From positions 1 to 61,169 of the forward strand of contig QPGO01000313.1 of NCBI GenBank assembly GCA_008632985.1: DNA of 61,169 nucleotides. Direction: 5' to 3'. The notes below the pieces were generated by a model. It worked only from the letters and a program-made list of their open reading frames with translations, did no database searches and had not been told where the DNA came from. Of the stretch, positions 1 through 61,169 are shown piece after piece. The number at the start of each line of letters is the position of its first letter. Within the stretch, counting starts at the first letter, position 1. The stretch is from Psammoneis japonica (lineage: Eukaryota). A program made the translations under genes and the position numbers.

Positions 1-221
1 ATTCTTTTTTATGTTCATGAATACATTGAAACCAAATAATAACCTTAATCCATTAAGACATATTAATCTGCAGTCATCTATAATAGAGTCATTGATCGTA
101 TGTATTGCAAAATTAGTTCATACAAAAGCACCTTAAAAGCTGTACGAACGACAAATCATCATCAACCAACAATTGGGCCCTTCCGAAGTCCCTCCCGTTT
201 TGTTTCACTGCGGGAAACAAC

Positions 222-1258
222 ATGAAACATGAGCCTCACTGCTGTTCCCGCCCGTATCGCACCTCTCCCAGAAGAAGATCGAAACCATTGACAATGAGAC
301 AGCAGCAGCGACGGCATCTGGTAGACCTGTTATTGCTTGTGGTGTTCATAATGAGCAGCGTCGGAGCGGCAACAAACGATGAAGAATGTACGAGGGAATG
401 CAAAAACGGGGGGCTTTGTCGATTGGGTGAAAATGAGTTTGGTCTCTCAACGGAGCTGTCAGATCAAGAAATGATACACGGTGACCCCGTCTTGACTGGA
501 GAGAATGAAGTAAGCAAGAGTGTATCTCAAAAGCAAGTGAACATCATGCACTGTGCTTGTCCTACGGGATACACCGGTGCTTTCTGTGAAATCAAATTCG
601 CCCCCTGCGGTGAGGACGGCAAGTGCTTCAACGGGCTTGACTGCGAAGTGGACGAGGACGATTTCGGTAATGATTTCGCTCATTGTGAGTGCGATGCAAT
701 GGCTTCAAACTTTTCTAGCCCTTATTCAATGCACCTGTGTCACAACATTGCAACCATACACTGTACACCGAGTGAGCAAGATCTGAAGGAAGGCGCTGAA
801 TACAAGCATTCATTCTGCAACAACGGAGGACAGTGTCGTCATATTCTTGGGCATCCGCAAGAAACGTGAGTTTTTCCTTTGCTTATTTTCGTTCTTTCGG
901 TCGCTATGCCCAGTTCTTACCTTCTAACCTCGTTTTCACTACATTACATTCCAGGCATAACACTTGTGCATGCACCAGTGGTTGGGAAGGGCCACATTGC
1001 GAATACGTCCATGGTACAGCGCCCAAGGCCTTATCCATGGATGACTCACCAGGAAGCGTGCCTCCCGCTGTTGTTGCCATGGCTGTCCTGATTGGTTTCT
1101 TGGCATTCTCAGTCTTCTTCTTGGTAACGCGAAGAGTATACCTCAGAAGACGTGCACGGACAGAATCAACAAGAGCAACAGATCAAATGAGGAGCAGCGA
1201 CGGCTCGACAAAACCGCTAGAGGTCGGGAGCTCTGTTCCAGGACTCGAGTTTACGTGA
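222..1258 (+). CDS. EGF-repeat single-pass membrane protein (2 exons, intron 866-954)
   Basis: Hydrophobic signal-like stretch LLLLVVFIMSSVGA; EGF motifs CKNGGLC, CACPTGYTGAFC, CNNGGQC, CACTSGWEGPHC; C-terminal TM helix followed by RRVYLRRR. GTGAG..TTCCAG intron joins ORFs 222..869 and 833..1258 in frame. Confidence 0.85.
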
Positions 1259-1905
1259 ATGATACAAGGCAGCTCGGAGCTGGCATTGCTACCGCAACAA
1301 GATGGTAGAAGTATGTAACCGGGGTTTGGGTCGGGTGGATTGCGCGTTGCTGGCAATTCATCACAGCATGTCTAAATCCTTATCGACGTAAGGAGTCACT
1401 AGTATAATATCAGTAGAATGAATATGATTACGCTTTTGAAACATAGGACACTTTTGAAGTATGTAGGAGAAGTTGCCTGCTCTGCATATGAATCGGGAAT
1501 GACTCCTCAGTCCTTTACAGCAACAAGTTGAGCTTCTTGCGCTAGAGCTTCGTCTCTACGGTAGAGTGCCGGGGATGCATTATTATTTGTTGACGCTCGG
1601 AAAGAGATTCTTTTGGCAATTGGCGAATGGTTTATTGTACCATTGACACTACGCAAAGAGAGTCATGCTGTGCATAATACCGTAAGTATGTCCGAACGAA
1701 TCAGTCAAAAGAGGCAGGATACAAAGGCAAGGCTCCGTGTGATCCAATACGTGACAATGGCTGATTAGAACAAACAAGAAAACTATTTCATTTTAACACA
1801 GTGTGGGTGTGCCAGGGATCTGACTATGGTGGCCACGATGCTGTTACACACTTGCACACTCAAAATCTCGTCCACACATTTCTCCTTCACTTCCACTCTC
1901 TTTCT

Positions 1906-3555
1906 CTAGACAGCACCATGGGTAAGCATGACATTGGCGACACGCAAGAATCCCGCAATGTTGGCACCGCAATAGAGGTTTCCTCTCGCATTGAATTCTT
2001 GAGCCGTGTTCTTCACATCCGTGTAGATACGACTGACTTCATTTGCCAGCATTTCATCGGTAGCCTTTGGACCGAGCGCATGAACAATGGTGGATCCGGT
2101 CAACGTCAAGGTGTGCGGTCCATAGAGGAGTCCACGTTTCTTTAGAGCTCGACGAGCATCCATCGTGACGGCACTGTGTCCACCTTCAATGACACCAATG
2201 CATCCATTGTCCGCAAGACAATTGACGGCGTTCTCATCAATGTTATTCATGGCTCCGCAGGGAAAGCACAAGTCGCATTCAATATCGAGAATGTTCTCGG
2301 GATCATTGAATTGCGCCGACGTGGAGGCAATAATGTACCTTCCCAATAGCGCGCCTCGTTCGTTCTTGATGGAGTCAATGGTTTTGAGCTTTCCAACATC
2401 AATGCCATCGGGTTCGTAGACGTGTCCGCTGAGATCGGAAAAGGTGAGGGGAATGGCACCGAAATCCAACAATTTCTTCGCAAGACTCCTTGCCACCTTT
2501 CCGGCGCCGATAATGAGACAGCGCTTTCCTTCGAGCGAGTCGTTTCTGTCTTGAAGCATCTCGTTGGCATAATGGACCACGCCATAGCCAGGAGCCTGTG
2601 GTTGTCAAGAGGGGAGGGGGGGTGGGTTGAGAAAGTGAGGAACTGCATAGATATGAACAAGCAAACCAAATCACATTCAAAAACATACCTCTGGAAAGGA
2701 CGGATTGCCACCCGACAAGAAGGATTGTCCTCCAGAGCTCGTGTGGTTGTTGATACGCTTGTACTGTCCAAAGAGATATCCGATTTCTTTTGCTCCGACA
2801 CCCATGCCGAGTCCGGGCGTATCCATATCGGGTCCAACATACTTGGATAGCTCCGTCATGTATGACTGACAAAAGCGCTGAATTTCCGATTCCGACTTGT
2901 CAAAGGGATAAAAGTCCGATCCTCCAACAGCAGCTCCGAAATCGAATCCGGTAAGAGCATTGGAAAAGACCGCATCAAAGCCCAAGGCCTTGATGACTCC
3001 CGAATTAACGTGACTTCCAAAGTGCAACGGTCCCATATAAGGTCCAATAGCACTGTTGTACTGAATCCGGTATCCACGGTTCATCCTCACGACACCTGTA
3101 TCATCAATCCACGCCACACGGAATTGAATGAAACGCTCCGGTTCCATGAGTTGCTTGGCCACAAAGGCATAACGGGGGTTTCGATCAAAAATGGGCGACA
3201 GACAGTGCAGATTGCTCGACACGGAATTGATAAAGTCGGTGTAGTGCGCATCACGACGTTTCGCTTCACCCACCAGCAAGTTGGCGGCCTCGAGACCCGT
3301 CTTGAAACGCACATCTCCCTGTCGACGAAAGAGAGGTTTGTTACGCCACGACTTGTCAATCTTCATGGTTTGATGGACGCCGGCTTCATCCGTCACGAGC
3401 GTTTTGGGCGGACGACCGTCCGATGCAAACGAACGAGTACTTGATACCGACAGAACTGATGATGATGATGACGATGCGAGCGGTACTACTGCTGCTGCCC
3501 ATTGACGACCACATGCTGCCGCACGAGAGGTCTGGGTGGCGGTCAACATCCTCAT
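1906..3555 (-). CDS. Glutamate dehydrogenase (NADP-GdhA-like) homolog with substituted active-site residues; exons 3555-2689 and 2595-1906
   Basis: EPERFIQFRVAWIDD, NRGYRIQYNSAIGPY, EIQRFCQSYM, EIGYLFGQYKR, GAGKVA, GANIAGFLRVA match GdhA; GTATGT..CACAG phase-0 intron; Arg/Ser/Ala-rich N-terminus resembles a mitochondrial presequence. Confidence 0.9.
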
Positions 3556-4115
3556 GTTGCTTCTTTGTTTTGGGCAGAAGCGTCGGCTGCAAAAAGTTCT
3601 CATCGATCGATGAAAGATCGGTGTCACGTACAAAATGTACTGAATTCTACACAGAAGATCTTTCCAAAGAATCTTCAACAGTGAAGTTCCGAATTCCTTA
3701 TCTAATCTTTTCGTCTGTCAGTCGACGCAAAAATAAGGGCAAACAAAAATCTCCAGAAATATTATATTTTCTATCCCAAACTGGGGTGATTTCTATCCCA
3801 CGTGTTTCGTCTGTCGGATGCCCGTGTTTCGGATAGAATCCGTTGCGATCAATATAGACTATATAGAGCATGAATAGTTACATGTTATTTGAAATTTTTC
3901 TTTCTGCATCATTCATTTTCCAATTCCAAATTTAGTAGTAGGAAAACGGCGCGAACACTTTCTCGGCACTCCAGGGAAAAAGCGATTCAGCTACTCATAA
4001 CGCTGACAATGCATTAGGGCCCTATGCGTTTTGCTGTCTTGTTGCATTTCATTACTCTCATGACTGCTCACTTTTCTGTTCTTACTTTTTGTTTGCAGGA
4101 GCAAACCATCAAACC

Positions 4116-5253
4116 ATGAGTGATGCAGTCAACAAGAGCGTCGTGATCGATCTTTGTTCCCACGATGAAGAGTCGTCTTCCGACGAGAAACCCGCTGCCT
4201 CCAAGAAACACAAGTCGTCTGACGATTGCCCATCCAGTGACGAAGAAATTACCTTCTTGCGGGAGGTCATAGTTATTTCATCGGATGATGAAGAAGATCC
4301 TTCGAAGAAAAAGGCTCCAAGTTATTCCGCTTCGCCTCGCTCCAATCTGAAAGTAAGGGGCAAACCCGCCGCCGCCAGCAACAACAAAAAGAAAGGCAAG
4401 CGTCAGGATAATGTCAAAGTGTTGTTTCTTTCATCCAATGGCAATGAGCTGACGAAACAACCGCCACGTCTTCTGCTGTTTCAGCTGCTGACGCACTTGG
4501 AGCCATGACGAAACGCACCACCAACAAGACTGCGAATGCTGGCACCAAAAAGAATACGAGTGCGAAACGTCGTACTTCTGCAAAGAAAGACGTAACCAGT
4601 GATGTACTTGGAGTCATGACGAAACGCGCCGCCAACAAGACTGCGAATGCTAGCACCCAAAACAATGCGAATACGAAACGTCGTACTGCTGCAAAGAAAG
4701 ACCAAGCCAGTGACGCACTTGGAGCCATGACGAAACGCGCCGCCAACAAGAATGCGAATGCAGGTGCCAAAAAGAGTGCGAATACGAAACGTCGTACTGC
4801 TGCAAAGAAAGACCAAGCCAAAAACATCAAGGAGGAGAAGGTCGATTGCACTTTGGTCAAGTTGGATCCTTCTCTTACCTGCAACAACCCCGCCAATCAA
4901 AGGCTTCATTATGATTTTGCACGACACATCAATGATTGGATCGACACTGTTGTTGAAAGCTCCATGTTTAATACCAGGCAGTACCGCGGCAAAGTGGACG
5001 TTATGAAGGGTTTTTCCCTGTCTATTTCTGCTGTATGTGAAATGCTTCATACCTTGCTGCTTTTGATCTTCTGATACTTACACGGCTTTCATTTTTTATG
5101 ACTGTTCCTTACTCACAGACGTCTGCTACCCTTGACACTGTCGGCAAAGTGAAGAAACACGTTAGTGGACTTGGCCCGAAGTACACGACCTTATTTGAGG
5201 TCTACTTTCACCACGGTCGTTTTATTGACACGTCACTCAATATTAAGGACTAG
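4116..5253 (+). CDS. Lys/Ala/Thr-rich repeat protein of unknown function next to the MULE transposase; one frame break near 4420-4450, intron 5033-5118
   Basis: ORFs 4089..4508 and 4505..5074 are collinear in different frames; GTATGT..CACAG phase-0 intron extends the frame to TAG at 5251-5253; acidic N-terminus with VVIDL and VIVISS motifs, basic repeats. Confidence 0.55.
4490..4819 (+). repeat. Three tandem 111-bp coding repeats (37 aa, DALGAMTKRAANK...KRRTAAKKDQAS)
   Basis: GAYGYACTTGGAGYCATGACGAAACGC starts at 4490, 4601 and 4712. Confidence 0.95.
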
Positions 5254-5442
5254 TTGACGATACCAAAAACAGCAGCACGTTTCGTTGTTATTGCCGCAAA
5301 CGTGTTTTTACCGTGTCGAAAACAATCACGAAGCCACGATATTATGACAGCACTAATTATTCGTAGCTTTCAAATATCTGAGTCACTTCTGCTTACAATT
5401 TTATAATCCAACAAGCTGCTGCTTACAATTCTATTCAACACG

Positions 5443-8400
5443 ATGTGGAACGAAGACGAATCGAGTAGAGACTCGATCCAATCTGTGCCAGACAAACCAG
5501 TTACTACGATAGCAACTGCGGTAATACCGCCACAACTTAGCAGGAATACTTCCAACAATTCCCGCCTCACGGAGTGTGGCAAGCTCGACTGCAAGTGCAA
5601 ACCGAGGGGTCCAGCTGATTCAGGTCGATTCAAGGGAAAAGTGAAACAGGAAGAGTGTTGGGTCACCGTCAAGGAGTTCCAATTTGACACACGGTCTTCT
5701 CACGTCGATGTGACTTTCGAGTCTGCCATTCAGTTTATTCAAACGCAACCTCCCGGCAACTGGAAAAGAATTGATGTACAAAGGAGTGCCAAGCGATTAG
5801 CCAACGGCACACGGGAAGAAAAGTTTGGTTGCCAGTATGTCTACAAAGGTGACTGTAACTGCAAGATCAGAGCATACCACGTTGTCGGAACAAATGTAGT
5901 GTCTGTACAGTGGTACACTCTCGGCAGCGCGCATGGCATGCCCCTGACACACGACGGGTCGTTCCCATCGTTGGAAAGTCACAGCACATTCCAACACATG
6001 CGTGTGCCGACGAAGCCAGGAAAAAAGGATCAGCTGCCAATCGACATGCAGGAATACATAGACGCAACAATGCGAAAATATCCAGCATTGTCAGGCAGTG
6101 ACTTGAAAATACGCATGGCGCTGTGCCCGCGATCCGCCACCTCTTCTGAAAAACGATGGAAACTGTCGCAGGCTGAATGGAACGTTCTTGCTAGCCAGAT
6201 AGAAAGCTGCAGGAGAACAGTGCTGTCAAAGATTGACGCAGAAGCCGACAAGGTATTCAACGACAATTTCAAAGACATCCAAGAGTTTGCAAGACGACAC
6301 ACCTTTGATGAAGTTGTCGCCCGCAAAGGCGAGGAATTCAACGAGCACGACATGTTTGTTGCGGGTATAGACATGAAGATCGACAAGACAGAGCCACCAC
6401 TGGAGCGCAATGATAGTAACAAGAAATGGAAGCCACGCCACATTTGTCGCGTCTTCGTTACAAATGTTGCAATGGCCTCTTTTGTACCAGCCATTGCGAG
6501 TCGTGGAGATGTCCATTCACGGATAGTGTTGTCCGCTGACACAACACACAAGACCTTTGTTTGCGCTGGCTTCCGTATCCTTATCGTTTTTGTGAATGAC
6601 GCGACCCTGTCAGCAAAGATCCTTGGTTTCCTCGTCACATGTACGGAAGATGGCGGCGACTACTGCTTTGCAACACGTGCAGTCCGTAATGTGTCCGAAT
6701 ACATTTGTTCTCTGCCAAACAGTGAGCTACCTGGCAACATAACGGAACTGCCGTTCAACCTTCCATCTCCTGTTCCACCGTGTACCATGGACAAGCCATT
6801 TTCGTTCGACGCTGACGAGGTAGCACTGGAGCAACGGTGCAACGACGACTTTGTCACGATGCAGTCGCAACGATATCGATCCCGACTGTCGGAAGACACC
6901 CGACGCAAGATTACCGATTCAGCTTCCTATTTCCCTGAACTGATTCCACAACCTCAAGATGGATCTGTGCACTCGACATTTCGGTGGGACACCAAGGGAC
7001 TCGTATTTACGTCCAACTCGGACGGTGACAAGGCAATACCGAATGGGCTAGGTGCTGCGGTACCTGCAATGATCTATAATCACAACGACTGCTGGGCTCA
7101 TTTGCTCCGACATTTGGGAAAAGTCATGGACGGAACCGAGCATACGCAGTATTGTCCAATCACAATACAGGAACCCCGATTTCAACGCATCTCTGACAAA
7201 GAGAAACGGAAAGAAGAACTCAAGAAGGTTAGACAAAAATTGTACAACTACGTCAAGGATTCTCTGTACGAGGTAAAGTTCGTTACCTCTCGCTCTCTTT
7301 CGACTCTTCTGTTTGAGAAGCTCGTATCCGACCTGGAGCACGGAGATGTCCCTGGTGTGCCAGGATCATTTGCCAATTTCGCTGAGTACATCAAGACTAC
7401 ATTTGCCCGTTGCACGAATAATGGATCTCATGGCACCTGGCGTTATTCGGACTTACTTGATGTGACCAACAGTTGCTGCGACAGCCACAGCGGTGAGTTA
7501 GTCAATACAACAAACGACCCGACTGACCTCCACTTTGGTTTGCCTGACAACACCAATTCTGATGAGGCTCACAACAAACTCCTAAAGGAAGGCATGGAAC
7601 GTCGACGCCAAACCGTAGCAGGAAATTTGAGCTTCCTGATGGACTATGGAAAAGAATATACAGAAAAAGAATGCCTGATGCATGGTGTTAGTTATCTTCC
7701 AGTCCCATACGGTAGCGAAAGAATCCCGACATCAAGACATGCAGAGGACTTACGTGTTGGAATGCAATTTCTCGGACACGATCCCACTCCAGGCCTGCAG
7801 TACCTACGCCAAGGAGGGGTTGTTTTACAGGAGGGACGCGGCATGGACTCCAAAGTGTACATGCTCAGTGGCGACCATGAGTTACTGTATCTTCATCAGC
7901 AAACAACAGGTGAAGTTGACCCCTCCATTCCGCGTAAAGGGTGCGACACAAAGAAGGCGCAAGTGAAACTGTGGTACAAGAAATACAAGCAAGTGACCAA
8001 GGCAACTGAAGAACAACTTCGTGCAATGGCGACAAGAGGTGCAAAACAAATATACATGGAGGCCAATGGCTTACGCACCCTTCCAGACCATGTTGACCCA
8101 AAGAAATGGAGGCTGGCATGGGGAAAAGCAGTGGACGAACTTCATGAATACCAACGATCATTCGCCGTCGTCACTCCCTTAGATGCAAACTTTGAAGGTA
8201 TTCAGGAGTGCGAACCGTTCCGAGTTCAGCACAAATATCGCGACCAAAACGTTGTATACAAATGGCGATGCACGTGTCGTAAGGCTCTGCAGTATGGATT
8301 CTGTCCCCACATATTCTTCATGACGCACACGAACCACAACATTCTCGAAGGATATGGTAACCAGGACATCCCTCCTGCAGCCGCAACCTTTGCTAATGGA

Positions 8401-8463
8401 CAAAAACGTAAGCCTGGCCGGCCAAAGAAAACACCCGGCGCTTTGATCCGCATGGAAGACTAA
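5443..8463 (+). mobile_element. Mutator-like (MULE) DDE transposase, intact 1006-aa ORF
   Basis: Putative catalytic D (LSADTTH, 6538), D (NSDGDKAI, 7021), CWAH motif (about 7090), E (NTNSDEAHN, 7564); SWIM finger CTC-x8-CPH (about 8270-8310); C-terminal AT-hook-like KPGRPKK. Termini and TSD not resolved. Confidence 0.88.
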
Positions 8464-9166
8464 TCACTAGATAACTTTTGAAATCCCTGGTTTATGGAAC
8501 GATGCATTCGGTGAGTTGAGATAATTAATTCAAAACAGACAGTGCATTCAATGACAAGTACTTACTGCCACAAGCCAAACAAAGGCATCCACAATGAATT
8601 GAGCCTGAGTTCGTCAATAACTAAAGATTTTACTCGACAATGTATCGCTCAAACCGAGCTGCAACAACTTCGATTGAAGCAATGTAGTATACCAGCAGAA
8701 ATGTGGACCTTCAATCATACCGGTAGAGTACATCATTGTTGACTGCGCTACTCGTGATGGTTGTCAACCATATAGCAACATTTCAAGCAATAATCATATA
8801 CGTCGTATTATATATAACACATTCCCAACTTGTCGTGAGCCAAATCTTTGTCGTAACGGCGTAGTACGGCGCCGTGAAAACACGCCATTGTGCTGCGTTC
8901 GTCTGAGTGCTCTGGTCGCGGCTGCGGTCGCTGCAGTCGCGGGAGTCAGCAATTTTTGTATATGATCTACATGTCATTTATGTTAATTATCTATCTGCAC
9001 CGTTAAGAATGCCGTATGCACTGGTATTAATTCTACGTATGGAAGTGATACACATGCTTTCAATTATGGATAGAAAATATCGCCAGTTAGGATAGAAAAA
9101 AGGTGGGATAGAAAAAAGGCAGGATAGGATAGAAAAATAAATAGGAAGGGTCTCGGTTTTGACAAC

Positions 9167-10398
9167 ATGACAATGTTTCCTCTTTTTGCGATTTTGGCCT
9201 CGGCCACATTGTTTGGATCTTTTGTATCGTCATTTTCGCCTGCTGCAGTCCGACCATCTTCATCAACAGAGTTGCGCATGGGACTGGGTGGTGCCATTGT
9301 AAAGACATCAAAAGCAGTAGGTCTTCCCACTGCCGCTGCCGCGGCAACAGCTGCGGCTGTTGCAACTATTGGTGTCAAGACTGTGCTGGACCGCCCTTCG
9401 CGTGCCTACGAGGAGGGATCCGTAGCTCGAGAATACGATTCGTGGACACAAGATGGTATCCTTGAATACTACTGGGGTGAACATATCCATCTTGGATACT
9501 ACACCAAAGAGGAGATGGAGGCAGGGTATAAGAAGAAGGACTTCATTCAGGCAAAGTATGACTTTGTAGACGAAATGATGAAACTCGGTGGTATCAGTCC
9601 GGAAACGGACTCGTCAGCAAAGGTGTTGGATGTTGGTTGTGGAGTAGGAGGAACTTCTCGTTATCTTGCAAAAAACCTTGGGCCCAATTCTCAAGTGACT
9701 GGAATATCTCTTAGCCCCAATCAGGTAAAACGTGCGACTGAGTTGGCTGAAGAGCAAGGCGTTCCAAATGCGAAATTCACAGTCATGAATGCTCTCAAAA
9801 TGGACTACCCAGACAATTCCTTTGACGTTGTTTGGGCGTGTGAGTCAGGAGAGCACATGCCAGACAAAGAGGCATACATTAATGAAATGATGAGAGTTCT
9901 AAAGCCAGGCGGAAAGTTTGTTATGGCAACATGGTGTCAACGGGACGATCGGGAAGTTCCCTTCGACAAGCGAGACAACCGTGACTTGAAATTTCTTTAT
10001 GAAGAGTGGTACGTTCAACTATCAATTTGCACAGAAGCTTGGTTGTATCTTAGTAACGCATTGCTCAACCTTCGTTTCCTTGCTGAAAAAGGACGCACCC
10101 TTACTTTATCTCGATCGAAGCTTATAAGGAGTTGATTGACGCAACAGGATTGATGAACGAGGTGACAACAGCTGACTGGGTCGATGAGACTATTGCTTCA
10201 TGGCGTCATTCAGTGTGGGTAGGCATATATGATCCTCGAGGCTTTATCTTCAAGCCGCACAGATACTTGAAATGCGTCCGAGATGCCTACTGCTTGGAAC
10301 GGATGCACCGTGCGTTCAAACGAGGCTTGATGCAGTATGGTATGTTTGCTGCAACGAAAAGTGTTGCAACAGAGAAAGAGGCTTCCGAGACTGAGTAA
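9167..10398 (+). CDS. Plastid SAM-dependent methyltransferase, cyanobacterial-type MPBQ/MSBQ / gamma-tocopherol methyltransferase family (intron 10009-10091)
   Basis: YDSWTQDGILEYYWGEHIHLGYY, VLDVGCGVGG, FDVVWACESGEHMPDK, spliced EEWTHPYF; signal peptide ending VSS-FSP (ASAFAP-like). Confidence 0.9.
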
Positions 10399-10476
10399 AA
10401 CTAAAGCTAAGCTAAAAGTCTTTTGAACGATGAAAAAATGCTAGGCCACAATCGCCGGAGATTGGTAGCACACGAA

Positions 10477-11760
10477 CTACATCTCCTTCTTATGCGTCTT
10501 GCTCGAACCATGGGATGCTGCTGCGTGACTAGCTTCTCGTACAACTCCCAGTAGATTTCCCGGCATTGTAGGAATTGAACTCTTCCGTTGTTCTGTATCC
10601 GTACCCAAACTTATCGAAGGGGACCGGTTCGTGCCGTCAAGGTCGTCCAGTGACACATCTTCCATGCTCGACAGTGACCGAAAGCTCCCGTTGCTGGCAG
10701 ACGCATACGATTCAGAAAAGAACGTGCGGATCCTATCCCAGTATTCTCTGCCGCCCTTCAGCCAAGTTTCATTATGCGTGCCTCCCCTAATGACATGCAT
10801 ACGGGCACAGGAACTAGCTTTCTTGCTGAGATTAAACAGCTGCAGCATGTGTGAATGCGGAACGAGCTGATCCGCAGATCCCGCCAAATACAAAATAGGT
10901 GTCTTGAGCAGAGGCACAATTAGAGACGAATCCCACCCAATTCTCAACACTAAGAATTTCAGAGGCGCAACCAGCGGCATCAAATGGTCCACCATAAGTG
11001 CAATAGAGAGAAACGTATTCTCCACAATGACTCCAGCAAGCGGGAGACCCGTTTGTTCGGCGTACTGCGCGAGGTGAAATGCAACAGCCCCGCCGAGGGA
11101 CCTTCCAAACAAGAAAACTCGCTGTGGATCAATATCAGGGTGTTGAGATATGAAGCGCAACGCCGCCTCTGCGTCTAGTTTGAGACCCCTCTCGTTTGGT
11201 TTTGCGTCATCCGAGTCCCCGTACCCACGATATTCAACCATCAAGACGTTTGCTTTTAGGTACTGGTACATTTGAATGGCGTTGGGTAATCGCAGTCCAA
11301 TGTTGCTATGCACGAGTTCACGTTGGTTAACAAGGTCAGATCGAGAAGATGGACACAAAGATAATTCGCAACTTCAAGCTCCAAAACAATTCATAGCTCA
11401 CCCTGCATTTCCGTGGAAAAAGACAAGAGTCGGATTTCGAGCGACTTGTGAGTTCGGTTGTAAGAGTAGCCAAGAATGGATTGATACACCATCGTCGCAT
11501 CGAATCATGTGGGTCTCAAAAGGAATCTGGTGCTCAGCTGGGCTCCGATAACGGCGTGGATTCTGTTCGGGTCGACGGGGTATGCCACCAATTTCAGGAA
11601 AGTACAGCAGCGAGTCTTGCTTCACGTATAGTAGACCAGCGACAACTGAAACAAGTCCAGCAACTATAGTCCCGCCTCTCCATAAGATGGGAATGATGCG
11701 GTCAAGGATAGCAAGCCCTAGCGATGACGGGGGTGATCGGTCGATGGCATCGGTGTCCAT
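10477..11760 (-). CDS. ABHD13: Alpha/beta hydrolase ABHD13-like (exons 11760-11402, 11305-10477)
   Basis: N-terminal TM then QDSLLYFP, FFHGNAG|NIGLR across the intron, EYRGYG, GRSLGG nucleophile motif, ENTF, DQLVP, HNETW. Confidence 0.9.
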
Positions 11761-12109
11761 TATGGTGGCTTGCGAGGTTGCAGGGCGACGAAGTGTGAAG
11801 TGCCAAAAAATGGAAGAGATGAAAAAATGGCGATGCGATGACCGCGCGCAAGTGCCAAGTAGCCTAGCGAACGAACGACAGTGAATGACGAGACGGACGC
11901 AGACTGACTCTACGCCACCACCCGAGAAGATAGGTAGATTTCCTGCCCGCCCGCCCTATTGCGATGGGTGATTCGAGTTCAAAGCTATTCCATGATACTG
12001 GTACGTGATACTATCTATGACGAGAAGAAAGAATCGAAAGCACTAAGTATCCCCAAACCTAGCTACCTGCGCAGTACATATACCTGAGTCAAACGCACTT
12101 GGTTCCCCC

Positions 12110-15100
12110 CTAAGCTACATTCATGGCGTCGGGAATTGATCTTCTTGCGCTTGCCTTCGCGCTTGGACCTACATCGTTGTTTGTCGACTCGTGTAGAGGT
12201 GTCCGTGGTGCGACACCTCGATTCTGGCCCACTGACCCAAATGAGCGCGGGTTGACTGTGACGCTTTTCGTGCAATTGTTGGTCTTGTAGATCCCAACGA
12301 GACGGTCAGCAAGTTCGAACATATTGTTCCGTAGTGAAATGATGATAAATTGTGCGTTCTTGGTCCGCTCCTTGATATAGTTTGCAACAATGGAGACATT
12401 CTTGAAGTCTAGAGCCGCATCGATTTCGTCCATGACATACAGAGGTGTCGGCTTGTAGTGGTGCAACGCGAACACAAGAGCCAATGACGACAGCGTCTTT
12501 TCTCCCCCGGAGAGGTTAGCAATGTTCTTCCAGGATTTCTTGGGAGGTCGCACAGAAAAGACAATGCCTTCTGAAAAAGGATCAAGAGAGTCGACAAGCT
12601 CAAGCTCCGCGTCTCCTCCGAGAGTGATCATCTGATACATTTCTTTCAGCTTCAACGTAATGACCCCAAATCCATCCATAAACTTTTCCAGGCGCATGCG
12701 CCGCAGGTCCTCGTGAGTTTTGCGGGCCGCATTTCGTTCGTTGGTAACTTCATCAAGCTCCCCGACTCTGTGGGTAACAATAGCAAAAATAAAAAGTAAG
12801 CATACAAGACTTTTAGTGATTTCTGAAGAAGACCAAGATTTTGCTTACCTGGCAAGATAGTCGGCTTCTTTCTTTCGGTACTCAGCGATAGCGCCCATGT
12901 TAGCATTTTTCGCAAGCGCTTGGTATTCATCTTCGAGAATGCTGATATCGCTCTTAACTTCTTCTACACTGTATTGTTCAAGAGAGGCGAACGGTAGAGT
13001 TGGTAAGAGAGACCCTCCTCGCAATGCGCTCGCCGCGTCACTCTGATGAGGTTTCGGGGTGGCTTCGTCGTCTTCGCCTTCAACATCCTCCATTTCAACA
13101 TCCCCATCCGATGCAGAACTACGCGTCGCCTCCTCTTCCGCCGGGAGCTGCTCATCCTCTTCATCGTCAGAGTCATCGTAGTCGTCCTCTTCTGCGGCGG
13201 AACGAAGCTTAGAGATTTCCTGATCCCAGTGCTTCAAACGCCGCTCGCATTCAGAGATTTGTTTCTCGTGCGCTTCGACTTGCCCGACAAGCTCGATTTC
13301 AACACACTTGATCTCAGAAAGAGATTTCCTCAGATCTTCACATTCTCTGGTCACAGCCTCAAGATCCTTCCGACGATCACTCTCAACTACTTTAACCTTC
13401 TCGTAAGCTTGCATAACCTCAAACGCATCGGTTTCTAGCGTCTTAAACTCGGCCTGATTTTCCTCTAACTCAGATGAACACTTTGCGAGATCCTCTTCTG
13501 CAGCAGCCTTCGCTTTCTGCGCCTTTGACAGAGCTTTCTTACTGCTAGAAATTGCCACCTTGGCAGAGTTCAGCTCCTTCTCGGCAGCCAAAAGATCCGC
13601 AAGTGACTTGTCACAAGCTTTTTGCTGTTTCTTCAGACGCGGTCCTCCAGCATCAAGAATAGCCTTCTGAATTTTTGCGACTTCAGCTTCGAGCTTGGAT
13701 GCTAGCATTGTACAAGAAGCCATGTCTGCTTTACACTTCTGAACATTGCCGTTCAATTCTTTGAGTTTAGTGGCATCTTCCGCACTGAGTTCACACTGGG
13801 ATCGTAGTTCAGGAAGACGCTTCGTAAGTTCTTCCCTTGTTGTATCGAAACCAGCAATCTCCATTGTCAGCTTCGGTAGCTTCACTTGAAGAGTCTTCAC
13901 TCTTTTCTTTAGCACTCGAACCTCCGCTACAAGTTCACGGCGTCGGTTGCGACACTCTTGGAGCAGCTTCGTTCCTTGATTCGCCTCCTCCTCAACACCT
14001 TTGTAGTCGTCCTCGGAGGCGTCATCAATTTGCATGGCACTTGAGGCCGACCTGGAATTCTGAAAGATCAACCATACGGACAAGCACGATAATTAGTGAC
14101 GCTGGAATAAGACTCAAAACGACCCGATGATTAAAGCTTCTCACCGTAAGTCGCATTCCTCCTCTGCGAACAGACTTCCCTCCGCCAGCCATGGTACCAG
14201 AAGTATCAATCAGCTTCCCATCTAGAGCCACCACACGCCACCTCCTACTAAAATCGTATGCCCACCTCGTTGCAGTTTCAAGATCTGGTGCGACAAGAGT
14301 ATTGCCAACTGCCAAATAGATTGCAGGGGTGATAGCGAAATTGGAGGGAGAAATGAGTTCGAACAACCTCGGAGCGCCCTCGGGTGTTTCCACGGCCCGG
14401 TCGTGAGCACCTTTCTTCATTTTATCCAGAGGAATAAAGTTGGCCCGACCAGTTTGTTCTTTCGGAGAAATTCTAGACAGCGTTGAGCCCCAGCGGTTGT
14501 TTGGACCACCACGTGATCAAGCATGCCACATGCCGTGGAAACAGCAACGTCGTATTCCTCGGAAATACGAGCTAGATCACCAAGACGGCCTAGAACACCT
14601 ACTTTCGACAGCGGTCCATCTTTCCTAGCCGCTTTTAGGATGCCGGATACAGCCTTGGACCTACCACCTTTTGCTTGAATGGCTGCTTTGCCTCTTCGAC
14701 ACGGGCCTGGAAACGAATCGCAGAAACTGTCAGAGTGAATAGGTTGAAAGTACATTAGAATGAACCAAACACGACGGAAGAATACCTACCACAAGTTCCT
14801 TGTTTCGTTTAGCGAGCGCGGTTTCGCTTTTCTCAAGCTCCTTCTCTTCATTCTCTGCATCGACAATTCTCTGCTTTGAAGTCTCCAGCTCATCCTCGCA
14901 CGAAGCTAGTTCGTCTCTTTTGGAAGATTGATTCGAGTCAAGTGATGCAAGCTCCTTCTCCGCCGCCGCCAGCTGTTCTTTCGCACGAGTAGTCGAATCT
15001 TCAAGTAGCTTAACTTCCGTCGTAGCCGTGTCAAGCTTCGCTTGGAAAACCGTGCGCTCCTGGGTCACCGGCGCGAGCTCTTGTGTCTTTTCTTCCAAGT

Positions 15101-16535
15101 CAACTCGGAGCTTTTCTGTGATACCTTTCATGTCTTCAAAGATTCGTTCAAGCTTCTCGTCTTCCTCAGCCTTGGCTGTAGCACACGCTTCAATCTTCTC
15201 CTCGATCTCAGGGACACTTGCTTCCGCATTCTGACCTTTTGCGATCGCGTCGGCTTCTTTCTTAGCTTCCGATTTCACCTTCGCCTCAAGCTTTTTCTTT
15301 TCGGCCTTGCTGTGTTTGATCTCCTCACGTAGCTTGATATCTCTCCTCTCGTACGCCGCAAACTGCTCCTTCGTCTGCTTGAGTTCATCGTGAATCTTGT
15401 CGTACTCTGCCTTTTGCTTGGACAGACCTCCCTCTATTTCCTTCACTCGCTCGTCGGCTTCTTTCAGACGCAATCGCTCCGCGTCGAGCTCTTTCGCTAC
15501 AGCCCCCATGTCGTTCTCCTGCCGTTCCTTCTCCTTGGTCGCTTTCATAGCGTTGATTTGAAAGAGAACATTCTTCTTTCTACGGATCTCTCTCTCTTTT
15601 CCAAGAAGAGCCTCTGCCTCGATCTTGGCTCCTCGAGATTATCCTTCTCCTTCTCTACTGCCTTGACTCGATTGAGCTTCTCCTGACGTTGCTCCGTAAG
15701 TTCCTCCACCTTTGCTTGGGCAATATTGGTATCTTCGACATACTTGTTCGATCCAATGATGTCTTCGAGGTACTCCAATAGGCCCTCGTCGTTTTCTGTC
15801 TTTCCCTTGGGCGGCATCATTGAGATCATCTCGACTTCTCCCTGAAGAATAAGGAAACGATTGTTGTCGAGGTCGATTCCTTTCGAGTCTAAATACGCGG
15901 CAACGTCCTTGAAAGCGCAGTTCTTGCCGTCTAGCTTGTACGTGGAAGAGCTATCTTTTCTCGCGATACGAGACACCACTCTCTCAGTGTTTGGTACCAC
16001 ATCATAGTCTTCATCACCGTCGCCGGTATCGATAATCTCCTGAAAATGCACAGAGACTCTGGCAAACTGAGGAGGGTCTTCTTTGACTGCATCTGACTTA
16101 TGAATAAGCTCAGAAACCTTATTGAGACGGAGCTTCTTGGCACGCTTTCCGAAGACGAAAAGCATAGCGTCAATCACGTTGGACTTGCCCGAACCGTTTG
16201 GGCCAACTACTGAGGAAAAGCATTTGTGGAAAGGACCGATCTCTTTGATGCCAGCATAACTCTTGAAATTCTCGAGTACCTGACAGTGAAGGATTCAAAA
16301 AGAAATGTCAGAGGATACGGAGAATACGTTCAACTTACAACAAGAAAAGAAAATACCAGAAGCATCCGAGCAGCAAGTACGAACATACCATCTTTGTAAT
16401 CATGAGCCGCGGCGGCGGTGCAGATTCCTCAACATCCATAGAATTATTGTCGTTCGTATTGACATTATTCATTTGCTCCGGAGGGTCCGAATCAGCGGGG
16501 ACCGTCGCTTCAACGGAAGCGTCTGCCATTGTCAT
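12110..16535 (-). CDS. SMC4: Condensin subunit SMC4 (multi-exon; three apparent 1-nt deletions near 15630, 14690 and 14450)
   Basis: RLMITKM|VLENFKSYAG, Walker A VGPNGSGKSNVID, FLILQGEVEMISMM, hinge GRLGDL and DGKLIDTSGTMAGGG, LSGGEKTLSSLAL, Walker B YVMDEIDAALD. Confidence 0.95.
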
Positions 16536-16724
16536 GCCAAAGTTTGCAAGCACGGCGCCGGTCGTCTGGTGAGAAGAGACGCTCGCAACAAAAACCAGCG
16601 CGATAAATTCAAATATGCGACGCCGGCCATTAATTATATAAATAACTGAATATATATATTTACTCAGCTTCACGTTATTTTCTACGTACGTTGGTATCAC
16701 GTAAGGTGTTCAGTACTGACTATG

Positions 16725-18250
16725 TCGAAGCTGCAAGTCAAACCGTCGTTTTTTGTGTTCGCGATGTTCGTCAGATGTGGAAGAAATGAGATTCGAACAT
16801 TCCCAATTCCGTCAGCGAACACTTGCGCACCAAGACGCACGTGCTGGGGTAGTTTCCCAAACCAACAGGGAAAGTTTGTGGTGTTGTGGCTGAATCATCT
16901 GCAGGACTCGAGTGACTCATCATTTTCTGGCAAGCTTTCCACAGAGCCAAAATATCAGAGTGCAAAGAAGATGCCAAATCAACAGGAAGCAAGGCAGTGG
17001 TTGCTTGCTTTGGCGCTTTCCACAGCAGAGCTCACTTTGCCCGAGTCGTGCATGTGGCTGGTGCACAGGCAGGGGTGCTGCCCCCCCACACCCACTGAAA
17101 GAAATGAGATGTTGAAATCAACCTCATGGCTGCAGTGTGCAGCTGAAACAGAGCTGTTGCACTGACGAACATCAGTGCCATGATTTTGAATTTGGAGCAT
17201 GGGCCGGAGGTCGTTCTTGGTGCTCTTCTTGAAGAGTGGCGAGCACCTTCTTTTGTCAAAAATCTTGCTGCTTGTGGCAGACAGGCCCTGCCTGACAAGC
17301 CATTGAAAACTTGCCAACCTGTCAAAGAAGTGGGGTTTTCTTGCCCTTGAAAGTTGAGGAGCAAACTCACCCATCACAAACAGCAACTCCCGGGCCTCTA
17401 AAACAATGTGACTGGTGATTCTTTGGCACGCCTGAGGACAAGAGATGTGCTTTTTTGCTGTGATGTGTCTCTCACAATGCAGAGGACACCAGAGCAGGTT
17501 GAGTGTGGCCTTGAAGCACGCGCGACATTGGCGGTGCAAGAGTGCACAACAATCAACAAGTTCAACGCTGGGCCAGGCCTTGCACAGCTGGCGGTGCAGC
17601 AGAGCATTTTTGGTGGTGAGTGACGACTCATGTGCTGCATGACACACACCCTGAGCATTGTCACAGCAGAAATCATGGGGCAACCCACCAAAGCCAAGCA
17701 GCTGCAAGAGCAAAAAACAGCTGTCAGATTGCCAACATGACCAGCAAAAATGATGAACTGCTGAGGTGTGGTGCCAGAGAAAGCAAAAGCCACTTCTTGC
17801 AGTGTTGTCAAGAACATCAAAAAGTGCCTCCAGCAGTGGGGTTCAGGACAATGGTGACCTCGGGACAAGGAATGACAGGTTTGCCCAAAACATTCCAAAG
17901 GTGTGAAATTGACCCAGTTGCTTGAATTTGGCAGCGCCCATGATTAAACCCCCTGCTCACCAGGGATTTTTCAAAATGTGTGCATGAGAGATGGAGAAAA
18001 CTGCCAGTTTTCTTCTTGGCGTGTGCCTCCCACTACATTATTTGAACATGCTGTGCATTTTTTGGCACACAGAGAGGTGCTGCAAAATCAGGATTTATCA
18101 ACTGACTGACACAGTGGGCTGATCAGAACCCGTGCTGTTGCTTTTTCTGAAGAGCTGCAAGGTTTAGAAAGCAGTCATGTCCCTTTCACACACGTGGTGT
18201 GTTGCTCTCAGCAGCACCCACCATCTCAGATTTGAGTGGAACAACTTTGA
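16725..18250. other. TpA/CpG-depleted, TpG/CpA-rich hypermutated tract 1 (degenerate sequence of unknown origin)
   Basis: Only two TA seen by eye between 16960 and 18030 (17399 and 17945, both TAAA); ORFs nearly Tyr-free and Cys/His/Gln/Trp rich; TA frequency returns to normal at about 18255. Confidence 0.85.
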
Positions 18251-18454
18251 ATGTATACAACAGAGGCCACTCCAGTCTATGTCTGCAAGAAATTTCTGTG
18301 GTTCATGGCCTCACGCCCACATTTTTCTGTGCCGTTCAGTTGCACATCAGACGAAGAACCCCACTTTCTCTGTCCTTCTACATTACTTGACTTCTAGTCG
18401 TATTAACATGAAGTACATGATATATCCAATGCTCTGTATTATAAACTAAACGAA

Positions 18455-20672
18455 TCAACCAAACAAGTCTTCACTCTTTGCCCAGGAGTTGTCGCTGCCG
18501 TCCTTGGTATTGCTTGTTCCGGAGTCAAGAATGCGGAACTGAATCTCATTGTCTTGTTCGTGGGCTGAATAGTGAACAATGCTGTCACTTTTGATACCAC
18601 CTCTCTCTAGAAGACAAGAGTGAGCAATCCTTTTGCCCATCTTTTTCTCTACACCTTTCTGAATACTGCGGACTCCGGCTTCGGGGATCGCATCGCGAAC
18701 GACAATTTTTGCTATCAGATGCTTCGTGCCAGGCGTGATGATCTGCTTGACTCCACTATGCTTCTCCTGTTCTCTATCAATCAATATCTTAGCCACTATC
18801 ATCATTTCGCCAAGAAGAGCTTCTTCATCGCAATCCACTTCGTTTGCCATTGGCAGGAACGGCACGACTCCTCCTACTCTTCCTATGAACGCATCTGTGA
18901 AAGGATAGGTCATCTACAGCTTTTTCTGCACTCGGCGCTTAATGTCCTGCTGAATCTCTTCTAAATCGTCGCCCGTGGCTGTGTAGACGCCCCGGTGTTT
19001 CGCAGCATATTCTATAATGACCTGGTCCGCTGCGTTCGTCGTCATGACAAAGATGATATTGTCGCACCGGACCACTTCTGCCTGAACTTCCGCTCCCTTC
19101 ACAAGCCTCTTGTTGGTCCATTCCCCTTTGTCGATGACTTGGTAAAGACCGTGAATGACAGACTTATCGGATTTCTCGATTTCATCGAGAAGGACAATAC
19201 CGATAGATTCGGGTTGCTGCGACATTCGAGCCACAAAATTATTAAGAGCCGAGCCCTCATATGCACCTTGATAGGCTCCGGACATGCCAAAAACTTCATT
19301 CCCTTCCGAGAGCTTGCCGCAGTCGACTTTCAAAAAGAAATCATCTTCTGGTTTGTTCAGAAGGCCCGCAAGCCAAACTGCTAGTTCCGTTTTGCCATTA
19401 CCGGAAGGACCAGCGAAGATCATGCTCAACGGCTGCCGATTGGCACAAAGCTCTTGCTTGACACTTCGGTTCCTGATGTGGATCACAACCTCCTTGCGAA
19501 TCATATGCTTAGCCAGTCGCTGCCCCACAATGTTCGGAAAATCAAACTCTCTCATGAGGCAGAGTCTCAAAAGCGCGCTCTCTTTGCCGTACTGGTAAAG
19601 CAGGTTGAGAGAGTACAACTCAACGCGCTTCTGAAACTCAAAAAAGTAGTCGAGTGGTGATAGTTCCGCCTCAACCAGCTGCTTCGTACTTTCAGATACA
19701 TCGCCCATATTCTTGAACATAGCAGTGAGGGGGCTTTTTACGCCATACGCAAGTAGGAAGTTCAGAGGCTCGTACCGTAGCGAGAGGTTTGCTTCATTTC
19801 GGGATGGAAGAGGACAACCAAAATAGGAGAAGTCATAGGGATGGACACGATAATGTCGGATCCGTCGTCAGACGTAAGGTGCTTCTCTACGACACGAAGC
19901 ATGATGGATTTGTTCTTCTTTTTGTCCAGCTTCCATTGGTAGCGGAAGAAATACTCACGCGCCTGCTTGCGCCATTCCTTAGGTTGGTAAATTAGCAGCT
20001 CTTAAGGTGGGTGTAGCCCTGTTCATTTTCATACTCTCTCCAGTCCCGCCCGTAGCCCAAGTCCCGACCAGTGAGCTCGAGTCCTTGTAAGATAAGCCCC
20101 TTCTTCTTGTGGAGGCGCACCTGGAACTCTTCGATTACCTTGCCTCGATTGACTCCTTCGCGAAGGGAGCCAATTACATGAATGTTGCCGTTTAGCTCCG
20201 AAAGCCAATCATTCAGGAGTTTCCAAGGTACATAGGAGTACTTGACAGTGCCGTCAAAGTCGAGATATTTTAACGTGGACATGATTTTCAGTTTTATGAT
20301 GAAGCGGAAAGGGGTGCAAGGAGGGTCGGGCGAAGGATTTCGTACTGATCTGAAAAATTCAAAGGTGTACCGGCCGCTACGAGCATCTTGAAGTCAAAGA
20401 TACGAGCTTCATACCAAAGGCCCTCGGCGACATTGAAGTCATAGATTCGGTCGTCACATGAAAATCTGGGCTGGCACCTCGAGCACTCGATCCCTGCCTT
20501 ATTCATCTCGCATGATCCACACATCAAACGCGCATTACTGTACGAGCAAAAACATAAGTCCATCTGTTCATTTGTTTTGGTCAACGTGCTCCGATTCTCG
20601 GATCCATCACCAGTACCGATCTCGATTTGTGCTCTGTCCTGCTTCGAGTGAAACCCCCTGAATCAATGCCAT
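18455..20672 (-). pseudogene. Disrupted ClpB-like AAA+ ATPase gene
   Basis: Walker A GPSGNGKT, Walker B IVLLDEIEK, IFVMTTN, AFIGRV, GVRSI; in-frame TAG at 18916-18914 and frame breaks near 19770, 19995 and 20320. Some breaks could be assembly errors. Confidence 0.7.
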
Positions 20673-20829
20673 GCCTCCTGCCCTCTATTGTAGCTAGCTA
20701 CCGGTACAATTAATCGAGGTTCCATTTCCCATTTCACATGAACATTGCTACGCAGTCAATGTTGTGGGAGCGGTGGCGGTTGGCGCGGATCACTCCCAAC
20801 TGGGAGGTCTGTACAGTAAGTGCATTGGC

Positions 20830-22370
20830 ATGCATTGATGACGGACAGACAGTCAGTGTGTTGACAACTAACTGCTTGCCAACGTGGAGCAGCTGCTCTA
20901 GCCACCCACTGCCAGAGAGTGGCTCTGGCTAGACTGGCAGTCAGCACTGGACTGTTGGCATACTGTGTCTGTGGTGGGTGCAACAGACAGGAGTCTCCAG
21001 GGGCAGTTTGGCCCAAAACAGTTGTTGCTCAAAAAAAAGCCAGAGCTGGGAAGAGCCAACAAAGGGGAGCCCAGGTTGTGGCTGGTGCCAGTGATCTCGG
21101 CACTCTTCTCAAGCTCCCTGAGCTGACAAAATTGTTGCAGATTTGTTGCTCTAGTTGAAGGAGTGACTGCAAAAGATTTGTCACTCTGTTTGAAGCAGTG
21201 ACAGGATGAGACACACTGGGCTTTTCCTTGTGGGAAGAACACCGCAGCTCTCAAAGCAGGAGCGAATGAGTCAAGATGGACAGCAAAGCACAAAACAGGC
21301 AAAGAAGAGAATGGAGCAGAGTTTGATGGGAGCAATCAAGCTGCTGAGCTGCTGCAGCTCATGCCGCTGGAGCCAACGAGTGCCAAAAACCACTCAGAAG
21401 ATTGTTGGGCACCATGTCATCTGTGTGTCTGTGGGGGGAGCTCACTCTGCACAAAGAAGACAGGCTGGCATGCCAGCTGCAATTGGCTGCAAGAGTCAGT
21501 GTGTTCTCCAAGCTTGAGCACTCCAAGACTGGTGGACAATCTGGAGCAAGAAGTGCAGCCAGCATCTGAAGAATGATGCCAAGTGCTCTGACTGCAAAGC
21601 CAAGGCACCTGTGGTCGTTGTGACCAGCTGGTGCAACAAAGTGATGCCAACCAGGGCTGAAAGCTTGGAACAAAACTGCAACAATGAAAGACATCCAATG
21701 TCGTGAAGCTCTCAGCTGTGGTCAAGGATTTTGCATTTGATGCACGCAAAAAAAGTGCAGGCCACTTCAATGCCTCAAGCTTCCAAGGCATGGAAGGTGT
21801 CATTGTGCTGGGTGGAAAAGGCAACAATGAAGACTTGCTGCTGGCTTGCTGCAAGCAACTCACAGGCCACACACGGCAGACATTTTGGAAAAATCTTGAG
21901 GCAGAGGGTTGTGTCACAAAGATTGAAAAAACAAGCTTCTTTTCGCTGTCATGATCATGGGGGGCACTTGTGATGAAAACAGTTGGCTGTGTGCCAAGTG
22001 AGATGCAAGCAGATCAAACCTTGGGGCGGAACAAGAGAAGAAGCACCACGAAAAGGTGGAGGAAAAATGATGCTCTGCAGGCTCTGCAGCTCTCAATGTT
22101 GTGCTTGGAGCAGAAATCCAAAAGAAAGCACAGCAAAAGCTTCACACAAGACAACCAAGAAATTTCCATGTCACATGCAAGGCAGAGAGCAAACTGAAAT
22201 GCTGGAAGTTCTGGAAGCAGGGCCACAAAAGAAGGCTTCGCATGTGCAAGAACCCAAAGCAATCAGTGGACCATTTGAATCGCGCGCATGGCATGGTGCT
22301 CAAGCTCTTGTGACTGCGGGCACATCAATGAGAAAGGCCGGAGCCAACAAGCACCAACCGCCACAATGGC
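20830..22370. other. TpA/CpG-depleted hypermutated tract 2
   Basis: Only one TA seen by eye (about 21152) between 20965 and 22370; abundant TG/CA; Tyr-free spurious ORFs in all frames. Confidence 0.85.
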
Positions 22371-22435
22371 CGGCTATCCTTTAGCGATGTCGGTCCTTTT
22401 TCTTTCTTGCATGTGGTCCGTTGAGTGAATCTTCA

Positions 22436-24061
22436 ATGTTGGCACACGGATTGGTCACGGCTTCTGCGTCGTCAACACTACCAGAAGCACCTCAACTCGA
22501 CGACCTCGTCAGCCACGCCAACTCTTATGCTTCTGCTCATGGAATTCAGATTGAAATGCGAAACGACTCAGGCTCGTCTTCCTTCGAATGTGCCCCCATC
22601 TCGCTTTTGCCCAACGCATACCCCAAAGAAGCATTCGAGAAAGCAAAAAGTCTGGCACCGCCTTTCAACGAATTGGTGGACCGAATCAGTCGCGATGGCG
22701 AATTCCTCGAGAACACTCTCGGGGCCGGGGTGTCAGAAGCGGACCCTTTTACGGGAAAGTTGCTTGATATGTACAGGGATATTTATCTCGGTGAGGCTGA
22801 TAAAGGGAAGTTTGCACGAATTGCAGATCGTCTCGGGATTCAAAGGAGCGACTACATGCTAAACACAAACGAAGGGTCTGAATACCAGCTTAAACAGGTT
22901 GAGCTCAATACAATTGCGTCTTCGTTTGCGGGCCTGGCGGTCAATGTGGCAGCTTTGCATCGACATTTAGTTTCTCGTTTCGTATACGACGTTGAACCAT
23001 TCCTGCAACGCAACAAGCACGCTGTCGTCGGCACCGATCGAAACACTGGCACTAGAGACGGTGTTCCAGAAAATCCTGCACTCTCTTGTCTTCCAATGGC
23101 TATGAATGTCGCTCACGAACAGTATAGGAAACGGTTTGATTCAGAGAGTCCTGCAATTTTGTTTGTTGTACAAGATGGAGAAACAAATACGGTCGATCAA
23201 CGTATGATCGAGTTCCGTCTGTGGGATACGCATGGAATACCCGTTATTAGAATGTCACTAAGGAAGGCTCAAACAGAACTTGAGCTTGATGAATCCACTG
23301 GAGCTCTATACGTTAAATTGAGAAATTCTGACAGTGGGAAAAGGCAAGAGGTCAGTGTCGTGTACTTTCGAGCTGGCTACGCACCCACCGATTATCAGGA
23401 CGGATACGACGGAATCGAATGGCAGTCTCGGGAAACAATTGAGAGATCCAGGGCGACAAAGTGCCCATGCTTAGGCTTCCACCTTGCTGGAACTAAGAAA
23501 GTTCAGCAAGAACTGGCTCGGCCTGGAACTCTTGAACGTTTCTTCCCAAGTGGCAATGAGGAGCCGGTGGTTGAGTCGATGCGTAGTGCATTTGCAGGTT
23601 TGTACAGCCTTGGCGACGATGCGACAGACGCAGATATTGCTTCGGTTACAGATGTTCTGTCTGGTAAGGAGGGCCAGTATGTGCTGAAGCCACAGAGAGA
23701 AGGCGGAGGCTATAACTATTATGGACGAGACCTGGCGGACAAAATTCGCGACAATGTGGAGGAAAACGAATCAGGAACAATCACTCTGGGCGCCGGGCTG
23801 GCGGAATTTATCCTAATGGAGAGACTGTTTCCTCCAAAACAGGATGCTATACTGCTACGATCTGGTCGCGTAGAAGGCTCTGGAGACAGTATATCGGAAC
23901 TCGGGTGCTTTGGAACTGTCGTCACTACCCATGAAGGCGACATTCTCCATAATGAATTCGCGGGATATCTTCTTCGAACGAAATTCAGCAATGTTGACGA
24001 AGGTGGTGTCGCTTCCGGCTTTGCGACGTTGTCTAGCCCGTATCTTGCTAGCTCATCTTAG
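22436..24061 (+). CDS. GSS: Glutathione synthetase (eukaryotic type)
   Basis: LGIQRSDYM, KQVELNTIASSF, VYFRAGYAP, HLAGTKKVQQ, YVLKPQREGGGYN, SELGCFG, GYLLRTK, EGGVASGF; single exon. Confidence 0.96.
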   Translation: MLAHGLVTASASSTLPEAPQLDDLVSHANSYASAHGIQIEMRNDSGSSSFECAPISLLPNAYPKEAFEKAKSLAPPFNELVDRISRDGEFLENTLGAGVSEADPFTGKLLDMYRDIYLGEADKGKFARIADRLGIQRSDYMLNTNEGSEYQLKQVELNTIASSFAGLAVNVAALHRHLVSRFVYDVEPFLQRNKHAVVGTDRNTGTRDGVPENPALSCLPMAMNVAHEQYRKRFDSESPAILFVVQDGETNTVDQRMIEFRLWDTHGIPVIRMSLRKAQTELELDESTGALYVKLRNSDSGKRQEVSVVYFRAGYAPTDYQDGYDGIEWQSRETIERSRATKCPCLGFHLAGTKKVQQELARPGTLERFFPSGNEEPVVESMRSAFAGLYSLGDDATDADIASVTDVLSGKEGQYVLKPQREGGGYNYYGRDLADKIRDNVEENESGTITLGAGLAEFILMERLFPPKQDAILLRSGRVEGSGDSISELGCFGTVVTTHEGDILHNEFAGYLLRTKFSNVDEGGVASGFATLSSPYLASSS

Positions 24062-24792
24062 AAATAGCGCTTGTACTATTTAGCTAGCTAACTACCTGGT
24101 GGTATAGAGTTACTCAGTGCTCAACATGCATTTACGTAGACTACAAACTCCCTATTTCCTGTTCGACCTAGACATCGCTGAATTGGTCCGGATTAGGCTT
24201 TCCAAATAGAGTGGACCTTGAATCCAATCTTGAGAAGCGCGTCCGAATCAACAAGGCGGCAGCCATCAAAGACAAAGGCGGGCTTGGACATTACTTGTAG
24301 ATGCGTTCGTAATCGAGAGTTTTGAACTCGTCCCACTCCGTAAAGACGCAAATGGCGTGCGCTTCGCCGCAAGCAGAGTGCGCTGCCGGAGCAGTCGTGA
24401 ACAGAACCTTTGCGACCTTGTCTAGCTAGTAGAGCCCGTAGCTGTGCTACTTCATCTTAGAAATAGAGTTTGTACTTTACTAACTAACTAAAGAGTTACT
24501 TAGTACTCAACATGCATTTACGTACACTACAAACTCCCTATTTCCTATTCGATCTCTAGAGATCGCTGAATTTGTCCGGATCAGGCTTTCCAATCGAGTG
24601 GACCTCGAATCCAATCTTGCGAAGCGCGTCCGAATCAACAAGGTTGCGGCCATCAAAGACAAACGCGGGCTTGGACATTGTCTTGTAGATGCGTTCGTAA
24701 TCAAGAGTTTTGAACTCGTCCCATTCGGTCAAGATGCAAATGGCGTGCGCTCCGTCGCAAGCAGAGTACGCATCCGGAGCAGTCGTGACAGA
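24019..24792. repeat. Tandem duplication of about 390 bp (24019-24405 / 24408-24792) covering the convergent 3' ends of GSS and UGDH
   Basis: CTTTGCGAC.TTGTCTAGC, TCATCTTAGAAATAG, CTCAACATGCATTTACGTA.ACTACAAACTCCCTATTTCCT and GGAGCAGTCGTGA occur in the same order in both copies. Confidence 0.92.
24168..24405 (-). pseudogene. Degenerate copy of the UGDH 3' end
   Basis: Aligns to 24556-24792 with substitutions and indels (TCCAAATAG vs TCCAATCG; CATTACTTG vs CATTGTCTTG). Confidence 0.85.
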
Positions 24793-26182
24793 CTCTTCCA
24801 AGCGGGGCGTATTGGTGGCGTTGACGTGACACGTGTAGTCCATCTCCGTCCACATGTCTTCACGCTTCACCTCTGGGTCGTAGACATGAATATTGGCATG
24901 CTCCTGAAGCAGGTCGCGAACAATAAACATCGCCGGAGTTTCCCGAACGTCGCCCGTGTCTTTCTTGAAGGCGTAGCCAAGAATGGCAATTTTCTTTCCC
25001 GTGACCGTATTGAACATCTTCGCAACGATCTTCTCAGAGAAGCGCTTCTTCTGGTAGTCATTCATCAGGATCACCTGGTTCCAGTAGCTGGCGCACTCGT
25101 GCAATCCATAGGTTTCACAGAGGTAGACAAGGTTAAGAATATCTTTCTGGAAGCAAGACCCCCCGAATCCGACAGATGACTGAAGGAACCTCTTTCCGAT
25201 CCTATCATCCATACCCACAGCACGGCTTATCTCCGACACGTCCGCACCAGTCGCCTCGCACAGCGCCGAGATGGAATTGATGGAGGACACTCGCTGTGCC
25301 AAGAATGCGTTGGCTACAAGCTTGGAGCACTCAGACGACCAAAGATTGGTCGTAATGATGTTCTCGCGGGGAACCCAATTCGCGTAAACCGATGCAAGCT
25401 TCTCTGCGGCTTTGAGACCTTCGGGCGACTGCTGTCCTCCGATGAGAACACGATCAGGAGCCGTGAGATCTTTGATAGCCGTTCCTTCCGCGAGGAATTC
25501 TGGGTTACTAAGGACCTGGAACGATAGCCCTTTCTCGTTGCACTTGAGTACCCTCGTAATGGCCTCAGCAGTTCGGACAGGAACGGTACTTTTTTCCACC
25601 ACAATCTTGTCAGACGTGGCCACCTCCGCAATCTTGCGAGCACACTGAAGCAAAGAGTGAGCCAAAAAAGATCGCAGCAAGGAATGAGCCAGAGAGCACC
25701 TTAGAGTCATCTGGAGATGGCTATGAAACATATGGATACGAGACATCGACTTACCAACTCGCAGTTCTTAATATTTGCCGCACGACCAGCTCCGATACCT
25801 TGCGTTTTGGTGGGCGTATTGACGGAAATGAAGACAATGTCGGCGCCGTTAATCTCTTCGTCGATGCTGGTAGAGAAGAAGAGGTTCCTTCCGCGACACT
25901 GCTGGACGACTTCTGGAAGGCCGGGCTCGTAAATGGGCAGATCATCGCTATTCCAGGCGTCAATCTGCTTCTGAGACAAATCAACTACGCACACGCGAAC
26001 CTAAGTTACAAGTCACAACAGATAAAGAGTGAGAACGCATCTTTCAGCTGGCTGAAGAACACTGAAGCCTCATCCATTCATCAACTCACCCGCGGACACT
26101 TGAGAGCAATCACCGCCATCGTCGGTCCGCCAACGTAGCCAGCTCCCATACAGCAGATCCTTACGTCAAATTCGTCACTCAT
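24556..26182 (-). CDS. UGDH: UDP-glucose 6-dehydrogenase (exons 26182-26090, 26000-25755, 25644-24556)
   Basis: [55 protein letters not shown] with catalytic Cys, [13 protein letters not shown]. Confidence 0.97.
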
Positions 26183-26529
26183 CTTGTTAATACACACAGT
26201 CCAGTTATTATGATGCCTGTGTTGGGATGTCAAGTCCCAGCGACACAACATCATGCGTTCGCGGCGCTGACGGGTGACGGGCCATCACAGTTCGTATCCA
26301 ACGGTCGATTCACGTAGAACCAACGCAAGGTTTGTACCAGTGACGTGACCTGCGATGCTTGCGCAAGACGCACGCAAGTGACGCAGACACTGCGGTACGG
26401 GAAACGCAAGACAAAGTCAGCCAGACACACCACACACCACATTCTATCATACAGTCAGCATGACAAGCGAACATTCAACCCAAAGGCAGACAAGCAATGG
26501 CACAAAATGCCAGTCGTCGATGTTCATAC

Positions 26530-27760
26530 TTCGTGTGAATTGCATGTTGTGCAATGATGATTTTGCATGTGCAATGTGCAATGTTGTTGGCATGTGTGCA
26601 GTGCATTTGCACGTGGCATGTCATTGCACAAAATGACTCACCAACAAAAAATGTGTGGCCAAGCATTGCAGCACCCAGGGTTGCTTGACAAGATGGATGA
26701 CCCACTCTGCTCCATCAGCAGGTCAATGTCGCACCCCATCCTCAACCCTCACACCAAAGAGCACCACACCAGCACCAAACATGAGTTCAACGGAACACAC
26801 GAAACTCAACATGAAGCTGCCCTTGTTGGATTCGCCCTTTCTTGGCGATGCTGCTGCTGCTGGCGCATCATCTGTCTTGTCCCCTTTGCCATCAATCACT
26901 TTGGAGCCCCTGGCTGTTTTCACACTGCATCTTCTTTAGAGCTGATCAACAGCACCCCATCCCCACCCACTCCCCTTGGACCACCAAATCCCCTCCTTCC
27001 AATGCCCCCCGCCGACGCCCCGTGCCGCCTGCCTGCCAGAGGAGGGTGTGCATGTTGAAAGCAGCGAAGTTTTTTTCACGATCGTGTCACAGACCCCATG
27101 ACCCACACTTGTTGAAAAGAAGCTTGTGACAAGCTGTGCAAGTTTAAAGAGATGTGACATTGGCTGGAGTGAGTGAAAAGCAAATGTTTGTCCCTGAAAA
27201 TGAGGTCGACACTTGAGCAAAAGTGGCTGTCATTTGTGTGCAATTTTCCTCAATCATTTTTTGTGTTTGTGCACAAAACCAGTTGATGCAACAAATGTGA
27301 CATTTAAGTGGGAGTTCAGAAAGCTCATCCAGACTTGCACACTGCATGAATTGCTCAGGGGACCACTTGTTTTTAGACTTTGCTCTTGTTCTGGAGCTTT
27401 CACAATGGAAGACATCAAAACTCAGCTTTTGTCAGTCACTTCAACTGGGTGTGTTTTGGTGACTGACGAAAGCCGATTTTTGTCAAGCACTTTCAGCGTT
27501 AAGATTTTTGAAAAGCAAAAACATCTTTGCTGCCATTTGCATGCCTCCGGTGCGCCTGCACACAACTGTCCCCATCTGCCATCCTCTCCACTGCCAAAGC
27601 CACTTCTTGGAAAAACACATCCTCCACCACACGTTTTTTTTGCTTGACCCACCACACTTCGACTCCATCACAATGGGGCCTTCAAAGCCTTGGCTTTGCA
27701 CAACCAAATCGCTTGCTGACCAACTCACCCGCTGCTCCGCCAAACTACAGTCCCAGCTCG
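26530..27760. other. TpA/CpG-depleted hypermutated tract 3 between the divergent UGDH and PCGF genes
   Basis: About five TA in 1.2 kb by eye, all in TTA context (about 26937, 27145, 27305, 27374, 27500); TG/CA rich. Confidence 0.85.
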
Positions 27761-27988
27761 CTTATCCCAACCCCAATCCCATCCCTTTCCCTGCCCACAT
27801 TATGCATGTGTGCATGTATGATGTATGACTTACCCCTCCTCAGCGTCTGTCCCTCACCCCGCGCCACTAGGTGACGTTGCACGTGAAGTGAGATAAGTCG
27901 TCGTCGTCGCACGCAAGTCGACGATGATGGATGATCGGCCTCGCCTGAGTTATTAGAAGCGGTACGAATATTCTCTGGGAGTCTCCCG

Positions 27989-28925
27989 ATGCAACCTTCT
28001 TCTTCTTCCTCATCTTTCTCTACCGACGAAGGTTCAGCTCAGGAAAAGTCTAGCTTAAACAGCGGGAGGCACAAACGAAAACGTAGAAATCAGAGCCGCA
28101 GTCGTGACGCCACAAACAAATCGCCTTCAGAGACTCTTTTCCCACCTATTGTGGTCAATGGCGTGGTGGAATTTGCTCTGGCTCCTGTGAGCGCCCAACT
28201 TACTTGCAAGCTTTGTCGTGGGTACTATAGAGATCCATACACAATAGCAGAATGCCTCCACACGTTCTGTAAATCTTGTTTGTTTTCCGACTTTGCGAAA
28301 GGAAATCACAAATGTCCAGAATGCAACGTTGATTTAGGAACTGACCCCTTTCGTAGCGCCCTCGCCGATCGGACAATCCAAGAGCTGGTGGACAAAGTCT
28401 TGTTTCCAAGATTACGAGTGCAAGAGGAGGAGCGTGAGAAGGATTTCTACGAAAAGAGAGGCATCAAGCTGAAGCCAGAGTTTCAGGAGGAGAAAGATAA
28501 GCGTACTCTGCGTTCTGATGAACCTTCGCAGCACACGATTCGCCACTCAGCTGCGAATGACGTGCTAGATTTAACGCTTATGCCAGAATGCGTTCCAGAA
28601 GGCGAATACCCAATACCATCGTTGGATCGACCTTGTATACAAACGTCTGGTCGCTTAAAGATAATCCAGCTCAAAAAGTATTTGTTGAATCAGCTGCATA
28701 TAACTGGCGCAGACCCTTCTTTGGTGCGTTCCTCACACGCAGGTCTCTGACATTGTTGTTCGACGCCTTGCACTCACCCTACTGCAACCGATTCTTCTTT
28801 AGGTTGAGATCCTTTGCAACGGAGGACCTGTAGGCAACGAATTGAGTTTAACTTTTGTCCAACGGACGATCTGGCTTCGTCCAAAAGAAGATTTAATGTT
28901 GACTTACCGGTTTGCAGACGAGTGA
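27989..28925 (+). CDS. Polycomb group RING finger (PCGF/Psc/BMI1-like), PRC1 component (intron 28724-28802)
   Basis: RING CKLCRGY..TIAECLHTFCKSC..CPEC followed by DRTIQELVDKV; RAWUL-like C-terminus IIQLKKYL..VEILCNG..LTY. Confidence 0.9.
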
Positions 28926-29028
28926 TTCAGCATCTTAAACTATAAATAAAGACATCAGATACAAACGTAAATGCTATAGTATGATACTTTCTGGATTCCG
29001 ACAAAGCAGTACAATCGGAGTCTAACGT

Positions 29029-32000
29029 CTACTTGGCGTCCCCTCCCACCGCAGCAGATCTCTGAGCACCGGGAGTAAGACAGCTCCTGGCGACACTTTC
29101 GAACATTTTCTCTATCTCGTTGGCGCATCGAGTGAACGAATGGCTCCAGAACTGGTACCTTTGATTCTTGATGAGCTCGATGAAAGTGATGAGCAGGCCC
29201 CACTGAAACGAAAGGCAAACGAAAAAGTGAGAAGGCAATAGAGATCGATCCAAGTTGGTCGTAGCTAACAACACTTACAGGATGGGGTCGGTGAAGAATA
29301 AGGCGCTCGAGAAGGACCCTAGTAATCTGCTCTTTCACTGCCACGTTCTTTGCTTCACTGAACAGCACCAGCATGACGCAAGAGAAGAAATGCGTGTGGC
29401 TATTTGGATAGCGTAGCTGGTTCGCAATGGCGTTCAGGCATGCGTACCGCCCCTTTTCGTCAAATTCCATGAGTTTCTGAAGGATTTCCATTTCGGGAGT
29501 ATGTGGAAGCTTGTTCACTACCTGGTTGCTCTGCCGAGAAATTGCTTGCATACCCACATACAAAACAAGCGAGTTGACCCTTGGTAAGTCCACTTCTGTC
29601 GTACCATCCTTGCACAAACGCGGAAGAAGGCTCTGAAGGAAATCGCCCAACTGCCTATCTTTCAAATAGGCATCCAGATCTGCACGAAGCGGCTCCAGCG
29701 GACCTTGATAATTAGACAGAATGATGGGGTTGTGCGAAATTTCCGGCAGCAAGTCGATCTTCAGATTTGGCGTGAAGGGATCAGGAAGGACCATTCCTTT
29801 TGGAACAGCAGACAGGATCAGGTTTCGAAGCTGAACGCAACTATCCGGTATGACGTTGCAAAGAGACAGATGGTATGAAGCAAGGAAAGAGGGGAAATCG
29901 TGAAGAAGAACAAGGAGTATGCGCAGCGTTCCCTCGTAAAGCTTCTTGACTGGCGGGGTCAAGTCAGCCATTCGTAGGTGCGGCTCAAGGAAGAGGAAGA
30001 GATCAAGAATAATCTGGTGTGCGAGATTCCATCCTTTTTGGCCCTTCTGGACAAGGAGGTTGGGAAGGAACAGACGGTGGGACACCAGCTCAAGCCATGC
30101 AAAGGAAAAGCCTAGAGGAGAAGATTGTGCAGACAAAATATGTGAGCCCAGCTTGGAAGATGAATCGATGAAGCGACACTTCGGGACTTACAGGGGAAAA
30201 CGAGCGGTTGCACCATGTGGAACACTGCTCCCATCAAACTGAGAGCTCCGTAGGTCGAGGGGTCTAGCCCTTCACTCGCGGTACTCAAATCAATCATCCA
30301 ATTCAGAATGAGTCGGAACCAGGGCCTCTGGTCCCAGTTGGGAGTGACCCCGCCGTTTTCTTTCTTGCTGACTTCATAGTCAAACATCATGCAGCGTACC
30401 GTGACACCAAGGATTTTGTTGAGCAGCGTCGCACGTTGAGTTGCTACCTGTTCAGGCGATCCACCTCCATGCATATAACGAATCAAAACAACGACAAGCT
30501 TGGAATAAATGTCGATGAAGCTATAATTCAGCGCCTGACCCTTGACTGTCTTTCTCCAGCGCCGCTGGATTTGAGAACAGCTTCTACAACGACCATAGTA
30601 GAGAGTCGGAAGAAACGTTCAGTTTGCTCTTCGACCTTGCCAACTCCGTGCTGCTGAAGAAGCTGGAGATACTGAGCCAGAATCTTCTCGTCACTAGCTG
30701 CTTCATTGTGCTTTCGAATCCAAGTGTCAAGAAGGAAGGTGACCTGCTGCTTGGCATTAGGGGGGTCTCTTGCCATGAGCGATTCACAAGCCTCGGCCAC
30801 CCTCTTTGAAGTTTCGGCAAAGTTATTCAAAGATGCAGCGGAAAGACTGCTGCATTCTAGGACGGAGAGCGACTGCTGTCTCTTCTTCTCGTCTGGAGTA
30901 GCCATTCCAACAGAAGCGGTAATCGCTGTATTAGAATCCAAATTGGCTGGGGTACCGCGAATATCTTCGAGTACCCGCACAATTGACGTCCTTAGGGATT
31001 GATTCACTTGCTGGCTGGCTTGGTTTCTGCCTTCAGCGAGGCTGGTCATTAGATCCATCAGCTTTGGGAAGTCAGATGGCGACGCCAGCCTCTCCAAAAA
31101 CGCGGTCCGCATAAAGTAGAGAGAAAACTCGACCCAAACCAAATTGCGCCCACTGTCCGCGCTGGCTGACAGATACGAATCGAGTGACGACGATGATACG
31201 AGACGGCTACGCAGGAGGAGAAGCAAGACTGTCTTATGAAGCTTGCGCTGCGTCTCCGTATCGGTAGGTGCATAAGTTGCCCATGTGCCAATATTCTGTC
31301 CGAGCTGAGGGCAGTACTCGTTGACCCTTTCGAGCAAGGCGACGAGGACTTCGAGTCGAAGCGGCTCTGATAGACTGAGCTCGTAGAGACGCTTGAATAT
31401 GCTTTGGGAGAAGCCCAAAGCTGCGTCTTTTTCCGTAGGTGAAAGAGCACCGCCGACAATAGTTGCATTTTGTATGAGACGTTGGACTGCCACAAGGAGC
31501 TGACGTATTTCATGGTCTGCAGGGAGCACAGACAGCGTTACCTCTGGAGCACGAGGCCCGACAGACGACAGCAATGTTGTCACAGCGTTATTCAATTTAG
31601 ACGCAATGGCGGAAAGAACTTCGATGTTGAGCTGCTGCCCGGTCCCGGACACATCAGCTCCCGCGTTGCTCGCCGTAGAAGGAACTCCCGAACGACTTGT
31701 AGGTACACCGCCCGGCGACCCAAAAGCTGCAGACGCACTTGCCTGTCTAGGCATCCGTTGGAAAGCCTCGTAAACGCGAAGCTGCTCGCTCCGAAGACCT
31801 CCGGGCTTGGGACGAAGAGGCTCAGGAAGCGATGCTGGGTATCGCTGGCTGCCGTTCCCGAAAATGGACATATCGTAGTAAGGTTGACCTGTTTGCTCTC
31901 TATGCTTCCTTCGCGTATTTACGGCAGAAGCCATTGCTTCGTCAACATCTCTAGCAGCCCTTTCTGACGCAGCTTTCTCAATCAGTCTACAGCTGAGATC

Positions 32001-35000
32001 AAGGTTATCTGTTGCACAAATCGCCACGCATTGTTCAACCAAATTCTGATCTTGTTCACTGAGCTTCTCAGTCACTCCGATGTTGCTCGTAAGCAACTGC
32101 CGCAAATGCGTTGAAACACTAGCACGCAACGGCTCCCTGCAAGTGACAAGAGCCAGGCTACCGGCAAGACTTGACCCCATGAGCTGAGCAGCCTTCCTCA
32201 CCTTATTCTCGTCGCTCTCCATTGCGAAATCCTTCGTGACAAGTTCCTTTGTAGAGATCGACGCGATGGAAACGCTTCGTTCGATGACAGGCTGCATGAT
32301 CTCCCGAATCGCTCTGTCGACAGCGACTGGCACTGCCCGCTTGAGAGACGCACTGTTTAGAGCTGATGCCACAGGCCCCCCCTGTGTCTGTTGAAGCAGC
32401 TGAGTAACACTGGGACTAATTGTGATATAGGAAGCAATGTTCGGTATAAGGGTCTGGTGCTGATCTTGACCGGTACTCGAACCACCTTGGCCACTAGGCA
32501 AACCAAATCCACCGGACATCCCTTGGGAAGGCCCTGAACCAACCATCTTCTCGGGTACTGGCATACCCACAGCATTAGATACTGCAGAAGCTGCGGGAGC
32601 TGATGACACCATGCTGCTCTTCATATTGAAGTCAGGATTTCGTTCTTTCACCGGAGAGATCCTTGATGACAGGTCTGTACGGATGGGGATGTCTTCCGGC
32701 TTCATGCCCAAATTTTTACACAATACTTCGACCTCGAACTTTATGTTCATTTTGAGATCGTCGACGCCATAGAGTGCGCGAAACACACTTAGTAGCCCCA
32801 TAATCCATGGATTTGGTGGGCGAAAGATTACGGAGCTCTTCGCTCCTTCAAGAATTTTTGCTACGAACGGGGTCACAGCGATCAACATGCCGTTCTCGTA
32901 TCCCTGCAAAAGTAGCTCCTTGCAATCCAACATAATCTGAAGAATCGGGCGATTTCTAGCCAGTGTGATCTGGCCCAGCCAACTACCTAGGTTTTTTAGT
33001 AGACTGCGCTCGGACGTAGAGGTCGTAATCTTTGGGGAACGAAGCAATTTTCCCACGTTGAGATACACGCTAGCAAGGATCGCCTCGACGAGCCCCTTTC
33101 CATAATCACCCAACTGATTAAGGAACGTCAAGTAAAGAGAATGGAAATTGGGCTGCGTACTAATTCGCTTGACCACGAGGTAATGTCCCAGCCATCCGAA
33201 ATAGGTTGGTTCCAGCATCTCCTTCAACTCTTGAGCCTTCTGTTCAACATTTGACGGAGATACGTTGTTGATAAGAAACTGAACTCGGTCGAGGACAGCA
33301 TCTGGGGGTGATTCATGCTGAACATCTTCGTTTTTGCCATTCACCGCACGTCCGAGCTTGGGTCCAAACACGGCCACACGTTTCTCTACTGCCGGCGGCA
33401 GCGCAGCTTCTGATAGCTCTGCCTGGCTGGGAACACTTCTCGCAGATGAAGTCGATACAACCGTCGGAGATGCGGCGCCCACGGACGAAGTTTCAGCACC
33501 AATGCCGCCGAGTCCTTGCTGCTTCTGGGCGCTAATACCAACAGCGCCCACCGCAGCACCAGAAGCTCTATTTGCGCTTCCTGAGGATGAAGCTGCCGAA
33601 GTGCGATTCTGGCTCGCCGCCATTGCATTTTCAATCTCACCCACCAGCTCTGCATAGCCTTCCTTGAGATGCGGGATTTGAACGATATGAGAACAATATT
33701 GAGGCCATTCGTGAAGTCTACCTTTGAACTGTTCAAGGGCAAACATCCCGAAACGAAACATCTTGCCACTACTGTGTGTCGTAGAACCAGGTGGCGCCGG
33801 CGGCTTTCTAAGCGCTTCGAGTACGTAGCGTAAGGCGATACCCAACGTAATGCTGCTGACAAGCTGCTGCTGGATAAGAGTCCCGAAAAGTATCCCCGTT
33901 ATTCGAAGCTCTTTCTCGGGGTACTTTGAAAAAAATCGATACTCATCGAATAGATTATGAATCATGCAGGCAAAGATATCATTCTCTCTTGGGTCGCTCG
34001 ACGCTTTAAATCGTTTCAGCATCTCAACCACTTCTCCAATACTCTGCTCAGACGTGTATATCTTCTGGAAGTAGGAATTCGCCATTTCTTCAATGTCATC
34101 TGCGTTTCCGGACGAAGGTGGAGTTACACGACCATTGTTCGCGCCGAGACCAGCAGCACTTTGCGGTTGCTGGCCAATCATCGACCTCAGGTTTGGATTT
34201 GCTGAAAAGCAAGCTTCCGCAAGTCCCTTGACCCCTTCCCCTAGTGTAACTGCGTTAAGCGAACCTACGCCAGTTGTGCTCCCGGCGGACGGGATGGTTT
34301 GGGACAAGAGCGCAGGGTCCAGTGACTGCAAGACCTGCAAGGATATCGCAACATTCTCGTAACTGATGAAAGGCTTTCCGTCGTTGTTGCTGTTCCCTGA
34401 TGAGCGGGGTATCGCCAATGTGTGCATCTTCCCCACGTATGAAAGTAGAGTAACAGCAAAAACGAAACCATTGGATGGTCCGGGAGACGCTGTAACGGAT
34501 ATCTTCTCTACCAGCCAATTCTTGAGTTGTAGCATACCGGTGTCTGACATAACAAAAGAAACGGCAATACTGCATTCTGGATCTTTTCCCCCGTTCAACA
34601 AAGATCCTATCGCGTTCTCAGGAGAGGGAAGCAGCCGCAAAGTGCTAATGATGTGGCCTACAGTAGCGAGTCGCGTCTGCGCAGAGTCAGATAAAGTACT
34701 GCGCCACGCTTCTCTGCAAGCGGCTGTCACCGCACCCGGGGAGATGGCCCAAAGCCTTCGTAATGCGGCGGGTCGATTCTTGACTCCGTGATGGGGATTA
34801 GGCTTGAAGAACAAAGGAATAAGCTCTCGCATGAGTTCGGAGGTCATTTGCTTTCCGGCTTGCGGATTCGAGTTCGCCACGTTTAGCTGTAATCGAACGA
34901 GAGCGCAGAGGAGAACCTCTGGACAACTTAAAAGTCCTTTCACAAACAGATCTCGTGTTCGACGCACAAGAGAAGGCATGTCAGATAGTTGAAGCAAACG

Positions 35001-36338
35001 CTGCAAGACATCGGATGAAGCCCAGCATTGCGTGTTAGGAGCCGACGACGTTTGCGCTTCTGGGCCAGCCGTGGCAGCATCCGCAGCTTCTTCGCTGTTC
35101 AACGGACAAGAAAAAACACTTGGGGGGACATAGAGCATCCCTTCTAGCAGAGAACATTGGGCTGATGGGTGTCGCCACTCAGACGTAAGCGCCACTAGCG
35201 GTGGGTCTCGTTTCGCACCTGAACGATATAATTCCAGCAGCATGCGGAACTGGTCGACGTTCCTGATTTCGAAGGCGTCAAAGTCCCATCCCGCAGCAAC
35301 CTTCATCCAATCAAGGCCGGAATAGTCCTCAGCAATAACCTGCGATACCACACTAAGATTCCATCCGCCGGTTTCGCCACTTGGTGTATTTGATTTGTCA
35401 GAGAAAAAGTAAATTATGCGAGAAATGGCAGCTTCGTCCAGTGAGCTGGCAGAACTCAGGGAGCTGGTGATTCCTGAGAGGGTTTCGCGAAAGGTTGATG
35501 CACTCCAAGTGCACGCAGACCCAACATCGGCCAGGACATTTACTATTCCCGCCGACGCCTCCATTGACGGGTTTCCACCACTTGGTAACGATGATTCCAT
35601 TTTGAGAGATGAACTTGTAGTTACAATATGAAGCTGGAGATGACGTGCCACCTCTTCGGAACGTTTCTGTAGATCAGCTCGAGCTTTCAATGTCTGCAAC
35701 AACAAAATATAGATTAGCATCGAAATGGCTTTCCCTCGCACATCTCACACGCTGATGCCACTGACAAGCTATGAACGTACCGAGTTCCCCTGAAGAATGT
35801 AGAGAATACTCTGGATTAGGCTTTTGTCCCAGTCTGAGCTAGCGAGAAATGACTGCTTCTCGTCGGCCGGTCCTCTTATTCTTTCGGTGGAAAGTGCTCG
35901 CTCTAGCGTCTCGAGCAAAGTGACGGCTGCCGCAGAGTTACCCGACTGTACTGAGTTTACCTGTTAAAGAGAAGATAGTTGTGATAAAGAAAGCGGAGCT
36001 GTCAGACACGTACAACAACATCATAAACATGTGTGCAGTCATCTCGCGACGGCCGATGGATTCAACAATTGCTGCGTGCGCCGAATACGAATTTAACAAA
36101 TCAATTATGAATTACTTACCAAATTTCTAATAAACTTGAATAGGATTTCGTTCGGAGCAAAACAGCCTCGCCGCGTCGGCCGCTTCCGTACGATTCTCCC
36201 GTAGACTTGTACGGCAGCCCGGCTTCGACTAAGAGCAGCGTTTTCGGGGCCTCCCCAAGGGCGTTCGTCTTTATGCTTGTTGCCTCTACCTGGTCGCTGC
36301 TGCTTCTTTCCCTTCTGTTGTTGGACGCCCTCGCTCAT
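29029..36338 (-). CDS. NOT1: CCR4-NOT scaffold subunit NOT1 (multi-exon; 5' exons tentative; apparent frameshift near 30535)
   Basis: [92 protein letters not shown]. Start 36338 inferred from a GTAAGT donor at 36119 and an exon at about 35960-35781. Confidence 0.93.
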
Positions 36339-36780
36339 GGGCCATGTTCAAGGCACTCACAATATCTTCTTTTTTCGCCTCTGCGCTTGTTTGAAATGCA
36401 ACGCAACGATGACGGCGTTGCGACGTGCTTCTTTCAGCGCGGGACACAATGGCATTTCTTGCAGTGCTGTACTGGAAATGTCGTAGAATCTACATACTTT
36501 GATTTGTACGTACGAATCAGTACAAAGTTCTGTACTTCGTACGGCTACGTAGCTTTGGTACCACAGCTACAGAATTTCGAAAGTCTGAGTTCGCACCATT
36601 CGCACCATGAGGAGTCAGCACTCAGCTAGCACCGTCATGCCTCATTCGGCGGTTTCCACTTGCAATCTTGCGCCATTAAAAGGAAAGTGAGGTTGGAATA
36701 AGCTAGCACCCCTATTCCTATTTCTATTCCAGTTTCCTTTTCCTGTTTCTGTTTCGTTTTTTACTGTGTGGAAAGTGGAA

Positions 36781-38145
36781 ATGAAGAGCGGTGTCCTCTG
36801 CATAAACACATTTGCGATGGCTGTGGCTGCTGTGGTACTACTACGGTGTGCACTGGCTCGTCCAGCTGCAGCATTTTCCTCAGGATCTCTTCGCTGGAGA
36901 CCAACCAGACCGATGGCGGAAAACTTTTACTCGACAGTTTTGAAAGATGCGTCTGCCTCCGAAGGCGCCGAAGCGAAAACTACGCCTACAAAATCTGCTT
37001 CGCCAAGCAACGGAAATGATCCGCTTGCTGACTACCGTAATGAGAATAATGTTCGTGACCAAGTTTTTTCGGCCATGTCTAAAGACGGAGGAGTCAAGGT
37101 CACGGTAGCCACTCTACGGAATGTTGTAAACGACATGATGATGCAGCACACAATGACGGACATTCCGGCCGATGCGTTGGGACGTACTGTGATTTGCAGC
37201 TTACTCATGTCCAACGGAATCCAGGATGAACAAACTGTGCAGATAACTATGAACGGTATGTTGTTTAAGATCACTTTCAAACCGCAGTTTTCGAAACCCT
37301 CGTCACTAACGTTTGTCGGTATTTCCATTTTCTGGCGTTGTTTCGAAACATTGTGCAGGAGACGGCCCCCTTCGTGGAATCGTCGCTATTGCAAATGGCA
37401 TTGGCGAGGTTCGAGGCTATGTCGGTTCTCCCTCTCTAGGTCAAATGGATCTTGTGGATGCAGTAGGAAAAGGATCAGTTCAAATCGTTAAAAATCACCC
37501 CCAGTGGCCTAATCCTTACAACGGAATCACAGCCATTCGCCACGGAGATATTGATCGGGATATTGGTGAGTCGACATTCTCTACTCTCTTTCCAGTGACT
37601 TGACAAGTAGGTCTTTTAATTGTTCTTTCCTTTTCCTTTTAAATCAAGGCATCTACCTAGCTGAATCAGAGCAGCGTTCTTGTGCACTAGCCGCTGCAAC
37701 ATCCATCACTGGAATTTTGTGCAAGGCCGCTGGAGGGTACCTCGTAGAGCAACTCCCTGGATGCGATGCGGAGACTATAGAAAAGGTGGAAAGCAACATT
37801 GGCAAATTAGTGGAAAGAGATGGAGGAGACAAATTACCCACAAACTTGCTTCTTCACGGCGTCACACCACTAGAGATTGCAGAAACTGTGCTGGATGGAC
37901 TGGACATGCAGCCCTTACAACAGATGGAGCCCAAAGCCGTTTGTCACTGCTCCGACGAGCGACTTATGCGTGCCCTTCGGCTCTTGTCTCGAAAGGAAGT
38001 CGATGACATACTAGCGAAGGAAGAAAAGATAGAAGCACGATGCCAGTTTTGTGGAAAGGTATACAGGATGGGACCGGAGGAGGTGGCAACCCGATTTGCT
38101 AATGCCAAGGGGGATCCATCAAAGGACAGTGACATGAATTTATAA
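36781..38145 (+). CDS. HSP33: Hsp33 redox-regulated chaperone, probably organelle-targeted (introns 37256-37338, 37566-37648)
   Basis: ALGRTVICSLLM, GDGPLRGIVA..GEVRGYV, YLAESEQ, AGGYLVEQLPG, zinc-binding CHC..CQFC; presequence with AAA-FSS. Confidence 0.9.
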
Positions 38146-38229
38146 CGTTAACTAATACCGTAGCTCCTAAGATGAAGGTGGCAAACGTATATATGATCTA
38201 TCTTCTCGGTGTTGCTTGAAAGTCACAGT

Positions 38230-38847
38230 CTAATCACTGTCACTAGAACTTGAGTCGTGACTCTTTCGGCGTTTCTTCTTTCGCTTTTTGTCTTTACGTC
38301 GTCGTCGTTTCCGTCGCCTCTCGCGACGCGACGAATCGTCTGAGGAAGATTCATCTCCTTCTTCGCTTGAGGAAGAATGCCGACGACTGCGTTTGCGCTT
38401 CCGATCTTTTCTTTTTCTATGTTTTTTTCGAGACTTGTCTTTCGAGCTACTCTTGCCGCTTTTTTTCGCTTCTTCTTCGACTTCTACAAACTCCTCTTCG
38501 CTGCTACTTGAATCGTGATCTAAGAGTTCGTATGGTGTTGTTTCGTTTGCTTGTGCTTTTCCAAGGTCGGTCCTTCGCTTTTTGCCAGGTTTCAGGCCTA
38601 AATACATCTTCTTTGCGAAGTCATCCCGTGATCCGTCACGGCCAGCAACATTTTGATGACGCGCCAGCTCCAATAAACCGCGAGCTTTGGCTTCGTTATC
38701 CGCATTTGCCGCTGCTTCAATCTTTTCAGCCTCAGAGGCATGGGGATCATGACCAATTGCCTTCCAGATCGAACTAGTTTTCAAAGTGGAGCTCGTTGTC
38801 ATCCGGTTGTTATGCGGCAAACGCACTCGTCCTGCGGTTGCTGGCAT
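38230..38847 (-). CDS. CAX-interacting protein 4 (CXIP4)-like Arg/Ser/Lys-rich protein
   Basis: N-terminus MPATAGRVRLPHNNR...IWKAIGHDPHA closely resembles plant CXIP4 as recalled from memory; low-complexity basic and Ser-rich tail. Confidence 0.75.
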   Translation of the reverse strand: MPATAGRVRLPHNNRMTTSSTLKTSSIWKAIGHDPHASEAEKIEAAANADNEAKARGLLELARHQNVAGRDGSRDDFAKKMYLGLKPGKKRRTDLGKAQANETTPYELLDHDSSSSEEEFVEVEEEAKKSGKSSSKDKSRKKHRKRKDRKRKRSRRHSSSSEEGDESSSDDSSRRERRRKRRRRKDKKRKKKRRKSHDSSSSDSD

Positions 38848-39392
38848 GATTGCTGAAAAAGAGGGTTGGAATGACGAGACTCGTCTATCTACTGTATGTT
38901 TGCTGCTGCTGGCTGCTGCTGCGGCCTCTTTCTGCCGCGGGAGGAAACGGGAATGAAAGGACCTCTACAGACAAAAGAAGGTTACTGTGGAAGCAAATCT
39001 GTCGACGGAAGATGAAGGCGGGGCTTTCAAGTGTGGATCTTATGCAGCGCTCAGCCTATAAAATATGGTTGGTGCTCTTGGGAAAGGAATTGACAACCGG
39101 ACACGCCATCGCTGGCAACTGGCAATGGGTAATGGCCGCAAAATTCGCTGCGCATGCATCGAACCCAAACGTGCGCGACCAACTCTACTAGGGCCTAGTC
39201 TCGAGGGAGGATTAGGAATGGCGCTACGAGAGCCAATCAGAATTCAGCATTTGGGATTTCTACTTATAGGGGGCCCTCGGAAAGTCGAGGACTTTCCGAC
39301 TAATTAATTAACATTTTTTCGGAAAATCTGACGCAATCATTTATAGACGAGGAGGCTGAGACAACTCTCCAAAATCAGACACAAGAATCAAA

Positions 39393-42300
39393 ATGATGCG
39401 GAGACCGAAATCATCTTCTTTTCGCGCCACGGAAAAACACAACAACACAGACTTCTGTCGCGATGAGAAAAATTCTCTCACAAAAAAACCCACGAGAGAG
39501 AAAAGTACAATCTCTACTGGTGCTTCGATGATGACCGACGTTGAAGAAGAATCAGCTCCACTAAAAGTGGCTACACAGCAGCAGCTGCATCCTTTCTTTA
39601 TCAACATGGGCATTCAATCCCAGAAGCGCAAAGGCTCCATTAAAACGAGCAAAAGTCAAGCGCAGACACGTAAGAAGCGCACGCAACAGAGCGATTTAAG
39701 TGGGCGCAAGGTGCCAAGAGTAGACGACGGAACAAAGAAATGCAAGAGGTGTGAGAATGGGCCTACATACCATCATGGTCACGATCCCACGTGCAAGTTT
39801 TCGAAACGATACATGCAAATCAATGTCACCGCGGCTACGAAAGATGCAGAGCGACGGGAAAAAGAGCTCCATGAAAAGAACAATACGATCCCAGCCGCCC
39901 CACAGAAAGGAGTTTCTACCATGGAAGACCATTTTGAAATTAAAGAATCAAACAGTCGAGCTCCATTGCCTCCTCCCGGTGATTCAAACTTTTGCAAGCC
40001 CGTGAATCTGGGAGCGTCCAGTTCTACCGTCGCAAGCAACCCGAATCTTTTTGATGCCGCAAGGAATACAAAATTCTCGGTTGAGACGTTGAAAAAGAGA
40101 TTCGAGCACGAGTGAAAAAGTATGAGAACTCGGAGGAGAAGACAAAGTGCCCGGCTGCAGTGAGTGCTCTTATCAGTTATCTGTTGGATTCTGTCAAGCC
40201 CAGATTTGATCAGGGCAGCAACACGTATCCTGTTGCTACAGCAAAAAGCACTAAGCTCAAAGAGATTCTGGAGGTCAAGGATGGTACCTTTCCGCCTGGT
40301 ACAATATCGTTTCAAGTTCCCAAGGATGACTGCACTTCACCGCCTGATTATTACTACCACCAGCTGCAGGGTATGATAATATACATCGTTTGTTGGGAGC
40401 TGAATTGTCCTAACATCTACATTTCCTGTATTGACGGAGAGTGTGACGGGGAGATGATTCATGACCGTATGGACTTTACTCGATACGGTGGGGCGACGCC
40501 AATATATTGCATCAGCGGTAAGACTCATGTGGCAGTGTCAATGTGGTATGAGTGCAACAAATGCAAGACGCGATGCAAGGGCAACGACGGTCGACTGCTA
40601 CACAAGTTACCAAAAAGCCTTCAATCATCGTATCCAACTGAGCCAAAGTATGCCAGCGCAACCAACAAATGGCACCTTACAAGGGAAACCACAAGGCTAT
40701 TTGAATCCTTTCTTGTCACGTACGCAAACGGCGATAAGTTTTCTCACACGCTACACCAGATGCGAGCTGCCTATTTCGAGGATCTCCAGAAAGAGTATTA
40801 TCAACGAGCCAACGATGAATCAGGTGACTGGATATCTTTCTACGAGTGGATTGGCAGCTACAGTCCATCAGGTTCTGCGATTCTTGATCTTTATGATGAA
40901 TCTGGCGCATCGGAATTGACAGCTCTTGATACGTCATCATACTCCAGATGTACAAGATTGATCCAGATGGTGGGAGCATCAATGAGCGTGGCTTCTGACC
41001 ACACTTTTCAAATTCTCAAGAATTATACAAAGAAAGGTGGTGGAGCGGCGGCAGGACTATTTACTATGTGCAACGAAAAGGGACAGGTTGGAGTTGCTTG
41101 TCTGACACCGACGTTGGAAGCAAAAGATTTTGCTCACGCAGCCGAGCAGTTCGCGAGGCGAAAGAACGTGCGTCCAAAAATCCATTACAGCGACACTTGG
41201 CCGAATAAGTCATCGTTATGGAAGGTGTTATTTGGAGGTTACATAGTATGCCGTTTGGGTCTCTTTCACTGGATGCACCGTATTGTACAGACACTTCGAA
41301 AAGACCACGTCGACTATCATCAAGCAGTTCGGGACCTTCGAGCTACAGTTTCATACACCGAGTGGTCGGACCGCCAAGCAGTAATACAAGCCCTCAAGGA
41401 TGGAACTCTCAATGGCAAAAAGCACACGGATGCAGAAATAGATGAGATCATCCATTCTTCCAGGTGGAAGCACTACTCAGAATACATGCGCATTTGGAGG
41501 CATCCGCTGGAAAAGAGAATCAGCTTGCTTGACGATTGGCACGCCCGATATAAGTGTACGGCTTCTGATGGATCGCGACCCGCTGGGGGACGTCTTGATC
41601 CAAACAGTGGTTTGACACTCTTTACAAGTGATACAAAGGATGCCGTGGCAAATGGAAGAGAAACATCCAAGGGATTGGACGTTCCAGTGCCAAAGTCAGA
41701 GCAGTACTGGCCAGTGGCTCCATCGCTCCGTTCAAGAGCGAAGCTGGTGAAGTGGCGGACATTACTCGGGCCGGAGTCAAAGTTGGAAAAGGCTCATGAT
41801 TCGCTGGCTCATTATGGAACTGTGGGATGCGAGATTCATTGATGGATTTGATCACTCTGGAAGGTTTGGTTCTCTACAACGCTACAATTGAAGAAAAGGA
41901 ACGCGTTGAACGAATGAATCCAGAGACTCGAGCAAAGATTCCATACGATTTTCGGGGTGTGGTTGCTCATCGGAACGTGCTCAATCTAATCGAAATCACA
42001 AGCTAGCAACAAAGAAGGGGAAGAAAGCGCCCTATCCAGATGTAAGGGAACTCGAGGCGGACACCGGCGAGCGTTTTCTGTCCAAGTACCTGCGGGAGCA
42101 GAATGCTAGAAATGAAACAATTACTCCACACCCGGAGACGGATCGATGTATGTGCAATATCTGTGGGACAAAGCCAGTGACAAATCCATACAAGCGAACA
42201 ACAAGATCAGTTGTTGGAAACGGCAACGATGGAGAAACTACAGCAGTGGCAAGCGTTCGACCGGCTAGTGGTTTTGTGGAAATTGTGGCGGCTCCTCAGG

Positions 42301-42653
42301 TGGGGGTTGAATCTATGTGTGTGAATGACACACCATTACTTAACGCGGCTCACGTTCGAGTCGAGGAGCAGTTCAACATGTTGCAAGCCGTGAGAAGCGC
42401 CCTGTCACAACAAGTTGCCATTGCATCGAGCATGAGCGCATCCCTCCCATCTGTTCCATATCAAGTGCAACCGGCTCTTTCAAATCTTAATGATCTGATA
42501 CGGGATCAGAGGAAGCAAGACATTGATCCATACTGTTGTCCTGTCTTCCTACAATACAAGCTGCAGCAAAGCTACAGTGTGACGGGGTGCCGACCAAGAG
42601 GTCGACCAGCGCATTCTAAGGATTGCCCAAAGAGACAGCAGTCAAGGAGGTAG
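39393..42653 (+). mobile_element. Frameshifted DDE-type transposase-like gene (DUF6729-like, Mutator-related superfamily uncertain)
   Basis: Collinear ORFs 39393..40115 (CKRC..HHGHDPTC), 40112..41842 (YECNKC, VASDHTF, MCNEKGQV, HYSDTWP, RLGLFHWMHRI, SKLEKAH) and a continuation with DTGERFLSKYL and CMCNIC; frame breaks near 40112, 41830 and 42000. Confidence 0.65.
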
Positions 42654-43862
42654 ATGTTATCATTACTAGGCATACTTTATGTATTACTACTTTTGTTGAC
42701 ATTCTCGTGAGATAGCTACTACTCGTAGAAGCGATCTAGCCTAGAGACGCACAGTAGTGTTTTCGAAACAGAGCTGAGTTTCCATGAGTTACGAATTCAC
42801 TATTTTATTTCTTATCTACCACACTTCTATAACTATTGGTTGTTGTGTCCTCCACATACTTCATCACAATACCACACTCAAATGCCACCTTTCAAGGGCA
42901 GGTGAACCCTATCGCAACGGAGATTCGGGTCTGCGGCGGTTGAAGGCACTCCCGTCCTTGGAAGCACCAGTCAACGCCTCACCGGGGGCAACCCCTTGGC
43001 TCTCGTTGGCCGTCTCAATGTTCAGAGGTGGGGCCACATGAACATTATTGCAGAAAAAAAATTACCGAGGCGCTGCTGCAGTCAGCAACCTCGGCAGTAG
43101 CCCGTGTTATTTAAAGACGAGGGCAACCTCGTCTGCCGCTTATACACGGACTTTTCCAAAAGTGGTAGATTGTAGATTACCAGCCAAAACAAACCACACC
43201 CACAACCAACATGTGACATCCATTCCATCATATCCCGGTCAACAGCGCTTGTGGTACCGCCGCACTCAGCAATTCCAATGAACCCTGAAAAGCCACCACT
43301 CCAACAACTTCTAAAGCCTCGTCAACGAAGGGTGAACACTCGGCTGAAGCCAAAAGGCAACAATACAAAGCATCAGCATGAGAGACGCCATGAATGATCA
43401 ATGCTTAAAGGAGGCTCTTCAATCTGTCAAGAACGAACAGAAATTGCAACGCAAGAGCGGTGAGAGACGAGTTCAAAAAATGGAAAAAGTACCAAGCATT
43501 TCTTATCCATTTTTCACGTTTTTCATACATCTCTTTTCGTATATTCATTCATCAGAGAGAGTTTTAATGCGTGCTTTGTTGTCACAACAGTATCACAAGT
43601 GACGGCGACAATTTCGACTACCGGCTCTTGCAGCTCTCATGGTCGATTTTTTGTGTGGTGTCGGAGGGAAACTCCTGAATTGCGTAGATTTCTACGTAAA
43701 ATTCATACTAGAGATACTTCAACACTACAATGTCTCGATCTGTGTCACCACACCAAATNTACTTCAACATGGGAGCACCCGGAGATCTGACACATCGGGT
43801 GGTGAAACGGGAGAAAGAATTGACGATGGCTCTTCAAACCACTTCTGCCTTTAGATCAAGCT

Positions 43863-43962
43863 CGCTCCCTCGCAACCCCTTCCTCTCTCCTTCCTTTCTC
43901 TCCTCCTCCTCCTTCTTTCTCCTCTCCCCTCCCCCCCTCTCTTGGAGTCACTAACCCCCCCA
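43863..43962 (+). repeat. Polypyrimidine (C/T) low-complexity tract
   Basis: CCCCTTCCTCTCTCCTTCCTTTCTCTCCTCCTCCTCCTTCTTTCTCCTCTCCCCTCCCCCCCTCTC. Confidence 0.85.
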
Positions 43963-44010
43963 AAATCGTAGCCAGTAGCTAGCCCCACTAGAGCCCTACC
44001 CGGCTAACTC

Positions 44011-44214
44011 ATAATACGAGCATTGAAGAGAGTCAAAAAGGATTTTTGAATACAAATGGACGCTTCTTGAGCAAGGAGGAATTGAAAACAGCGAGGACGG
44101 GTCGTGGCGAATGAAATGCATGGGACACCGGATGCCATTGGATCTCGCAATGATTGCGTTGGAGCAGGGGCCTCGCCTTTGCAAGCACTGGATGGACTCA
44201 TGGCTGACGATGAC
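44011..44214 (+). pseudogene. Fragment of a PPIL4-like cyclophilin gene, inverted copy of 54922-55110
   Basis: Aligns to the reverse complement of 54922-55110 (GCTTCTTGAGCAAGGAGGAATTG, GGGTCGTGGCGA, CCATTGGATCTC, GCCTTTGCAAGCACTGGATGGACTCATGG). Confidence 0.85.
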
Positions 44215-47200
44215 CCACTCTCTCAGTGTGGCAGGAACACAAGGGTCTGTCTCTCCACAGTAATCCCAGCTGCTGTCAGCAGTGACGCATCGCAGCAGGA
44301 AATGGGTGCTCCATCCAGCATGCTGGAATGTCGGAGAGAGCAAACACAGTGCTTTGTGGGCTGACAAGCAGCAGGAGTGCTGGTGTGCTGGGGCAAGAAA
44401 TGTGCCATGGAATTTCTGGAGCCAGAGCAGCACACTGACTTTTGCTGCAGCTTCTGCCTGTCAAGCATCCTCTGCTGTGGCCAGCACTGACAATTCTCTG
44501 CACAACCAACTTCCAGATCACAGCTGCAGCTGTTGAGCCTTGCCATCATGCTGTCACCTCAAGGCCCAGCAGAAAGTTGCACTCTCAAGCTCAGCTGCTG
44601 CTTTGGGTTTTTTGGTGCATGTGTGTGCTGCACTTCAAGTGGTTTGGTTGGGAGCTTGGGTGCCTTTTTGTGGCCTTGTTGCAATTCAAGGTGCCTGCTG
44701 CAGAGCTCTGTCTTTGGCTGCTCTTCTTTGATTTCTGTGTGGACCCAAAGCAACTCAGCAGCCTCTTTGTGTGCACCGTGTTTGCACTCTGTGCTTCCTG
44801 CAGCTTTGTTGCCAACAGCAATTGTGCACCCCAGCCAAGCCCCTCAGCAATCCACAGTCATTGTTCCAACGAACGCTCCTTCATGGATGATGACAACCAT
44901 GCTGCAGCAGCAGTTCATGCTGCAGCCAATCAAAATTCTCTGAGCATCAAAAGCAAATGTGAGATGTGTGAGTGCAGCATTTGGTTTGATGTCCATGGTT
45001 GCAAAAAGCCCACTGTGACATTGCAAGCAGTGTGGTGGTGGTGGTGCTCACCAATCTTTTTTGCCACAACTGAAGCTCACATGATCCAAGCAAAGAGTGT
45101 GCCATGACACACAACAGCAAAAGAAAGAGTGCACCCAAGGTGGGAGTGCAGCCAAGTGGGCTGCTTCTTGTTGTCTTGTTGTCCATTGCACCAAACACAT
45201 CACAATCTTTCCATGCAAAAGAGTGGACAGAAGCAGCCAGTGGCTTTTTCCAGCTGGTGCATTGAGTGTTGTCTTGCCATTTTCCAATGTCCCCACCAAA
45301 CAGTTCCTTGTTTTCAAGATTTGTGGCTCTTACAACCTCTGATGCCTTTTTTCTGCTTTGTCATCTGCAAGAGTTGTTGATGACAGCACAAAAGAGATCA
45401 ATGTTGTCACCCACACAAGCACCGCTGAGCTCTTGCTGAAAAGATTTGAAAATGGCAAACTGTCTGCTGTGGCTGCAAGCTCACCAAACAGAAACCTGGT
45501 GCTGTGATTTTTGCCAAATTTTGTCACACAGTGTTGCATCTGGTGTTCTTTTCAATGGAGCTGCAAGATCCAGCAGTGTCTCAAAAATGGAGCATGTCTC
45601 AGGCCACTCCTTGTGCATGTTTTGTGCCTCTCAAGGCATGGCAATGTGCACATCATTGAGGAATGACTCTTAGAGATTTGGAGGTGTTTGTTGTGCATGT
45701 GGCCCCAGGTGTCAACTCCTCTGCAGTCTGCTGGGCTGGTTGGCCTGACATCCCAGCAGTTGATCACAGGCACTTTGACTCCACACAGGACTCAATTGCA
45801 GACTGTTTGCTTGGTCACATTTCTGATGTTCCAGAAGATGCCTGCCCAAACCCACAATTCCCTGATGACCCTTGAGTTGTTGGCACAACAATGACAATCT
45901 TCGAGAGGCTGCTGAGACTGTCACATCCACCAGCATTGAGAGCTTTTGGAGCAAGCACTGACACTCTTAGAGATTTCCTTGATTTCAGAGCAGGGTGCAG
46001 ATGCCCAATGACAGAAAGCCTGTCAATCTGCTTGACCCACTCAAAGGGGTTGCAGTTGAGGCATCAGCTTGGTGTTTTCTGAATTTTTGATTTTGCATGT
46101 CTTCTTTGCTTCACCCTCTGGACAATCATCAGCCCACCCTTGTTCTGGCACACACATGTGCTCAACTGGAGGCAGGTGCAGAGAGTCTCAGTCAGCAGCT
46201 TCTTCATGTTAGAACAAAACTCAGGAAAACTGCACAACGTGGTCTCACAGATCCAAGATGCAGGAAACATGTGTTCCAGAAAACTGCAGGCATTGAGGAT
46301 TGGAATGCTGCAACACCACAACTTCCCACAGTTCAGATGCAGTCACAACAGGTGCTGTGACAAATTTTTTCAAGACTCAGTCATTGGCAGCTCATGGCTC
46401 AAGACAGAGCAGTGTAAAAAAGTGCAGCAAGTCTCCCAAACTGGGTGCACCAAAGGAAGATGTGTGCCACCAAAGTCAATTTTTTGTTGAGAAGGTGGTC
46501 CTTTTGCTGATGCTGGGCACGGATGCCCCCTCCTCACATTGCATGGTGACTCCTGACCTCCACTCTTTCAACACACTGGTGTGTCTCCTCCTCCCAACTT
46601 TGGGTCTTTTCTCAATTCAGCAGGGCTGCACATTTGTGCAGTGTGAAACATGATGAGGCTGCTGCCAACCAATGGAGCCATGTCTTGTCTGGGCATGCCA
46701 ACGCACTCTCCCCCCCAACAACTGCACTGTGTGGGACATGACACTTGCTGCCAAGCAAGAAATTCAAACAGATGTCACACACATCTTGGAAATTTGTCTA
46801 GATGTTGCTCAATGTGTTGCTCTTTGCACCAGCTTGCCAGTTTGCTGTCAAAGGTCTGCTTTGTTGTGTGGCAGGGCTGCCTTTTTTCACCAGCTCCAGC
46901 ACTCCATCCACAATGAGCACAGATGCCAGAGACATGGGCACAATGGGCACAGCCACCAGAGACATGGAGGTGTGCAACACTGTCTTCTTGCAACTTGGTG
47001 TCAGAATGTTTTGTCAGGGTCTCAAACTGCAGACCTGCTGGGCTCACAGCCCTCAGACTTCTGACACAAGTGCCACAGAAGACAGGCCGCTCATCCCACA
47101 CTGCTGCCAGGTTTGCATCTGTTGATCTGTGACTCCAGGAGGCAAAACTGTGGCACATCCTCAACAGGATTGTTTGCTTGGACAACTTGAGAACAAGTTG

Positions 47201-50200
47201 TTCCTGACAACCTGCATGGAGCTTTTGCTGTGTGGACTTGTCAAAGATGTTGTCTGGCTTCACTTCTGAACCCATTGGAGAGGCAACTTTGGCAGGCAAC
47301 TCATTTGATGCTGACTTCTCTGAGAGTGCGGCATGCACAAATCTGACTTTGCATTGGTGCACCAGCTCAAGCTCTCACATGTGGTCCTGCTCTCTTGCTG
47401 ATGCAGAAAACAGACTTTGCCACTCACATCTGCAGCAAATGTCACCCAGGTTGTGCATTTGGCAACATCTGTTGGGGCCCTTCTGGATGCACAAAATTGT
47501 GTGGTTGTGAACCTTTTTGGTGCCATGTGCCACATGCCTGCAGATCATGAAGCTTGTTTCATCAACTTTAACACCAGCACTCTCTTTGAACATTTTTGTC
47601 ATTTTCCCTGGGGTGGCATTGCAAGACCTGCAGGCCAAGTCTTCATGACAGCCTGATGCTTTTCGGGAGGCTGTTGGCCTGCATCAGAGGGCCATGGCAT
47701 GTGCCACAGTGTGGACTCAACAACAGCTTGATTTGGAAGAACCCACCATCTGTGATCTTGCCAAGCAATTGAGCCAGAGCTCATTGCAGTTTTCCTTGCC
47801 AATGGTGGCTCTGAAAAATGCTGACCCCACCAACAGCCAGAGTGGTCCACACAAGGCTGGCAAGTCTGCAGCACATGGTCTGCACTCTCTCATGTGGGCT
47901 GTTCATGATTCAAAACCAAGTGGGCTTTGTTTCCCAGGTTCAAGTGGTGTGTGCAACAGAAACTCATGGGCCAATGTGTGCTGCTGCCATCAACTCAGGA
48001 AAGTTGTCACAGCACTGCATGGTCTTGAAAGAAGCCCACCATGTTGACAGCCAACCCAGAGCTGGAAGGTGCAAAAACATCCAAAAAGAAATCTCACATC
48101 TTGTGCAATCTTTGCCATGTAAAAAGACAAAACAAACTCTGGCTCAGGGCTTGCCAAGATCACATCAGCAGCAGCTTTCAGGTGCCAGCAGACACTGTGG
48201 TCAACCCCAAGGAGTGGCTGCAGGGACCAAGTGACAACAACAAAACTCAAACCAATGTTTCAAGTGCTGGTCTCACATCTCAAGACATTGACCCACACTC
48301 ACAGTGCACCAGCTGGTGCAGCTGGATTGTTCACAGGACACTCTGTCTCTGCTTCATTTCAAGTCAAATGGAAAATTAACTGCATGCTCTGTGTGCACAC
48401 AACCCAGCTGACCATGTTGGAAGAATGAAAAAGCCCAAAAACCACACCCAGCAGGAGATGCTAAAAACTAAATGTCAAAAAAGCAACACATCTCTGTCCT
48501 CTTGCTGCAGCAGGGGATGTGAGAAGTGTGAGCACAGACAGCCAGTTTGAAAGCAACATGGAAATCTGCGTGGAAACAGCAGGGAACAATTGCTCTTCAT
48601 GCAATGCTTCAAATGTCAGTGGGAGTTGGTTGTTGCCAACAAACTGTGATGAACATGACTGCAGCCACTTTGTGTTGCCAAAGGGGTGCAAGCAATGCAC
48701 CTGCAAAGAATGGCAGAGAAATGAAGCTGGGGGTGAAGAAACTGATGACAACAACAATCATCAATCTGTGGTGGCACCAAAGCATTTTGCAGAGTTCAAT
48801 GCAAGGAATGTGGCAGTGCCAATCAGAGCAGGAGTGTAAAAAGGCACACACTGCCATGATGGAGCCATGCCTCCCAAGCACCAGGAAAGCAGCATGTCTC
48901 CTTTGATGCCACTGGCACAACTGCTGCCTGCAGCTCCACATCACCAATGGAGAACAGCACAGAGCTGACCCCACAAAGGACATTTCTTTGGGTGCTTGTG
49001 AGTTGTGGGTGACTGAAGATGCTTCAGAAGAAGCTGCAGAAGCTTTGCAGTGCCACAGTCAATGCCTCCTCTGTGTTTCTGCACTCAAGCTGCAAAAAGA
49101 AGGAAGCTCAGGCTCAAGGGATTAACTGTGTGTGCCAGAAGATCACAGGAGAAGATCAACTCTTTTGACTGTGGAGCCACTCACTTTGAACAATGAATGT
49201 AAAAATGATGCTTTCAAACAGAGCATTTCCTTGGTTGCAACAGTGAACATGGTGGTGAATGCACAGAACACATCAAAAATCACCTCTGCTGGTCTCCAAC
49301 ATGCAAACTCACATGCAAGCCACCCTTGGTTCTTTGCCTCAGCAATGATGCACCTGTGCAAATCATTTGTGAAGCTGATTTTTTCCATTGGCCCCTTCAT
49401 GGAGACACAATCAGAGAAACCAACAAGAGACTGTTTGAACACAAAAATGAAAAAAATTCAATGGGGGGACACAATCCTCTGAACCAAACAATGAATCTGC
49501 TTGCCCCGTTTTTCCAAAGAGGGGGCACTGTCATGGCAGATTTGATGCTGAAGCAACTGCTTTGCTGGCCCAACACTTGCACCAGCACACACCACACTGC
49601 CGCTGCAGTCTCAAATCTCCTGACCCCCAAAGACTTGTGCTCAAGATGTTGATCTGGCCAGAAGCCATGCTGACTTCCATCAAATCTGGCTCACATCTTG
49701 GCCACCCCCAGGATGTCAACATCTCTTGGCTTTGTGCAACCCCTGGGGTTGTTGTTGGAGACCAGCCACTTGGCTTCTTCCATCAAGCTGTGCTGGGCTG
49801 CATTGAAGTGAGGACATCACTGCAGTTGTCAGAGGGACACTGGCAACAATGTGGTCTTTGAATGGATGAGAAACAACATCCATTGACTGAGGGAGCAGCC
49901 ACATGCATCAGACAGACTCTCAAATCATCTCTGCAGCAGCAAGTGTCAGGCATTGGCACAACACACAAAGAGCACAGTTGCTCACACAATCCTGCTGTCT
50001 GAGAGGGTGATGCTTTCCTCCACGCAAACACTCCTCTGGCATTTCTTGAAAATCTCATGTTGGAAATCAGTGCATCTTCAGAGACAACTCTCATTGACAG
50101 GAGGAATGTGCCAGCTACAACATTGGCTGTGAGCAGGAGCTTGGGAGGTGGAGACATGAGGGTGACAAAATTCTTGGCCACTCAAGTGCCACATCATGAA

Positions 50201-52250
50201 GCATGTGCTTTGCATGATGCCCCTTGGCCTCACAGAAGAGCACAAAGCCCACTTCAGCAAAACACCCAAGACCAAGGCAGCAGAAACTCCCTTTTGTGGC
50301 ATGGAGCTGTGTCTCTGCAGTTCATTGCTCAACATCTTTGATCCTCTAAAGTGTGCAGAGCACATTCTGAAACCCCAGGTTGCTTGGTCTGTCAACAAAA
50401 GTTCAACAGCGGCTCATGTGCTGTTGACAACACACCCATTCAGATCAACATCTTTTGTGCATTTCCCCAACCCTTGTCTTGTCTTGTCTTGACCATGCCT
50501 TTTCTTTGTTGAAGGACAGTTGGTTGTTGTGGTGCAATGTTTTGCACATGATGGGCACCACAAACTTGAGCGACCAAGTGCTGCTCATGTCATGTGATGA
50601 AGTGGGCTTTCACCGATCATGGCAAGCCTCACCCAAAACCACTGCATGACAAAGTGGACACAGAAATTCATTCTGCTTGCCAGGCAATGCACTGCAACAG
50701 TCAACGCCAGCTGTCAGCATGACAATGCACTCTTTGCAAAATGCAAGGGTTGGTGCCAGGTTCCCAAAACTTGCAGCACAAGGAGAGCTCAAAGACAAGA
50801 CACCACCCATGGAGAAGCACCACAGGCATGTGTTGTTGTGCTTGGCATTTGCCTTTCCTGCTGCAAGTGCTCCCCAACACACTTTTGAACAACAAGAGCT
50901 GTCTTGAAAATCCAGTGGGAAAAACAGTGGTGGGAACACTGCCAAGCATGATCTGCCACACTGACCACATTGCCAGGTGGCAGCAGATGCTCAGGTTTTA
51001 CAATTTCTTTGGCACTGCTGAGGCTTGGGTCAACCTCAACATTTGATTGTGACAGCAGCAGCCTCTGGACACAACTGCAGCTTGTGTGATGGGAGTCATT
51101 TTCTTGTGTGATTTGAGCACATGTCTTTGCATCATTCCAAACCTTGTCAGCTCAGCTCACTGCATTGGCTCCTGAGCCAAATCAAGCATCATTTGGCTTG
51201 AATTGCCCAGGTGTTTTTTCCTTGCAGAAGGACAACAACTTGTGCTCCATGGGCCCGGTGCTTGCCTCAGGTCTCTGTTTGTGCAACCCAAAGGTGTCAA
51301 CACTGTCAGACACTGCTGCATGAGTGAACAGCTTGATGTGCATGGATCCCCACCAGCTTTGACTAGCAGTGCCTGATGCAAAATTGATTTTTTGATCAAC
51401 AGTGGAAGAAGCTGTCAACAAATGTGTTGAAGCAATGGAGAACAACCTGCGAAATGTTTGTGAGTGGCCTCAAGACAAGAGAGTCATCCATGGGCAGCTG
51501 GCTTGCCCCTGCGTCTGGCTGAAATGTGGGTGAAACCTTTTCAGCCCATTCTCCTCATCTTTGCAGAGAACAGTTTCTGAGTGTGTGTGTGCCCCAAACA
51601 GCTTTGAAACATTCCCGATGATCAGCACCAAAGTGGAGCTGCAAACAGAGCTGGGCACAGCTCCCTCTTCTTTGGACTGCTTTGTGGCAGTTGATCCATC
51701 CTTGACCCCAGAAGACAAGTGGAACACCCCCCCACTCTGGCTGCACATGATGACATTCCAGTGCCTCATTTGACTCTTGCAGATTTTGAGCAAAGACTGC
51801 ACAAAACCTCCCACAGCTTGGGAGTTGCCACTGTTTGTTCTTGACCACCATTTGATTTTGTGCACTTTGCAGTGGTTGGCAGCAACAGACCCATCTTTGG
51901 TGAACTGCTGATCTCTCCTCTCCTGTGTGTGGCAGAGGCTCATGTGCTGCAGAGCACTGTCTCATTGAAAGCCCCTTTTTTGCTTGACTGATGTGGAGCT
52001 CCACTGCATTGCACCTGAAAGGCAGGCAACTTGCCATGTTGTGTGCTGACGGCATTCTCCAACTGGGTCCACACTTCTTGATTGATTGAGAGCCACAAAC
52101 AGAATGAGACAAAAAGCCTGGCTGAGGCACGTTGCTTGGCTGGCACATTCCCTCCCAGCTGTGAGGTGTGGTCAACTGAGTCTGCCATGCTTTGTGTCAG
52201 TGGCTTTCCAACATGATAAAGTCCAAGGCCAAGTTGGAGCTCCTGTGCAC
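44060..52250. other. TpA/CpG-depleted hypermutated tract 4 (about 8 kb, degenerate; ancestral content not identified)
   Basis: About 20 TA by eye in 44230-52240, none in 44263-45330; CpG rare; dense overlapping Tyr-free ORFs. Confidence 0.92.
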
Positions 52251-53168
52251 ATAGTGCGTCCTCAACTTTTCCAATTTTCCCTTTCGTACCTGTTGTTTCT
52301 TTTGCTGGAAGATCGTCACGCTCGAATATCACCGCGTTTCTGACTGAGTCGGAACAATGAAAGCAATCGCCTTGAACAATCCTAAGGTTTATTGATCTCA
52401 GCGAGCATGAGAGCGGAACTCTTGCCAAACGATACTCACTAATACCATTCCAGCACCATCTCTTGACTTCTACGCTTGAAAGTGTAGATAGCAAACCATT
52501 TTCTAGGATGAACCCTGATGACTGAAACCGCACAGTCAAAGTTGTGAGGTCATTCAGCACTGGTGATACATGTAGAAGTGTGTATCTCTCTTTTTCTTCA
52601 GCGTCATTCGATTCTGGTAGCCAGCCCACAACATCTCCCTTTGTTCTTCCTTGCTGGAGTGCTATTCCTGACGCCTGCACTCTTTAAGTACGTGTCTTCG
52701 CCTATCGAGTCAGCGATAGTACAAGGAACCGTCACTTACATCCGCTTGAAGGCTGCCTCTGAGGACACCCATCGGCATGATTCACTCTTTGGGGTGGAGG
52801 TAGACTATTTTATACTGGAGCCATGTCTTGTGACTGCTCTAATCTGAGATTTGGATTGAAGTGCAACATCGTCATATTTCTCTACTAAATATGGATAATA
52901 AGGTAGTGAGTAGTCCAAAGAATCAAGACCAAGCAGAGAAGCCAGGGGCGTCAATGCGGACAGACAATTGAGGCATGAAGTATGAACTCACGCGAAAGGC
53001 TCGAAACGGATACTTGTTGATAATGCACGAAAGCGCCTTGGCCTTGGCAAAATGAAGCAGTCCAACTGGACTGCGTCCCTCTCTTTGATACGAGCGATGA
53101 ACCAGAAACGTCCAGCACGTTTAACGTGACAGGATTGAAAGCATTTCGCTTGCAGCAGGAAATTACAA

Positions 53169-54220
53169 TGTTGGCAGTCGAGTCGGCCTGACTGAAACAA
53201 AAAACGGGCGCCTGCTGAAAGTCCGTGTAGCTGGGAGCCTTGGATGATGTTATCGTCAAGGAGGTAATGGGACCTGTTGTCGTTGAAAGGTTTCCATGTA
53301 GCTCGACAAAGTGAGACGAGAGTGACAATTCGGTAGTGAGCGTACAGTGAGTTGCAAGAAGCCCAAGCGCCTTAGCAGGAGCAGTTAGGAAACTCGTATT
53401 TCTCATTCTTTTGTCAACGTATGGTACCAGATGACCGATTCCTTCCGTGTGGATGCAGTGGAATGTTCTCAGCCTTGTTGAATGCGAGCAGGTTTGGAGG
53501 ATGCCGGAGAAGCAAGTTGGAGCGACTTCTCTGCGTAGAGGAATAGGCAGTTTGAAGCAAAAGGAAGTATAGATACCGACCGTATGTCCAAAGATAGCGT
53601 GAGAGAGAATGCTTAGCGAAGAGCGGCCCTTGATGCCTGATCTGAATCGCCTCTGGCCCTCTGGCAGCGCCATGCGCCATGGGTATCGTGACACGCGCCA
53701 CTGAGGTTTCATTCTTGTATGTTGAGAGGTGTTGGCAGTCGAGTCGGCCTGCTATCATAAAACATGCACGTACTGAAAGTCCATGTAGCTGGGAGCCTTC
53801 GATGATGTTATTGGCGAGGAGTTAGGGGACTTGTCGTCGTTGAAAGGTTTTCCAAGTAGCTCGACAAGGTGAGACGAGAATGACGATTCGGTAGTGAGCG
53901 TAAAGTGAGTTGCAAGAAACCCAAGCGCCGCAGCAGGAGCACTTATGAAACTCGTATTTCTCATTCTTTTGTCAACGTATGGTACCAAATGACTGATTCC
54001 TTCAGTGTGGATGCAGTAGAATGTTCTCAGCGTACCTTGTTGAATGCGAGCTGGTTAAGAGGATAAGTTGCAGCGACTTCTCTGCGTAGAGGAATGGACA
54101 GTTTGAAGCGAAAGGAAGCAAAGACTTAGCGAAAAGCGGCTGTTGGTGCCTCATCTGAATCGCCTCTGACCCTCTGGCAGCGCCATGGGTATTGTGGCAT
54201 GCGCCAGTGCTGTTTATTGT
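53169..54220. repeat. Diverged tandem duplication, period about 561 bp (53169-53715 / 53730-54220), of a decayed minus-strand coding fragment
   Basis: TGTTGGCAGTCGAGTCGGCCTG at 53169 and 53730; both copies encode VPYVDKRMRNTSF..AP..ALG.LATH.TLTTE on the minus strand. Confidence 0.9.
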
Positions 54221-54253
54221 TGCATCATGCGTATGTTGTGTTTTCATGATGCA

Positions 54254-55314
54254 TTAGAGACGCGCCGGTTTCATGTCTCGAATAATTTCAGCCGTGACCT
54301 CAGGATCAAAGCGTGAAAAGATCAGTTCCGAGTCCTCATCGTCCGTCACTGGATTCAATTTGCAAACAAACAAAATATTCTTGGGAGCCTTGATAACTAC
54401 CTACTCTACGGTATAAAAACGAAACACAGTGCAGCGGAGAGAAAAAGAAGCAGAACCACAGAACCACACAAGTGAATCATACTCACCGGCAGATGGCAAG
54501 TCCCCCAACACTTCCAAAACAACAGCACGCGATATGTCTTCTCGTTAATGATTCTCTTCTTCTCGTTGCCTGGCTTTTTCGTGAGTTTCGTCTTCCTACT
54601 TCTCTCCGTCCTCTTCATTTGCGTGAATGCGGTGCTCCACGACTTCTTCTGGAGGACGATAATGTATTCAGGAGGCGCCGTCACTGTATCATCTTCCAAA
54701 AGAACTCCACGACGTTTAAGCAAGTCTTTCCATTCCGGGAGGATCATCAAATGCATAATGAATCACAACGATGCACAATACGTTGTATATCCGCAAAAGG
54801 TCGTCCGTCGGCATCGCAATATACCGCTTGAATCTTGTCTAGCACACCGTCTTCATCCTCCGCCACGGTTCCCAACGACAAGAATGTTGTTGCTGTTGTT
54901 CGGCATTGTTGGGCGACGCCACCATGAGTCCATCCAGTGCTTGCAAAGGCCCCTGTTCCAACGTAACCATAACCTGAGATCCAATGGTATCAGGTATCCC
55001 ATTCATTTCAGTCGCCACGACCCTTCCTCGCTGTTGCAATTCCTCCTTGCTCAAGAAGCATCCTTTTGTTTTCAAAAAACGATTTTGACTCTCTTCGATA
55101 CTCGTATTGTTTGTTGTAGCGTCGATCAGTCCATATCATAGATACCGCCGCCGCCGGCAAAATGTTGTAAATCAGCGTGTTGGTGTATTACTTCTAGGTA
55201 AGATTAGTGGCGAGCGTTGGCTAATTTCAAAACATTACGAGCGAGCGCTGGATTCTCCTCGACATCCAATTCAATGACGACATCGCCAATTGAAGTTTCC
55301 AACAACAACGACAT
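54254..55314 (-). pseudogene. PPIL4: PPIL4/CYP59-like cyclophilin-RRM pseudogene, truncated inside the RRM, intron 54486-54406 retained
   Basis: Read across frameshifts: [107 protein letters not shown]; many stops and indels. Confidence 0.88.
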
Positions 55315-55439
55315 GCTTTTGTGGCAATGCTGTGCCAGCAGTTTCGAGTTGTTTTGTTGTTGATGTTGCGCGGTGTTCATTGTTCGTTTTCAGTGTTCAT
55401 TCAATCATGGAGCTGCTGCATGCACGCGCGCGGCTCGCG

Positions 55440-58330
55440 CGGCCCGTCTCGTTGGTGCTCCGCTGCGCCTCTGGGTGGATTCCTCTAAGTTGAGATGGAC
55501 TGGAATGGCTTTGCCAGCGGATGCGCAAGCCTCATTCCCAAACCCAAGCTGGAACGGCAGGGCCAGAGGGCAGGAGAGGTGGGAGCGTTGAACTGTCCAC
55601 TTGCGGCTCTTGCTCTTGCTGGTTGCTCTTCGGAAGAATGAGAAGAGGGGGTGATGAAGAGCAAGTGGCCGTTGCTCCAGTCTTGCAAACACGTGTTCAA
55701 ATTTTTAAACGACTGTGGGACAAGTGACCCAGTGGCCAGGAATGGGTCATTTCATCTCGTTGAACCTCCCAAGGTTGGCAGCTTGTGCTGCCCATCTCAT
55801 CAGTTCTCCTGCGCCTCTGCAGAGTGAGTGAGCGCAGGTGGGCTCTGAGTTGATGGACTGGAATGGCTTTGCTGGCGGATGCGCAAGCCTTGTTCCCAAA
55901 CCCAAGCTGGAACAGCAGGGCCTTCCAGTGCCACCACAGTGCAATGCACTTGAAGGCATGCACCACTGGGTGGGTGGGTGAGGCTGGGGGGCTGGGGTGA
56001 TCCAGCCCTGTGGATGTGGGACATTCATGGGGACGTCGGCGTTGGGATGGAGGACGAAGTCGCCTCCGGCCAGCATGTTGCAAGCAAAACTGTGCAAAAT
56101 TGGTTTGGCTTGCAGATGCAAGCAGTGCAACATTTTGTTGGATTGCCAATGGCCCAAGAGCCGAATGAGGTCTGTGTCGACCTTGGTGCAGAGGCAGGAG
56201 TGCCATGGCACCCGCTGCGTGAAGGCACTGAGCAGCGACATCTCGGGTGTTAAAGCCGGGATTTGCCAGACCACATGTGATGATGGCTGTGCGCAGAGTG
56301 CTTGTGATGTCAGCTGGTGACACCCAGTGCCGTGCATCATTGTGAAAATGGATGGCAAGGGGGTGTCAGGGAGCACGTTGTGAGATCAAAGTTGTCGGAC
56401 GTGCCGGACGAGTGCTTTGGCAGGGCACAAATTGGGGTGTCCCGAGAGGCTGAGTCCCAAAACTTCTCCACAGATGCCATTGTGCAGTGAAAGCAAGAGT
56501 GGCAAAGGTGGCAGTGTAAAGCTGAGCATTGGGGTCTTGGAGGGTGTCTAGATGGGCTCCTCTCCAGATGCCAGGCAGACGTTGGCAAGGCGGAACATGG
56601 TGTTGAAGGGGGTCACGGTGCATTCACTGGGATGCAGGAGGCAAAAGAAGGCAATGGCTGTCACATCAGCATCCACTTGAGTGCCTGCTGGGTCAGTGCT
56701 GTGGGGGTGGCAGCATGCATGATCCAGGTGAGGACAGCGATGGGGACCAGTTTGATGCGGTCTGGTGGCGGATCCTCTTTCTTGCAGTGATGGACTTGCC
56801 TGGCAAGTTGGAAATCCATGCCACCTCAGGGTGTGTGCCGCAGATCCGCAGACCCCATGGCAACAAACGTTTGGCCAACCAACCACACGGCATCCTCAGT
56901 GGTTCGTCCTCTAGTGGGATTGCCGTGCAGGGCAAGGATGCCAGCTTGGTGATGGTGGAGGAAGACTTGCAGGAAGACAATGGGGTCATTGATGTCTTGG
57001 AGTGATGGGTCAATGGCCAAAGAGGTGCAAAACTTGCACCATTTGTCCCAACGGGCATTGGTGATGGAGGCTCTGGAATCAGCAACACCATGGGCGACGC
57101 CGTGTTGAGCAGCATTGAGGTCACGAATGAACTCAGCCCAGATGGTGGCATCCAGAGGTGCCAGGAGAGTTTCTGCGGGTAAAAACGATTAAAGTGACAA
57201 AGGAAATCTCAGTTGGCAAGGGACTGAAGGTGTGAGGCATCATCATCAGCAGAGTTGAGGTGTCCAGGCCAACAATCATGCTGTCCAAGGTGGTGATGGC
57301 AACATTGGTGGAAGGCTTGATGTTGAAGAAGCTTGGAAGCTGGTTTGATGGTGGTGGAGGAGCCTTTGCATTGCCAGCGCATGGTGCCTGAGTTGTCAGT
57401 GCGCGAGAGGCCAGTGCACTCACAAATGTCAAAACAGTCCAGTGGGTGGTGGTGCAGGATTGGATGACGCTCCCAGCGAGTTCTAAATCAGTGTTGGCAA
57501 TGGGGCCACGTGGGTTGGTGCAGGTGGCAAGCTGGGAGGTCACACATTTGGGGAAAGGCATGCGCCAGACAACCGGTCCTGCATCGCACTGAGTGTGCTG
57601 TCAGTTGTTGCTAAAGCACAGGGTGGTGGCTCGCTGGACAGTGGCAGCAGTTGGGAGGAGCATGTCTCCAGCGCTGTGGCCGGCAACATCATGGCAGCCA
57701 GTGATGGTGGGTTGCAACAGAACCAGCTCCTGAGTGCGAATGGGTTGGGACTCCAGGGTTGGTTTGAGGTCACGAAAATTGTTTGGAGTGGAGTGGGAAT
57801 TGGATGTGATGCAGACTCTGGAGTCCAGAGCAGTGTGTTGGAGGTTCTCTTGAACCTCTGAGTGGAGACCGCGTGAACCCGGGATGGCAAGGCCGAGCAA
57901 GCACAGTTCACCTGAGAGCTTGTGGCAGTCTGTGGCGGTGGTGCATTTGCAGGTGCAAGGAAAATGCTGGTGCAGTGTGGTGCAAAGCCGTTCATGCCCA
58001 CAGGGCATGAGGTGGATGGTCATGGAGTTGGCATTGTTGATCCACCCCAGGACTTCTTTCTGCGTGGACCAAGTGGCATCACCCTGGCAAAGCTTCTTGA
58101 CAGAAACTGGCTCCTTGTGGGTGATGGGGTCTTGGGAGTCCTTGAGGGGCCAAAAGATGTCATCCAGTGTGTGTGGCATGATGTGACAGATGTGACGGCA
58201 TGCCTGTCAAGAGCCTTGGGAGGCACCAATGAAGTTGTTGACACAGATCTTGACACATCAGAGGCATTGAACAATGTGAGCCATCAAATTAAATGGTGGG
58301 CATGTGTGGCTCTGACAAGGGCACCGGATC
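55440..58330 (-). mobile_element. Degenerate DIRS/Ngaro-type tyrosine-recombinase retrotransposon (RT C-part, RNase H, YR, 3' repeats)
   Basis: RT CVNNFIG (58245-58225, from YVDDFIG), KEPVSVKKL..GDATWSTQKEVLGW; RNase H NTDLELAG; YR DPIVFLQVF..RTTEDAV..VGQTF, AFFCLLHPSECT, LHAAGAMALL, LIRLLGHWQSNKMLHCLHLQA. Confidence 0.9.
55494..55922. repeat. 71-bp direct repeat pair (55494-55564 / 55852-55922) downstream of the YR gene, probable split terminal repeats
   Basis: GATGGACTGGAATGGCTTTGC..GCGGATGCGCAAGCCT..TTCCCAAACCCAAGCTGGAAC.GCAGGGCC twice; weaker similarity extends about 50 bp upstream. Confidence 0.88.
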
Positions 58331-61169
58331 ATGTGCAAACAACTGGTTGCCATGACAAAGCTGGAGTGTGGCATTTTTCCAACAAACAACAAATTGCTCA
58401 CCAGCAGGCTGTGGCTCAGCTTGCCTGGACTGTTGTGTTGGTTGCATGTCATGATTGTGTGCTTTGATGCTTGCACAACAGCAGAAGGTTGAGCAGGACT
58501 TTCCCACACAAATTGAGTGCTTTGCTGTCATCAAGAGATCTGCTTTTGTCCAACAGGATTGAAAAGTGCTGCATCATGGCTGCTTGTCACATTGTGTCTC
58601 CCAGCCTCTGGCATGTGACAAACTCTCAGGAGGACAACACTGGACAGTGGCAAGCATTTTTTAATGATTGCTTCTTCATGATGCTTTTGTGCACCAGGCT
58701 GGTCTTGGCACCAGTGCAAGTTTTTAAAAAAACACACAGAAACCAGCAGGATGGACAGGTCAGATTGACATGCACATTTAGAGTGCTTGGAGTGAGCAGA
58801 TTGACATGCACATTGTTTGGGGTGCTTGGAGTGAGCTGTGGGGCAAAGATGATGGACAAGGCAAACCATGGCAACAGCACTTGTGTGCACCAGAATCAGG
58901 AACCAAGCAGCACCAGACAGCTGAAGCTGGGCCAGCAACCATTTGAGGCTGGTGATGGCATCATTTTGCACAAGACAGGGATCACCTGCATGATGATTTG
59001 GGTGGAAACCTTGCTCACTGAGTGTAAAGAACAAGGGAAGCTGGCTTGCAATGATGACAACAATTTGCCAGTCATTTGGGTTGGTGCCTCAAAGTGACAC
59101 CAGGACAGACCAGCCATTGTTGTCACTTGTTTTGCCATGCTGTTCTGTGTGCCATGAGTGTGGGCTGGTCTGCTGCTGCTGGTGTGTTGTTGCTGGCCAG
59201 AGGTGCAGAGTGGCACCAGAACAATTGATTTTGGTCCCATCATCTTCAGCTGTGCTTCTCCAATTGTGGCAGCTTTCTCAACATGGTTGCAGGCATGTTG
59301 TTTTGGGACTCTCGTGGCAAGCAATCAAGTGGCCAACACACTTTGAAAATGTGGAAACTTCTCAGCCCTTTTCTGCTGCCAGTTGAAACGGCACAGTTTC
59401 GCCAAAGTTTGTTGGTCCTCTGAGTCAGAAGCGGAGTGTGCTCTTTGGCGTGCAGAATTTTGGTCCAACAGACGATCAGATGATGATCACACTGATCTTT
59501 GTCCAGCTGCATGTGTGACATTTGATGAGTTCAATTTTGCACGCCGATGGTCAACTGTCATTTCTCAATGACTTTGGAAGTTGTTCATGATGCTGTGATG
59601 ACCACCGTCATGCATTGCAAGCTCTGTTGAGATGTCTCAGTCTGAGTCTTTTAAATTCCCCAAACCCACCCTGTGTTGTCTGTGGCACTGTTGGGTCCCT
59701 GGGGGATTGTTCATGTTTAGGAATGAAAATTTCCCAGGCCAAACCATTGGGTTTCAACATCAGACCATTTGTGTTTGGGATTGGAGCCCACAACCTGTCA
59801 TGAGGACTTGGCTCGATGAGTCATCACTCCAAGTTTGGCACATGTTGTGATGCTGCATTTTTTTGTGTTTTGTGGCACTGCTCAAGAAGGAAAGTTGGCC
59901 ATGATCTTGAGCAAATCTCAAACAGCAAGCAGCTGCTGCTTTTCAGCACAGGCAACTGGCATGTGAGGCATGTCTGAGTCCACAACACACCCACATCATG
60001 AGCTGCACACAACAAAGAGTGCTCCTCTAATCAAAGAACAGCACCTTGCAATAAAACTGCAACAGAGCATGCTGTGACTGAAGAGTGATTGTTGTTTTTG
60101 TGATCCCTTGGGCAACAGAAGGACCTTTTGTTTGAACATCAGGGTGTGACACAGTTTTCAGAGCACAGACAGACATGTTGAAGTGAAAGCAATGCAAATG
60201 GCTGTCAACAATGTGGTGAATCCACATTTGCAACTCACTCAAGATGGGTCTCATGCTCACTCTTTTTAGCTTCTGCCTGCACCAGGACAACATGGCAATC
60301 AGAGTGGAGCAGTGTTTGTGATCCACATGAAAAGTCTGGGGATTGGCAAGACTGAAAAGCAGAACAGTCAGCAAGCTGTGAAATTCGAACACAGAAGCCA
60401 AACTGAGTGGGAAGTCATTGAGAATCTAAAGGTGTGATTTGTGTTGATGGATTGTGGCAAATGAGCTGGCTGGACAAAGTGAGCAAAGAGACAGTCTCTG
60501 GAGAACCTTGCTGTGAGGAAGCTGTGAGGGTCTGCTGAAAGAGGGTGCAACAAAGTTGTGTCAAACAGGGAGAAACATCAACATGGGTGAGGATGCAACT
60601 GAGTGCAGAAGCACAAAAGATTTGAAGCAGAGTGGGTGCATGATGCCATTGCTGAGTCTGGCTGGTCGACAGGCAATGGATGCACAGAGACTGCTGCAAG
60701 GAGAACAATTGAGCATGTTGGAAGAGAGTTCTGGCCAGAGATGCAGGTGCTGGTGTCTTTGAGATGGGAGAACAAACCAGAGCAGCTGGGGTGGTGACCA
60801 TCTGGCAAAACTGCATTTGGGAGAAGAAGGACAAGGCAATGTGGAGAAAGCCACACAATTGCCACATGAAACAGGGTGCAATCTGCAAGATGCAGAAGAA
60901 GGTGAATTCATTTGATGCAATTGTGGGGCAGTGCATGACAAAGGCAGTCCATCACAAGGTTGAAGGAGTGTGACAGAGTTTGTGAGGGTTGCAAAGGAGT
61001 GGGACACAGTGGCCTTGTTGAAAATTCCCTGATCTTTTGTTCAATGCAAACAAGGGAATCTGCTTGCATGTTCAGGCTGCCAAAGCTTGGAAGCAGTTGA
61101 TGCGCGTTCATCAGGACAAAGAAGCAAGGAGTGCTTCAAGATTGTTGTGGTCACTTCGTGAGCATTGTT

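Follow-up and report, generated by a model that had tools for sequence, protein, structure and literature searches.

Five tracts in the window (the whole 61,169-base stretch of DNA that was analyzed) carry the same signature, in which TA and CG dinucleotides have been replaced by TG and CA. These conversions took place on both strands and in sharp-edged blocks, and in a relic of a retroelement pol gene they outweigh all other change. One or more of the tracts derive from a retrotransposon, now dead, that would have been near-intact when it was hit. With modest confidence, we favor the explanation that the tracts are silenced mobile DNA that has undergone a fast, region-limited, and strand-symmetric hypermutation of CG and TA to TG and CA.

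Dinucleotide composition and extent of the tracts

A preliminary description of this DNA reported about 20 TA dinucleotides in 8 kb, with CpG also depleted and TG and CA dominant, and our counts agree. Positions 44060 to 52250 hold 20 TA (observed/expected ratio, or o/e, of 0.04), where background rates predict 318 (Poisson p = 3e-107), and 38 CG (o/e 0.08), where they predict 473 (Poisson p = 4e-149). TG (962 occurrences, o/e 1.94) and CA (975, o/e 1.85) are both approximately doubled. The background for these ratios and expected counts is the 15 kb at positions 28001 to 43000, which has o/e values of 0.60 for TA, 0.96 for CG, 1.11 for TG, and 1.10 for CA. The interval from 44263 to 45330, said to be free of TA, is exactly so, and its nearest TAs are at 44261 and 45331. 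Outside the tracts, the longest TA-free run is 250 bases and the median gap is 17.

Taken together, pyrimidine-purine steps are about as common in the tract (24.4%) as in the background (23.4%), as predicted if transitions occur inside that dinucleotide class, and the G+C content of the tracts remains 0.47 to 0.51. AA is not depleted (o/e 1.18 versus 1.12 in the background), and AG stands at 1.10 versus 1.05. The residual ratio of TA to TG plus CA is about 1% (20/1,937) in positions 44060 to 52250. For the two dinucleotides, conversion reaches 92 to 96%, which is cleaner than any natural hypermutation known to us and counts against such a process. When 95% of the CG and TA sites in ordinary DNA of the window were converted in silico, the resulting 3-mer and 4-mer spectra correlated with those of the tracts at r = 0.93 to 0.95, compared to 0.56 to 0.60 for unconverted DNA. 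Furthermore, local counts of TG versus CA behave binomially in the two long tracts (z variance 0.9 to 1.1), with no long-range strand bias.

The preliminary description was also right that the signature forms five discrete tracts (Table 1), which together occupy 17,640 of the 61,169 bases (29% of the window). Their edges are abrupt, on a scale of tens to a few hundred bases, and in the tract at 20821 to 22340 a TA-free run of 1,223 bases stops 10 bases before the reading frame for glutathione synthase. TA loss is at least as great as CG loss in every tract, and in some it is far more complete. At 56 to 58 kb, for example, CG has an o/e of 0.39 to 0.44, compared to 0.08 for TA. Within the last tract, CG is depleted by about half up to 57.5 kb (o/e of about 0.4) and is almost gone beyond (0.05). 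At the nine boundaries examined, the edges of TA depletion and CG depletion are 40 to 720 bases apart, in either direction.

Table 1. Tracts, repeat copies, and pol relics in the window
Feature	Position	Strand	Remarks
Tract	16841-18300		Short; TA 11, CG 22; downstream of a ClpX-like AAA gene
Tract	20821-22340		Short; TA 5, CG 20
Tract	26461-27720		Short; TA 6, CG 28; between a UDP-glucose dehydrogenase gene and an unnamed ORF
Tract	44161-52300		8.1 kb nearly without TA and CG, TG/CA doubled; no recognizable gene
Tract	55721-61160 (to the window's end, 61169)		Three sub-blocks; TA depleted from ~55240
Copy of ~190-base repeat	44013-44206	+	Left edge of tract 44161-52300; TAs lost, CGs kept
Unconverted paralogue of ~190-base repeat	54919-55108	-	In DNA of ordinary composition
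Direct repeat copy A	55430-55564	+	At tract edge; CGs kept
Direct repeat copy B	55778-55922	+	Inside tract 55721-61169
Pol relic, part 1	57457-58323	-	End of reverse transcriptase and start of RNase H-like region; three in-frame TGA stops
Pol relic, part 2	56705-57442	-	Shifted one frame (frame -2); one in-frame TGA stop
Candidate second pol relic, more decayed	60633-61013	-	Weak tblastn matches (E 0.03-0.09) to P0056, P0059, and P0060

A Pfam search of 14 kb of the tracts gave no match, and the tracts show no similarity to one another within the window. The 8.1-kb tract yielded no Pfam match in six frames and has no 3-base periodicity. Stops are scarcest in minus frame 1 and in plus frame 2 at 46 to 48 kb, and in minus frame 1 at 50 to 52 kb, and the most open of its frames (45800 to 48598, minus strand) has no homologue. 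No such tract was seen in 74 related metagenome loci (693 kb), which are mostly genic or transcript contigs and constitute weak evidence on this point. The stretch belongs to the genome of an intron-poor eukaryote, and its genes are unbroken, including a frame of 1,738 codons; the gaps in genes are introns rather than frameshifts.

Repeat copies and a retroelement pol relic

Two pairs of paralogous sequences allow converted and unconverted copies to be compared directly. The copies of the ~190-base repeat lie in inverted orientation and are 85% identical (44013-44206 aligned to 55108-54919). Four of the five TA sites in the unconverted copy are CA or TG in the copy at the tract edge, and the fifth falls within a complex difference. 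One CG of the unconverted copy is TG in the edge copy, and one CG of the edge copy is TG in the unconverted copy. In the second pair, which is directly repeated, copy B differs from copy A by six changes of CG to TG or CA and one of TA to TG, and at two further sites one copy has CA where the other has TG.

The last tract also contains minus-strand sequence related to retroelement pol proteins. A homology search with this region gave 12 matches, of which the best relative was P0054 (E = 1.7e-72, 48% identity). A tblastn search with P0054 covers its residues 250 to 763, with part 2 of the relic corresponding to residues 518 to 763 at 50% identity; the N-terminal 250 residues of a P0054-type pol were not found by tblastn. 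The RVT_1 model scores 24 to 32 bits on the relatives P0054 to P0056, only P0055 being above the Pfam cut-off of 29.6, and the family has no match among solved structures. Judged by these similarities, positions 56705 to 58323 are a relic of a retroelement bearing a reverse transcriptase, whose class may be LTR, DIRS-like, or other. The region at 60633 to 61013 is possibly a more decayed relic of the same family, and minus frame 0 has only three stops across 60 to 61 kb.

The relic has been damaged in a very particular manner. Its 535 codons include four stops, all of them TGA, and there is a single frameshift in 1.55 kb, so the process appears to have been fast relative to ordinary decay. Of the 213 columns where at least six of eight homologues agree, the relic matches 143 and differs at 70. 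Reversing a single step from CG or TA to TG or CA restores 37 of these 70 columns, compared to 12, 4, and 4 for three sham rules.

The affected residues are those expected from such a process, and the prediction that Arg, Tyr, Asp, and catalytic codons would be destroyed is borne out. Arg is conserved in 25 columns, of which 16 have TGN or CAN in the relic (Cys TGY 8, His CAC 5, Gln CAA 2, and Trp TGG 1), eight are still Arg, and one is Gly. The two strands contribute almost equally (TGN 9 versus CAN 7). Five of six Tyr columns are converted (TGT 4, CAC 1), the sixth still being TAC, and the YxDD motif reads CVNN. The change of Tyr TAY codons to TGY or CAY requires an A:T to G:C change. Thus, the paralogues, the k-mer simulation, and the relic columns all uphold the earlier proposal that both CG and TA are converted to TG and CA on both strands. 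The accompanying proposal, that silenced elements are the target, is supported by the relic in the tract at 55721 to 61169 but not by the 8.1-kb tract, which has neither a Pfam match nor a homologue. For the latter tract, mobile-DNA identity is extrapolated from the neighboring tract and the edge repeat.

Read accuracy and other explanations

The alternative that survives best, although we consider it unlikely, is that TA and CG are in fact present at normal levels and carry dense base modifications (e.g., thymine oxidized or glycosylated at TpA and cytosine modified at CpG) that were misread by a base caller for native-DNA long reads, with short-read polishing failing there because the elements are repeated. 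The changes consist solely of near-complete transitions confined to two palindromic dinucleotides, a pattern that resembles systematic error, and they fall on mobile-element DNA, to which base modification is usually directed. Once the conversions are reversed, the pol frame is open but for one frameshift, as it would be in a live element that had been misread. In addition, the sequence is present in the runs of a single study only. Dinoflagellates and kinetoplastids carry out thymine hydroxylation preferentially at TpA. In addition, 5-hydroxymethyluridine has been proposed as a possible mark of transposable elements in dinoflagellates (PMC12584245).

Several observations argue against misreading. 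Homopolymer runs of 5 to 7 bases are equally frequent in tracts and flanks, with no compression, and one frameshift in 1.55 kb of relic is unlike the indel-rich consensus of unpolished long reads. Contigs from a public run of 141 million letters, which is possibly the assembly's own source and provides no independent support, contain 0.72 of the 31-mers sampled from a stretch that is 81% tract, and therefore at least about 66% of the tract 31-mers. By our own estimate, noisy long reads of 2019 would reach about 66% only if the genome were approximately 5 to 13 Mb. There is also a single-base N at position 43759, which would be more usual in a consensus built from short or Sanger reads. Edges of TA and CG depletion that are up to 720 bases apart would not be produced by a short-read polishing front, and the choice between TG and CA shows no long-range strand bias. 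With homopolymers as in the flanks and unbroken genes in the window, the tract sequence looks accurately read.

It is improbable that the elements were edited before integration, with hyper-editing (A to I and C to U) of dsRNA or of the RNA/cDNA intermediates of the retroelements, followed by reverse transcription and insertion of dead copies, each tract being one edited insertion. This would suit the sharp tract edges, the retroelement origin of at least one tract, and a relic that is almost undamaged apart from the conversions, and APOBECs are known to edit retroelement DNA in vertebrates (PMC4866542). However, the two strands are changed equally here, which is not expected when single-stranded cDNA is edited. 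ADAR-type enzymes also edit A after A, yet AA shows no depletion. Moreover, CG completeness changes stepwise within one element (about 0.4 at 56 to 57.5 kb and 0.05 beyond), and a single edited transcript is insufficient to account for TA and CG edges that differ. We also know of no CpG-specific C-to-U editing on double-stranded RNA.

Slow decay toward equilibrium, in which 5-methylcytosine (5mC) deamination and a context-dependent bias against TA act on old, methylated, nonrecombining DNA over a long time, is more improbable still. TA is already underrepresented genome-wide (background o/e 0.60), and the 8.1-kb tract lacks coding signal, as old DNA would. Against this, the relic retains 48 to 50% identity to its relatives and has one frameshift and only TGA stops, so little other change built up while about 92% of TA was lost. 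The residual TA ratio of about 1% would need removal to be roughly 100 times faster than creation, by our rough estimate, and the block edges are sharp. Finally, a native composition, meaning foreign or element-specific DNA that never had TA or CG, would agree with tracts that are mutually unrelated and mostly without homologues, but it is very improbable given that paralogues beyond the tracts have CG and TA at matching sites, and that Arg, Tyr, and Asp of the homologues are replaced in the relic by the products that conversion predicts.

Relation to known systems and possible mechanism

Fungal RIP resembles the process in the tracts in being a region-limited hypermutation of mobile or duplicated DNA that makes only transitions, on both strands, with quick loss of coding and a sharp-edged dinucleotide signature. 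RIP makes only C:G to T:A changes, prefers CpA, and thereby creates TpA (PMC2621366). In the tracts, by contrast, TpA is erased (o/e 0.04), TpG and CpA are raised (1.85 to 1.94), half of the process is A:T to G:C, and the product dinucleotide TG/CA is the substrate of RIP. RIP acts on sequences that are duplicated in the genome, and within the window the tracts show no mutual similarity. It also depends on the sexual cycle and on a RID-type DNA methyltransferase, no homologue of which was found among the large ORFs of the window. The decay of methylated CpG in vertebrates, plants, and methylated transposons likewise converts CG to TG or CA on both strands of silenced elements, and changes of this type are present (nine Arg CGN to TGN and seven to CAN, and six CG to TG or CA in the paralogues). 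However, vertebrate genomes have a CG o/e of about 0.2, whereas the tracts reach 0.02 to 0.08, with this loss preceding other decay and matched by an equally strong loss of TA. Cytosine deamination cannot cause the latter, which is at least as great as CG loss in every tract. Therefore, as the preliminary description argued, neither RIP nor plain 5mC deamination explains the TA loss, given the TpA o/e and the A:T to G:C changes at Tyr codons.

APOBEC/AID and ADAR hyper-editing also produce clustered transitions that inactivate retroelement copies. APOBEC editing of cDNA is strand-asymmetric, whereas the tracts are hit equally on both strands and only at palindromic dinucleotides; this candidate does not fit, because C to T changes at Arg codons are balanced (9 sense versus 7 antisense), as are TG and CA. 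ADAR has looser neighbor preferences. The AA and AG values given above argue against A-to-G change at WA by an ADAR-type activity and disfavor the Pol-eta-type conversion of WA to WG that had been suggested as a mechanism. The TET/JBP systems, which make kinetoplastid base J and dinoflagellate 5-hydroxymethyluracil, resemble the tracts in targeting T in silenced or repeated DNA. Thymine hydroxylation by this family is reported to favor TpA and the same family oxidizes 5mC at CpG, which could bring both dinucleotides within reach of a single enzyme family. However, these systems lay down epigenetic marks, and a heritable conversion of TA to CA or TG is not known to have been attributed to them.

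Under the hypermutation that we favor, each CG or TA site would resolve independently to TG or CA. TA and CG differ in their edges and completeness, and we therefore infer two coupled activities within one chromatin domain. The conversion of CG would result from deamination of methylated cytosine, which is probably enzyme-driven because CG loss is near-complete. A second activity would target TpA, at either its T or its A. Our preferred guess for this putative enzyme is a TET/JBP-type dioxygenase, which would oxidize the thymine methyl group to give 5-hydroxymethyl- or 5-formyluracil; these bases would template G and so yield T to C on either strand. Polymerases can place C and G opposite 5-formyluracil (PMC2673420). 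Such an enzyme would act on 5mC as well. A putative alternative is an adenine deaminase with TpA as its target. We saw no candidate enzyme in the window.

More tentatively, these activities may constitute a genome-defense system that edits the DNA of silenced mobile elements at both self-complementary YpR dinucleotides. It would combine a natural, targeted A:T to G:C activity at TpA, by which thymine is oxidized or adenine deaminated within double-stranded DNA, with CpG deamination, leaving G+C unchanged and inactivating an intact retrotransposon in a short evolutionary time. We found no published account of such hypermutation. The natural forms of targeted mutagenesis of mobile DNA that we know of all run from C to T (RIP, 5mC decay, and APOBEC), and the TA to TG/CA half is without known counterpart. 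If the signature is an artefact, it would instead imply that silenced elements are densely and unusually modified at TpA and CpG, with about 29% of the assembly window misread. If independent sequencing reads confirm that there is no base-reading error, this would be a new kind of targeted mutation. Tyr codons and CGN codons for Arg are lost in the process, as are the stops TAA and TAG, and the affected elements escape standard domain searches, so that they would be overlooked when repeats are annotated in genomes of this kind. If the explanation is true, a process that also drives A:T to G:C change at one specific dinucleotide would represent a new class of genome defense and a possible natural source of chemistry for A-to-G or T-to-C editing of DNA.

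Five tracts depleted in TA and CG

The preliminary description reported a joint loss of TA and CG with an excess of TG and CA, and exact counts bear this out. Positions 44060 to 52250 contain 20 TA (observed/expected ratio [o/e] 0.04) and 38 CG (o/e 0.08) dinucleotides together with 962 TG (o/e 1.94) and 975 CA (o/e 1.85), and a 1-kb scan of the window agrees. The corresponding ratios in 15 kb of ordinary DNA from the same window (28 to 43 kb, used as background) are 0.60 for TA, 0.96 for CG, 1.11 for TG, and 1.10 for CA. At these background rates, 318 TA (p = 3e-107) and 473 CG (p = 4e-149) would be expected in the interval. The segment described as free of TA (44263 to 45330) lies within a 1,070-base run without this dinucleotide (44261 to 45331), and outside the tracts the longest such run is 250 bases and the median is 17. 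The five discrete tracts of the same description were also recovered, and they total 17,640 of the window's 61,169 bases.

Tracts, relics, and repeats located in the window
Feature	Position	Strand	Basis
First tract	16841-18300		TA/CG-depletion signature
Second tract	20821-22340		TA/CG-depletion signature
Third tract	26461-27720		TA/CG-depletion signature
Fourth tract	44161-52300		TA/CG-depletion signature
Fifth tract (reaches end of window)	55721-61160		TA/CG-depletion signature
Pol relic, part 1	58254-57457	-	tblastn, P0054 residues 250-514
Pol relic, part 2	57442-56705	-	tblastn, P0054 residues 518-763
Possible second relic	60.6-61.0 kb	-	weak matches
Direct repeat, 135-145 bases	outer copy 55430-55564 (tract edge); inner copy 55778-55922 (in tract)	+	paralogue comparison
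Repeat, ~190 bases	44013-44206 (left edge of fourth tract); inverted unconverted paralogue 55108-54919	+ / -	paralogue comparison

The G+C content of the fourth tract is 0.47 to 0.51 in 1-kb bins. The four pyrimidine-purine dinucleotides sum to 24.4% inside this tract versus 23.4% outside, a near-equal share that fits an exchange among these dinucleotides by transitions. The remaining twelve shift little (for example, the AA o/e is 1.18 in the tract and 1.12 in the background).

Loss of TA is uniform across the tracts, at approximately 90% or more, whereas the CG o/e is uneven in the 1-kb scan (approximately 0.4 at 56 to 57.5 kb, 0.05 beyond, and 0.16 to 0.68 in the short tracts). Change-point estimates at nine boundaries place the TA and CG edges 40 to 720 bases apart, which suggests that the two losses have distinct though coupled causes, either activities or marks. 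The offsets run in either direction, and we dropped the notion that TA loss always extends beyond CG loss. Among surviving TAs, 77% are preceded by a pyrimidine versus 42% in the background (120 and 3,406 strand counts, respectively, over both strands). Residual CGs in tracts across the window have no such bias. The TA bias indicates either that conversion was most efficient at R-TA-Y sites or that the remaining TAs arose later by mutation.

The short tracts occupy intergenic spaces and end approximately 10 to 150 bases from reading frames. No tract resembles another within the window at the DNA or protein level, and no tract of at least 500 bases is present in 74 related metagenomic Not1 loci (693 kb, mostly genic or transcript contigs). 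Shortly before the start of the fourth tract is a pyrimidine-rich (C/T) low-complexity stretch (43840 to 43960), and a single N occurs at 43759 in otherwise clean sequence.

Several other features were observed in the window. Ordinary-composition DNA between the two long tracts carries a tandem duplication of approximately 558 bases (53169 to 54225, 79 to 91% identity) that overlaps a 266-codon minus-strand open reading frame (ORF) without a Pfam family (52951 to 53751). Another, of approximately 387 bases (24019 to 24792, 84.5% identity), spans the gap between convergent glutathione synthase and UDP-glucose dehydrogenase frames and overlaps both of their ends, and three tandem copies of an approximately 111-base unit (88 to 89% identity) lie at 4489 to 4820. 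Directly downstream of a ClpX-like AAA frame (18914 to 19867, minus strand) is an ORF (18455 to 18913) that encodes the last part of the AAA domain; the stop codon that separates the two (18914 to 18916) may be genuine or reflect an intron. A 1,018-codon plus-strand ORF (5407 to 8463) lacks a Pfam family and has a single relative, at 34% identity, in a collection of 5.8 billion clustered proteins. The organism appears to be poorly sampled.

A retroelement pol relic in the fifth tract

Six-frame Pfam searches of 44060 to 52251 and 55200 to 61168 returned no families, and Rfam returned no matches for 43800 to 61169 at E values up to 0.1. However, 57.0 to 58.5 kb shows a periodicity in purines versus pyrimidines, a signal that transitions of this kind leave intact. 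A minus-frame search there identified 12 homologues (proteins of 553 to 865 residues; best E value 1.7e-72, 48% identity). Three of these carry the reverse transcriptase family RVT_1 on record, a weak match that exceeds the Pfam cut-off only for the homologue designated P0055. Alignment with another homologue, P0054, yielded two parts separated by a single frameshift, with no counterpart found for the N-terminal 250 residues of P0054. A profile of the family had no matches among solved structures. The fifth tract thus holds at least one retroelement pol relic.

The plus strand over the relic is also largely open (56491 to 59097) and matched 51 database proteins (best E value 3e-16), with no Pfam families in the 13 that were scanned. 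Their codons are in register with those of the real pol frame on the other strand, and they appear to be antisense ORF predictions from related retroelements, which would make them spurious database entries. Codon-position composition favors the minus strand, where the second positions have the composition of genes. A scan of codon usage, trained on host genes with the conversion applied, chose the antisense frame, and thus it locates coding DNA but not its strand.

A transposon origin is therefore supported for 55.7 to 61.2 kb. The fourth tract lacks 3-base periodicity, and its most open frame (45800 to 48598, minus strand) has no homologue among 8,000 scored candidates. The only leads to its identity are stop-poor frame pairs and the repeat at its edge.

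The relic was compared with its homologues at the 213 columns where at least six of eight homologues agree; all other columns were excluded. The relic agrees with the homologues at 143 of them and departs from them at 70. Undoing one CG/TA to TG/CA step restores 37 of the latter, compared with 12, 4, and 4 under three sham rules. Loss of Arg, Tyr, and Asp codons, as proposed earlier, is evident here. Only 8 of 25 conserved Arg columns still encode Arg; one is Gly and 16 have changed to Cys (TGY, 8), His (CAC, 5), Gln (CAA, 2), or Trp (TGG, 1), with sense and antisense events balanced (9 versus 7). Six Tyr columns (here requiring Tyr in at least four of eight homologues) read TGT (4), CAC (1), and TAC (1), so five of six are lost. 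The catalytic YxDD reads CVNN, in which Asp to Asn is a CG to CA change across the codon boundary. All four in-frame stops are TGA, and at two of them several homologues carry Arg. Such conversions explain nearly all visible damage to the relic, bar the one frameshift, which implies that the element was near-intact when hit and that the process was fast relative to ordinary decay.

Misreading and native composition as alternatives

Conversion of the transposon relic is demonstrated and the signature itself is confirmed; the preliminary interpretation is partly supported. The strongest competing explanation is that base callers systematically misread modified bases. This would also be expected to give a clean, transition-only, element-restricted pattern, but homopolymer run lengths are the same in tracts and flanks, the relic has one frameshift in 1.55 kb, the window's genes are unbroken, and the two depletions have different edges. 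Moreover, 0.72 of the sampled 31-mers from a stretch that is 81% tract are present in contigs from one public run of 141 million letters. By our reckoning, such recovery from noisy long reads would be difficult unless the genome is very small, although this run may be the assembly's own source. Two other runs contain next to none of these 31-mers, and no RNA run is listed as containing them. The indirect evidence favors an accurately read sequence, and we consider misreading less likely but still plausible.

Three results argue for conversion and against native composition. First, when 95% of CG/TA in ordinary DNA of the window is converted at random to TG/CA in silico, its 3-mer and 4-mer spectra correlate with those of the tracts at 0.93-0.95 instead of 0.56-0.60. 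Second, repeat paralogues differ as conversion predicts. Six CGs and one TA in the outer copy of the direct repeat correspond to TG/CA in the inner copy, and two more sites have CA in one copy versus TG in the other, a doublet that ordinary mutation seldom produces but that is routine if each copy resolved an ancestral CG or TA on its own. Likewise, four of five TAs in the unconverted inverted paralogue are CA or TG in the copy at the edge of the fourth tract, which retains its CGs. Third, the local balance of TG and CA is binomial-like, and therefore each site resolves independently.

Candidate mechanism and relation to known systems

The results above show which way the change runs, how symmetric and how fast it is, in what context it occurs, and that it is confined to blocks; the enzymology is inferred. 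Thymine hydroxylation prefers TpA in dinoflagellates and kinetoplastids. Our preferred guess is that a TET/JBP-type enzyme oxidizes 5-methylpyrimidines, namely T at TpA and 5mC at CpG, and that the resulting 5-formyluracil templates G, giving T to C. Polymerases can insert G opposite 5-formyluracil (PMC2673420). Alternatively, an adenine deaminase might act at TpA. Pol-eta-type activity (WA to WG), as suggested in the preliminary description, and ADAR-type A to G change at WA are disfavored because AA is not depleted, and APOBEC-type cDNA editing is disfavored because both strands are hit equally.

Decay of methylated cytosines matches the CG half of the signature, and we know of no counterpart for the TA half. 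No paper describing a combined change of TA and CG to TG/CA was found in the literature searched, which lies mostly outside subscription journals, and a paper on diatom retrotransposons (PMC2806351) contains none of the terms hypermut-, deaminat-, or dinucleotide. RIP generates TpA (PMC2621366), whereas the present process erases it; this defining chemistry excludes RIP as the family. What the process shares with RIP is that it inactivates mobile DNA rapidly, in blocks, and by transitions only.

Follow-up and report, generated by a model that had tools for sequence, protein, structure and literature searches.

Depletion of TpA and CpG in a dead Ngaro-type retrotransposon fragment of a diatom genome, probably through hypermutation in place

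Positions 56026-58284 (minus strand) of a 61,169-nucleotide stretch from the diatom Psammoneis japonica, hereafter the window, hold the 3' two-thirds of a dead, 5'-truncated Ngaro-type tyrosine-recombinase retrotransposon of the nuclear genome. In it two self-complementary dinucleotides, TpA and CpG, have been converted by transitions to TpG/CpA, the pyrimidine-purine (YR) total being unchanged. The model that we favor, and hold to be probable, is that this Ngaro fragment was hypermutated in place by two separate processes acting on silenced transposon DNA. Its assignment to Ngaro is by layout and domains, compared with published Ngaro elements by description, in the accessible part of that source (PMC4157794). 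The fragment comprises the end of pol from reverse transcriptase (RT) motif C, an overlapping recombinase open reading frame (ORF3), and 3' split repeats; it is truncated on the 5' side just before motif C and is damaged by at least four frameshifts and, in pol, four in-frame TGA codons.

56798..58284, minus strand: pol remnant with RT motif C, thumb and downstream part (profile positions 353-832 of 841)
58284-57457 (i-E 1.5e-73) and 57439-56798 (i-E 2.3e-47), minus strand: pol profile matches (hmmsearch)
Near 57440-57457, minus strand: one pol frameshift
58260, 58209, 57603 and 57211, minus strand: in-frame TGA codons of the pol remnant
56026..57191, minus strand: tyrosine recombinase (ORF3) remnant (hmmsearch, profile of alignment A2)
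57191-56697 (hmm 5-169, i-E 6.6e-50) and 56700-56026 (hmm 167-392, i-E 1.9e-42), minus strand: ORF3 profile matches
56554-56195, minus strand: ORF3 profile match in a third frame
About 56697, 56554 and 56195, minus strand: ORF3 frameshifts, at least three
55483..55922, minus strand: 3' terminal region (self-blastn and alignment)
55843-55922 and 55483-55564, minus strand: two copies of a direct repeat of ~80 nt, 90% alike, spacing about 360
55240..61169, no strand: TA-depleted island around the fragment (TA/CG positions, sliding observed/expected ratio [o/e], island counts)

The pol profile was built from 63 pol ORFs of metagenome relatives. Its positions 1-352 match nothing in the window (hmmsearch), ORF1 and pol N-terminal profiles gave no match to 58290-61169, and this segment is not recognisable as part of the element. 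The downstream part of the pol remnant should, by its position, hold RNase H. The first ~390 nt of ORF3 lie over the last part of pol, read in a different frame, an arrangement that intact relatives share, and the pair of ~80-nt repeats occupies the place of B1 and B2 in the relatives' split direct repeats; A1 is absent from the window copy because of the 5' truncation. No relevant Pfam family was found in the present-day ORFs, in their three-frame read-through (X at stops), or in six frames of the 8.2-kb island. With phmmer (E<=1e-3) 1076 relatives were collected from 1.84 billion proteins, the nearest only 53% identical in protein sequence, so ancestral states were taken from the family consensus and not from a close intact copy.

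These relatives bear out the DIRS/Ngaro class that the original prediction had assigned: they possess ORF1, a pol with RT, a Cre-fold ORF3 and split direct repeats. In intact members ORF1 is followed by pol, from which an in-frame stop separates it, and then by ORF3, which overlaps pol. Seven of 16 scanned proteins show RVT_1 below the Pfam cut-off (E 6e-6 to 7e-4), as do, weakly, two of three scanned pol ORFs, and motif C of the family reads Y/F-V-D-D. An AlphaFold model of ORF3 from relative L001 (pLDDT 85.6) retrieved Cre recombinase as its top Foldseek match (E 1.3e-6, TM 0.67), and Xer recombinases and phage/transposon integrases are also among the 34 matches at E<=0.001; as modelled, ORF3 of the relatives is a tyrosine recombinase with a predicted Cre-like fold. 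Its Arg and Tyr alignment columns are invariant or near-invariant, and Pfam Phage_integrase matches the C-terminal part weakly in 9 of 25 relatives (best E 7.6e-4). Against PDB sequences, the recombinase alignment profile gave no relevant match, only a chance P450 (E about 0.9). No integrase domain was detected in nine ORFs of relatives scanned, and no methyltransferase domain in three of three pol ORFs plus six other ORFs (Pfam, E<=0.01), although a divergent one may have escaped the Pfam models. The repeats of locus L016 (A at 1-84 and 6143-6226, B at 5818-6003 and 6246-6431) are laid out much as in L038, in the order A1-B1-A2-B2 with the internal repeats 3' of the recombinase; B1 and B2, also 3' of ORF3, are spaced 428 (L016) and 463 nt (L038) apart with repeat A2 in between, and no inverted repeat pairs occur in the three loci examined (L016, L005 and L038). 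Such A1-B1-A2-B2 repeats, together with the lack of inverted repeats and of a detected methyltransferase domain, are Ngaro-like, and methyltransferase absence is what separates Ngaro from DIRS1 and PAT in the accessible part of the published description (PMC4157794). The element had also been called a diatom one, which is confirmed for the host alone, since all named best matches of a glutathione synthetase in the window are diatoms (Ditylum, Seminavis, Cylindrotheca, Nitzschia, and Fistulifera).

The composition of the element is extreme. Between 56085 and 58260 there are 8 TA (o/e 0.07), 56 CG (0.36), 277 TG (1.67) and 205 CA (1.99), against a window background of about 0.5-0.7 for TA and about 1.0 for CG. 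All 78 intact metagenome relatives are ordinary in both (TA o/e 0.37-0.85, CG 0.60-1.17), and as none lies below 0.37 the TA depletion of the element is beyond chance. Over the homologous span, the element (2260 nt) retains 8 TA and 62 CG beside 212 TG and 285 CA, the medians of 57 relatives being 59, 152, 129, and 177; about 90% of TpA and about 55% of CpG are lost. YR steps number 0.251 per nt in the element versus a median of 0.237 in relatives, and 243 per kb in islands versus 238 in the background; GC content is likewise unchanged (0.48-0.55). A single Tyr codon, TAC at 57181, is left in the translated frames, and Cys and His reach 5.4% and 6.9% versus 1.4% and 3.8% in 150 relatives.

Which residues were replaced is clearest in four motifs, for which the original prediction had proposed reversions of TG/CA to TA or CG.

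58234..58245, minus strand: mutated RT motif C, TGT GTC AAC AAC = CVNN; consensus Y/F-V-D-D
56946..56957, minus strand: CAC CAT CAC CAA = HHHQ, recombinase N-terminal domain; consensus x-R-Y/V-R
56620..56643, minus strand: CLLHPSEC (TGC CTC CTG CAT CCC AGT GAA TGC), first conserved Arg box of the recombinase
56119..56154, minus strand: C-terminal box, GHWQSNKMLHCL, from GRWRSDEMLRYL, the consensus of alignment A2

Predicted positions were exact for the first and last (58245-58234 and 56154-56119), and one base off for the HHHQ and CLLHPSEC strings. The consensus at motif columns was Henikoff-weighted, with 55-176 relatives per column. For motif C it is Y 0.51, V 0.80, D 0.95, D 0.94 (n 167-175). 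At HHHQ the first His stands in a column without consensus, followed by R 0.85, Y 0.51 and R 0.87 (RVR by majority in alignment A2). The consensus ancestor of CLLHPSEC is F/Y-L-L-R-P-G-E-Y, or FLLRPGEY in alignment A2 (F 0.78, L, L, R 0.98, P 1.00, G 1.00, E 1.00, Y 0.97). The C-terminal box, now GGC CAT TGG CAA TCC AAC AAA ATG TTG CAC TGC TTG, has the consensus G, R 1.00, W 1.00, R 0.62, S, D 1.00, E 0.52, M, L, R 0.98, Y 0.97, L 1.00; its conserved Tyr is at 56124-56122 (minus strand), now TGC. Every proposed reversion yields the family consensus residue apart from the first of CLLHPSEC, which is Phe in 78% of relatives and where, judging by the family sequences, the ancestor more likely had Phe than Tyr. 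The idea that the element can be decoded by TG/CA reversions alone stands only in part. They undo 47 of the 77 mismatches in columns with conservation >=0.7 and 18 of the 23 in columns with >=0.9 (same-site transversion controls restore 10 and 4 and, in the stricter set, 2 and 0); other substitutions, the frameshifts, and the truncation remain. Scoring a "best revertant" against the profile, with controls on other dinucleotides, was abandoned as not discriminating, because the controls overlap in bases with TG/CA sites and any free choice lifts the score, and was replaced by a single-step classification against opportunity counts, with the same-site transversion controls.

The predicted direction of change was confirmed, since at the positions of the element's TG/CA-derived residues relatives of normal composition carry Tyr, Arg, and Asp. 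At 7 of 11 conserved Tyr columns the element has Cys or His, residues found in only 67 of 1123 cells of the relatives, and at 26 of 48 conserved Arg columns it has Cys, His, Gln, Trp or stop. Strand symmetry was also upheld: conserved Tyr became Cys five times and His twice, and Arg became Cys and His nine times each. The 77 mismatches (columns >=0.7) divide into CG>CA 26, CG>TG 11.5, TA>TG 4.5, and TA>CA 3, the rest being other transitions (6, with A>G 0 and T>C 1), transversions (14) and multi-step changes (12); 30 of the 77 are not of hypermutation type. Non-synonymous opportunities were 52.7 for CG>CA, 37.1 for CG>TG, 8.2 for TA>TG, and 11.2 for TA>CA, and elsewhere 86.7 for A>G, 104 for T>C, 112.5 for C>T, 127.1 for G>A and 1286 for transversions. 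Per such opportunity, A>G/T>C changes reach 27-55% at TpA versus 0-1% elsewhere (>=0.7), and C>T/G>A changes 31-49% at CpG versus about 2% elsewhere (Fisher p on rounded counts, 8e-9 for TpA and 1e-19 for CpG). The absence of an A>G excess at TpA, named beforehand as evidence against the idea, was looked for; the excess is there, with 7.5/19.4 at TpA versus 1/190.7 elsewhere at conservation >=0.7 and 14.8/51.5 versus 7/319.8 at >=0.5, although the TpA class comprises few inferred events at either threshold (7.5 and 14.8). Both orientations occur, and hence it was DNA, in place, that was changed. Two copies of a 190-bp repeat show four TA versus TG/CA differences, each with TA in the copy outside an island and TG/CA in the copy at an island edge. 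A strand bias (GC skew +0.25) was dropped from consideration, relatives sharing the coding-strand skew and the CA/TG ratio (1.34 in the element, median 1.43 in relatives).

The signature is not confined to the element. Five islands in the window share it, one of them identified as a transposon, with TA o/e of 0.03-0.3 against 0.5-0.7 in the intervening genes. The hypermutated island around the element, roughly 6 kb, extends into non-element DNA; this extension, together with the two orientations, indicates that double-stranded DNA at the locus was hit and not RNA or cDNA before integration. TA is nearly absent from 55240 to the end of the window. CpG, in turn, is dense to about 55470, half gone across the element, and ~90% gone from 57.5 kb on, such that 55240-55470 has no TA yet is CpG-dense. 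Across islands 7-18% of TA and 8-54% of CG survive. TpA loss and CpG loss are thus separable. Survival varies with the flanking bases in both cases: 36 of 51 surviving TpA are in a YTAR context, TTAA above all, versus 245 of 1470 in the background and 19% in intact relatives, and 35% of CpG survives at CCGG versus 8% at TCGA. The YTAR pattern could instead stem from a second process making new TpA (C>T at YCA).

Under the favored model, the first process would be cytosine deamination at CpG. Diatom transposons are CG-methylated, and the DNMT4 that some diatoms possess has a fungal relative in RID, a factor of repeat-induced point mutation (RIP), as stated in the accessible part of the source (PMC9998398). 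The second would be a TpA-specific A-to-G change (T-to-C on the other strand) of the kind measured in Bigelowiella natans, most likely made by an adenine deaminase acting on DNA, the resulting inosine being copied as G. It would be faster than the CpG process and saturating, wiping out RTAY and largely sparing TTAA. The outcome would be irreversible inactivation, with Tyr codons turned into Cys/His and CGN Arg codons into Cys, His, Gln, Trp or stop, at the expense of RT motif C and of the catalytic Arg and Tyr of the recombinase.

According to the available text of Mettrop et al., TpA hypermutation hits integrated giant-virus and virophage DNA of B. natans, and in mutation-accumulation lines A>G or T>C at TpA made up 230 of the 231 mutations seen within two viral insertions (10.64898/2026.01.13.699255). 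As far as that text describes the B. natans process, the likeness to our window is close. Both show A>G and T>C transitions limited to TpA in both orientations, TpA depletion with a gain of CpA+TpG, and restriction to islands of foreign or selfish DNA, genes being spared here and one island being an identified transposon; TpA-poor coding sequences of B. natans are enriched in reverse transcriptase and DDE domains. There are differences as well. The host is a rhizarian there and a diatom, a stramenopile, here; the viral insertions of B. natans keep a TpA Rho of 0.45, whereas the islands here are saturated (o/e 0.03-0.08); and the process was observed live there, some lineages mutating about 1000-fold faster, whereas only a footprint is seen here. 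The accessible preprint text mentions neither CpG nor flanking context, whereas here CpG is converted and YTAR/TTAA spared; CpG>TpG/CpA even outweighs the TpA class, with 37.5 of the 77 conserved mismatches, unlike the nearly exclusive AT>GC of B. natans. As the B. natans process has no reported CpG component, we assume by analogy that the TpA mechanism is the same in the two organisms; given that TpA and CpG losses are separable, one process may still underlie the TpA changes of both.

The footprint also resembles RIP of ascomycetes and CpG hypermutation of basidiomycetes, which are, from what could be consulted of the source, likewise dinucleotide-specific, active on both strands in place, saturating, and inactivating (PMC3318451). 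Classical RIP, however, turns CpA/TpG into TpA with an AT-rich result, whereas here TpA is depleted (o/e 0.07), CpA/TpG doubled, and GC unchanged, and unlike in RIP adenine/thymine is also mutated. Methylation-driven CpG decay in vertebrates and plants converts CG to TG/CA on both strands of silenced repeats, graded with age, and the CpG substitutions here would fit it; it leaves TpA untouched, in contrast to our islands, where the loss (o/e down to 0.03-0.1, other change <=2%) exceeds ordinary CpG decay.

The alternative that best survives, though we consider it unlikely, is passive decay without a dedicated mutator, in which modified bases in heterochromatin deaminate or mispair and palindromic sites drain to TG/CA; candidate modifications would be 5-methylcytosine at CpG and N6-methyladenine or 5-hydroxymethyluracil (oxidised thymine) at TpA. 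Slow modification-dependent chemistry would give the same end state, and the CpG data fit it: loss is graded among islands (8-54% surviving), as age-dependent decay predicts, and CpG is best kept in GC-rich flanks (CCGG 35%, TCGA 8%), fitting spontaneous deamination. For TpA the fit is poor, as its loss is saturated in every island, even with half of the CpG left, and about 90% of TpA is gone while other classes changed at <=2% of opportunities, a rate ratio in the order of 100. We are not aware of any modification of adenine or thymine that diatoms would direct to TpA. CG methylation of transposons is documented in diatoms in what was accessible of the source (PMC9998398). TpA change in B. 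natans, as presented in the available preprint text, came in bursts and in some lines only, which suggests regulated activity (10.64898/2026.01.13.699255).

Very improbable, in our view, is an artefact in which the true DNA has TA/CG and modified bases were miscalled as TG/CA in sequencing or consensus. Modified bases do give motif-specific errors on some platforms. Three sequencing runs with the stretch were found, none of them RNA; all belong to a single sample and study and are perhaps the very data behind the assembly, so that the exact match of one run's contigs to 0.65 of sampled 31-mers lends no independent support. Symmetric modification would, however, yield strand-conflicting calls instead of a clean TG or CA per site, and the copy is also broken by 5' truncation, at least four frameshifts, and transversions. 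Besides, other data sets contain Tyr-poor relatives with normal Arg (P0099, P0027, P0060, and P0001) as well as Arg-replaced ones (P0051, P0109, and P0134).

Slightly less credible still is editing before integration, ADAR-like A-to-I on RNA and APOBEC-like C-to-U on minus-strand cDNA, followed by insertion. Animal retroelements are known targets of both enzymes; to our knowledge ADAR is restricted to animals, and CpG is not an APOBEC context. ADAR does favor a 5' U, as cited in the available text of the B. natans preprint (10.64898/2026.01.13.699255). Such editing is at odds with a coding strand on which CG>TG (11.5) accompanies CG>CA (26) and TA>TG (4.5) accompanies TA>CA (3), and with a signature that reaches adjoining non-element DNA and four other islands. 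A native composition, in which the family avoids TA and CG without any mutation, has next to no probability, given ordinary TA and CG in 78 of 78 relatives and an element nearly without Tyr, rich in Cys/His and replaced at its catalytic residues.

Targeted point mutation of selfish DNA has long been regarded as fungal and cytosine-directed. The literature searched, which takes in few subscription journals, yielded nothing on hypermutation directed at TpA in diatoms, and the only description of TpA hypermutation that we found is the 2026 preprint on B. natans, a rhizarian alga. The same dinucleotide rule at saturation in diatom transposon islands places it in a different major lineage, and the process is probably widespread; the TpA rule is joined here by CpG conversion and a clear flanking-base preference. 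It is tempting to go further, at somewhat under an even chance in our estimate, and propose that diatoms have an active defence mutator that deaminates duplex-DNA adenine at TpA, with a preference for RTAY over a spared TTAA, in silenced transposon islands, beside a CpG mutator, as part of an ancient system shared with Bigelowiella and widespread in SAR. If so, adenine in DNA would be edited naturally and with sequence specificity, and fungal RIP would have a second counterpart with a mechanism of its own. RTAY versus TTAA offers concrete substrates with which a natural DNA adenine deaminase could be assayed biochemically. The signature also provides a cheap marker for computation, in which TA and CG both fall close to zero while TG/CA doubles and the sum of YR steps stays constant; it makes genome scans feasible, and its presence could be correlated with candidate deaminase genes. 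The hypermutation also accounts for the failure of domain annotation in such islands, the present sequence having no Pfam match.

Between 56085 and 58260, where a dead DIRS/Ngaro element had been predicted, TA is nearly gone (8 occurrences, observed/expected (o/e) 0.07) and CG depleted (56, 0.36), with TG (277, 1.67) and CA (205, 1.99) in excess and the remaining dinucleotides close to expectation. Over the homologous span (2260 nt) the element holds 8 TA, 62 CG, 212 TG and 285 CA, against medians of 59, 152, 129 and 177 in 57 relatives; the share of pyrimidine-purine steps has not changed (0.251 vs 0.237 in relatives), and TA o/e falls below 0.37 in 0/78 relatives. Conserved mismatches explicable by one base change were classed by type and neighbouring base and scaled by opportunities, namely the non-synonymous changes available to the metagenome relatives' codons at the same columns.

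Substitution classes at conservation >=0.7 (events/opportunities)
CG>CA: 26/52.7
CG>TG: 11.5/37.1
TA>TG: 4.5/8.2
TA>CA: 3/11.2
Other A>G: 0/86.7
Other T>C: 1/104
Other C>T: 3/112.5
Other G>A: 2/127.1
Transversions: 14/1286

A further 12 mismatches at conservation >=0.7 are multi-step. The original prediction required TpA to stand out from other A to G transitions, and it does (7.5/19.4 vs 1/190.7); at conservation >=0.5 the TA classes reach 14.8/51.5 vs 7/319.8 for other A>G and T>C. By Fisher's test on rounded counts, TpA differs from the other A/T transitions with p 8e-9 (>=0.7) and 2e-9 (>=0.5); the CpG value is 1e-19. Given these opportunity-scaled counts and p values we regard the TpA excess as real, though few events underlie it. 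Every non-target class stands at <=2% of its opportunities, a ceiling, as genuine differences between lineages are counted too; thus the TpA and CpG rates lie roughly two orders of magnitude above background. The direction of change is also visible in a 190-bp repeat (85% alike) whose copies lie outside an island (54922-55108) and, inverted, at an island edge (44013-44203): at 4/4 differences between TA and TG/CA, TA stands in the outside copy. Both large islands have this repeat at their low-coordinate edge.

The same changes account for most damage at conserved positions of the element. The four codon strings originally quoted were found on the minus strand, at or within one base of where they had been placed. 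For comparison, tblastn was used to project the ORFs of 78 loci, together with 150 representative proteins, on the element's codons, with Henikoff weighting (902 columns).

Conserved motifs of the element, all on the minus strand
58245-58234: motif 1, RT motif C; family consensus Y/F-V-D-D
56957-56946: motif 2; family consensus R-Y/V-R
56643-56620: motif 3, Arg box; family consensus L-L-R-P-G-E-Y after the first residue
56154-56119: motif 4, C-terminal Tyr box; family consensus G-R-W-R-S-D-E-M-L-R-Y-L

Conservation in these columns reaches up to 1.00, and the proposed reversions match the family consensus save at the first residue of motif 3, where Phe stands in 78% of relatives. Of 11 conserved-Tyr columns, 5 read Cys in the element, 2 His, 2 Phe, and 1 each Lys and Tyr; relatives show Cys or His in only 67/1123 cells. 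Of 48 conserved-Arg columns, 16 still read Arg in the element; 9 have become Cys, 9 His, 5 Gln, 2 Trp and 1 a stop, and 6 hold other residues; relatives show Cys, His, Gln or Trp in 176/3944 cells. Reverting TG/CA to TA or CG mends 73/166 mismatches at conservation >=0.5, 47/77 at >=0.7 and 18/23 at >=0.9, whereas two transversion controls with the same sites and number of choices mend 21 and 12 at >=0.5, 10 and 4 at >=0.7, and 2 and 0 at >=0.9. The claim that such reversions decode the element thus holds for most damage at conserved positions, yet "only" is too strong for the whole element (47/77 at >=0.7).

Where and how were these changes made? The predicted strand symmetry is borne out, each of the two changes occurring in either orientation on the coding strand. 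A strand bias need not be invoked, since the element's CA/TG ratio (1.34) is close to the median of intact relatives (1.43) and its GC skew is also alike. Unrelated DNA beyond the element bears the signature too, as do four other islands. Pre-integration editing of the RNA or cDNA should affect one strand and stay within the element; both expectations are contradicted, and we reject it. The presence of both orientations, and of the signature beyond the element and in other islands, shows that the mutations were made in place on duplex DNA.

TpA and CpG losses are independent of each other. TA survives at 7-18% of background density in each island, CG at 8% to 54%. At one island edge the TA-free zone starts at 55240 and CpG is dense up to 55470, so that these 230 bp hold zero TA and ~20 CG, the two loss boundaries differing. 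Among public relative proteins, P0099, P0027, P0060 and P0001 are Tyr-poor (0-0.4%) with normal Arg; P0099 (Tyr 0.4%) has Cys/His at 3/3 Tyr columns and keeps Arg at 12/12. In P0051, P0109 and P0134 many conserved Arg have become Cys, His, Gln or Trp and Tyr is kept; P0051 is changed at 9/14 Arg columns and keeps Tyr at 3/5. Judged from these proteins, the two sets are possibly TA-only and CG-only hypermutated copies, respectively, in other genomes.

The TpA that remain have a distinctive context. Across five islands (17.25 kb) 51 survive, evenly spread, and 36 of them (71%) lie in YTAR (TTAA 14; CTAA/TTAG 17; CTAG 5); the background share is 245/1470 (17%; p 1e-16), and intact relatives have 19%. 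A single survivor is in RTAY, vs 470/1470 in background. Survival declines from 55% at TTAA and 31% at CTAA/TTAG to 0% at ATAC/GTAT, ATAG/CTAT and GTAC; CpG survival is far flatter across contexts (8-35%). A second process creating new TpA at YCA could alternatively explain the survivors. The CA/TG pool that would feed it is not skewed toward their contexts. We favour a TpA process that prefers RTAY and handles TTAA poorly, since a modest rate difference suffices.

Fungal RIP makes TpA out of CpA. As a family it is excluded, its TpA direction being opposite, although the diatom islands share with it the irreversible, in-place point mutation of selfish DNA. In our full-text literature search TpA-directed mutation in diatoms was not found, and the sole relevant work was a 2026 preprint on Bigelowiella natans (10.64898/2026.01.13.699255). 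It reports two integrated viral regions that, in mutation-accumulation lines, mutate ~1000x faster than the remaining genome, nearly only by A>G/T>C at TpA, and an enrichment of reverse transcriptase and DDE domains among TpA-poor coding sequences; its authors propose an ADAT2-like adenine deaminase working on DNA. The preprint's main text names neither CpG nor flanking context, whereas the diatom islands show both. Diatom transposons are reported to be CG-methylated through DNMT5a, and a DNMT4 present in some diatoms to be a relative of RID, a factor in fungal RIP (PMC9998398). We infer two deaminations at silenced transposon islands: cytosine would be deaminated at CpG, and a TpA-specific adenine deamination on DNA would be aimed at the same islands. 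Slow modification-dependent decay is the main rival to this mechanism; internal evidence makes an assembly artefact unlikely.

The class of the element was recovered through its relatives. Pfam gave no match to the present-day element, either in ORFs or in read-through frames with X at stops. HMMER with one read-through frame (57133-58527) returned 1076 proteins at E<=1e-3 (22 at E<=1e-30), the closest 53% identical; their amino-acid composition is normal and their RVT_1 matches weak. A metagenome contig scan yielded the 78 loci, many of them ~6-kb units, where ORF1 (~700-750 codons), one in-frame stop, pol (~840 codons) and ORF3 (~390 codons) follow one another, ORF3 overlapping the pol end in another frame. 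In loci L003, L006, L013, L015, L016 and others ORF1 and pol share a frame with one stop codon between them, which suggests stop read-through. The ORF3 overlap covers the last ~400 nt of pol, with both frames conserved. Head-to-tail tandem copies occur in L005 (1-11295, period 6457 nt) and L038 (1-8396, 6423 nt); L005 also has an 85-nt repeat array at 3843-4096, downstream of ORF3. ORF3 is barely recognisable from sequence (Phage_integrase in 9/25, best E 7.6e-4), and a sequence profile of the recombinase alignment matched nothing in the PDB. The AlphaFold model of an intact relative's ORF3 (pLDDT 85.6) retrieved Cre recombinase first in Foldseek (E 1.3e-6, TM 0.67), then Xer recombinases and phage/transposon integrases. 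Intact relatives carry split direct repeats in the order A1-B1-A2-B2, and inverted repeats were absent from the three loci examined. No methyltransferase domain was detected in relatives; this and their other features fit Ngaro features as given in PMC4157794. The predicted DIRS/Ngaro class is thus narrowed, by described features, to the Ngaro type: a Cre-fold ORF3, the layout and no detected methyltransferase.

The window copy is further decayed. The pol profile matches only over positions 353-832 (58284 to 56798, minus strand, two frames), and the recombinase profile from 57191 to 56026 in three frames. Two direct repeats of ~80 nt lie at the expected B1/B2 sites:

55843-55922: first copy
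55483-55564: second copy

Since neither pol positions 1-352 nor the ORF1 profile match upstream, 58290-61169 included, the copy is a 5'-truncated fragment beginning just ahead of RT motif C. The hypermutated DNA at 58290-61169 belongs to something other than the element; the fragment possibly sits inside, or directly beside, a second dead element. In that adjoining DNA CG o/e is ~0.1. Frameshifts in the element number at least four, and pol is interrupted by four in-frame TGA codons. Overall, the original observation and interpretation are supported, with three amendments: the copy is truncated, it bears extra lesions, and one proposed Tyr is more likely Phe.

The five TA/CG-depleted islands are as follows.

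16901-18300: island 1; TA and CG nearly absent, TG and CA ~2x
20801-22300: island 2; TA and CG nearly absent, TG and CA ~2x
26401-27800: island 3; TA and CG nearly absent, TG and CA ~2x
44101-52300: island 4 (8.2 kb); TA 22, CG 37, TG 963, CA 976
About 55.2-61.2 kb: island 5; contains the element

None of the four other islands has a Pfam match. Island stop codons are almost all TGA (398 TGA vs 32 TAA+TAG in six frames of the 8.2-kb island). Inter-island sequence consists of ordinary genes (TA o/e 0.5-0.7, CG ~1.0), long and nearly without introns: genes for UDP-glucose dehydrogenase, Hsp33 and glutathione synthetase, and a 1738-codon CNOT1 exon. At E<=1e-30 the glutathione synthetase finds 2756 homologues; among the best 120, the named ones are all diatom (Ditylum, Seminavis, Cylindrotheca, Nitzschia, Fistulifera, Bacillariaceae), and identity is 61-64% to named NCBI/UniRef diatom entries and up to 71% to other matches. 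By these protein matches the host is a diatom, with no close named relative among the best 120. Three local tandem duplications lie off-island, at 53169-54225 (79%), 24019-24792 (84.5%) and 4489-4820 (88% identity), and one N stands at 43759, immediately ahead of the 8.2-kb island.

Follow-up and report, generated by a model that had tools for sequence, protein, structure and literature searches.

The window analysed here is the whole stretch of 61,169 nucleotides of contig QPGO01000313.1 from the diatom Psammoneis japonica. It contains five tracts, with no strand assigned, from which the dinucleotide TpA has been almost completely lost; in the host genes lying between them (CNOT1, glutathione synthase and others) TA is normal.

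16990–18010, no strand, TA/CG-poor tract 1, 2 residual TA (CTAA, TTAA)
20962–22300, no strand, TA/CG-poor tract 2, 1 residual TA (CTAG)
26451–27550, no strand, TA/CG-poor tract 3, 6 residual TA (TTAA 3, TTAG 2, ATAC 1)
44052–52100, no strand, TA/CG-poor tract 4, 19 residual TA (16 TAA/TTA, 11 YTAR)
55480–61169 (window end), no strand, TA-poor tract 5, 21 residual TA (19 TAA/TTA, 17 YTAR), CG loss incomplete over 55480–58000

The observed/expected ratio (O/E) of TA was 0.05 in the tracts and 0.60 outside, a depletion of about 12-fold relative to the background, while TG and CA stood at 1.84 in the tracts compared to 1.12 outside. TA and CG were the only dinucleotides lost: AA, CA and GA were not, and the tract/background ratios of O/E for AA and TT were 1.07 and 1.03, respectively. 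These ratios, together with four clean changes in a copy pair and base swaps between read contigs (both below), indicate that the mutations in the tracts were A-to-G or T-to-C at TpA. As in the methylation-driven decay of CpG in transposons, CG in the tracts was reduced to 0.18 of expectation, with TG/CA as products, but such decay leaves TpA untouched. The loss of CG was moreover uneven (O/E 0.3–0.58 in 55501–58000, where TA O/E is 0.04–0.13) and its flank bias weak, from 0.42x for TCGA to 1.75x for CCGG. CG decay is therefore read as a separate process.

Internal repeats were nearly absent, as judged by repeat searches. In tract 5, one frame could be assigned by its relatives.

57604–58206, minus strand, decayed frame covering the reverse transcriptase to RNase H part of a DIRS-like retroelement, matching three metagenome proteins

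This frame (P0001) aligned with the metagenome proteins P0004–P0006 over 92% of the query (E 3e-29 to 1.5e-19, 36–40% identity), and P0006 carries the YVDD reverse-transcriptase motif. Positions occupied by Arg in the relatives are Cys, Trp, Gln or His in the tract 5 frame. We read 56085–58260 as a probable DIRS-like retroelement, a label taken from motifs and not from a database name. A second frame on the minus strand (55700–56365) appeared recombinase-like by eye; it matched none of 1.84 billion representative proteins and no Pfam family. A Pfam scan of the 56 open frames of tracts 4 and 5 gave no match above a family cut-off and one sub-threshold match.

The survivor sample consists of 49 residual TA sites in this single window, and no pair of them had duplicated flanks (at least 32 of 52 matching positions). 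TAA or TTA was found at 42 of the 49. An earlier note on this DNA had reported about 21 residual TA in tract 5, all but two in TAA or TTA, and this was borne out: 19 of 21 are, and both exceptions are CTAG (56549 and 56912). All of these sites lie between 55486 and 60428, with none from there to 61169; their contexts are TTAA (7), CTAA (5), GTAA (3), TTAG (3), CTAG (2) and ATAA (1). For tract 4 the bias was as stated in that note and the exact count, given there as 17 of about 20, is 16 of 19. The five TTA sites of tract 3 were likewise recovered, and a sixth TA, ATAC at 26527, close to the tract edge, has to be added to them.

The bias of residual TA towards TAA/TTA is real. Outside the tracts, 589 of the 1640 TA of the window (35.9%) are TAA/TTA, giving a pooled p of 8.8e-13, with tract 5 alone at 3.2e-7 and tract 4 alone at 2.2e-5. 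A null derived from 78 intact DIRS-like loci, where 37.9% of 15,423 TA are TAA/TTA, gave p = 6.9e-12. The flanks of TG/CA steps within the tracts predict 43–48% TAA/TTA (tract 5, p = 1.2e-5), and a first-order Markov null in the tracts predicts 0.48–0.56 (tract 5, p = 4.7e-5; pooled, 3.6e-7). Thus, in the comparison of NTAN tetramers inside and outside tracts with a Markov background that the earlier note had called for, residual contexts depart from every null.

The tetramers define a narrower rule. Compared to the window background, survivors were enriched for TTAA (14 sites, 7.3x), CTAA/TTAG (17, 4.4x), CTAG (5, 2.1x) and GTAA/TTAC (10, 1.8x), and depleted for ATAA/TTAT (1, 0.16x), CTAC/GTAG (1, 0.13x) and ATAC/GTAT (1, 0.12x). 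None belonged to the classes ATAT, ATAG/CTAT or GTAC. Of the 49 survivors, 36 have the form YTAR, whose background share is 16.6% (p = 2e-18); the excess reaches significance in each of tracts 3, 4 and 5 taken alone. With both strands read as 98 half-sites, the base following TA (+1) was A in 56, G in 28, C in 12 and T in 2, compared to 653, 728, 994 and 905, respectively, in the background. At +2, A was present in 64% of half-sites against 25% in the background (p = 5e-17), and no significant bias was observed at positions +3 to +5 in these 98 half-sites.

A maximum-likelihood survival model assigned values of rate x time of 4.7 to TAT, 3.3 to TAC, 1.5 to TAG and 0.56 to TAA, and A at +2 multiplied the rate by 0.33 (likelihood-ratio p 2e-22 and 9e-8). 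The model, which is additive, misfits two classes: GTAA/TTAC was seen 10 times with 5.0 predicted, and CTAC/GTAG once with 4.8 predicted. An extra effect of A-runs on the whole step is therefore possible.

The side on which mutated steps had been hit was estimated from the excess of NTGN versus NCAN over an ancestral expectation, the ancestral states being inferred from composition, either of the window background or of the 78 intact retroelements. With the window background, hits by 3′ neighbour were -5 for A (bootstrap interval -49 to 40), 144 for G, 265 for C and 269 for T. With the retroelements as ancestry they were 15, 42, 318 and 313, respectively (about 680 inferred mutated sites), so that the TAG estimate, 144 or 42, is sensitive to the choice of ancestry. 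The order of neighbours was robust to a 1.7-fold or 3-fold flank bias in CpG decay. A at +2 gave the lowest share of hits in each +1 class; at hexamer level the estimates for AA and GA were negative (-43 and -23), which points to a misfit of the ancestral model. At steps flanked by A on both sides, CA gained 62 and TG 28. The block 55480–58000 deviates, with hits of 36 for C, 54 for G and 10 for T under the window background and 45, 36 and 15, respectively, under the retroelement ancestry. A different, GC-richer ancestor is the only explanation we can offer for this scarcity of TAT-side hits.

Direct comparisons between copies gave the same orientation. One pair links the edge of tract 4 with DNA lying outside the tracts.

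44013–44203, minus strand, copy at the tract 4 edge, mutated partner of 54922–55108
54922–55108, plus strand, unmutated partner copy, inverted, 85% identical to the tract 4 edge copy

Four TAs of the unmutated copy are CA or TG in its partner, and a fifth underwent a more complex change (CATAAC to CATTGC). In one of the four clean changes, G-TA-A became G-CA-A, i.e. the TAC side was hit and the TAA side was not; the other three are likewise at TAY. Reads were examined as Logan contigs from one run (X1), possibly the assembly's own sample. These contigs equal the window over 56995–57245 and 58252–58613 and so cover the TAs at 57180, 57190 and 58290. At 57484, where the window reads C-TA-A, the sole X1 contig, 99% identical, reads C-CA-A, showing the TAG side hit and the TAA side not. 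The contig over 58779 has A in place of T, among the 40 of 219 differences listed. Many paralogous contigs at 90–95% identity were present, and in the same listed differences swaps of TG and CA at adjacent positions separate them from the window, as expected from independent mutation of copies.

Taken together, the survivors are biased in context and the side hit at mutated steps is biased in the same way, which argues for a mutagen with a flank preference and not for drift. We consider it likely that all five tracts derive from transposons of this diatom and have undergone TpA-specific transition hypermutation (TA to TG/CA), superimposed on CpG decay and acting strand-wise with reading of the 3′ flank. 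In such a process, the mutating activity would act on one strand per event and read the dinucleotide on the 3′ side of the target A, which on the opposite strand is the dinucleotide 5′ to the target T. T-A-T and T-A-C would be fast targets and T-A-G a slow one, T-A-A would nearly never be hit, and A at +2 would slow every class about threefold. A single-strand hit would suffice for the loss of a TA step. Since a step is lost by a hit on either strand, those remaining are cold on both, i.e. Y-T-A-R, chiefly TTAA and TAAA/TTTA. Some survivors may be later arrivals by G-to-A or C-to-T, kept only in cold contexts; the fingerprint would be equal and the history different.

The main competitor for this strand-wise reading is a duplex-level effect of DNA shape, in which A- or T-tracts stiffen or narrow the helix and shield the whole step from a mutagen that does not read bases. 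TAAA or TTTA is indeed present at 32 of the 49 survivors against 9.9% in the background, the effect of A at +2 extends to all +1 classes, and GTAA(A) survives above the additive strand model. Nevertheless, ATAA/TTAT, with an equal A-run on one side, was reduced to 1 site from about 90 expected, and CTAG is enriched without any A-run. The loss of the former through the other strand, as for any TAA half-site whose opposite strand reads TAT or TAC, and the sparing of the latter argue against duplex shielding and for a base reader. Survival also depends strongly on the opposite flank, and the footprint ends at +2, whereas a true A-tract effect should increase with run length. We therefore regard shielding by shape as unlikely. 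Accordingly, the earlier proposal that TA beside an A- or T-tract is protected holds for TAAA/TTTA and fails for ATAA/TTAT, which is wiped out, and for CTAG, which is spared; and of its two suggested causes other than drift, flanking-base preference is supported by survivors and hit side, and the strand-wise loss speaks against DNA shape.

The residual TAs might instead be ordinary later mutations (TG/CA becoming TA, or dislocation errors that lengthen a run, as in TGAAA to TAAAA) that followed a hypermutator without context preference. About 23% of tract steps are TG or CA, so new TAs must arise, and many residual TAs adjoin A- or T-runs. The TG/CA flanks predict, however, 43–48% TAA/TTA and 21–25% YTAR, compared to 86% and 73% observed (for tract 5, p of 6.4e-8 for YTAR in addition to that given above for TAA/TTA). 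Run extension is one-sided, yet the partners of a TAA side were A 14, G 17, C 10 and T 1 against 64, 129, 182 and 214 in the background, and the hit-side test, which rests on mutated sites, returned the same order. This origin thus appears very improbable. Selection retaining functional TA signals (TAA/TAG stops, poly(A)-like TGTAAA or other motifs) amid uniform mutation has in its favour that all 21 plus-strand TAs of tract 5 are TAA or TAG and that TGTAAA, the half-site pair AA+CA, occurs at 7 of the 49 sites. It meets a strand-symmetric bias, a decayed DIRS-like frame and the absence of recognisable intact genes among the 56 frames of tracts 4 and 5 submitted to Pfam, and cannot account for the side hit at lost sites; we find it hardly credible. 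An assembly or base-calling artefact, in which modified heterochromatin bases are misread so that TA and CG appear as TG/CA, could draw on the fact that the one public run containing the stretch is possibly not independent of the assembly. Against it, contigs of that run at a depth of about 45–60 match exactly over several hundred bases, paralogous contigs differ by adjacent TG/CA swaps, the Arg codons of the retroelement are replaced in frame, and the same type of mutation arises de novo in lines of Bigelowiella natans (bioRxiv 10.64898/2026.01.13.699255). An artefact is, in our judgement, a scarcely conceivable source of the pattern.

The preferred reading, hypermutation guided by the 3′ flank, has its closest counterpart in B. 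natans, as described in the available text of a preprint (Mettrop et al., bioRxiv 10.64898/2026.01.13.699255). There, TpA to TpG/CpA changes were observed as they arose in mutation-accumulation lines, with integrated giant-virus and virophage DNA as targets. Both systems are regional and involve A-to-G/T-to-C at TpA only, and the tracts, like the DNA affected in B. natans, are probably foreign or mobile; the long-term signature of B. natans is, as here, TpA depletion with CpA/TpG gain, including in reverse-transcriptase and DDE genes. B. natans is a rhizarian whereas the present host is a diatom, its TpA depletion is mild (Rho TpA 0.45 in a viral region, compared to an O/E of about 0.05 in the tracts), and CpG is lost as well in the diatom tracts. 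The main text of the preprint, as available, contains no flank analysis; mutated sites are listed in its supplementary tables, which may include flank data. A full-text literature search, with queries requiring all or most terms, returned no description of the process in diatoms.

In Neurospora and other ascomycetes, repeat-induced point mutation (RIP) changes C to T, chiefly at CpA, and enriches TpA. The tracts resemble its products in the regional, probably mobile-element-directed transitions, the dinucleotide preference and the decayed elements next to intact genes. They differ in losing TpA, with A:T pairs becoming G:C, and a RIP-type TpA excess was rejected given the 12-fold depletion. 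Outside the tracts lie two tandem duplicates of about 400–550 bp, 79% and 84.5% identical, and neither was TA-erased.

Among known activities, TadA and ADAT2-ADAT3, which act on A34 of tRNA, share the requirement for T/U directly 5′ of the target A, and among NA steps the tracts lose TA only. In fungal mRNA editing by Tad2-Tad3-Ame1, TA is 22–233 times likelier to be edited than other NA and the motif is TTAGGA, with G favoured at +1 (PMC13431901), whereas TAG is cold in the tracts. TadA-8e sites give a UA logo and wild-type TadA requires UACG (PMC12296453); the UAC agrees with the hot TAC of the tracts, where TAT is, in contrast, at least as hot. TadA/ADAT substrates are moreover RNA loops, and here entire tracts of chromosomal DNA are concerned. 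The downstream motifs of TadA and Tad2-Tad3, as far as these sources describe them, were rejected on the tract order T > C > G > A at +1 with A cold at +2. DNA polymerase eta, whose WA hotspots in somatic hypermutation make TA a hotspot on both strands (PMC7884765, in the portion available), also gives A-to-G at A after T. It should deplete AA as well, yet AA is retained in the tracts, and it was rejected. Neither of the two spectra that the earlier note had proposed for comparison, TadA and Pol eta, therefore matches, AA being kept and TAT hot.

From the pattern we infer one enzyme. Its likeliest candidate, put forward tentatively, could be an adenine deaminase similar to TadA/ADAT with DNA as its substrate; thymine-directed chemistry at R-T-A would give the same sequence outcome and cannot be told apart from it. 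As to the wider proposal that diatoms have a chromatin-targeted DNA editor, adenine deaminase or thymine-modifying enzyme, rewriting T-A-Y on either strand across transposon domains, we find it quite plausible while leaning slightly to doubt.

If true, this footprint of two bases on the 3′ side (TAT and TAC hot, TAG cold, TAA immune, A at +2 protective) would serve as a molecular fingerprint by which the enzyme could be identified and by which one could tell if a single machine operates both here and in Bigelowiella, a distant lineage. A compositional curiosity would become testable enzymology, with a candidate deaminase or oxidase expected to be active on TAT and TAC oligonucleotides and inactive on TAAA. 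The flanks of the de novo mutations in B. natans can be counted, providing a direct test of a shared activity. Residual YTAR combined with TG/CA excess would be a better detector for affected DNA, and a natural TpA-specific A-to-G editor of DNA with a narrow context would be relevant to base-editing work. A:T-directed hypermutation would then, if this holds, be a widespread eukaryotic genome defence, the mirror image of RIP.

The window is eukaryotic, intron-poor and dense in genes, with long open frames for CCR4-NOT subunit 1, a eukaryotic glutathione synthase and UDP-glucose dehydrogenase, among others. Best matches of the glutathione synthase that carry a species name all come from diatoms (Ditylum, Seminavis, Cylindrotheca, Nitzschia, Fistulifera; 61-64% identity), and its best unnamed relative is 71% identical. 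Three open frames of normal TA content belong to no Pfam family: 5443-8463 (+), 1006 aa; 40112-41842 (+), 576 aa; and 12845-14083 (-), 412 aa. Five tracts stand out by their dinucleotide content.

TA-poor tracts of the window
Tract 1, about 16990-18010: TA and CG almost gone, TG and CA nearly doubled
Tract 2, about 20962-22300: TA and CG almost gone, TG and CA nearly doubled
Tract 3, about 26451-27550: TA and CG almost gone, TG and CA nearly doubled
Tract 4, about 44052-52100: TA and CG almost gone, TG and CA nearly doubled
Tract 5, about 55480 to the window end: TA and CG almost gone, TG and CA nearly doubled

Pooled over the 17.2 kb of tracts, the observed/expected ratio (O/E) was 0.05 for TA (0.60 outside), 0.18 for CG (0.99 outside) and 1.84 for each of TG and CA (1.12 outside). 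AA and TT were each unchanged and base composition shifts little. Tandem duplications located outside the tracts, at 53169-54225 and 24019-24792 (79% and 84.5% identical, respectively), kept their TAs and show ordinary divergence, so that duplicating 400-550 bp locally does not suffice for TA erasure. An inverted pair of about 190 bp (44013-44203 and 54922-55108, 85% identical) brackets tract 4 together with the TA-normal region 52100-54900. The copy on the left, within the tract edge, shows partial TA erasure and the one on the right shows none; the two may be the termini of a large composite element. A single N is present at 43759, just left of tract 4.

Residual TA steps were recounted by context. 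The earlier note had reported that all but two of about 21 in tract 5 are TAA or TTA, both exceptions being CTAG, and the recount agreed, with 19 of 21 (TTAA 7, CTAA 5, GTAA 3, TTAG 3, ATAA 1, CTAG 2). The bias it described in tract 4 was also observed, with 16/19 instead of '17 of about 20', while in tract 3, where all five had been called TTA, there are 5 TTA among 6 TA. Tracts 1 and 2 contribute 3 residual TA, and over all five tracts the TAA/TTA share is 42/49.

This share was compared with four null expectations. Outside the tracts (41 kb of the window), TA contexts were 35.9% TAA/TTA (589/1640, p = 8.8e-13), and the 78 intact metagenome relatives of the tract-5 retroelement, used as an ancestral-composition control, gave 37.9% of 15,423 TA (p = 6.9e-12). 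The flanks of within-tract TG/CA steps, which model new TAs arising out of TG or CA, gave 43-48% (p = 1.2e-5 for tract 5 alone), and a first-order Markov model within tracts gave 0.48-0.56 (p = 4.7e-5 for tract 5 and 3.6e-7 pooled). Residual TA contexts depart from all four expectations. No duplicated flank is shared by any two of the 49 survivors and internal repeats are almost absent from the tracts. The survivors are independent sites, and the TAA/TTA excess is real and far beyond chance.

For a sharper flank rule, survivors were sorted into strand-symmetric tetranucleotide classes.

Survivors by tetranucleotide class, with enrichment relative to background
TTAA: 14 survivors, 7.3x
CTAA/TTAG: 17 survivors, 4.4x
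CTAG: 5 survivors, 2.1x
GTAA/TTAC: 10 survivors, 1.8x
ATAA/TTAT: 1 survivor, 0.16x
CTAC/GTAG: 1 survivor, 0.13x
ATAC/GTAT: 1 survivor, 0.12x
ATAT, ATAG/CTAT, GTAC: 0 survivors, 0

The 'TAA or TTA' rule is only an approximation: for ATAA/TTAT, itself a TAA/TTA context, about 90 ancestral sites were expected and 1 is left. TA flanked by a 5′ pyrimidine and a 3′ purine (YTAR) accounts for 36/49 survivors compared to 16.6% expected (p = 2e-18), and this holds in tracts 3, 4 and 5 each. When TA is read on one strand at a time (half-sites), the base following the target A (+1) is A 56, G 28, C 12 and T 2 in survivors, compared to A 653, G 728, C 994 and T 905 in background. The next base (+2) is A in 64% of survivor half-sites versus 25% in background (p = 5e-17), and no effect was found at +3 to +5. 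TAAA or TTTA occurs on at least one side of 32/49 survivors versus 9.9% expected. In a survival model where a TA step is lost once either strand is hit, by transition to TG or CA, rate x time was 4.7 for TAT, 3.3 for TAC, 1.5 for TAG and 0.56 for TAA, multiplied by 0.33 if +2 is A, with likelihood-ratio tests giving p = 2e-22 for +1 and p = 9e-8 for +2. The hexamer TGTAAA makes up 7/49 residual TAs (46415, 48120, 48837, 49200, 56517, 59025 and others); there may be an extra cause of its persistence, the strand model giving too few GTAA survivors.

The mutated sites were assayed separately for the strand that had been hit. If the 3′ flank of each strand sets its hit rate, N-TG-M and N-CA-M should arise from an ancestral N-TA-M in proportion to the rates of the two half-sites, and per flank class the sum of pyrimidine-purine steps is conserved. 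Ancestral TA, TG, CA and CG were estimated per flank on unmutated sequence, and the excess of TG and CA, minus the CG-derived part, was credited to the strand hit.

Estimated hits by the base after TA
Window-background ancestry: A -5 (bootstrap -49 to 40), G 144, C 265, T 269
Ancestry from the 78 intact retroelements: A 15, G 42, C 318, T 313

This result was supported by the weak flank bias of residual CG (0.42x for TCGA to 1.75x for CCGG), and the order was the same when CpG decay was set to favour TCG 1.7-fold or 3-fold (32 and 77 TAA hits, respectively, of about 673). At the dinucleotide level, the share of half-sites hit was smallest where AA or GA followed and largest with TN, CC or CT, and A at +2 had the lowest share inside each +1 class. 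A few direct cases could also be read. In the tract-4 edge copy, compared to unmutated 54922-55108, G-TA-A became G-CA-A, the TAC strand being hit and the TAA strand not; the remaining three clean changes are also at TAY. At 57484, the residual TA is replaced by CA in a read contig of 99% identity, and here the TAG strand was hit and the TAA strand not. The hit-side test and the direct cases agree with the survivor-based rule.

Composition-based ancestry is imperfect, as judged by three observations: hits on the TAT side are scarce in the GC-richer block 55480-58000 (C 36, G 54, T 10 with window ancestry; C 45, G 36, T 15 with retroelement ancestry), the additive model yields too few GTAA and too many GTAG survivors, and hexamer hit estimates are negative for AA and GA. 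The whole rule is based on 49 survivors from one window, and the weight of TAG varies with the ancestry chosen. Codon-level ancestral inference was dropped, the relatives being only 36-40% identical with few conserved Tyr/Ile/Leu positions in common.

In tract 5, three metagenome proteins align with the decayed frame 57604-58206 (-) at E-values of 3e-29 to 1.5e-19; a YVDD reverse-transcriptase motif is present in the longest. In the alignment, Arg of the relatives is replaced by Cys, Trp, Gln or His in the tract-5 frame, as CG-to-TG/CA predicts. Against Pfam, 56 open frames of tracts 4 and 5 gave nothing above cut-off, and the recombinase-like frame P0002, 55700-56365 (-), had no match among 1.84 billion protein representatives. 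All 78 loci yielded by the metagenome scan for retroelement relatives are intact (TA O/E 0.25-0.87 over the whole locus). Six 400-bp windows in them have TA O/E < 0.15 with CG kept, and none is erased. As no TA-erased relative was found among these loci, external replication of the flank rule was not obtained. Their ordinary TA content indicates that the ancestor was not TA-poor. Intact DIRS-like elements of this group (L001-L078) are frequent in metagenome contigs, marine and other; several share 74-99% protein identity with one another and all have a C-over-G sense-strand skew. A preference of the mutator for one transcriptional strand was considered and rejected: the sense CA/TG ratio is 1.35-1.7 in tract 5, but intact relatives are also skewed (median 1.20), so that the skew is ancestral and provides no evidence for such a bias.

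A single public run, as contigs, covers the stretch and may be the assembly's own sample; runs X2 and X3 gave almost no coverage of it, and no RNA run was listed as covering it. Contigs of the covering run equal the window exactly at 56995-57245 and 58252-58613, including three residual TAs. Other contigs are 90-95% alike, with differences that are mainly transitions and adjacent TG/CA swaps (from 40 of 219 difference rows), a pattern that fits copies in which TA or CG was mutated independently. The contig that reads CA at 57484 also has CA for TG at 57516-57517, and another has A for T at 58779. These differences may be allelic or reflect near-identical copies, independently mutated; that at 57484 (TA/CA) hints at polymorphism.

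CpG loss follows another course. CG O/E is 0.31-0.58 in 55501-58000 but does not exceed 0.2 in tract 4 or the rest of tract 5, while TA O/E is 0.00-0.13 throughout, which points to two distinct processes or to a difference in age. The 187 residual CG of all tracts display a mild flank bias (TCGA most depleted, 0.42x; CCGG most kept, 1.75x), far weaker than the TA footprint. We read TpA and CpG loss as separate processes, differing in extent and in flank bias.

Taken together, these results show that TA was lost specifically, with a two-base 3′ footprint on each strand. Such a footprint would be expected of a base-flipping enzyme that reads a single strand. A TadA/ADAT-type adenine deaminase is a natural candidate mutator because enzymes of this family intrinsically require U/T 5′ of the target A: editing by fungal Tad2-Tad3 is reported as 22-233 times likelier at TA (PMC13431901), and a UA logo is reported for TadA-8e and a need for UACG for wild-type TadA (PMC12296453). 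The downstream preferences of these TadA/ADAT enzymes differ from those in the tracts. Thymine-directed chemistry at R-T-A fits the same data. Polymerase eta, the other spectrum put forward for comparison, is reported to mutate WA (PMC7884765) and is excluded because AA is intact in the tracts.

A shape effect of A-tracts acting on the whole duplex is disfavoured, since ATAA was lost through its other strand. Selection on the residual TAs and later back-mutation as their source both leave the hit-side result unexplained. A sequence-specific mutagen, as first proposed, is supported by survivors and hit-side test alike, although its 'TAA/TTA' rule needs restating as a strand-wise T-A-Y rule with an effect of +2, ATAA being an exception to the first wording.

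In Bigelowiella natans (B. natans), a 2026 preprint (Mettrop et al., bioRxiv 10.64898/2026.01.13.699255) describes how integrated viral DNA is hypermutated from TpA to TpG/CpA. It lists 231 de novo mutations at TpA, describes long-term TpA depletion in transposon-like genes and proposes an ADAT2-like deaminase. Its main text contains no flanking-base analysis, and the words context, trinucleotide, flanking, neighbo- and logo do not occur there. Among the papers listed, our literature search found no description of TpA-to-TpG/CpA hypermutation in diatoms. Hypermutation of this kind has only just been described, in another organism; compared to B. natans, the diatom host, the near-complete erasure and the defined flank footprint are new here.
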